Translations under genes and position numbers: made by a program | Shown here: positions 1 through 43,142 of the stretch, in pieces | Numbering within the stretch: position 1 is the first letter of the stretch | How the letters are laid out: each line of letters begins with the position of its first letter | Notes under the pieces: generated by a model | What the model was told of the DNA's origin: nothing | The model's database searches: none | Seen by the model: the letters and a program-made list of their open reading frames with translations, nothing else | From: Nemertoderma westbladi | Lineage: Eukaryota; Animalia; Xenacoelomorpha | Direction: 5' to 3' | Length of the DNA stretch: 43,142 nucleotides | Assembly (NCBI GenBank): GCA_032718475.1 | Contig: JAUCBJ010003659.1 | Span: forward strand, 1-43,142

Positions 1-2496
1 AACGGAGAGAAACTTAGATTCCTCATCGAATGTTTGGAAGGACCTCCCAAGTCAATGGCGTTAAAATTTATTGGACATCCAGATGGATTAAGACAAGTTT
101 GGGATACACTAAACATCAGGTATGGTAATAGGAATGACATAGCTGGGTATTTGTATGCAAAATTAATGGCGCCCCGAAAGTTTCTTAGCAGCGGGATTAT
201 AGAGTTTTCCGATGAGATTCAGGAGATCTGTAGACAATTAGATTGGCTAGGTAAGTCTCATGAATACCAGAATTCTATGGTTGTAAGAGCCTTAGCATCT
301 GCTTTGCCCAAGGGTGGAGTAGGTACACGCTGGGATAAGAAGGTGTTATATATGATGGAACAACAACGACGAGACCCTACCATGACTGATCTCATGTCAT
401 TCTTAGATAGAGAAGTGAAATTACAGCTCCTAAGGCAGTCCAGAGAGAAGACATTGGAAAACAAGGTAAGTGAGAAACCCGTTTCTAGGAGAAGGGTAAC
501 ACCAGTATGTTATACCGACGACGGTGAAAGCCAAACCTCTCAAGGAGAGGACAGCGGGAAAGACACTGACAGGCCTTATTATGTCAATAAAATGCCTAAA
601 GATCAGGTAAGTAAATCCAAGTCTCGACCCAATGACAGAAGGGAACCGGTACAAAAAACCCTTCCTACGTCTCCTAAAAGAATTCAGGTGAGAAAGCCCG
701 AGGAAAGAACAAGTGTGCACCACATAGCACAGGTTAAAGTAAGTAACATCAAGCCGAAATGTGTGCTGTGCGACGGGCCCCACCGTTTAAATGCGTGTGA
801 TAAATTCCTGAGGAAATCACTCGAGGATAGACGTGAAGTCATGTGGGATAAGCGGTTGTGTTATAATTGCCTCAGACGAGGACACCAACGGCGAACCTGT
901 AACTCCGACGCAAGGTGTGCAAAGTGCGGCGCAAATCATCATATCTTGTTGCACACGGAATTCGAACGAAACAGCCCGAGTCAGGTAAGTGAGTCCGAAC
1001 TACATGTCCAATTCAGTGATGTGAACGACACTGATCAATCTGAGATGGAAGGATTCTATACGGACGAGTTCTCCGACCAAAACGAATCCTGTTACCTAAT
1101 AAACACCACCGCAGTGTATCGAGCACTCGTGTATGAAAAAGACACAGACAGCGACCTCACCCTAACTACTTCAGATCAACAACCATCTTGGAAAGCGCCA
1201 ACTTCCAATATAGGAATCCGAGAATTTCCTGTAGTCCAGTTACGGGTCCACGGACCTCAGAAGAGCTATATAGTGAACGCCCTCCTGGACTCCGGTAGCA
1301 CAGGAACATTCATCGATAAAGAACTAGCCGAAGTCATCTTTGCTGGACAACCCAAGTTCCGAACCAAGCTAAACATGTCAGGAATCATGCAAGTTTGGAA
1401 ATCTACAGTAACAGCTGATTATTATGTAGGCGCGTTGTCCACCCCCCAGGACGAACTAGGAGAACATAGCATAAGGTCAGTGAAAATGGTGGCTATAAAG
1501 AACTTCGCTACTACTCAAGCAGACCTTTATAATTGGGACGAGGATGAGAGCATCCAACATCTTAACATACCTCGATTCCAGACTGATTATCCTGGAGTGC
1601 AAATACTCATCGGCCAAAACGCGCATGAGGCGCTGGAGACATTAGAGAAACGACCTGCTCAACCGCAGCCACTACAGACCTATGCGGTAAGAACTAGAGT
1701 AGGGCTCCTTACTGGACCTTCCCGTAGAACGCTCAGGGAAAGACTGCTTCAAGATCGCGTCTGCCAGGTGAGTGAATGGGAAGATGATACTAGTGAGGGA
1801 GACGACCCAACTGAGGGAACACCACACTCCTCAGATAATGACAATCTTAGCTCCAATGTAGATCAATGGAGATATTGCCCCAAGAAGTTTAATCCAACGG
1901 ACATCGCTTCCAGAGGAGCAACTCCTCAAGAACTGACAGATACTATAGACCGGTTAGGTGAACCCGACTTCCTGATTAAGGAGAATGAATGGCCTCCCCA
2001 TCTTACTCCGACTGAGATTAGACCAGCCAAGGGAGCGGAGAAAGTCGAACCTGAAACCCGGACGGGTGGATCGGAGTTATTTGAACCCGGGATAGATCTG
2101 TCGGTATTACATGTTGCCAGGGACGACGCCGTGGATCTGGGCCTCCCCTCCGCGAGTGGATCCTTCATGAAGATCAGAGAGAGCGATTGGAGCTCTGGAA
2201 CATCAGACTTCTCGCAGGGACTCTCACCTCTCCTGCAGAGAGCGACGGACCACTATAGCTCCTGGAATCGGCTTTGTGACGCCGTCATATACTTTGAGCG
2301 ATGTTTCTATCGTCACTATTCCAGGACGAAGAGGAAACCTGGAATTGTATTCAGGATGCAGCGACTCAATCACCCAGTCGGTAGTTTGTGTTTATCGGAA
2401 GGGAATGGAGGACTCTCCGGAAACTGTGGAAGGCAAGATTCTCTTCCCACGACCACCTCCCTAATCCTTCAAACATCTAGGGACTCCATAACGTAA
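1..2496 (+). CDS. gag: Gag-protease ORF with RT/RNase H and integrase core deleted in frame (open from window edge)
   Basis: Triple BEL/Pao zinc knuckle CVLCDGPHRLNAC / CYNCLRRGHQRRTC / CAKCGANHHILLH; protease ALLDSGS; jumps at ~1845 to QWRYCP..NPTDIASRG (end of RNase H region) and at ~2330 to HPVGSLCL (integrase C-terminus). Confidence 0.85.
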   Translation, partial: NGEKLRFLIECLEGPPKSMALKFIGHPDGLRQVWDTLNIRYGNRNDIAGYLYAKLMAPRKFLSSGIIEFSDEIQEICRQLDWLGKSHEYQNSMVVRALASALPKGGVGTRWDKKVLYMMEQQRRDPTMTDLMSFLDREVKLQLLRQSREKTLENKVSEKPVSRRRVTPVCYTDDGESQTSQGEDSGKDTDRPYYVNKMPKDQVSKSKSRPNDRREPVQKTLPTSPKRIQVRKPEERTSVHHIAQVKVSNIKPKCVLCDGPHRLNACDKFLRKSLEDRREVMWDKRLCYNCLRRGHQRRTCNSDARCAKCGANHHILLHTEFERNSPSQVSESELHVQFSDVNDTDQSEMEGFYTDEFSDQNESCYLINTTAVYRALVYEKDTDSDLTLTTSDQQPSWKAPTSNIGIREFPVVQLRVHGPQKSYIVNALLDSGSTGTFIDKELAEVIFAGQPKFRTKLNMSGIMQVWKSTVTADYYVGALSTPQDELGEHSIRSVKMVAIKNFATTQADLYNWDEDESIQHLNIPRFQTDYPGVQILIGQNAHEALETLEKRPAQPQPLQTYAVRTRVGLLTGPSRRTLRERLLQDRVCQVSEWEDDTSEGDDPTEGTPHSSDNDNLSSNVDQWRYCPKKFNPTDIASRGATPQELTDTIDRLGEPDFLIKENEWPPHLTPTEIRPAKGAEKVEPETRTGGSELFEPGIDLSVLHVARDDAVDLGLPSASGSFMKIRESDWSSGTSDFSQGLSPLLQRATDHYSSWNRLCDAVIYFERCFYRHYSRTKRKPGIVFRMQRLNHPVGSLCLSEGNGGLSGNCGRQDSLPTTTSLILQTSRDSIT

Positions 2497-3019
2497 CAAC
2501 ATATGGAGTGGGTGTGTGACTCTATTATTTTATATTATTTTATTATTTTTATATTTATGTATGTATTACTATGTAATTTTATTATAATCGTTTTCTTTAA
2601 TTTTATTCAGTAGAATGTTATTTTAGCGATTATTTAGTAGATTAGTGCAATATATATTCGCGTTTATTACTTAATTACGTATATATTATATTTAATGCGA
2701 CGGCAAGAAATAATTCTTTTCCTCTTTCCTTACTGTCCGTATCATATTATAAATACGTGACTACAGTAAGATGAAATGTCCGTACTTATTAAAGTACAAT
2801 AAAGCCACTACTATATTTAAGTATTATTGGTAGGCAGAGTATTAGGAATGCAAAGTTCAGATCCTCGTGTCTCGGCTAAACCAAGCTCTGGGTAGACCTT
2901 GGAAACGACTTGCCTCTTCACACTGACATTGCTTCGTGCGATATTGCTCTCATACCGTATATTAAATAATACATATAGTAGCGTGATGTCCCTTTAACAG
3001 TAGCGTATAACGCAAAATA

Positions 3020-3345
3020 AATCTGTTAAACCCTTTGACCATCTGTAATTCTAGTCGATTAAGATATCGTGGCACCCACCGATATACTTGAAAGACAAAT
3101 TATAGAATCAGTGGTTAACGTCCCCAGACAAGTTCTGGAATAAATCGGTGCCCATCTCAAATATTAATTAGTTAATATTTACAAATCAAATAAGTCAAAA
3201 TCTGTAAAATTCAGATCCTTCAACAATTCTAGTCAATTAAGATATCGTAGCATTTACCGATATTCTTAAAGAGACAATTTTCTTAGAATTAAGGATCTTG
3301 TGTCCCTAGACAAGTTCTAGAATCAAAATATGTCCATTTAATTAT
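3020..3345. repeat. Imperfect ~178-bp direct duplication between pol and ORF3
   Basis: AATTCTAGTC(G/A)ATTAAGATATCGT..CCGATA..AGACAAGTTCT(G/A)GAAT at ~3047 and ~3225; homologous copies in C at ~27830 (partial) and ~27995. Confidence 0.75.
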
Positions 3346-4150
3346 CAAATAATAAAATTTCAGGGAATAAATTTAAATTCATGTCTTTTAATGAATTTAA
3401 TAAATTGCCATTTTACGCAATTTATAACATTCCCAAAATTCCATTAATTAATAGATCAAGGGAGCGGAGATTTATATTATTATGCGTATGCGTGTACGAA
3501 AATCTCCCAAATATAGTTAATAGCCGATAAAATTCGTAAAGTCATGTATAAACAGGACATTGACTATTAAAGAATTACTATTAAATAACATCCCAGATCT
3601 GTATGCATGGGAATCACCCTAATTCTACCGCTAGCTTTGCATAATGTCACCATAGCAACAACCACGCTAGAATTAGAATTGAGTTAAAAGAACAATAGAA
3701 AGCTTGTCCCATTGAATAGCATAGGGAATAAATAGTGCACTGATAGTATCCAAGGATACATAATAATACAGTGACATTCTGGAAGGCATTGACTAACGGA
3801 CAAGTGACCCGAGTGTGTGTAATTTGTGACAAGTTGTGTGTGTGGTATTTGTGAGTTTATAGGTGAATGTTACTGCTAAGGTGTGTTTACAGTAGCTAGT
3901 CGCAATCGTAAAAGTAACCTAACTCTCCAAGGAAACCTGAAGTACATCTAAGCCTTTGGGACGGACAGTTGAGTGACTTGTGCCGGTTGTCGTTGTCGTT
4001 GTGCGGCTACGTCGTTGGCGAAAGTACAGCGTCGACGACACATCGGCGCTGAGGATCTCGTACTGTCCGGGGTTGATTGGGGTAGGCAGCGACGCCCGCT
4101 CGCCTAAATATAAACTCATTATAATATGGATAAACTCATATATAGCAGAT

Positions 4151-5434
4151 ATGACGGAGTTGATAGAAGATGGTCTTGGTATCGGGGAGCGATATACTCT
4201 ACTTTTACAAGCGTTTGTTGATAGCTTAATACGCGGCGACGTTAGTCCAACTGCTGCGGAGGACGATGGTCGTTATATCGAACCGCCAATGTCCCAAGAG
4301 CAGCTCGCGCGAGTTGGACTATAGAAAATTCGCTGCTCGATATACGCGGCGTAATGGTATGTATATGGACTTCTTAACTACTGGTCATCCTATCGATTTA
4401 CACAATACGGACTATGTAGACTATATATCCTGCCCAGCGGAGTCGGAACCATAAACGGAAATTCGAATGCGAAAATTCTATTCGAAATCGACTCGAAAGA
4501 AAAAACACTTAAGAAACAAATGGACGCGGTAACTCCAACGTATATTTGGAATTTTTGATAGAAGCATTGTAACAACAAATAAATATCACCCGCGTTTACC
4601 CTACCAGACGTGCGTCTTTGGTATTATTACGATAAATGCCCTAGACCCAACTAATAAACGGAAAGACATAAACATCCATGTAAACCGAAACTTGTTGACG
4701 TATCACCCATGTTCACTCGGCTCGAACGATCCTGGAGTAAACCTACGATCAGAGTCCCGGAATACTCGGTCAAACCTCCTCATTCCTTAGTTGGACCTCA
4801 GACCTGCGATCTTGGTGGTGTCGCGGATCCTCGCGGACTGTATTCACTGTTCAAAGATCTAGTGCTACCCTAACAATTAATCGGTAACACTCCGACAGTG
4901 ATTTCTAGCTAGCCGCCCATCTTACCTAGCCGGATTGTGACGCGGACACCTAATATCACTATCCAACCGTATGGTCGTCCACGTTTAACGCGATACAACC
5001 CCTCATCAAGGTGAAGGAGAGCGTTGTACGAAACGAGTTAAACGCTATTTTATAAAGATCAAAAAGGAAACCTGCGTTTGTTCAGATAAACGTAAGTTAT
5101 AACAGTGAGTCCAATCGATAAACGAATTGGCCTTATCTCAATTCGATTGGGAAATCCAGAATCTCTAAGAAGTTATCGAACTTGGACGATCCTATTCTCT
5201 GCGAGAGTTTTTGGATGAACGTATCCAGCTACGAGCGGAGGAAAATCAGCTCGAGGAGAAGCATATCGAAACGGCAGATACCTCGACCACAATCCTACAC
5301 CTTCTGATGCAATCATATTGCACCCTTCACCCAGGAGTTATGGCCCTCCTAGTAAAGTGGCTCCCCCCAAAGAGAAAAAGACTCTTGCTAGCCTCAAAAA
5401 ACTGCGTAAACGCCGTCTGCGTAAGAAAGACTAA
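4151..5434 (+). pseudogene. Degraded accessory ORF3 of element A (homologue of C 28878-31070)
   Basis: Peptides LQAFVDSLI, EDDGRYIEPP, YMDFLTTGHPIDLH, EENQLEEKHIE and the basic C-terminus match C ORF3; many stops, frameshifts and deletions. Confidence 0.85.
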
Positions 5435-5512
5435 CTGTTTAGAGTATCTTTATGTTTTAGAAACTGTGATTTTTATATTTTATAGACTGAAAATCCCATT
5501 TTCTGGGAGCGG

Positions 5513-6773
5513 TGTAAAAGCCTTTGCTGAATTGCCCCGTTATTTTTATTATCTTTTACATTAAAATACTCTGTAGTTGATTTAATAAGTGTAAGAGACC
5601 GTATTATTGCTGTATCGGTGTTTTTAGAGGATCTAAGACCTATTTCCTCCGTATGTGTACTGTGAAAGGCATATTTTATGATTCTATGGCAATTCGTGAC
5701 GCAAAGGGGTGATAGCTACTCTTGAACAGTAGTTACTATGACTACGGTTAACAGCTGACATTCATACGTGTTGATTTCCTTTGTTCTACGGCGTCTCTCA
5801 GTTCAGTCAGCCAATTAGAGCGTTTTTGTGGCTCCTTGTACAGAAAATTTCCGAGAAATGACGCAATGCCTATGTGCAGTGTTTACATTCAGTCCTGAGC
5901 CTAAGAAAGAACGGCTTGGAAGTATTTTGTGCCTTACTGTTTTTAGTCTTACACTAGTAGGTTTAATTATAAAGGGCATATATCCTTTAACTGACCTGAC
6001 GCACCTAACGACTACCTGACTCAGGGAATCACCTGCTGACTGATGATACATGCTGACTGCTGAAACATTGCAAACTCATAGCAATCAGTGTTTTCATTGT
6101 TGTTTTATACTGCTATTTACTGTCAGTTCTTCATAACATGGTTGATGAATTATTATATTTGGAATAACGATAAATAACCCCGAAACCCAATGTTCTTGAT
6201 ATACCGAAGGTAAGAGAGAAGGGTTACAGAATAACGATTGTGACTTATGTTAAAGTGGTTTGAAGTGAATCTAATGTTATTTGATAGACCCTACATGATT
6301 CAGCCTGTGTTCCTTTTATATGTGACTAAAATCAGTGAAGATTGGCAGATTAGTGTGCAGTATTGTGCAGCATTGTGTATGAGTGAGTCTGTTAAAGAAG
6401 CAATTCCTAAAGAATGCGCCATATATGTGAATTATAATTAAGCCATATCGTTGTGAGTAGTTTAAGTCATAACTCTGTTTATATAGATAAAGCGCCACGT
6501 CCTAAAGGAACTGTTAATATTACCGAAGGTAAATAATATTGTCAGAGATTATATAATACTGTCAGTCGAATAATACATTAGGCTTACATAGCAATAAAAT
6601 TAAACCGTCGAACCCAATCTCCCGGGAATCTCCAGCGGGTGAATGGTCGCGCACGGATTGGTTTCGACTAGTGTAGTGAATCAAATACTTGTCATAGACT
6701 AAAAACCGATTTAATATCTAGAAGACATCTTAATTTGGTGGGTTAAACTGCCAAAGGTCTGAAAGCGCGAACA
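5513..6773 (+). repeat. 3' LTR of element A (1261 bp)
   Basis: Starts TGTAAAAG after GGGAGCGG (PPT), ends AAAGCGCGAACA; 3' half aligns with C LTRs, U3 part is divergent. Confidence 0.9.
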
Positions 6774-7195
6774 ATAATCCTATATTATTATCTTATATGT
6801 TGTCTATAATAAAGACGCTCCTAATTGCCTATCAAATAAACAAATTATTCTTCTTTATGGGACGTAACCGTGTAAACTGGGTGAAATCCATCTATAGTTG
6901 AAGATATTACAATCACATAGATCATCTTATTGTGTTATACACAAGAGCATAGCAACTGCTCTTACAGTTTGGGAAAACTCAAATAAAACTCTATGAAATT
7001 TACAATTATAAATAAATAAATAAAATTATATATTAATTATTTTACTTCTTAGTAATTCTTTACTATACCACGTTACCACGTTAACCTCTGTAGCCAAGTT
7101 GGTATGTATTACAGTCTATCATTTAGGCGATTTTAACTACTGTAGCTAAACTTTAAATTTTGAAGAAGACACCTTTATTTAATTTGGATACAAAT

Positions 7196-10100
7196 ATGGA
7201 CAGCAAAGGTGTTCAAATGGACGACGAAATTCATTCAGCTTCGGAATCTGATGTATCCACACAATCTGGTAAGTCACCTCTTACATCTACACGTACGTAT
7301 TGAAAACGTTATCTCACCAACTCCTGTTGCATCTGTTGTAAATCCTACCGTAGGAATGTCTAGTGAGAGTTTAGTACCTAATCTAACTCACGTAAAGCGA
7401 ATGATTGCTGGTTATAAGGCTCATTTTACACGACGTTTCAATGAGTTTACCATTCAAAGGTCTGCTACATTCGACCCTACTAATGTCGATTCTATATTTA
7501 TTTATTGTATTAATGTATACAAATCTTTGTGTAGTCACTATGAAAAATCAACTTTCGATTTCGAAAGATTTGGGTTTTCTGACGTGTCACGTGAGCTAGC
7601 TGCACAATCAGTAACTGTACTGTCAGACCTTGAATCCAAACTCAATGACATTCGCGAATATATTAATAGCAATGAGCATACCGTGACTCAGACCCAGACA
7701 TGTCAGAGTAACGCCATACCATTTGTAGTTGTGCCTTCAGATGTTCCACAGTATGTATCATCTCATGAACAATTGCAAGTTGGCGAGCTCAAACGTAATC
7801 GAACAATTTCAACTCACTCTGGCTCTACAGCACATTCTCGAGCCTCTAAGAGCGCATCAGTTCGAGTTCATCGTGCCAAAGTCAAGCGAAAATTACTTCT
7901 GCTACAGCTCGAGCAGTCAGGAGCAGCTGCTCAGGCAGATCGGGCTGACACATTGTTATTACAAAAATCAGAGCGGCTATTACAAAAATCAGAGCGGCAA
8001 CAGAAAGAAATTACTCGCTTGGCAAAGGAACGTGGCCTACGCGATGCTCTTGCACTTGCAGCACTTGAAGAAGCTTTAGAGTTGAAATTACCTGAATTTG
8101 GAGAAGCAGAAGCAGATTATGTAGCTTCTGCGCTATTGCAATCACCAAAAAAATCTATCACGTATGACGTACCAATTAATTTACAAACTGAAAGTAATCT
8201 TAATAATAATGTGGCTGTTAATACAAGGATCCAATCAGAGTCTCCAGTGGACCCTGTGCCATGGCAACCACAGGCCTACCTGTTAATGTGAGTGCCTCAG
8301 ATTCCTATGAATCAGCACAAAATAATCTGCAGTCCAGTCAATCTCAGTCCTACCCTGTCACTGTAGAAACAACATCAGTAGTGTCATCTCAACTTCCAAT
8401 TTTTTCTCTTACGTCTCCTATAAGACCTACTAGTGCTCTAATTAATAGTAGAGTTTCTGAAATTATCGCACTAGGTAATTTTTGTACAACTGGTCTCTTT
8501 ATACCCCCAACATCGCTTTTTAATACTGCATCTTCCTTAAGTCAGTATTCTCAGAGATATCCTAGAAGTTCCTCGGCCGGACAATGCATTTATTCATCCT
8601 ATACTTCTGGAGGACAATATGTCCCATCCTATCTTACTACCAGCCGGGAACAATATAGTCAAGAGGAGCCTGTGGCATTTACATCTCTTGATGTAAATAG
8701 CCTTACATGTCCATCTATATATGTTTCAACATGCCCCATAGGGGGACAATTCCCCCACCCTTCTCACCCCATAGGTCAAAGTGTCCCATCATGTCCCAGC
8801 AATGTTCCGGGACAATCTGCACGAGAGAGGCACCCCAAGTTTGCCTCTTCTGCGCTATACAATACCCATAATATATCTCACGTCCCATCATTTACCATGG
8901 GGGGACAAAACTTATATGACGAGGGACAATATTTCCCATATAGTACCACTGGCCTACAGTATCAATACAGTGAGACTCCTGGATTTTTATGTAATCCCGT
9001 AGCATCTGTAACTGCTAGTTCAATCTCTGTTGGTCAGTCTGCAGTAAATGCTCCTAATTCAAATCATGTACAATTTGCCATGGGGGGACACAATGGTCCA
9101 GTATATTTCGATAGAAATGCTCCTATTTCTGCACTATCGGGTATTACATCCATGAACCCTAATGATAGATCTTCTATTTCCATTGCAGGTGACCCCACTA
9201 TAGTATCAAGTGGTGTCTATTTTGGAGGGTCCCCATTATCCAACCCACACAATGGTGCGCCATCAGATTTTGCCTTACAAGATTCTGGTCTCTCTCACAC
9301 CCTGGATGCCTTAGGCAAATTAAATACTAAGCTATCCTTGCCACGCCCTGAACCTACAAAATTTAGTGGTGATTCAGCTAAGTATATATCTTTTGTGGCT
9401 ACTTTTAAGGCTCATATCGACTTACGTGATTTTTCTGATGTGGAAAAATTGCAGTACCTTTTACAATATACATCTGGCAAACTTCATGAGCTAGTGGAGG
9501 CTTATGAAGGACTTTCAAATGGTTACACTAAGGCTTGGGAGACCTTGCATAAACGTTATGGTCACCCTAGTGTAATCATTGAAGCTACACTAAGAGATCT
9601 CGTCTCTTCTGTAGATTTAAATGGATCTTTTGGAATAAAAAGGGAAAAACTTCGTGACTATGCTGATAAGGTAAGAAGTAAGGTTACCATTCTTCAGCAC
9701 TTGAGCAACAGTCATGAAATGAATGCTACCTCGAACCTCAAACAAGTTGCCTCTAACCTACCAACTGAGCATCTTGCAAGATGGCGTCGAGTTGCTCACG
9801 GTATTCATGCTCGTTCTCAAAGGGAACCCACTCTTAATGAGCTTGCGGACTTCCTTGACAATGAAGCCGATATTATAAATGACCCTGTTTATAGTATAGT
9901 TGATCGTGGCTCATTTGAGCCTCGCCCAAAGGTTACAACCTTGGCCACTGAAGTACATATCCCAGTTAATTCAGGGGTCAGTAATAATCCCAAAGTGTTA
10001 AAATCCCACCCCTGCCCATGCTGTAAACAACATGGGCATAAAATCAGTCAATAAAAAACCTTTCTAAATCTTACACCCCAAGAACGGTTAAACTGCGTAC

Positions 10101-10432
10101 GTTCATACCAGTTGTGCTTTCGATGTTTTGCAAATTCACATCTCATTCCGGACTGCAAATCTGTTGATGTGTGTTTTGCTCCAGATTGCAAAGGAAAACA
10201 CAATACCTTATTACATGGTGCGTATGTATTTTCAAAGACTTCCGATTCCAATAAATCGAAACAGAGTGTCAAGGACCCTGCGAGTAGTAAGAGCTCTGGT
10301 AGCCACACCGACCGACCAAAATCTAAAGGTGGCAACATCAGCGCACAAAGTTCAACCAATTCCATGTCTGTACACTTATCAATTGCCAAAGTACAACCCA
10401 TATGGTTATCAGTAGTCCCAGTAACCATATGA
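7196..10432 (+). pseudogene. gag: Element B gag (frameshifted)
   Basis: ATG at 7196; DUF1759-like PEPTKFSGDSAKYISF..EKLQYLLQYTSG..AWETLHKRYG; knuckles CPCCKQHGH, CFRCFANSHLIPDC, CKGKHNTLLH; frameshifts near 7295, 8270, 10055 and a stop at 10430. Confidence 0.88.
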
Positions 10433-11660
10433 ATTGCCAATAAATCACTCACTACATATGCACTTCTTGATGATGGGTCTACTGCGACATTTGTTGACAA
10501 AAATGTAACCGATACTCTTGGTATCATTCCCGAAACTATTTCTCTTAATGTTAGTACTGTCTTCCAATCAAATATGTCTGTTTCTTTAGGGGAAATATCA
10601 TGTAGTATCTCACCTATCAAAGGACAGCCAGAAATTAAACCCAATTTTGTCATGCCTCAAGTATTTGTAGTCCCCGATTTCAAAAGGGATTACTCATATG
10701 ATGTAACACAACTGTGTCCTAAAACGCTCCAGCACTTAGATCACATATTGCCATATGTGACATGCTGCCCTAATCTTGATATCCCATCAATCACAATTCT
10801 GGTTGGTGGTAACCATCCTGAGGCCCTAGCTAGGGATGTACATGTATTCCCAAAGGCTGGGAACCCTAATCCCTCTGCAATTAGGACACCATTTGGATGG
10901 TGCATAATCGGTCCTGTGAGCTGTAAAGCAGTTGAACCCAATAGTACAGTAACACAGTTTAATCACATCACAGTCAGTGACCCTTGCACAGACCGCGACA
11001 TCTCTAAACAGGTCACTCAATGGATGAAATTTCAGAGTTTTGCTGAAAGTTCACCTTCAGACCCAAAACCCTCACCCCTGATCGATGAGTTTCTATCACC
11101 ATCCATGGATGACTTAAAAGCATTAGAAATGTTTTCTAAGTCAATACGTCTAGTGGATGGTCACTATCAGGTAGGAATGCCCTGGAGGGACTCACCTCCA
11201 TTATTAATTAATAATTATAATATGGCAAAATCTCGTTTCGCATATTTAATCCGTCAGCTACATCGTAAGCCACATATCCATGCCCTTTATCAACAAAAAA
11301 TAGACGATTATGTCTTGAAGGGTTATGCTCGCAAACTCCTACCATGTGAGATAACTCCAGGGCCACAGACATATTACCTCGCCCATCATTTTGTTGAGAA
11401 TCCCAACAAGCCTGGTGAGATAAGGATCGTAAATGATGCTGCTGCCTTATACCGAAGGATGTCCCTCAATAGTCATCTCACCAGTAGCCTTATTGGAATT
11501 CTTTTGCGTTTTCGACAATATCCTGTGGCTTTCACCTGCGACATAAAGGAAATGTACCACCACGTGAGAGTCACACCAGGCGATGCCGATAGTCTTCGCT
11601 TTTTGTGGCAGCCCGATGGCTCTACCACAGTGGAGACTTACCAAATGTTAGTACATATAT
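10433..11660 (+). pseudogene. pol: Element B protease and N-terminal RT
   Basis: YALLDDGS protease site, AIRTPFGW, YLAHHFVENPNKPGEIRIVNDA, DIKEMYH, LRFLW; the usual GPDL motif is deleted (SLNSHL-TSSL). Confidence 0.88.
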
Positions 11661-12101
11661 GTTTAATGTTTAATGTTTAATAGTTTAGGGTAAGAGGAAA
11701 CCTGATACGACACCAACGAAATACATGTACTCAATCCAACGTAGGACTGTTAAAAACTGGCGATGCACAAACAACAAACTAATATAGGTTAAAACAAAGT
11801 AGTGTAGAATCGGTAGAACTATTGAAATTTGAATAAGATATGTATGGATTATTAAAAACCGACTGAATTAAAATTTAAATAAAATATGTATGAATTACTA
11901 AAAACTGACGGGGTAGGCAAACAACGTACGTACCATAATTTTAAAAAAGTATTTAAAAATATTGACAATAAATTTGTAAATAAGTACTGTTCTACAGGCT
12001 TAAAAACATGTCAATAAACAAATAGTCTAAATTGATACCAAATTTAATTAAAGATTTCTTACGTGAAATCCGAGATATCATATTCCGAGATATCATCCGT
12101 C
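11661..12101 (-). mobile_element. 5'-truncated non-LTR retroelement (3' end) inserted in B's RT
   Basis: (TTAAACA)3 tail on - strand at ~11660-11680; ATAT flanks (11657-60, 12102-05); removing it restores YQMLVHIFGACDS in frame. Confidence 0.8.
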
Positions 12102-14914
12102 ATATTTGGTGCATGCGATTCATCCTTTGTGGCATCAGGATCAGTCAAACGAACTGCTATTGATAATGCCAGTCATTTTAGCCCGGAGGTGATTGATGCC
12201 ATTAATCGCCACATGTATGTGGATGATGGCCTCAAAAGTGCAGCATCTGTCTCTGAAGCTATTCACATCGCTTCTGGGATGGTAGATTGCCTCAAATTAG
12301 GTGGCTTTCTCCTTACAAAATTTGCCTCCAATTCTAGACAATTCGCAGATGCCTTTCCCGATTCAGAAAAGGCAAAATCCTTCATTAACTTAGATTTTGA
12401 TAATCTTCCTATAACCCGTGCCCTTGGAGTTTCCTGGGACACAAATTCAGATAACTTCATATTCTCCTATGTGCTTAAAAACACACCATTAACTAAACGG
12501 GGATGCGTCTCTTTGACTAGCTCATTGTACGATCCCATTAACTTTATCTTGCCTTTAATCATAGCAGGTCGATTAGTTATAACAAAAATGTGGTCAATGG
12601 AATTAGACTGGGATACCCCATTCCCACCAGATACAGCACGTCAATGGATGAAGTGGCGAGATCAAATTCCTATGCTCAGCGAACTGGAAATCCCTAGGAT
12701 GTACATCCCCGTCCATTCGGGTCCAATCAACTACCAGCTACATATTTCTCAGACGCTTATAAAATGGCCTACGGTACAGTATTGTACATCCGATCTGTAA
12801 GTGATAATGAAATAAATTCATCTTTCGTTTTCAGCAAAGGTAAGTTAGTTCGTACAGCCTCTGGACATTCAGTTCCTCGATTAGAGCTCCAAGCTGCAGT
12901 TTTAGCAGCACAGGTAAGTGAAACTGTGTTAGAATCCCTAGACTTACCAATCGCTAAATGTTATTTTTGGACAGACTCTACTGTCGTACTTGGGTACATA
13001 AACAACACCGTCAAGCAATTTCGATGTTTTGTTCACAACCGCGCTAAGTATATCCTTGATCGTACAACCAGTTCACAATGGCAACATGTACCTGGTCATT
13101 TAAACCCTGCAGATGACATTACTCGTGGGCTTACAGCAGTCAAGCTCATTAATTCACAGAAATGGTGGCATGGGCCTCCTTTTCTCGTTCAGCCTGAGGA
13201 AACATGGACGACAGTATCAACCATATGCCCAGAAACTATCACTAATACACTAATCAATAACCCAGATGTGCTAACTTCTCATATATTGGTATCATCTGAT
13301 ATTGATTATAACGATGACATCACCATGACAGACTTCTGGTTTGACATAGTTGTCGAAGAACAGACACCATACCACAATCCTGACACTGAAATAATTCTTA
13401 ATGTCCACATTGATTCTAACACAGCATTTAATGCTATAGGTTCACTTATAGCTAAACATTCGTCATGGAATAAATTACAGACTCTGTTCGCATGGATCTT
13501 ACGTCTTTGCAAGTATTCTTTAAATCCAAATTCGGTCTTAAATCTTAAAGGGAAATTTGTCTCGGTAAGTGAACGTCACCATGCTGGACGATGTCTAATT
13601 TATTTCTCACAGAGGCAATCCTATCCCAACGAAATTCAAATGTTACTGCATTCATCCCCAGTAGCTTGCTCAAGCCCACTAGCTAATCTAGCCCCAATCC
13701 TAACTCAGGATGGTTTATTGCGGGTAGGTGGCCGCATTACCTCCGCCCCAGTATCCTACGATACAAAACACCCTATAATTTTGAGTAAGTTACACCCACT
13801 TACAAATGTCATAGTATGGCACTGGCACATCTATTTATTACATGCCGGTCCCAACCAAGTAGTTGCCAAGGTAAGGGAATCCTATTGGATCCCTGGCCTT
13901 ATCACTTTCTGCAAGTCTTTAATACGTAAGTGCTTTAAATGTCGGCAATGTAAGGCTCCACGTGTGAATCAGCTTATGGCGCCATTGCCGTCCTCTAGAC
14001 TGACCCCATATGAGCCGCCATTTACGTTTTCAGCCGTTGATATGTTTGGTCCACTAAAGGTCAAATACGGGAGAGGTTCTATAAAGCGTTATGCCTTTAT
14101 CTTTACGTGCCTTAACTGTAGAGCAGTACACCTCGATGTAGCTGCTGATGCATCAGCTGATGCCTTTATCAATGTGTTCTTCCGTTTTAAAGCACGGAGA
14201 GGTTCGCCAAAGGAAATAGTTTCAGACAATGGGGGAAACTTCGTAGGTGCCGAGTCAGAATTACGGCAAAACCTGGAACTATGGGAACATCAGATCGATA
14301 TTGCCCTGCGCCCAAAGGGCATTACATGGAAATTTATAACACCGTACGCCCCCCATATGGGTGGTGTATATGAACGGCTGATCCGTTCAATCAAACAAGT
14401 TCTGTTTCAGGTCCTTGGCAATTCTCTTGTCACAGATGACGTGTTAGTGACATCATTAGCAGAAGTAGAGTGCATTCTAAACAGCCGCCCCTTGTGCCTT
14501 AGTACCGATGACCCTAAAGCTGATGAAATCTTAACTCCGAACCACCTTCTATTACAGCGCCCTGCTTACAATTTACCACCAGGTCCCATCTACGACAGTG
14601 ATACATACTCAACTCGTAAATGGCGCCAGGCTCAGTTACTAGCCAATCATTTTTGGACCCGCTGGGTACGCGAATACTTAGTGACACTTCAATCAAGACA
14701 GAAGTGGACACGTGTTCGCAACAACCTTGCAGTAGGCGATGTCGTATTGCTTGTAGATGAAGGTCAAACACGCAGTAGTTGGAGTGTGGGTCGTATCACG
14801 CAAGTATACCCTGATGATGTGGGGTTAATTAGATCAGTTGAAGTAAAAACCTCTTTGGGAGTTTACAAAAGACCACTTGATAAACTATGCCTCTTAGAGG
14901 AAATAAATAAGTAA
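12102..14914 (+). pseudogene. pol: Element B RT C-terminus, RNase H and integrase (one frameshift ~12750; 12764-14914 open)
   Basis: YVDD; VPRLELQAA, WTDS, NPAD; integrase HHCC and D,D35E (VDMFGP, SDNGGNF, YERLIR); RPLDKLCLLE end. Confidence 0.92.
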
Positions 14915-15036
14915 CAATAAACTGCTACTAAAATTAATTAACCAATAAACCAGCATACTTTGTATACTTATCAAATAGTAAAATAATTTATCTTAATTTC
15001 CTTTTAGGTTTTGGCTACCAAAATTCCTGGGTGTGA

Positions 15037-15199
15037 TGTGATGGTCGTCCACATCTTTGTTGACTTCCACTGAAGGATGAATATTGAACTCGGTCAAATG
15101 GAACTATAAGCAACGAACTATAAAATGATAACTAGAGATCCTTTGTTAAAGAGATTATTAAGTATTAACCGTGTCAATTGGTGATTGTCGAGCTTATAG
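15037..15199 (+). repeat. First part of putative 3' LTR of element B
   Basis: TGT start after hairpin TTTTGG/CCAAAA and GGGTGTGA; no intact partner LTR in the window. Confidence 0.55.
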
Positions 15200-15348
15200 T
15201 GTAAAAGCTTTTGCGGACATAACAAGTCATTTTTCCGCAATGCGCAGAAAACTCTAAAATAGCCCTAAATTTATCCAACTAAGCTTAGCTTTTAGCTTAT
15301 CCGCTTTATCCAGCTAGTAAAGTCCAACTACAGCAGCTAGAGAAACCA

Positions 15349-15446
15349 GGGGTTGGGGAAAGTATGGGGGGTAGGGGGGGGGGGGGGGTAGGGTGGGGGG
15401 GGGGTGGGGCTATGGTTGGGGGGGGGGGGGGGGGGGGGGGGTGGGG
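15349..15446 (+). repeat. Poly-G tract with G-quadruplex potential
   Basis: About 98 nt of almost pure G runs. Confidence 0.9.
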
Positions 15447-15860
15447 TTTAATCAGTGACAATGTCCGTGGGTATACCTTATTCAGCTAATTTTGCGAATT
15501 TAGTTGAGGGCCTTGGTGGCTACTATAATAACATGGCACCGTGAAAATTTACTGCGTTGTATTGATTTATGTTTTAATTATGTGGATTATGCAATAAATC
15601 GACATACAAAATTAGATATTTAAATTTAAATAGAGGCAAACAATATTTCCTTAAATTTACGCGAAAAAGTATTTTTGTTTTTTGATTCACGAGCAGCTAG
15701 CGGAATGTCGTTCCAAATCAAGGGACCTTGATAACTCAGGGACCGTTTCGAGGAATCTAGCCGGACTGATGGCACATGATAGTTTCCATGTGCTACAGAA
15801 CGCGTGAAATATCTGTGGGTGGAAGCAGTTTTTATGAATAATTTGCCTATATGGCTAGTA

Positions 15861-16790
15861 TTAAGTTTAAGTTAAGTTAAGTTAAGTTAAGTTTATCTCT
15901 TTTATTCATTAAAACTCATAGTTATGATAAATAACACATGTGGCAGTCTACATTAAGAGTAGACTGATAATCAAAATGAATAAGCGTCGTAGGGCCAAGG
16001 TGTTGCTTCGCAGCACCTGTATGTACAGTATGTAAGCTACTATAAAGTAATATACTTAAATTCAAGCTAACCAATTACTGTATAGCACAAACAAATTATA
16101 ATAACTGATTAGATATAATATTACTATAATTGATATCGTGCATGAATAGGGCTGCTTGATGTTTATATAATAATTCAAGGGGCAAAATAGATAGAGATTT
16201 ATATAGAGGTAGTGAGGAGGATTGAGAGTGTGAAAAAGTTACGCAGCGGACAAATTTATTTATTTTGGTACGTAGAGGTTTAAGTATAGTGGGATAGGTA
16301 CTTCCCCATATGATTATACGATAGTTTATATATGGATGTATAAGTGAAAAATTAAGTTGTCTGAGTATAATCAGTGGAAAAGAGTGCCTAAGTTTATAAA
16401 AGATGCCAATTGTTCTAGAAATTTTTTTAGTAATAAATTGCACGTGTGACTTCCAGGATAGTTTGTTGTCTACATGAATTCCTAAAAATTTTGTGCATAT
16501 GGATTTATTAACATTTTTCGAATTAATTTGTAGTGGAGGTATATTTGTTGTATTTTGCACCGTATTTGTGAATAAAGTAAATTCCGTTTTAGATAAGTTT
16601 AATGAAAGGCGATTGTCTACTAACCATTCAGTCAGTTTATTTAATTCGTTATTAGTTTCATGTATTAGAGTATTAATATGTTTAGCTGATTGAAGGAGAG
16701 TAGTGTCGTCGGCAAAGAGAGTTGTTAGAAGAGAAGTAGCGTTAGGCAAGTCATTAATGTACAAAAGGAACAGTAACGGTGATAGAACGC
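15861..16790 (-). mobile_element. 5'-truncated LINE of the CR1/L2 group (Crack/Daphne/L2-like)
   Basis: RT fragment, 3' UTR hairpins (CAGTCTAC/GTAGACTG at 15944-15966), AATAAA and (CTTAA)n tail on the - strand. Confidence 0.88.
16096..16790 (-). pseudogene. LINE reverse transcriptase fragment
   Basis: VLSPLLFLLYINDLP, LFADDT, NRLSLNLSKT, KFLGIHVDNKLSW. Confidence 0.9.
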
Positions 16791-17563
16791 CTTGATTATA
16801 AGAACGTAAATCTATTATCATTGAACACTGCATTGAACACTTAACTCACCTTAATCAACTCATTTTACACCTAACTTGTCATTCTACTGAATCACCGCAT
16901 TGTTTTACTTCTGCTATTAATTGTTGTTATATTAATGGATATGGTTGTTATATTTGGAGAATACCGATAAATAATCATAAAACCCCCAATCTTCTTGATT
17001 ACTGAAGGTAAGAGGAACAGGTTTACCGTTAGCAACTACGACTTAAATTATAGTGGTTTTTGTGTGAATTAAATGCTATTTCATAATCCCTACATATGTC
17101 AGTTGCGATCCTCCTTATATATGATCAAATTCAGTGACGGTCGGCAGATTAGTGTGAAGTAGTGTGAAGTCGTGTGAAGTAGTGTGAAGGTAATAAAGCA
17201 TCTCCTAAAGAATGCGCTATTTACGAAACTCTGTGGCCATCTAGTTGTGATTAGTATAAGTCATAACTCTGTTTTTATACTTAAAGCGCCGCGTCCTAAA
17301 GGAACTGTTAATATTTCCCCGAAAGTAAATATATTGTCAGAGATTATATAGTAACGATCAATCGAATAATACAGTAGGTCTACACTGCAATAACTTCAAG
17401 GTATCCGAATCCAGTCTCCCAAAACCGTGGGTGATAGGGTGACTGGCTTCGTCTGATGTAACTTCAGTACATTAGGTAATTGTTAAATGCTAAAGTCGAT
17501 TTATAAATAAGAGGACAACTAAAATTGGCAGGTTAAACTGCTAAAGGTCTAAAAGCGCGAACA

Positions 17564-17612
17564 GTAATAGATTTTAAGTTTCTTTATTGCGCCGTAGGCA
17601 ATAAAGTCGAAT
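17564..17612 (+). promoter_or_regulatory. Non-canonical primer-binding site of C, complementary to own LTR
   Basis: GTAATAGATTT pairs with AAATCTATTAT (16808-18; 31499-509); no TGG next to the LTR. Confidence 0.55.
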
Positions 17613-19348
17613 GTACCGGTCGGACGGTAAACTGTAGGCCTAATAGCCCAATCACCCGAACTGGTACTTACAGGTACCCAGTATTATTTCGATTGTGATA
17701 TATTGTATATTGGTAGGCTGTTTAAGAGAGTAGGGACTGTACACCCCTTATTTCATTTAGAGCTTATTTATTTCTGTCAGTTTTATTTATCTGTAAGTGT
17801 AATATTGAGCAGAATGCGTGTAAGCCTGCTCAGATTGTATAAATAATTTGTATGCCGGATTGTTGTCTAACTGTTGTTAGGTCTGAGGTGATTGCAGTGT
17901 GTGTAGAGTGTCTGTCCGATAAAGTGCTAGTTAGGAAGGTGGGGGCATCCAGTGCTGTAATAAGGTAAATCCCCCCAGAAAGAATAAGTCATACTACTCA
18001 GTTAGAACACCTACTAACTAACCATTTCGGAGTCTGCATATGCTGTAGTTTATTTAGGCTTGACAGTAGTCTGCCAGCATTTGGTCTGTGTTTTGTTTGA
18101 ATAGTCTGCACGGGTAGCGTAATATTTATTATTCAGAGTCTATGCGAGTATTCGCAACCTCCAACTCCCCAAGTTTATTCCTACAGTAATTGTGCTTGTT
18201 ATACATACCGCTATAGTTAAATTAACCCCGGTACTACATCAGGGCTGCTTGGCGTAGGTAAAGACTGGTGATTTTGTGCTCCGGTCACTCCAGCAGATAC
18301 CGTGGTTCTTTTGGCTGTTCAAGTATATTTAACTGCTGGTTATTTGTTGTATAAGTACTTGTACCTAATTTAGGGTTTAGAGTACAGTGCTTTCCGAAAG
18401 TAATTTAGTGTGTAGGCAGTATATTTGTGTTGTAACGTGGTTAATAGGCACGTTAGCTCTGGTTGGCTTCGGTAATTAACCTCTAGGTAAGGACACTCCG
18501 GGTACATAACGTAGTACTTATAGAGCTAAGACTATAAGTCGTCAGACGGTGGTATTTCCTTATCTGGACAACGCAACTTACTTACTACTACTTTATTGTT
18601 TTCAAATACCGTAGTTTCCTGTCAGTTTGTAAGAACCAGAAATTCTAACTCCTTGTTAGGCTGGTTTGTAGATTTCTTGTAAAATTACCCTAAAAATTGT
18701 ACGTGTAACTTTTTATTGTTTATTTAGAGATTGTAATCTCAACCATTGTAATTGTAAGTAATTTGTAGTGATAAGTAACTTAGTAAAGTAGAATTATCTG
18801 TATTAGTGTCCAACAAGTAGCACTCCACTGAGAGCGTTCAGCTTCTGTGTAGTGACTCCTTACCCAGAAATAATAACATTTATTTCAAATATTGTCAAAA
18901 CCCATTGTACGGGTATATATATATATATTTATAAATCAACTCAAACAGATTTATAAAATAGTAGGCCTGTTATACATCAATTAGGTCTTAATATCAGTTG
19001 AACTACTGCTTAATATCAGTAATAAAGTAATGGGAAGTAACCCTAAAATTCAGAAATTCAGTTATTATAAAATAATTGACATTACTGGTATTTACGGTAG
19101 GCTTATTATATTTATTTATAAATTTAGGCTGAAATTATATACCGGTATTCTGTGACAGATCCTAGTTTGTAAATAATACTTATATATATATACTATAAGT
19201 GTATACCGGTATTTTAATATTATATATATATCATGTTACACTGAGTAATGGTATTGGTAATTAATTACTAGGCTTACAGTTGATACTGATTCCTAGACTT
19301 GCTTTAACTGTCATTATAGTAGTAGGCATTCAACTGTAAAATCAAGTT

Positions 19349-22300
19349 ATGTCTGACACAAAGCAAACACTGTCAGATAGTCTCCTAGAAAGAACAATCT
19401 GTGACCAAGACAAGAGTATCGAACATCTCAGACCAAAGTCCAAGTCCCCTCCTACTGTAAGAAAGGTCATCCCTACAGTAGTAGTATCAGACCCTAGGCT
19501 AGTAAAGCACCATAGGTCTATTATAGGCACTAGGCTCAAGTTAAGCGGGACCAAGAGGCAGCTGTTAAACAGCAGCAGCACCCGAACCGAGAACTTATTT
19601 CTCAACGGCACGATAACTCTAGTAGTTCAGACACTGAAGAGTTGACGCCCGAGATCGGAGCAAGGATGGCAGAAGCGGTTTATCCAGATCCACTTCTAAT
19701 TCTTCCTGGAGCCATACTCACTAGAGTATTGATCGCTGTGGAGGAACATCAAATCGATTGGGCGAGAAGTAAGCGATCAACCAGGGACAGTTATGCGGGA
19801 TACACGATGGAGGAACTGAGGTCTATTGTCGAGACGCAATGGAACTTCCCCGGACCCGGACTCCCGTTCAACTTATTGGAAGCTGCCTGGGAGGACTTAT
19901 ATAGGATGGGAATAGTAAGGGACACTAGAGATCCAGCTGTATGGAAGAGGTCAGCAGCAGGATATGTCCAGGGATTCTTCAGCTCTTTAGAGTGATTAGA
20001 AGAACACTTATTTCAACAACGTCAAGGACCTCAAGAGCAGGGAGAGCTGCTTTATCAAGTGCGAGAACGAATCTTATGAATCAGATTAATACTTTCAGCC
20101 TTTGAGGAAGCCTCGAAGAGAAGCCAAGACACATCGTTGCAAGTGGCCGTAAAGACTTGGTTTCAATGGGTGAGTCTTAAAGTCCAGGGAACGACACGTC
20201 CAGGGAGAATCAACAGACGCTACCTTTTCTCAGGTGGAAGGCGAAGCTACATCCGAGAAACCTCAGAAGAAGGATGCTATTGACATCTATCTGTCGGACT
20301 ATCAACGATTTATAGGTGACAAAGAGCTAAGGAGACGGCTAGCTGGACTTCACCCTAATAGTGAGGGAGCCAAATTTGTGTTGGACTCGTTAGATGTGGA
20401 AATATTATCCGCAGAGCAGCAGATAAAGAAAAGGCAAATACAAGACCGAAGGTCAGCGGCCGCGGCAGAATCTGAAAGGAAAGCAGCAGCGGCAGAGGCT
20501 GAAAGAAAAGCGGCAGCGGCAGCGGCAGAATCTGAAAGAAAAGCGGCAGCGGCAGCAGCAGAATCTGAAAGGAAAGCGGCAGCGGCAGAGGCTGAAAGAA
20601 AAGCGGCAGTGGCAGAAGCAGAAAGATGAGCAGCTGAAGAGACAACCCAACTAGAGTTGGTAAATCTTCAAGCGAAGCAAGATTACTTAAATAAACAGAG
20701 AACAGCTACTCAGATGCAACTACTGAGTCGATCTACTCCCAGAAGACAGGGATTTACCTCCTCGGATGAAGGTGATACAACGGATCCCGAGGGAAGAGGT
20801 AGTAAATCTCGTTCGAGCGGACGTAGAAGAACGCCACACCGTCAGAAGTTACCAAATTTGCCTCCGGCGGTGAGAAGGCAACTAGCCAATGTAGATTTAA
20901 GTAATCCTGAGCCTACAGACCAAATTATTAGAGTAGACAGACTCCCTACTATAATAGACGAGCTCGAAATAATTAGGCCTGTCATTGAAGCCACTCCTGG
21001 GATAGAGACCCCTGTACTTCCAGAACCTAACTCTAAATTCCCTTTGCACAGTACTAAACTACCTGTGCCCAGTAGATAAGCCCCGGAACCACATCCGGTC
21101 CTGGACGCCGAGCAAGACATAAATGACTTGTCTCCCATCGTCCCTACGCGTCACCCCGCTACTATGTTGGCAGCTCACGCTTCAGCAGTTGAGTGGGTGG
21201 ACAAGGGACGGCGGGGGATGAATCGCCTGCTCGGGCAGCTGGAAGACCATAAACAAAGGTCTTCCCAGCAGGTCCGAGAGTTGGAAGGGACTGTTCAGCA
21301 GTTGAAGGGAACAGTAAGAGAGAGTAGGTTAGAGTTGCAAGAAGTACAGCAGAGTATCGCTGTAGAGCGCGATAAATTAGTAAATATACAAATGGGTATA
21401 CCACCACCCCCTGTAACAATGTGTCAACCCGTTAGGTCTGAAGTATTTCATGCGCAAGGTGTGGAGCCTACACGCATCTATACTGCTAGTGAAGTAGAAA
21501 CTCCTATAGTAAACCCTATTAAGGGTAATTATAAACCCGTTGTTAATGATATCCCATACAGATCTGATCATAATCTGAGAAATTTATATACCGATAACTC
21601 GATATTAAATAATACGATGGCTCAAGAAAGTTTTACACGTCAAATGGCTAGAACTGAGCCCGTCAAGCGGTAAAGGTGGGAGAGGTCGTCAAGTTCAATG
21701 GAGATGAGATGAAATGGTTACCTTTTAATGAATATTATAAAGATAACATACAGAACTCTGTACTATCTAACGGAGATAAACTTAGATTCCTCATCGAGTG
21801 CTTGGAAGGACCTCCCAAGTAAAGTTTATTGGACATCCAGACGGATTAAGACAAGTTTGGGATACACTAAACATCAGGTATGGTAATAGGACTAACATAG
21901 CTAGGTATTTGTATGCGAAATTAGTAGCGCCCCGAAAATTTCTTAGCAGCGGGATTATAGAGTTTTCCGATGAGATTCAGGAGATCTGTAGACAGCTAGA
22001 TTGGTTAGGTAAGTCTCAGGAATACCAGAGTTCTATGGTTGTTGGTGCCGTAGCATCTACTTTGCCAAAGGGTGGAGTAGGTACTCGCTGGGATAAAAGA
22101 GTTCTCTATATGATGGACCAGCAACAAAGAGACCCTACCATGGCTGATCTAATGTCATTCTTAAATGGAGAGGTAAGATTACAGCTCCTAAAGCAGTCCA
22201 GAGAGAAGACACCAGAAAGTAAGGTGAGTGAAAAACCCGTTTCTAGGAGAAAGGTAACACCAGTGTGTTATATGGACGATGGCGAAAGCCAAACCTCATA

Positions 22301-24035
22301 CGAGGAAAACAGCGGTAAGGACACCGAAAGATCTTATTATGTCAATAAATCGAGGAAAGACGTAAGTAAATCTAAGTCTCGAACCAGTGACAGGAGAGAA
22401 CAAGTAACAACTCCTCCTACATCTCCTAAGATAATTCATGGAAGAAAGCCCAAGGAAAGAAAAAGTGTGCACAACACAACACAGGTTAAAGTAAGTAACA
22501 TCAAGCCCAAATGTGTATTGTGCGACGGGCCACATTGCTTGAGTGGGTGTGATGAATTCTTGAAGAAATCCCTGAAGGATAGACGTGATGTCATGTGGGA
22601 TAAGCGGTTGTGTTATAATTGCCTCAGACGAGGACATCAAAGACGGACCTGTTACTCAGACGCGAGGTGTGCTAAGTGCGGCGCGAAACATCATATCTTG
22701 CTGCACACCGAATTTGACAGAACCCGCACGAGTCAGGTAAGTGAGCCCGAACTACATGTCCAATTCAGTGATGTGAACGACACTGACCACAGTTCTGAGA
22801 TGGAAGGATTCTGCACGGACGAATTCTCCAACGAAAATGAATCCTGTTATATGATAAACACCACAGTGTATCGAGCACTTGCGTACGAGATTGAATCGGA
22901 AGTGGAAAATCCTCGACTGACTATTCCGGACCAACAACCATCTTGGAAAGCGCCAACTTCCTCTGTCGGAATCCGGGAATTTCCTGTTGTGCAACTGAGA
23001 GTCCATGGGCTAGGGAAGAGCCTAATAGTAAATGCCCTCCTTGACTCCGGCAGCACAGGTACATTCATTGACAAAGATCTAGCCGAAGACATCTTTGCTG
23101 GACAACCCAAGTTCCGAACTAAGTTGAACCTTTCCGGAATTATGCAGGTTTGGAAATCCACAGTAGCCACAGATTACTACGTGGGTGCGTTGTCCACTCC
23201 CCAGGATGAACTAGGAGAACATAGTGTAAGGTCGGTCAAAATGGTGGCTATAAAGAACTTTGCTACTAGCCAAGTGGAACCTTACAACTGGGATGAAGAC
23301 CATTTTACCCAGCAACATGATATACCTAGATTTAACACCGATTACCCAGGGGTGCAGATATTAATCGGCCAAAATGTGCGCGACGAAGGCGCTATGAAGG
23401 TGCAAAACGAGGCGCTTGAAACATTAGAAAAACGGCCTGCTCGACCGCAACCATTGCAAACGTACGCGGGAAGAACGAGAGTAGGTTGGTACTTCACTGG
23501 CCCTTCCCGTAGAACCCTAATGGAAAGACTCCCTAATGAGAGAATACATCAGGTGGGTGAATGGGAAGAAGAAATCAGTGAGGGAGAAACCACAACTGAG
23601 GGAACCCCATACTCCTCAGACAATGACGATATTAACCAATTATACGATGAGGAAAATAGAATTGATCTCCTCGCCGAGAACCAAACTTGGTTAAACCAAG
23701 TCAACTTATGCCATCTCATCGATCAACATGGCGGACAATTCACATATAGCGATGAATTAAACGAAGTGATAGATCGATACAATAACAAAATCCATGATGA
23801 ACACGCCGTACGATTCTTTACTCAAGAAGCCGTAGAGCGTAATTCCTACGACAAAGCCTTGTCCGTCGAGGAAGAGAGAGCCAAGCAGATTCAGGAAACG
23901 ACTACCCGTTATCTGAAGGACGAAGGTCGCCGCTATGAGATTGGTCTTCCGTTCCGACGGCGAGAACTCAACTTTATAAATAACCGACCTTTAGCAGAAA
24001 AGAGAATCGCGCAACTACATCAGGAAAATGTATAA
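19349..24035 (+). pseudogene. gag: Element C gag-protease (stops and frameshifts)
   Basis: ATG 19349; same triple zinc knuckle and ALLDSGS as A; fragments 19349, 19642, 20234, 20657, 21128, 21798. Confidence 0.85.
20455..20627 (+). repeat. 27-30 bp coding minisatellite encoding (AAAAE[S/A]ERK)n, about 6 units
   Basis: GCAGCGGCAGA(A/G)(T/G)CTGAAAG(G/A)AAA repeats within gag. Confidence 0.9.
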
Positions 24036-27000
24036 AACCCAGCTGAAGAAATTTATCGATAAAGGATACGCGGAGCACGTACCGGAAGAAGCACCCATAA
24101 TGGAGATAATGTATTATCTAACACATCATTACGTTCTTAAGCCCGGTAAACCCAACGAAGTCCGGGTAGTGTTTGATTGCTCCGCCCTTTACATGGGTCA
24201 ATCCCTGAACTCAGAACTGTTGCCGGGACCCAACTTTCTCCAATCCTTGTTGGGAATATTATTAAGACTGCGGCAATATTCTATCGCATTCGCTTCGGAC
24301 ATAGAAGGCATGTTCTTACAAGTCAAGGTGCTGGATAGGGATCGAGACAGCCTACGATTTCTGTGGAGGCCTCAACCAAAAACTGGTGGAGTACTGGATG
24401 ACCATCCAAGCTTTCGGGATCATCTCGAGCCCCTCGAACACTTGTTCGGTAGTGCGTACCACTGCTGATGACAACCGAGACACCTTCTCTAAAGCTGTTA
24501 TTGACAACATCAAACGGGATATATACATGGACAACAATTTAAAGTCCCTCCCATCGGTGGAAGAAGCCATTGATGTTGCTAAGGGAACGGTAGAGTGCTT
24601 ACAATGCGGTGGATTTCGGCTAACCAAATTCACTAGTAACTCCCGTGAGTTTCTGGAATCGATCCCGGTAGAAGACCGAGGTGTTAAAGATCTGGACCTC
24701 ATCAAGGACGATCTTCCGGAAACCAAGACGCTTGGTTTAAAATGGGACACGGAGAGAGATATCTTGTTTTTCCAGTTAAAACAGCGAGATAATCCAGTTA
24801 GAACTAAACGGATTGGTCTAAGTATCCGAGAACTTATTTCGATCCATTGGGATTTATTAGCCCAGTTATATTGGTTGCTCGGAGCTAGGTGCAACAAATG
24901 TGGCTCGAAAACCACTCGTGGGATGATCCACTTAAGGGAGAACTACTAAAGAAGTGGATGAAATGGAAAGGTTCTCTACCATCCATCGAGAACTTTAAGA
25001 TTTCCTGTTCATATTTTGGTCACGTTCTCCCCACATATTCCTATCAACTCCATGTGTTTGGAGACGCCAGCGATATGGGAATAGGTATAGTAGCCTACCT
25101 GAGGGTTGAAACTCCGGATGGAATTAAAGTTGCCTTGGTCACCTCTAAGGCCTTGATAAACAACAAACTACGAGTTCCTCGAGCGGAGTTAAAGGCAGCT
25201 CTATACGCTACAGCCATCGGCCGGAATGTAACAGAACTGATCGACTATCCACTGGAGAAAACTGTCTATTGGACTGATGCTTTACTCGTTCTGGACATCT
25301 GGAGTATATAACAAATGAAGTCTGTCAGTTCAGCGTCTCCATTACCAACAGAGTAGCCATTATACTCAGTCGCTCTAATGTAGACATTGACCTGGGACAA
25401 TTAATCCAGCCGACATCGCCTCTAGAGGAGCAACCCCTCAAGAACTGATAGATACTCCAGACTGGTTAGGTGGACCCGACTTCCTAAGTAAAGAAGAGGA
25501 TGAATGGCCTCCTCATCTCACCACGGCTGAGATTAGACAAGCCAAGGGAGCGGAGAAAGTCAAACCTAAAACCTGGATGAGTAAATCAAAGTTATTTAAA
25601 CCCGTGATAGATCTGTCTGTACTACACACCTCCGGAGGCGATGCTGTGGATCTAAACTCCCCCACCACGAACAAATCTGTTATAGAAATCAGAGAAAGAG
25701 ACTGGAAATCTGGAACACCAGATGTCTCGCAAGGACTCTCACCTCTCCTGCAGAGAGCAATAAATCATTATAGCTCCTGGAATCAGCTTTGTAAGGCCGT
25801 TGTGTATCTTAAAAGATGTTTCCATCATCACTATTCCAGGACGAAGATCACAAGTGATACCGCTCCAATAATATCCGAAAAGGTCCATGCTATTAAAGAC
25901 CTTCCCGCTTATAAAGTGTCGGATAGGTTTCTGACAGAGAAGATCAGTTACCAAGAGCATGAGGATACCAATAAGCAGATACTGAGACTCCTGCAATGCT
26001 ACGAAGATTCCGATAAGTATTTCCTGTTGTTGAGAAATCCACAGATGCGCTTAAGGGATCGTTTCTCTAGCACAATGATAGATGGGTTACGTGTCGGAGG
26101 GAGATTAACTAATGCTCCTTTGTCCTTTGACACTAAATTTCCCACACTCATTAGAAATCTTGAAATACAAATCAAGATGATTGTAGATGTTCAGAGTAGG
26201 CTTTACCATGCTGGTAGAGAACGAGTTCTTAGCGAAATTCGAACTCGCTAATATTTCCATAAGCCCCGTAGAGCTCTGAACCAAGTTCTTAGGAACTGTA
26301 TACCCTGTAGGAAAGCATTCAGTAGGCCTTTAACACAGCGAGAGGCAGAATTACCTAGGGAACGAGTAAGCTTCTATGAACCACCCTTTACTAATATTGG
26401 TGTGGATTTATTTGGCCCTATTGAAGTATATCGTGCTAGGACTATAGTCAAGCGATGGTGTGTAATCTTTGTCTGTATGACTTGTAGAGCGATCCATCTA
26501 GATATGGTGAACGATCTATCTACCAACAGCTTCATACTGAGTTTACGCCAACAGATCGCTCGTTTTGGAACTAGCAACACCATGAGATCCGACAAAGGAA
26601 TGAACTTCATTGGCGCCAATAATGAGATCAAAGCTTACGTGATAGATTGGAACCAAAGACAGGTGGACGATCAGCTAAGGGTAACAGCATCTAGCTGGAC
26701 CTTCAACGCCGCCGACGCCCCTTGGTGGGGAGGAAGTTGGGAGAAATTAATACGGAGCGTGAAGACCGCATTTCACTTTATAGTGCGGTGCCGCGCGTAT
26801 CTCAACAACGAACTTTTGTGGACGTTAATGGAAGAAATCGCCGCCTATCTTAACGAGAGACCGCTTATGCCAGTCTCATCGAGTCCCGACTCCCTAGAAG
26901 CGCTGACACCCGCGCATTTCCTACTAAAGAAACCTGTAGCCATGGCAACAAACTTGGCAACTTATGCAGTTGTTGTCCCGTCGTTTCGCTGACCATTTTG

Positions 27001-27365
27001 AAAAACATTATCTTCCTACGCTACAACTTCGAACAAAGTGGTTTGCGCAGCAAGAAAACGTCAGCGCCGGAGACATGGTCCTTATTGTGGAATCAGATCT
27101 TCCACGAAAGCGGTGGCAGACAGGTCGTATCATCGAGACTCGTATATCCGATGATGGTTTAGTGCGATCGGTAGAACTCGTCGTCATGTGATGTAACTTT
27201 AAGAAACCTGGAATTGTATTCGAAACACAACAACTTAATCGCCCAGTTGGTCGTTTATGTTTACTGGAAAGAGACCGCGAGTTATCCGGAAACTATGGAA
27301 GGCAAGATACTCTTCCCACGACCACCTCCCTAATCCAACAAACATCTAGGGACTCCCCAACGTAA
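24028..27365 (+). pseudogene. pol: Element C RT, RNase H, integrase (disrupted)
   Basis: KPNEVRVVFDCS, DIEGMFLQV, YMDN (catalytic D to N), FGDAS, VPRAEL, WTDA, DLFGP, SDKGMNF, WEKLIRS, RPVGRLCLLE; stop at 27363-65. Confidence 0.92.
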
Positions 27366-28877
27366 CAGCGTTTGGAGTGGGTGTGTGACTACATTATTTG
27401 ATATTTTTTTTATTATTTTTATATTTATGTATGTATTATTACGTAATTTTATTATTATAATCGTTTTCTTTAATTTTATTTAGTAGAATAATTTTTTAGC
27501 GATTATTCAGTAGATTAATGCAATATATATTCGTGTTTATTACTTAATTACTTAGCATTATATATTTCGTTTAACGGCGAGAAATAATTCATTTTCTCTT
27601 TCCTTACTGTCCGTATCATACTATAAATACGTGACTACAGTAAGATGAAATGTCCGTACTTATTAAAGTACAATACCGCCCCTACTATACTGAAGTATTA
27701 TTGGTAAGTAGAGTATTAGGAATGCAAAGTTCAGATCCTCGTGTCTCGACTACACCAAGCTCTGGGTAGACCTTGGAAACGACTTGCCTCTTCTCACTGA
27801 CATTGCTTCTTGCAATATTGCTCTCATACGTCCCCAGACATGTTCTGGAATAAATCGGTGCTCATCTTAAATATTAAATATTTAATAAATATTTATAAAA
27901 TCTGTTAAAACAAATGTTATAATAGAGTAAATGATAACAAATTGACTCTAGAAAATCTATAAATCAAAAATCTGTTAAAATTTAGATCCTCTAAAATTCT
28001 AGTCGATTAAGATATCGTAGCACTTACCGATACTCTTAAAAAGACAAAATTCCTAGAATTAAGGATCCTAGTACCCAGACATGCTCTGGAATAAAATTGT
28101 GTCTATTTTAATATCAATGTTTATATATCAAATTTTGTCATTTTATACAATTTATAACATTCCCAAAATTCCATTAATTAATAGATCAAGGGAGCGGAGA
28201 TTCACCCTATTAAGTATATTAGTGTGCGAGAATCTCCAGTGTACAGTCAATAGCCAATAAAATTTATAAAATCATGTATAAAGGGGAATATTGACAATTA
28301 AAGAATTACTATTAAATAGCATCCCAGATCTGTATGCATGAGAATTACCCTAATTCTACTGCTAGATTTCCATAATGTCACCATAGCAACAACCACGCTA
28401 GAATTAGAAGCGAGTTAAAAGAACAATAGAAAGCTTGCCCCATTGAATAGCATGCGGAATAAATAGCACCCTGCTAGTATCCAGGGATACATAATAATAA
28501 CGTGGCATTCTGGAAGGCACTGACTAACGGACAAATGGCCCGAATGTGTACAATTTGTGACAGAAGTGTGGAATTTGTGTATTTATAGGTGAAGGTTACT
28601 ACTAAAGTGTGTTTACAGTAGCGAGTCGCAGTTGTGAAAGTTTCCCTGCCTCTGTAGCAAGAACCTCCAGTAATTCTAAGCCCTTGGGATGGACAGTGGA
28701 GTGACTCGCGCTGGTTATTGTTGTCGTTGTGTAGCTACTACGTTGGTGAGAGGCACAGCGACGACAGTACATCAGCGCTGAAGATCTTGCGCTGTCCGGG
28801 GGCATTGAGGGGGAGGCAGCGACGACCGCTGGCCTAAATATCATTAATTATAATATCGATAAACTCATATAGCAGCT

Positions 28878-31070
28878 ATGAAGATGCTATTAATAGAAGA
28901 TGATCTTGGTATCATGGAGCGATATACCCTACCATTGCAAGCGTTTGTTGATAGTTTAATAAGCGGCGACGCTAGTCAACCTACTACGGAGGACGATGGC
29001 CGTTATATCGAACCGCCAATTTCAAAGGAACAGCTCACGCGTGAATTGGACTATAGAAAATTCACCGCTCACTATACGCATCATAATGGTACGTATATGG
29101 ACTTCTTAACTACTGGTCATCCTATCGATTTACACGATACGGACGATGTAGACACTGAAAGGGAAATGATCCTATTTAAATATCATACCCAGCGGAGTCA
29201 GAATGATAAACTGAGAATCGAACATGAAGATTCTATTCGAAACCAACTCGAAAGAGAAGACGTTGAAGAACCGGATAAACGCAGTGACTTCAACGAATAT
29301 TTGGAATTCTTGAGAGAAACATATCTCAATGTAGCCAGTCAACAAAATCTAGAAACTTGATATCCTCAAGGTATACATCATAACCCTATGATAGAACTCA
29401 AATAACTCTATTTCACTATGATGTATCTCACCGCCGATCGACTGCTACCTGTTGTACCGGAAAGCTTCGAACAGATGGACGAATATTGTAAAACTGGAGA
29501 AAGATCACCAGCGTTTCCCCTACAAGACGTGCGTCTTTGGTATTATTGCGATGAATGCCCTAGACCCAACCAACAAACGGAAAGACATAAACATCCGCGG
29601 AGACGTTGCGCTAAACACAGTTTTACTCGCTATACTTACGGGAGTTTCGAGCGAAACCTGTTCGATGTATCACCCACGCACGCACGACTCAAACGATCCT
29701 TAAACAAACCTATGATCAGAGTTCCGGAATACTCGGTCAGACCTCCTCATTCCCTGGTGAGACCTCAGACTCTTGATCCTAATAGTATGACGGATCCTCC
29801 TGAGTTGTATTCATTGTTCAAAGATCTAGTGTTACCCAAACAATTAGTCGGTGGCACTCCGGTTGTGGGCTCCCTAGATATTCGCCCATCCTACCTAGGC
29901 GGATTGGGACGCAGACATCTAATATCGCCATTCAACCCATATAATCGTCCCGGTTTAACCCTGATACAACCCGTCACCGAGGTGGAGGAGAGCGTTGTAC
30001 GAAACGCGTTAGACGCTATTCAACAAAAGATCGGAAAAGGAACCTACGATTGTTTAGATAAACGTAAATTGCAGCAACAAGTCCAAGCGGTAAAAGAATT
30101 CGCTTTTCCTCAGTTCGATCGGGAAATCCAGAATCTCGAAGAAGATATCGAACTTGGACGAACCTATTCTCTACAAGAGTTTTTAGACGAACGCTTCCAA
30201 CGACAAGCGGAGGAAAATCAGCCCGAGGAGAAGCACATCGAAATGGATGAGAGAGAAGAAGCAGCTTTAGCCCAGCCAGAAGCTCAAATCCTTATGACTG
30301 ATCTCAATTCCAAAACCATTATTCATCCTTCAATGGTTCCCCATTTCGGAGACAAACTCTTTGCCACGGTACAACCACAACCGGTTGATATCAACTTAAG
30401 ATCTAGAGATATTATCGCTGACGCTCCTATGTTACAACGTCTGCCAATCGAGGCCGCTCGTGTCGATGGTATACTTGTTGAACCTCCGGATAATCGAGCG
30501 GATCTTGTCCATCGTATGGTACACGAGGTCAACCTACGCGCTAGACCTTTACCAAACTCATTTTATGGGATCGAAGACCATTCTTATTATGTCAATTTAA
30601 CTCAATATTATATGGTGAAACCGGAAGATCCTACGCACAGTTTAAAGTTTCTACCATTGATAAATCCCACGGTGACGCATCCAGAGCTACAAGAAGTTCA
30701 TAGACGACCATATGAATATAGAGCCCGAGAACGCGACTTGGAAAGAACCATCAAACCGAGGAAATTTCTCACTACTCACGGTCAACCTACCGCTCTCGTG
30801 CAAACGACTCGTCAGGGACCAGTAAGAGCTGAAGTCCTGAAACGCACTCTAAAGGTTGTTCTCCCTCGTTCCACTGAGGTTGATATCGATCAACCGGGTA
30901 CCTCGACCGGCGGATACACCGACCATAACCCTAAACCTTCCGATGCAATTGTATTGCACCCCTCACCCAGGAGTTATAGCCCTCATAGTAAAGTGGCCCG
31001 CCCCAAAGAGAAAAGGACTCTTACTAGCCTCAAAAAACTTCGTAAACGCCGTTCACGTAAGAAGGACTAA
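28878..31070 (+). pseudogene. Accessory ORF3 of C, unknown function (~730 codons, two in-frame stops; 29418-31070 open)
   Basis: ORFs 28878 and 29418 share a frame, separated by TGA 29358 and TAA 29403; homologue in A; CDEC-x9-HKH-x4-C-x2-H cluster; KKLRKRRSRKKD tail. Confidence 0.8.
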
Positions 31071-31147
31071 TAGTTTAGAGTATTTTTGTATTTTAGAAAC
31101 TGTGATTTTTATATTTTATAGACTTAAATCCCATTTTCTGGGAGCGG

Positions 31148-32277
31148 TGTAAAAGCTTTTGTGGACATAACAAGTCATTTTTCCGCAATGCGCAAAATAC
31201 TCTAAAATAGCCCTAAATTTATCCAACTACGCGACGGGAAGGAATTGGAGCTGGTGTGATGACATCTATCAGCTGATTCTTTGTGGACGTGGAATTTTTC
31301 TTTGTTCTGCCTCATTCAGCCAATCAGAGCATTTTTCCCTTTATGTCTGACAGAGGCCTATGGAAACCCGCGCAATGCATTACGGTCTTTGTTTACTATT
31401 TTTCTGAGCACCAGAACCACCTCGGAATCTTCTGTACTTCTGTGTAGAAGTTTCAGACTTTGGCCTAGAACATCAGATGGCCTTGATTATAAGATCGTAA
31501 ATCTATTATCATTGAACACTGCATTGAACACTTAACTCACCTTAATCAACTCATTTTACACCTAACTTGTCATTCTACTGAATCACCGCATTGTTTTACT
31601 TCTGTTATTAATTGTTGTTATATTAATGGATATGGTTGTTATATTTGGAGAATACCGATAAATAATCATAAAACCCCCAATCTTCTTGATTACTGAAGGT
31701 AAGAGGAACAGGTTTACCGGTAACAATTGCGACTTACATTATATTGGTTTTGTGTGAATTAAATGCTATTTCATTTCATAATCCCTACGTGTGTCAGTTA
31801 CGATCCCCCTTATATATGATCAAATTCAGTGACGGTCGGCAGATTAGTGTGAAGTAGTGTGAAGTAGTGTGAAGTCGTGTGAAGTAGTGTGAAGGATAAT
31901 AAAGCATCTCCTAAAGAATGCGCTATTTACGAAACTCTGTGGCCATCTAGTTGTGATTAGTATAAGTCATAACTCTGTTTTTATACTTAAAGCGCCACGT
32001 CCTAAAGGAACTGTTAATATTTCCTGAAAGTAAATATATTTGTCAGAGATTATATAGTAACGATCAATCGAATAATACAGTAGGTCTACACTGCAATAAC
32101 TCTCAAGGAATCCGAATCCAGTCTCCCAAAACCGTGGGTGAAAGGTAGCGCACAGACTGGCTTCGGCTGATGTAACTTCAGTACACTAGGTAATTGATAT
32201 AGGCTAAAGTCCATTTATAAACAAGAGGACAACTAAAATTGGCAGGTTAAACTGCTAAAGGTCTAAAAGCGCGAACA
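31148..32277 (+). repeat. 3' LTR of C (1130 bp)
   Basis: GGGAGCGG PPT then TGTAAAAG...GCGCGAACA; contains 5 copies of a 10-bp AGTGTGAAGT repeat (4 in the 5' LTR). Confidence 0.93.
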
Positions 32278-32335
32278 TACAGGGTACATTGTAAGGTCGA
32301 GCTTACAGGGTACATTGTAAACAATGTAATGTAGT
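32278..32335 (+). repeat. 58-bp remnant of target DNA (probably B's LTR) between C and D
   Basis: Continues the GTCGAGCTTA(T/C)AGGGTACATTGTAA duplication that begins at 15187; bounded by both TSDs. Confidence 0.75.
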
Positions 32336-32903
32336 TGTTAGCGAATTCAATTCCGCTAACCACCCCACAAAGTTAGCTTTAAGCAATATTGGGTGCACGA
32401 GGTTGATTGCCAATCAACCTCGTATCACTCCAATAAATGGGGACGAGAAACCCCAAAGGACACACACACAAAGGGGGTCAGAGGTTATACTTCCGAGAGA
32501 GAGAGAGTGACAGTAGTGAGGGGAGAACACTCCCAGAGAGATAGGAGGGCGAGAATTAGGTTATCAGCCAATGGGGGGCAGGCATCCGCTGAGTAATATG
32601 GCCAAACTAGAGCAGTATATTACCGGTCGGTGTATCACATTCATTTACTCAGTTAGTCAGTTCAGTTAGGGCAGAACGGTAACTCTTGTCACCGTCCACT
32701 GCCGCCATCATCATTCAACTACATTACCGGTACTCAACTATCACTTTAAGGCCAACTGGGCTTATACTTTATCATATATATTTATCCATACGTTACCAAC
32801 AATGGTCAGAACAACTCAATAATATCAGAACTCTTTTCACACACACGGCGGGGACGCATAAACAAGATAACCGGATAAATCGGGATTCTCGGATCCCGTT
32901 ACA
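32336..32903 (+). repeat. 5' LTR of D
   Basis: TG...CA; about 14 substitutions (counted by eye) versus 41616-42183; CCAAT, TATA-like GTATATTA and clustered TCAGT Inr-like motifs at 32649-32667. Confidence 0.96.
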
Positions 32904-32946
32904 GTGACAAGAGCCGTAGTAATAAGAACTTATCTGCCCTAAGTGA
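32904..32946 (+). promoter_or_regulatory. Non-canonical primer-binding site of D, complementary to own LTR 32662-32692
   Basis: GTGACAAGAG/CTCTTGTCAC (10 bp) + CCGT/ACGG (4 bp) + TCTGCCCTAAGTGA/TCAGTTAGGGCAGA (13 of 14). Confidence 0.75.
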
Positions 32947-33023
32947 TAAGAACCAGCAGCTGGCCGATACCGCGATACGATAAGACACCCGAAACTAACT
33001 GTAACTGCCAGCCATCGATAAAG

Positions 33024-36000
33024 ATGAGTCGAGAAGGAGAGATGACACCGCCGCGGACCCCGGACGGCGAACTAACAATCCGCGAGGCCGCGACGCAACG
33101 GTACCGACCCACGACGCCGGATCCGTCGACCATAGGCGATCCGGCAATCCAAATGGAGGGGGGCCATCTACAGCGAGACGACGAGTCGAGAGAGGAGAGA
33201 GACGAGTCGACACACGATGGTGATCGACGTGCCGATGTCGCCGGCCAGCCAAAGGCCGAGGGCGACGGACGGCCCACCGGAACGGCGACGGTGGGGCCGC
33301 CGGTACGCCGCCGGATACGGAGGGATAGAGGAGACGTCGGCGACGAGGACGTCGGGAGAGAGCGAGAGGGATTGCCACCGAACTGTTTGAACTGTGGGAA
33401 TGCAGGGGTATGGAGCCTAATAATAATAATAATAATACAGTAGAGAACGCTAATATTAATAGTACTGTAGTGGATAATCCTAATCAAACTTTCATTGCAG
33501 GAAATAATATTTTATCTGATAGTAGTAATTTAAATCTGAACGGTTTCAATATAAATGTAGGAAATAACTCAAATAATCTGAACCAGAATTTGCAAAATAA
33601 TTCAAATAGTATAATTACGCAAAATAATTTAATTGACGATTCAAATAATATAATTACACAAAATAACTCAAATAATATAATCACGCAAAATAATTTAATT
33701 AATTTGGAAAGTAACACTGATGGTGGTGCTATTAATATAAACGCGGCAAGCCCGGGCGGCCCGGCAAATGAGGGCCTGGTAGGCCATGTAGTTAGTAGGC
33801 AGGAAGGGGCGGGGTTGAGTCAACCCAATGAGGGCCTGGTAGGCCACGTAGTTTAGTTAGTAGGCAGGAAGTGGCGGGCCTGGTAGGCCACACGGTAGTA
33901 GAGGGAGAGGTGGGGGTGAATAGACCCAGCCGCAGTAGGGTTAGTGTGTCGACTAGAGAGGGGTGTAGAAGCGAAGTGAGAGATAGTGAAGTGACAGGTG
34001 GCGAGGGGGGGGCTACAGGAGCCCCACAACGAGAGATTAGCGGCGAGAGGGGGGGGGGGGCAAAGAGTGTCCCACAAGCGTCGGCGGATAATGCGCGGGG
34101 CAAATTAGGTGAACCGCAGCACCCGGCGATGGAGAATAGTAGGGGGGTTATGAGTATCCCCAGCGACGTGCGATCGAGCAGAGAGAGACAGGTTGACGTC
34201 GCGAGAGGGCGAGCAATGAGACGTTGAGCCTGATCAGAAGAGGGAAAAAGAACAGTGGAGTTTAACCGGGAGGTCGACGAGAGATCTCATGACCGGGGAT
34301 ACTGCACTACAGAGAGAAGAGGGGAAGAGGGTAGAAGAAGTGTCGTTGCGAACGACAGGAGAGTGAGGACGGATAGCGAGCCGTCGGTAGTAGAGATGGA
34401 GACGGAGAGTCAGTGGGGTCGAACTCTGGGAGATTGCCGTCGCCCCGGGGAGACGCGACCTGACGAGGCGTACTACGCGCAGAGAGAGGGGTACAGGATG
34501 TACCGGTACGAGGACGAGAACAGTAGAGGGGATCGAAGAGAAACTTCCCGGCGGGATATACCTGCCGATCGAGACTACGGTAGCCGCGGGGAGGATTATT
34601 CGAGAAGGTTAAACTTTGATCCCGAGCGACACATACAGACTGCAGGACATACTGTAGGCCTTACTGCACATACCATAGGCCATGCTGGGAGAGATAATGT
34701 AGGATAGCGCGGACAACGGGATTAAACCCGGAAGTTGCGGAGTATATACCGGCAGGTAGGCCAGAAGTAGGTAGGCCTATACCGGTACCAACACAGCAGT
34801 ATGACTACAGCATGCAAGGACATAACATATATCCAGGGGAGGGGAGAGTTATTGCGGATAGGTGCATGGGCCCCAATATATTAACATCAACCCCAGTATC
34901 AAACATACCGGTGGGGGGTGGGGACAGTGTGACATTCCCCTATCACAATACCCACAATATACCCCAATAGGAACAAGAACATCGAACCCTTTGGACGAGA
35001 ATAGATCATGGGACACCGAAATATGGAGGGGGCCGCTACCCCCGATGATATATCCAAGCCAAAGGAAGGCAGCGAATAAGACGAACGGGCCGCACCCAAC
35101 AGGAGAATCTATACAACATCCATCGAACCCATTGGAAGCACAAGCCATGGGAATGGCCACATTAATTGATGCATTAAAAACTAGGATCGAGTTACCACCC
35201 GTGGAACCACTCAAATTTGATGGAAGTAGGCCGGAAGAATACCTGCAGTTTCGGCGAATGTATAGCAATGAGATACTAACGAAGAATTTGACACAAGCGG
35301 AGTGCCTAAAGTATCTGCAAGTGTATACAGGAGGCCCAGCATACGACATCGTGAGGCAATACCAGGGCATCGAGGGTGGCTTCACGACAGCATGGCAGGC
35401 ACTAGACAGGGAATACGGGCACCCGGCCAAGATCATCCGGCAAACCCTAAGAGGTATAACATCGGGTGGCCTACAGGATAACCCGTTAGCATAAAGACAT
35501 TTGCTAACAAAGAAAGCGCTAATCGTGCTAAAGACGCTGGACGCGCCATATGAACTTAACGCATCCAATAACATCACCACGATAGCGCAGGCACTGTCGA
35601 TGTGGTTGCGCAACAAGTGGAGGAAGATCGCTTTCTCCACTCGAGACAGGAAGGGTGCGGAACCGGGTTTAGAAGAGATGTCGAGCTTCTTGAACTATGA
35701 AGCCGAATTAATAACAGACCCAGTCTATAGCGAGGATAGCCTGGGAAAGGGACCAAAGACTGATTACCACAGGCCGAAACCAGAACACAACGCGTCGAAC
35801 GCATTGCCAAAGCTCAGACAGTCACTGCCGTACGCGGCAACGCAGGGGACTGCTATTCCACAAGTAGCCGGGGGTAAGACCACATCATGGAGTGGACAGG
35901 GGAAAAATAACAACACAAATAAACATAACCCCAGCACGCCCAGTAGGCCGAACCCAAGCAATAAGAACAGTAGGGACTTTGGTACGAACGCAAGTGCGAT

Positions 36001-36180
36001 ATGCAGTGCACTGTATAAGGACGGCTACAACCCGAAGAGCAAATGCCAATTACATACAAATGCACTTCATCAGACCATGAACTGCAGGTACTGGCAAGCA
36101 CTACCCAGGGAAGATCAGGTAGAATACGCGAGAAGAAATGAAATCTGTTCGCGATGTGTGATGAGTGGACATGTGACGAG
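33024..36180 (+). pseudogene. gag: Element D gag (frameshifted)
   Basis: ELPPVEPLKFDG..LKYLQVYTGG..AWQALDREYGHP, YEAELITDPVYS, knuckle CSRCVMSGH truncated by deletion. Confidence 0.85.
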
Positions 36181-37895
36181 GGGCGTGGCACGCCACACTT
36201 TCTTGAAGAAGGAAGTATTGTGGCAGCATGGGCCGCAATTTCTGAACGATAAGACAGCCTGGCCGCCGATGAGAAAGGTGGACCCGGGCTCAGGGGAAGT
36301 GACATTAGAGGAAGAGGAGGGAGATTCAGAGGGTAAAGAGATATATAGCCAAATGGTGAGGGAGATAAGGGACATGCAACCAAAACCGGAAGAACTGTGC
36401 GATAACCCGACGGACAAACTCCTTAGCTACAGCCTAGTTGGTACAAGACCAAGAAGTTAGTGGCATACTGGAGAGCCTTCGGGGATTTCCTCAAGGGAGT
36501 CGGCAAAGACATAAAAATTAGAACAACCATCGATCTGGAGGGAGCGGCCAAGGCCGTCATCCGCTATGAACAGAAAAAGAATTACGGCGACGAGGTGGAA
36601 CGCGTCGGTAAACAACAGCATCTCCGACGGGACAGTGAGCTGATCGCGCTGTCGCCACAACTCAATGATGACGGGATCTTAGTAATGAACTCTAGGGTGT
36701 TGAACAACAACAGTATCACCATTCCGCCAAAGCCCATCATCATCCCTAATGGATCGCCGATAGTCCACCAGATTATCTGGGACTCCCAAAGTCGATATTG
36801 CATGGGGGCACCAACTGGACCCTCATGGAGATACGAAGGACCTTTTGGGTCAAACAGTTGAGGAAGAAGGTAAAGGCGGTAGTGGGGCAGTGCCAGACCT
36901 GCCGACGAATGAAAAAGGAGCGAGCCATACAGGAGATGGCGCCACTACCGGCCAGTAGGGTGAGACAGCACGACCCGCCATTCACGCACTGCGGTGTGGA
37001 TATGTTCGGGCCGATAAAGGTTAAGGTGATGCGACACACGGAGAAACGCTACGGAATTATCTTTGTATGCAACAATACGCAGGCGGTAGGGATAGAACTC
37101 GCCCAAGATGCAACAGCATCTGCATTCATCAATGCCCTAGAAAGGTTCAGAGACCGCAAAGGTGGGACGATCGCAGTAATATACTCCGACAACGGAACCA
37201 ACTTTGTGGGGGCGGAGAACGAGATGGCAGAGGCCTTGGATATCCTGGAAGGGGAGGAAGTCAGGGCAGCCATGAGAAGACGACAGGTGAAGTGGGAGAG
37301 GAGGACGCCGTATGCTCCGCATACTCTAGGATGCGTTGAGAGACTCGTGGGTAGTTCAAAGCATCTAATGACGAAGTTGATGAACACCCACATGGTAACA
37401 GAGGACGTACTGAGGACGGTACTAGCAAAGTGTGAGGGTATCATTAATAGCAGACCGCTATATCCAGAAAATGATGACCCAGAGTCATTAGATGTGCTGA
37501 CACCCAGTCACTTTCTAATGGAAAGGCCGGAAACCATCAACATGCGGGGTGTAGACCCAGACGATATACACTCCCGACAGAGTTGGAAAGTCGCTAAGGC
37601 GATAAGTGCAGAGTACTGGAGGAGGTGGGTCGAGGAATATCTACCCACGCTTCATAGGAGAAGCAAGTGGAGAGATACAAACAGGGAGTTAAAGGAAGGT
37701 GATCTGGTGATCGTCACGGACGATACCATCATCAACAACCAGTGGCGGTTGGCGAGAGTTGTGGGGACTTACTCCGATGAGGACGGAAGAGTCTGATCGG
37801 TAGAAGTGCGGATAGGTGGTAAGATAGAAGCGAAAGATAGAAAGACCTACCGAAGGGCTGTAGGAAAGTGTTGCCTGCTAGAGGGCGCACCTTAG
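36181..37895 (+). pseudogene. pol: Element D tether/integrase
   Basis: LWQHGPQFL, HGG..CQTC, VDMFGP, SDNGTNF, VERLVG, RRAVGKCCLLE; stop 37893-95. Confidence 0.92.
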
Positions 37896-37967
37896 TCGAG
37901 TTGAGTTTAGTCGTCCAAGTTTTGGACTGAGGGGGTGGGATTGAGGGCGAGACGCCCTTCCTACACA

Positions 37968-38006
37968 TAAAAATAAAAAAAATAAATAAATAAATAAATA
38001 AATAAA
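37968..38006 (+). repeat. (AAAT)n microsatellite
   Basis: Seen directly. Confidence 0.85.
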
Positions 38007-38017
38007 GAGTAAGTAGG

Positions 38018-38400
38018 CAGATAGTTAGATAGTTAGTTAAGTAGTAAGAGGGTACATAGTACCGCTAGTTAGATAGTTAGTTAGTAGTAAGAGGGTACGT
38101 AGTACCATTAGTTAGATAGTTAGTTAGTAGTTAGAGGGTACGTAGTACTGTTAGTCAGATAGTTAGTTAGTAGTTAGAGGGTACGTAGTACCATTAGTTA
38201 GTTAGTAAGAGTTAGTAGTAAGAGGGTACGTAGTACCGTTAGTTAGTTAGTAAGAGTTAGTAGTAAGAGGGTATGTAGTACCGTTAGTTGAGAGAGAGTT
38301 AGAGGTTAGTAAGAGGGTATGTAGTACCAGTTAGTAAGAGTTAGTGGAGTTAAAAGTTAGTAAGAGGGTACGTAGTACCAGTTAGTAAGAGTTAGTGGTA
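38018..38400 (+). repeat. Tandem array of 8 units (43-51 bp) with hairpin core GGTAC-GTA-GTACC
   Basis: Cores at 38051, 38094, 38137, 38180, 38225, 38270, 38316, 38367; TAG-rich linkers. Confidence 0.92.
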
Positions 38401-38822
38401 GAAGGGTATATATAATATAAATATTAGTTAGTAGTGAGTAGCGAGAGGGGGGCATGTGAGTACAGCTGGATAAATCGTGTAGGCCACGCGACCCATACTG
38501 TTGTACTGCACAAGCCCACAAACTAGGCCAGAATGTGGATTATAGAATAGAATAATCCATTGGCGGAATAAGTAGTAGCACAGTAGTAGGATTGAATTAA
38601 ATTAAAAAATAAAATAAAAGGCAGAAATTAGACAAATTATGGTAACAGTAGGAGAAATATTCTGGAACATAATTAAAGTAACGGACAAAATTGCAAAATT
38701 TAGAACAATTTGGTAGTTTAGAAAATTAGTTAGGAAAATTAGGCTATAACTTAGGTTTCTGGGAGAAGTAGGCCATTATCGAACTGAATAAACCATCCTA
38801 ACGTTATCACTCATCTGTACAG

Positions 38823-40914
38823 CGCCTTGGCAAGGCACCACCTTACAGGTGAGCGGGTGAGAGAGTTCGAAATGGCGGAGAAACTGGTCAGAAAGAGAAA
38901 GGCGGAGTTAGGAGGAAAGGAGATACTGATGGATTTAACCGAGAGGCATCCGGAAGAAAAGACGAGGGAATACTACGAGCGGTTAGAGAGAGGTCACAAA
39001 GCGCGAGTGCTACAGGACCATTTCAGGGAGGTGCACGAACAGCGGCTGGTTGGGACCTATGGGACGCCATCGCTGGACAACGCGATTCGGGATTCTGAAG
39101 TACGCGAAGGAGCCACCGAGAAAGGATTGGAAGAGGTTCATAGAGTCAGTCAGCAGGGGAGGATACATGGTCCTAGACGATGAGGGGACCGTGGAAGACG
39201 AGGAAGGTTCGAGAAGAGGATCGGCCAGGACCATACTCTTACATTTGGCCATGCCAAATGGGGACATTTTCCTATTCGACCTGGGAACGTATGGGAAGAA
39301 GAACGGGCCGAAGTTGAACCAGTTGCCAAAGGCGGTGCAAACCCTAGTGAGAGAGAAGTCAACAGGATCGGCGATCCGGTGATCGGCGTGGGATCGGCGA
39401 TCCGCGACGATGCGGAGAGAATCATCGGTCTGGACACCCCCAACCTCCTGGACATGCAGACGGTCTACATGGCTATGACAGCACCAGACGGGTTGGGACT
39501 AGTGGAGAACTCAGTCCATTGTGGAGCGGTGGCGATGGGCCAGCTAGTGGGGCTCGTGTGTCACAAACCAATGGACTGGAGTAAGTTCAGAGAGGAGTAC
39601 GGAGCGGAGTTGGCAAACTCGCTGAAGTGGGGAGCGAGGCCAGGGAAACAAGAGGTGTATCAATTCCGGAGAGGAGCGATAAAGGTATATCAGAAGCGAT
39701 ATATCCTGCAGGAGGACTGGATAATGATGGGTTTGCTTAACCTATTCATGACCGTGGTTATCGAAAGGGAACCAACGGCATTCCTATTATCGGGATCACC
39801 CCTGAACTACAGAAGAGCCTTCAAGACGGCTTTCGAGGGTCTAGTAGACCACCCGGGGCTGAAGGGCGAGTCGGTGTACTATAACTGCCGACATCTGGTA
39901 GACGGGGAGGTGGATACACCGTATCAGAGATGGGAGCAGCTAGAGGCGGATAGACGAGAAGCGAAGCGATTGGAAGAAATCGCTAGACAGGAAAGGAGAG
40001 AGGCAGAGGAAAGGGAGGAAGAAGCTAGAGCGCAGAGCTACGGCTTCGAGGAACAGGCGGCCTTAGACGAACTTCATTGGACGTCATCACGGAGTTCGGG
40101 GGAGTCTCTAGGGCGAGAATTAGGGTGGACGGTGGGATCACCAAAACAGTCGACATCGGATTGCAGACGACTCCCATACCAGCGGGCGGCGAGGGCGATC
40201 GCCCGCTAAGGAGGCTAGGGGAGCTGGAAGGATGGAAAGTCACGGGCGAGAGCCAAGGTGGGAAGGAACGCAGTGGGTCCACCGGGATACTGGGGTTGGA
40301 GCCACTCCCAGAGGAGGACGAGGATGACGACGAGTTCGGAGAGATGCTGCCCATCGGGAGAATCGGCCACTCGGACACGGACTGGGTTGGCGGGAGGGTG
40401 GTGACGGCCAGTGGGGCAAGGGCCTTCTGGGATAGACCCCGCAAGCGGGCCTGTGTGCATGAGGAGCCGGCGATGGATTTCGCGGGGAGCACCATCAGGT
40501 TGGGCGAGCAACCGGGAACGGCACCACAGGTAGTATTCGGGGAGACGATGCCCAGGAGGGGCGAGGAGATAGATGTGGACAGGGACGCTAACGTCCAAAA
40601 GTTCGCTTACCAGCGACTCCACAGACTGCGGAGATCGCTTGGGACGAAAGGCGATGAAAGTGATCCTATGGGACGCCACCAGGGGGAGACAACAGGGCCA
40701 CTCGGAGGGGCCGCCCGCTAAGAGATACCGGGAGCTAATAACACCAGCGCCCAAGGAGTCGACGACCGGGATTAGTAGAGAGGTGACAGCGAGGGTCAGG
40801 AGCCTGAAGGGAGATAAGACCAAGGGAGCGGCAGCGGCCAGGAAACGACCAAGGGAGGAGGAAGACAGAGGGAAAGAGTTGAGGTGGTTCCCAAAGTCAG
40901 GTGGAACGAACTAA
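38823..40914 (+). pseudogene. Accessory ORF3 of D: DEDDy 3'-5' exonuclease (WRN/Mut-7/EXD-like) domain, coiled coil, basic tail
   Basis: MVLDDEG (Exo I), LLHLAMPNGDIFLFDL, LPKAVQTLVREKSTVIGVGSAIRDD (Exo II, after removing a 14-bp duplication), NLLDMQ, QKRYILQED (Exo III-like); frameshifts ~39050, ~39370, ~40075, ~40715. Confidence 0.72.
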
Positions 40915-41606
40915 GACTTCGATGTGGCATGCCTGGAAGGCACCACCTGAGACGTGCGAACTCCTAAGTACAAATTCAAATAATTTAAATAATTTAAAAG
41001 TGCAATTAGTATGTACGTATGTAACAATCATTAGTTTAGCAAGAAAATATAATCAAAGTAAATACTATAGTCATATAACATTTTTCCAATTAGCTACTGG
41101 GACTGGGGACCAATTGACTATGACAAACGAGATGCTGGACGACTTCACACTTCTTGAGTGCGACGGCACAGGGAGGGGGGTGAGACTCGTCAGGAGTAAG
41201 CGGGCTGAGATGGGGGTTGAGTGATAGCGTGGAGAGAGTGTGGGTGCAATTCAAGTGTGGGGGGGGGGAGAGGCAAGAGGCAGAACAAGGGACAAGGAGG
41301 TCTGAGAGATAGGGTGAGAGGATGCTTAGAGTCAGTTAAGTGCGGGGTTAGAGTGGTGAAAGTGTTGGGGAAACAAAAGTTGTGTGAGAGAAGCGCACGA
41401 TCGGCCCGACACGGGACGCCAGATGTCTTGGTGCAAGATAGGTAAAGTTGTACCAAGACGGGGTAGTGATATCATACCCATAGGGAGCGGCCTGGAAAGC
41501 CGGCTCCGAAAAAATAACTCCACCCCACACCCGATGGTAGATCGGGATCCAGCGGAATTGTAGCGCACTGAAGGTGGATGCTATCTTCTCACCGGGAATA
41601 TAGCAT

Positions 41607-41615
41607 GGGGGGGAG
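41607..41615 (+). promoter_or_regulatory. Polypurine tract of D
   Basis: GGGGGGGAG directly before the LTR TG. Confidence 0.85.
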
Positions 41616-42183
41616 TGTCAGCAAATTCAATTCCGCTAACCACCCCACAAAGTTAGCTTTAAGCAATATTGGGAGCACGAGGTTGATTGCCAATCAACCT
41701 CGTATCACCCCAATAAATGGGGACGAGAAACCCCAAAGGACACACACACAAAGGGGGTCAGAGGTTATACTTCCGAGAGAGAGAGAGTGACAGTAGTGAG
41801 GGGAGAACACTCCCAGAGAGATGGGAGGGCGAGAATTAGGTTATCAGCCAATGGGGGGCAGGCATCCGCTGAGTAATATGGCCAAACTAGAGCAGTATAT
41901 TACCGGTCGGTGTATCACATTCATTTACTCAGTTAGTCAGTTCAGTTAGGGCAGAACGGTAACTCTTGTCACCGTCCACTGCCGCCATCATCATTCAACT
42001 ATATTACCGGTACTCAACTATCACTTTATTGCCAACTGTGCTTATACTTTATTATATATATTTATACATACGTTACCAACAATGGTCAGAGCAACTCAAT
42101 AATATCAGAACTCTTTTCACACACACGGCGGGGACGCGTAAACAAGATAACCGGATAAATCGGGATTCTCGGATCCCGTCACA
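41616..42183 (+). repeat. 3' LTR of D
   Basis: 568 bp, near-identical to 32336-32903. Confidence 0.96.
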
Positions 42184-42524
42184 GTAGTGGTGTAATTCAT
42201 AAGTATTTTGAATTTATTCACCCTACAGTAGTTACTCTAACTAATCTATCACCACACTCCTAACAACCTAATCTATAATCCTAAATCATTGTGTCATAAT
42301 TGTTTATCGTTTCCTATTTACATAGTGTCCTTAAGATCAGATATATTATAAACAATTTTAACTTAATTTTACAAAATTGACGACACATTATTTGGATATT
42401 ACACGTATCTTAACTTCGTCAAATACATTACTGAACAAATTACCTTCCTTAAGTATTGTATTAATAATGTTAATCTTTGACCTTCAATGACCCTTTAGAT
42501 ACCAAGGAGCTTCTTATCTCCTTT

Positions 42525-42690
42525 GTATGGTATATCCATACTTTTAAATGTTTGTCCTCTGTGTTATATGTGTTGTCTTCTGTACGTCTGTTTCACTCGT
42601 ATGGCAACTCCATACTTTTAAATGTACGTCATATATGTATCCTTTATGTTTATCTGTCATTCGTATGGTTTACCCATACTTTTAAATGTA
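42525..42690. repeat. Three copies of GTATGG-N5-CCATAC-TTTTAAATGT
   Basis: Starts at 42525, 42599, 42663. Confidence 0.8.
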
Positions 42691-43142
42691 TGTCCTGTGT
42701 GTAATCGTTGTTTTGTATGTCCTGTTCGTCCACCGAGGTAAAATATAAAGGCCATAGATTAATATTATTTGAGTGGGACAAGATGTTCCTTCGATTATTT
42801 GAAATTTTTAAGATGTTTTGAGGAAGCCCAGATATCGTGTAAAAATTTGAAAATTTTTAAGGGGGACTGTAGTGGCGGGTCTCTCTCAAACAATAAAAAA
42901 TATATTATTACATTACCGCCCATTCTCCCAGCTTATCTTTACAAACCAATATATCTATCTCATCTCCAACATACTCATTCGACCATTATTGGCTGCCCCC
43001 ATTCACAGCCGTTTATCCTATACAGATAAACAGCTGTATTCTTCCCTTCACTCCTGTTCAGCTATTAGGTAGGTATCTCACACTGCGCTACAACCCCTTA
43101 TTACCCATTAACCAATCAAGGCCCACCACTCTGTCACCCCTA

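Follow-up and report, generated by a model that had tools for sequence, protein, structure and literature searches.

Predicted self-priming in a non-autonomous BEL/Pao element and its relatives

Introduction

In the LTR retrotransposon Tf1, the 11 bases at the start of the element's own RNA function as the primer of reverse transcription, with RNase H cutting between bases 11 and 12, as described in the available portions of PMC7175516, PMC4600332 and PMC5341516. Self-priming is predicted also for Tcn1 and for the TAR lineage of copia elements, according to the accessible part of PMC6317226. In the case of BEL/Pao elements, the ICTV profile of the Belpaoviridae describes a host tRNA as primer, tRNA-Arg or tRNA-Gly, with a complementary site of 18 nt (PMC8742986). 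Among surveys of this group, the accessible text of PMC3118150 makes no mention of primer, PBS or tRNA, that of PMC554778 none of PBS or tRNA, that of PMC6238403 none of primer, tRNA or intron, and that of PMC13524379 none of self-priming; the available portions of PMC6934838, PMC3601003, PMC3286476 and PMC5443660 likewise contain nothing on BEL/Pao self-priming. Within the accessible literature, a scope with Repbase reports and most subscription journals outside it, no published report of self-priming in BEL/Pao elements was found. Here we analyze a BEL/Pao element, D, for which a sequence-only reading had proposed priming by the element's own RNA, and compare its 5′ end with those of its relatives.

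Results

A nest of four BEL/Pao elements

The window, meaning the whole stretch of Nemertoderma westbladi DNA that was analyzed (43,142 nt, positions 1-43142), is a nest of four BEL/Pao elements, referred to as A, B, C and D. A extends up to 6777 and has its RT region deleted, B occupies about 6778-15198 with no LTR pair seen, C spans 15200-32277 and is ~80% like A, and D spans 32336-42183; the insertions of C and D lie ~55 nt apart, within a short tandem duplication. The features of D, together with the pairing segments of C, are collected in Table 1.

D is a non-autonomous, recently inserted BEL/Pao element. Its two LTRs, of 568 nt each, carry 14 differences (2.5% divergence), and this low divergence, together with the target duplication, indicates that the insertion was clean and recent. 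Structurally, D has the TG...CA LTRs, target-site duplication, polypurine tract, DUF1759 Gag and integrase with DUF5641 that are expected of a BEL/Pao element; the Pfam families detected (DUF1759, integrase zinc finger, rve and DUF5641, with the integrase last) are BEL/Pao-specific, and the Ty3/gypsy polyprotein that characterizes the Tf1/sushi group is absent. What D lacks from the BEL/Pao description is the 18-nt site for a host tRNA 3′ end and the protease, RT and RNase H, which are present in the neighbors B and C and in relatives: nothing in D matches residues ~660-1530 of the intact relatives' polyproteins, and a YxDD motif, looked for in D, is not present. Without an RT, D is unable to act alone. 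Its homologues show 35-44% identity among the 120 listed. The extra open frames of D are unrelated to the long extra frames that C and A also carry between integrase and 3′ LTR (29406-31067), which have no Pfam family and are ~50% alike between C and A. Moreover, a tandem array of 43-nt units follows the D integrase (37997-38400), and the D U3 contains a perfect 13-bp inverted repeat with a 1-nt spacer (32387-32435), kept in both LTRs.

Table 1. Features of element D and pairing segments of element C, in window coordinates
Feature	Position	Strand	Evidence or remark
Target-site duplication, 5 bp	left 32331..32335, right 42184-42188	.	identical 5-mers on both flanks
5′ LTR of D, 568 nt, TG...CA	32336..32903	+	97.5% identity to 41616-42183
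AATAAA upstream of presumed promoter	32432..32437	+	sequence; the 3′ LTR copy (41712), if used, would end RNA before R
CCAAT (32568-72) and weak TATA-like box (32616-21)	32568..32621	+	sequence
Repeated TCAGT motifs, Inr-like and equally splice-acceptor-like	32641..32669	+	sequence
Weak fourth pairing block, 8 bp, partner 32994-33001	32650..32657	+	probability 0.01-0.78 depending on folding window
Helix 3, LTR side, pairing 13/14 with 32933-32946; extension particular to D	32662..32675	+	pairing and folding
Helix 2, LTR side, 4 pairs to 32914-32917, then 3-nt bulge	32676..32679	+	pairing and folding
Predicted self-primer core; AC 3′ end = predicted priming end	32683..32692	+	10/10 Watson-Crick with 32904-32913; same geometry in relatives
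Predicted minus-strand strong-stop DNA template, 211 nt, with poly(A) hexamers of variant form only	32693..32903	+	inference
Primer-binding site without TGG, adjoining LTR	32904..32913	+	sequence
Leader arms of helices 2 and 3, 15-nt loop between	32914..32946	+	folding
Broken gag region (DUF1759)	34862..36457	+	Pfam
Integrase and DUF5641, broken close to end	36750..37889	+	Pfam; homologue comparison
Extra open frames of D, between integrase and 3′ LTR	38788..40718	+	no Pfam family
Polypurine tract of D	41600..41615	+	just before 3′ LTR
3′ LTR of D	41616..42183	+	pairing segment same as in 5′ LTR, zero differences
C primer-binding site without TGG	17564..17574	+	11/11 pairs (10 Watson-Crick and terminal G-U) with own LTR; 15/2000 shuffles
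C predicted self-primer core in 3′ LTR; 5′ LTR copy 16808-16818	31499..31509	+	complementarity, present in both LTRs

Pairing between the leader of D and its own LTR

The end of the D 5′ LTR at 32903 is set independently of the pairing, by the LTR pair and the 5-bp target duplication, and no TGG follows it nearby, as the sequence-only reading had noted: the first one stands at 32961, 58 nt away. The ten bases that adjoin the LTR are the exact complement of an internal LTR segment, the next-best LTR site offering only 4 pairs, and the exact 10-mer was present in 9 of 20,000 shuffled LTRs. Both stretches of complementarity described earlier are present, 32904-17 with 32676-92 as 10 + 4 pairs around the bulge, and 32933-46 with 32662-75 beyond the loop. 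The D duplex has an energy of -39.9 kcal/mol vs -25.9 ± 2.6 in shuffles, with 0/300 dinucleotide shuffles as low, and the fold z-score is -3.9. When the LTR and leader RNA are folded, a check that the same reading had proposed, the three helices have predicted pair probabilities of 0.95-0.99 for RNA starts from 32643 to 32664, and helices 1 and 3 retain 0.97-0.99 for starts from 32336 to 32600. The pairing also stops at the LTR boundary, as had been stated, since two extra pairs into the LTR end that are possible on paper have a predicted probability of 0.00. Pairing between the leader and sequence upstream of 32649 differed with every folding window and was set aside. In a search for a hidden intron, 3 of 10 donor-acceptor joints lowered the duplex energy (-48 to -51 vs -44 kcal/mol unspliced), values obtained without a null, and none of these three lay at the primer core.

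D thus has a site 0-5 nt after its 5′ LTR that is complementary to at least 10 nt of that LTR, and no tRNA site, the combination by which Tf1-type elements are recognized. The geometry fits a primer, because the two bases that immediately follow the LTR pair with the AC at 32691-92 and extension would consequently copy the last base of the LTR first. As regards the transcription start, the proposed Inr-like motif and the CCAAT and TATA-like boxes upstream of it are indeed there, but TCAGT occurs three times (32649, 32657 and 32662) and is equally acceptor-like, with five splice-acceptor-like sites in the same stretch, and the TATA-like box is not canonical; a canonical box (TATA[AT]A[AT]) was sought in the D LTR and none was found. 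Meanwhile, the AATAAA of D lies 251 nt upstream of the predicted primer, with only variant hexamers downstream, and this arrangement is the chief objection to the self-priming model in D itself.

Element C belongs to a different family from D, and its 5′ LTR is likewise followed by GT and no TGG. Its site pairs with its own LTR through letters that differ from those of D, and its predicted primer ends in a G-U pair. The C 5′ LTR is split at 15285-16788 by an insertion with a minus-strand reverse transcriptase fragment (RVT_1), probably a LINE piece, and the long leader of C contains a tandem array of 27/33-nt units (20427-20650). The LTRs of C and A share a strong splice-donor-like site (31699 and 6228, respectively), which in C lies downstream of the predicted primer; splicing from this site into the leader would delete the primer site. 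In B, which has no LTR pair within the window, a candidate LTR end (7105-7130) is followed by GT and no TGG, and the candidate site at 7114 has no self-match longer than 6 nt in the four LTR pieces considered. A search for tRNA genes covering the window and 60 of the first 81 loci described below found none, and the Rfam search of 31000-34000 gave no match near any family threshold.

Self-matching sites in related elements

Relatives were gathered through an integrase alignment, which yielded 80 metagenome loci and one locus from a viral collection (81 in total); the viral contigs searched yielded no BEL/Pao locus but a single distant element, L001, whose site is of the TGG type. The 5′ ends of these relatives are of two kinds, ordinary TGG sites vs non-TGG sites, and the complement of the latter often appears only once a GT...AG segment is taken out of the LTR. 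The scored set comprised 27 elements (25 of the first 81 loci, D and C), the unscored loci having a missing LTR or leader, repeating a scored family, or being of the TGG type with too little LTR. The score was the longest Watson-Crick run beginning 0-5 nt past the LTR end, either contiguous or over a donor-acceptor joint. Fixed LTR ends were used in place of a scan over all CA positions, which was too permissive, and in 19 of the 27 elements they were set by eye with the sequence already seen.

Among the 20 elements that lack a TGG at 8 nt or less from the LTR end, 17 form 10-16 pairs with LTR sequence of their own, and no more than 2 of 100 shuffles equal each match. Twelve of these matches appear only when a predicted GT-AG junction in the LTR is spanned (unspliced best 5-9), and 5 are contiguous; the predicted LTR introns of the junction type measure 37-426 nt, and 3-7 nt of the second exon are paired. 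Examples of the predicted junctions are L002 2700-2796, L018 2086-2156 and L046 2759-3184. By contrast, none of the seven TGG elements, the ambiguous L027 and the distant L001 among them, exceeds 7 pairs. The three non-TGG elements that fail the fixed rule are L022 (7 pairs), L041 (6) and L072 (6): by eye, L022 reaches 11 with a weak acceptor and L041 reaches 12 starting 7 nt out, while the LTR of L072 is incomplete. A control in which shifted leader windows reached at least 10 in 6 of 28 rows, taking the best of 10 windows each, counts against this result, as do the LTR ends set by eye. When primer-binding sites were compared with foreign LTRs, 5 of 702 pairs reached 10, four of them involving L006, and non-self matches were mostly 4-7 nt, the background level.

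The first ten bases of the primer-binding site differ in 16 of 17 sites, and therefore no single tRNA can serve all; only the first two positions are near-constant (G in 16/17, T in 17/17). The complement varies with each element's own LTR across families, as is characteristic of Tf1-type elements. The pairing beyond the core does not behave as a clade trait: just two of the 17 elements, D and L080, beat shuffles at p<0.05 (combined p 0.05). The proposal of a ~31-nt bipartite primer identical to the RNA 5′ end is hence not established, the conserved part being a helix of 10-16 bp.

Individual relatives show further variation. In L035, the 5′ LTR (1-326) has an acceptor-like site where the 3′ LTR (6694-7103), 88% alike, has a joined, intron-less primer, which reflects either the loss of an intron inside a single family or chimerism of the contig. 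The predicted primer junction of L063 (181-217) has a 37-nt intron with a GTTTGT donor, L080 (6355 to 82) has a 16-nt junction-spanning match that contains AATAAA itself with 23 nt left to the LTR end, and the LTRs of L029, L040 and L092 end in ATA or AAA rather than CA.

Held-out loci, tree and processing signals

The same pairing scan was applied to a held-out set of 21 loci (L082-L102), five of which have an LTR end fixed by an LTR pair. All four held-out non-TGG loci passed, L083, L092 and L094 with 11, 14 and 11 pairs across junctions and L087 with 11 contiguous pairs, each with 0 of 100 shuffles; L087 and L094 gave 7 and 8 with the first LTR piece and 11 each after the LTR piece was corrected. 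The TGG-type L091 failed with 4 pairs. L095 was dropped because its repeat is a tandem array, and 14 other loci lacked a definable LTR end; L084, whose LTR end is not fixed, was not counted (the best of 36 CA positions gives 11 across a junction). These 21 loci sit in records filed as bacterial or archaeal genomes and most likely represent host DNA binned or assembled into them.

Beside D, the core self-match is found, with other letters, in 20 further elements (16 scored and 4 held-out). An unrooted tree built by quick search from 44 rows of RNase H-integrase sequence separates 9 rows of the tRNA type from 19 of the self type by a single change with SH-aLRT 95, L022 and L041 being typed by eye; gain and loss of the self type are indistinguishable on this unrooted tree, and D and C sit on long branches that make their position unsure. 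The suggestion of self-priming in BEL/Pao elements accordingly gains support, since the self-match recurs in different letters, is exclusive of tRNA-type sites and lies on one side of the tree.

A poly(A) site downstream of the pairing site is expected, because R must extend past the cut for strand transfer. Of 21 elements, 13 have a canonical hexamer (AATAAA/ATTAAA) in the LTR portion that begins at the pairing site, and 3, including D, have one upstream of it. Three of the 21 elements carry a canonical TATA box, at a distance of 122-243 nt upstream of the site or junction where pairing occurs; the primer would then be a long 5′ piece of the RNA with nothing but its 3′ end paired. This points away from the short 5′-end primer first proposed.

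Discussion

A model for priming in D and its relatives

We consider it probable that a piece cut from D's own RNA, and not a host tRNA, primes its reverse transcription, and Tf1-like self-priming is likely in this BEL/Pao branch, both judged from sequence. RNA from the D 5′ LTR would fold so that 32683-92 pairs with 32904-13; a reverse transcriptase supplied in trans by an intact relative would cut after 32692 with its RNase H, as in Tf1; and the freed AC-3′ end would prime minus-strand DNA over 32903-32693 (211 nt), followed by transfer to the 3′ R. In most relatives, the paired end of the primer is predicted to form only after the LTR intron has been spliced out. Such an intron would survive through the 3′ LTR copy, since all of the RNA 5′ of the cut would serve as primer and escape copying. 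Occasional splicing of the 3′ LTR copy would give rise to intron-less forms such as D, C, L010, L029, L087 and the 3′ LTR of L035; D and C carry the predicted primer ready-made. The primer itself may comprise more of the RNA's 5′ part, with the pairing at its 3′ end. Helices 2-3 of D are an element-specific extension, possibly a relic of copying deeper into the primer; if copying ran the primer's full length, the start would lie near 32662. With somewhat less assurance, we lean towards a broader scenario in which a large animal BEL/Pao branch has replaced tRNA priming by a spliceosome-assembled self-primer across an LTR intron, splicing licenses reverse transcription, D and C are intron-less by way of a spliced 3′ LTR copy, and the D duplex has been extended to ~28 bp.

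Alternative explanations differ in how much of this evidence they accommodate. The pairing could be a structural or regulatory RNA element, acting in packaging, dimerization or as a translation or splicing switch like the retroviral U5-leader stem, while some other nucleic acid primes; the D pairing is long and nested, exceeding the needs of a primer, and the canonical AATAAA could place the pairing site in U5. Against this, the helix measures 10-16 bp in 21 elements, begins 0-5 nt from the LTR end with a near-constant GT and is absent from 8 of 8 TGG-bearing elements scored, nor does structure alone need to replace a tRNA site; we regard a purely structural role as unlikely. Less probable still is that the same LTR sequence primes in trans, from the second RNA of a dimer or from a short 3′- or solo-LTR transcript, or that it is cut by a host nuclease instead of RNase H. 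Priming in cis and in trans cannot be told apart by sequence, and the relatives' primers would be long spliced fragments, unlike the 11 nt of Tf1; however, the intramolecular fold is predicted at 0.97, and the known case acts in cis and depends on RNase H, according to the available part of PMC7175516.

The remaining readings invoke a tRNA fragment or chance. Priming of D by a tRNA half or fragment, of the kind used by the Osser, Bryco and Bianca copia lineages, seems to us quite improbable: the site varies freely among families yet tracks each element's own LTR. The anticodon loop of tRNA-Asp(GUC) would presumably pair with the first six bases of the D site, although six pairs are the background level. 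Half-tRNA primers are known and need no TGG, but the accessible part of PMC6317226 reports such priming for Ty1/copia only. That the match arose by chance, or as a one-off fold-back duplication in a dead copy, is close to negligible. D is defective and a single copy here, and its extended helices are not common to its relatives; nonetheless, the rarity of the 10-mer in shuffled LTRs and the core match in the 20 other elements leave the chance reading largely refuted for the core helix, and the recent, clean insertion speaks against a dead copy.

The definition of the Belpaoviridae has a host tRNA as primer; self-priming by a whole branch would place this route in each of the three superfamilies of LTR retrotransposons and offer an animal system for a mechanism so far demonstrated in fission yeast only. 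A splice-completed primer would tie reverse transcription to RNA processing and would explain how LTR introns persist through an RNA intermediate. Self-priming would also free the elements from control by host tRNAs and tRNA fragments, and would explain why annotation based on the PBS would miss or down-rank them; the self-match provides a simple rule for predicting LTR ends and splice junctions.

Comparison with known systems

With the Belpaoviridae (Semotivirus), D shares DUF1759, an integrase with DUF5641, LTRs in the range of 0.2-1.2 kb, a polypurine tract and a 5-bp target duplication, whereas the tRNA site of that family is absent from D, from C and from one side of the tree, and is carried by 9 relatives on the other side. 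The TAR lineage (Houba, Osr-1) of plant Ty1/copia elements, in which self-priming is predicted by the same rule, a match of at least 10 nt with the site 0-5 nt after the LTR, differs in superfamily and in its plant hosts, and the accessible part of PMC6317226 does not mention a splice-built primer. D resembles Tf1/Tf2 of Schizosaccharomyces pombe, Tj1, the Tf1/sushi group and the Tcn1 clade, as far as the available portions of the sources describe them, in having no tRNA site and in that ~11 nt of its own LTR RNA would pair beside the LTR. Unlike Tf1/sushi and Tcn1, which are Ty3/gypsy chromoviruses, D has BEL/Pao domains and belongs to a different superfamily. Its sequence and those of its relatives likely represent Tf1-type self-priming, now in a third superfamily and mostly with a splice-built primer, with D as an intron-less, non-autonomous example that has an unusually long duplex.
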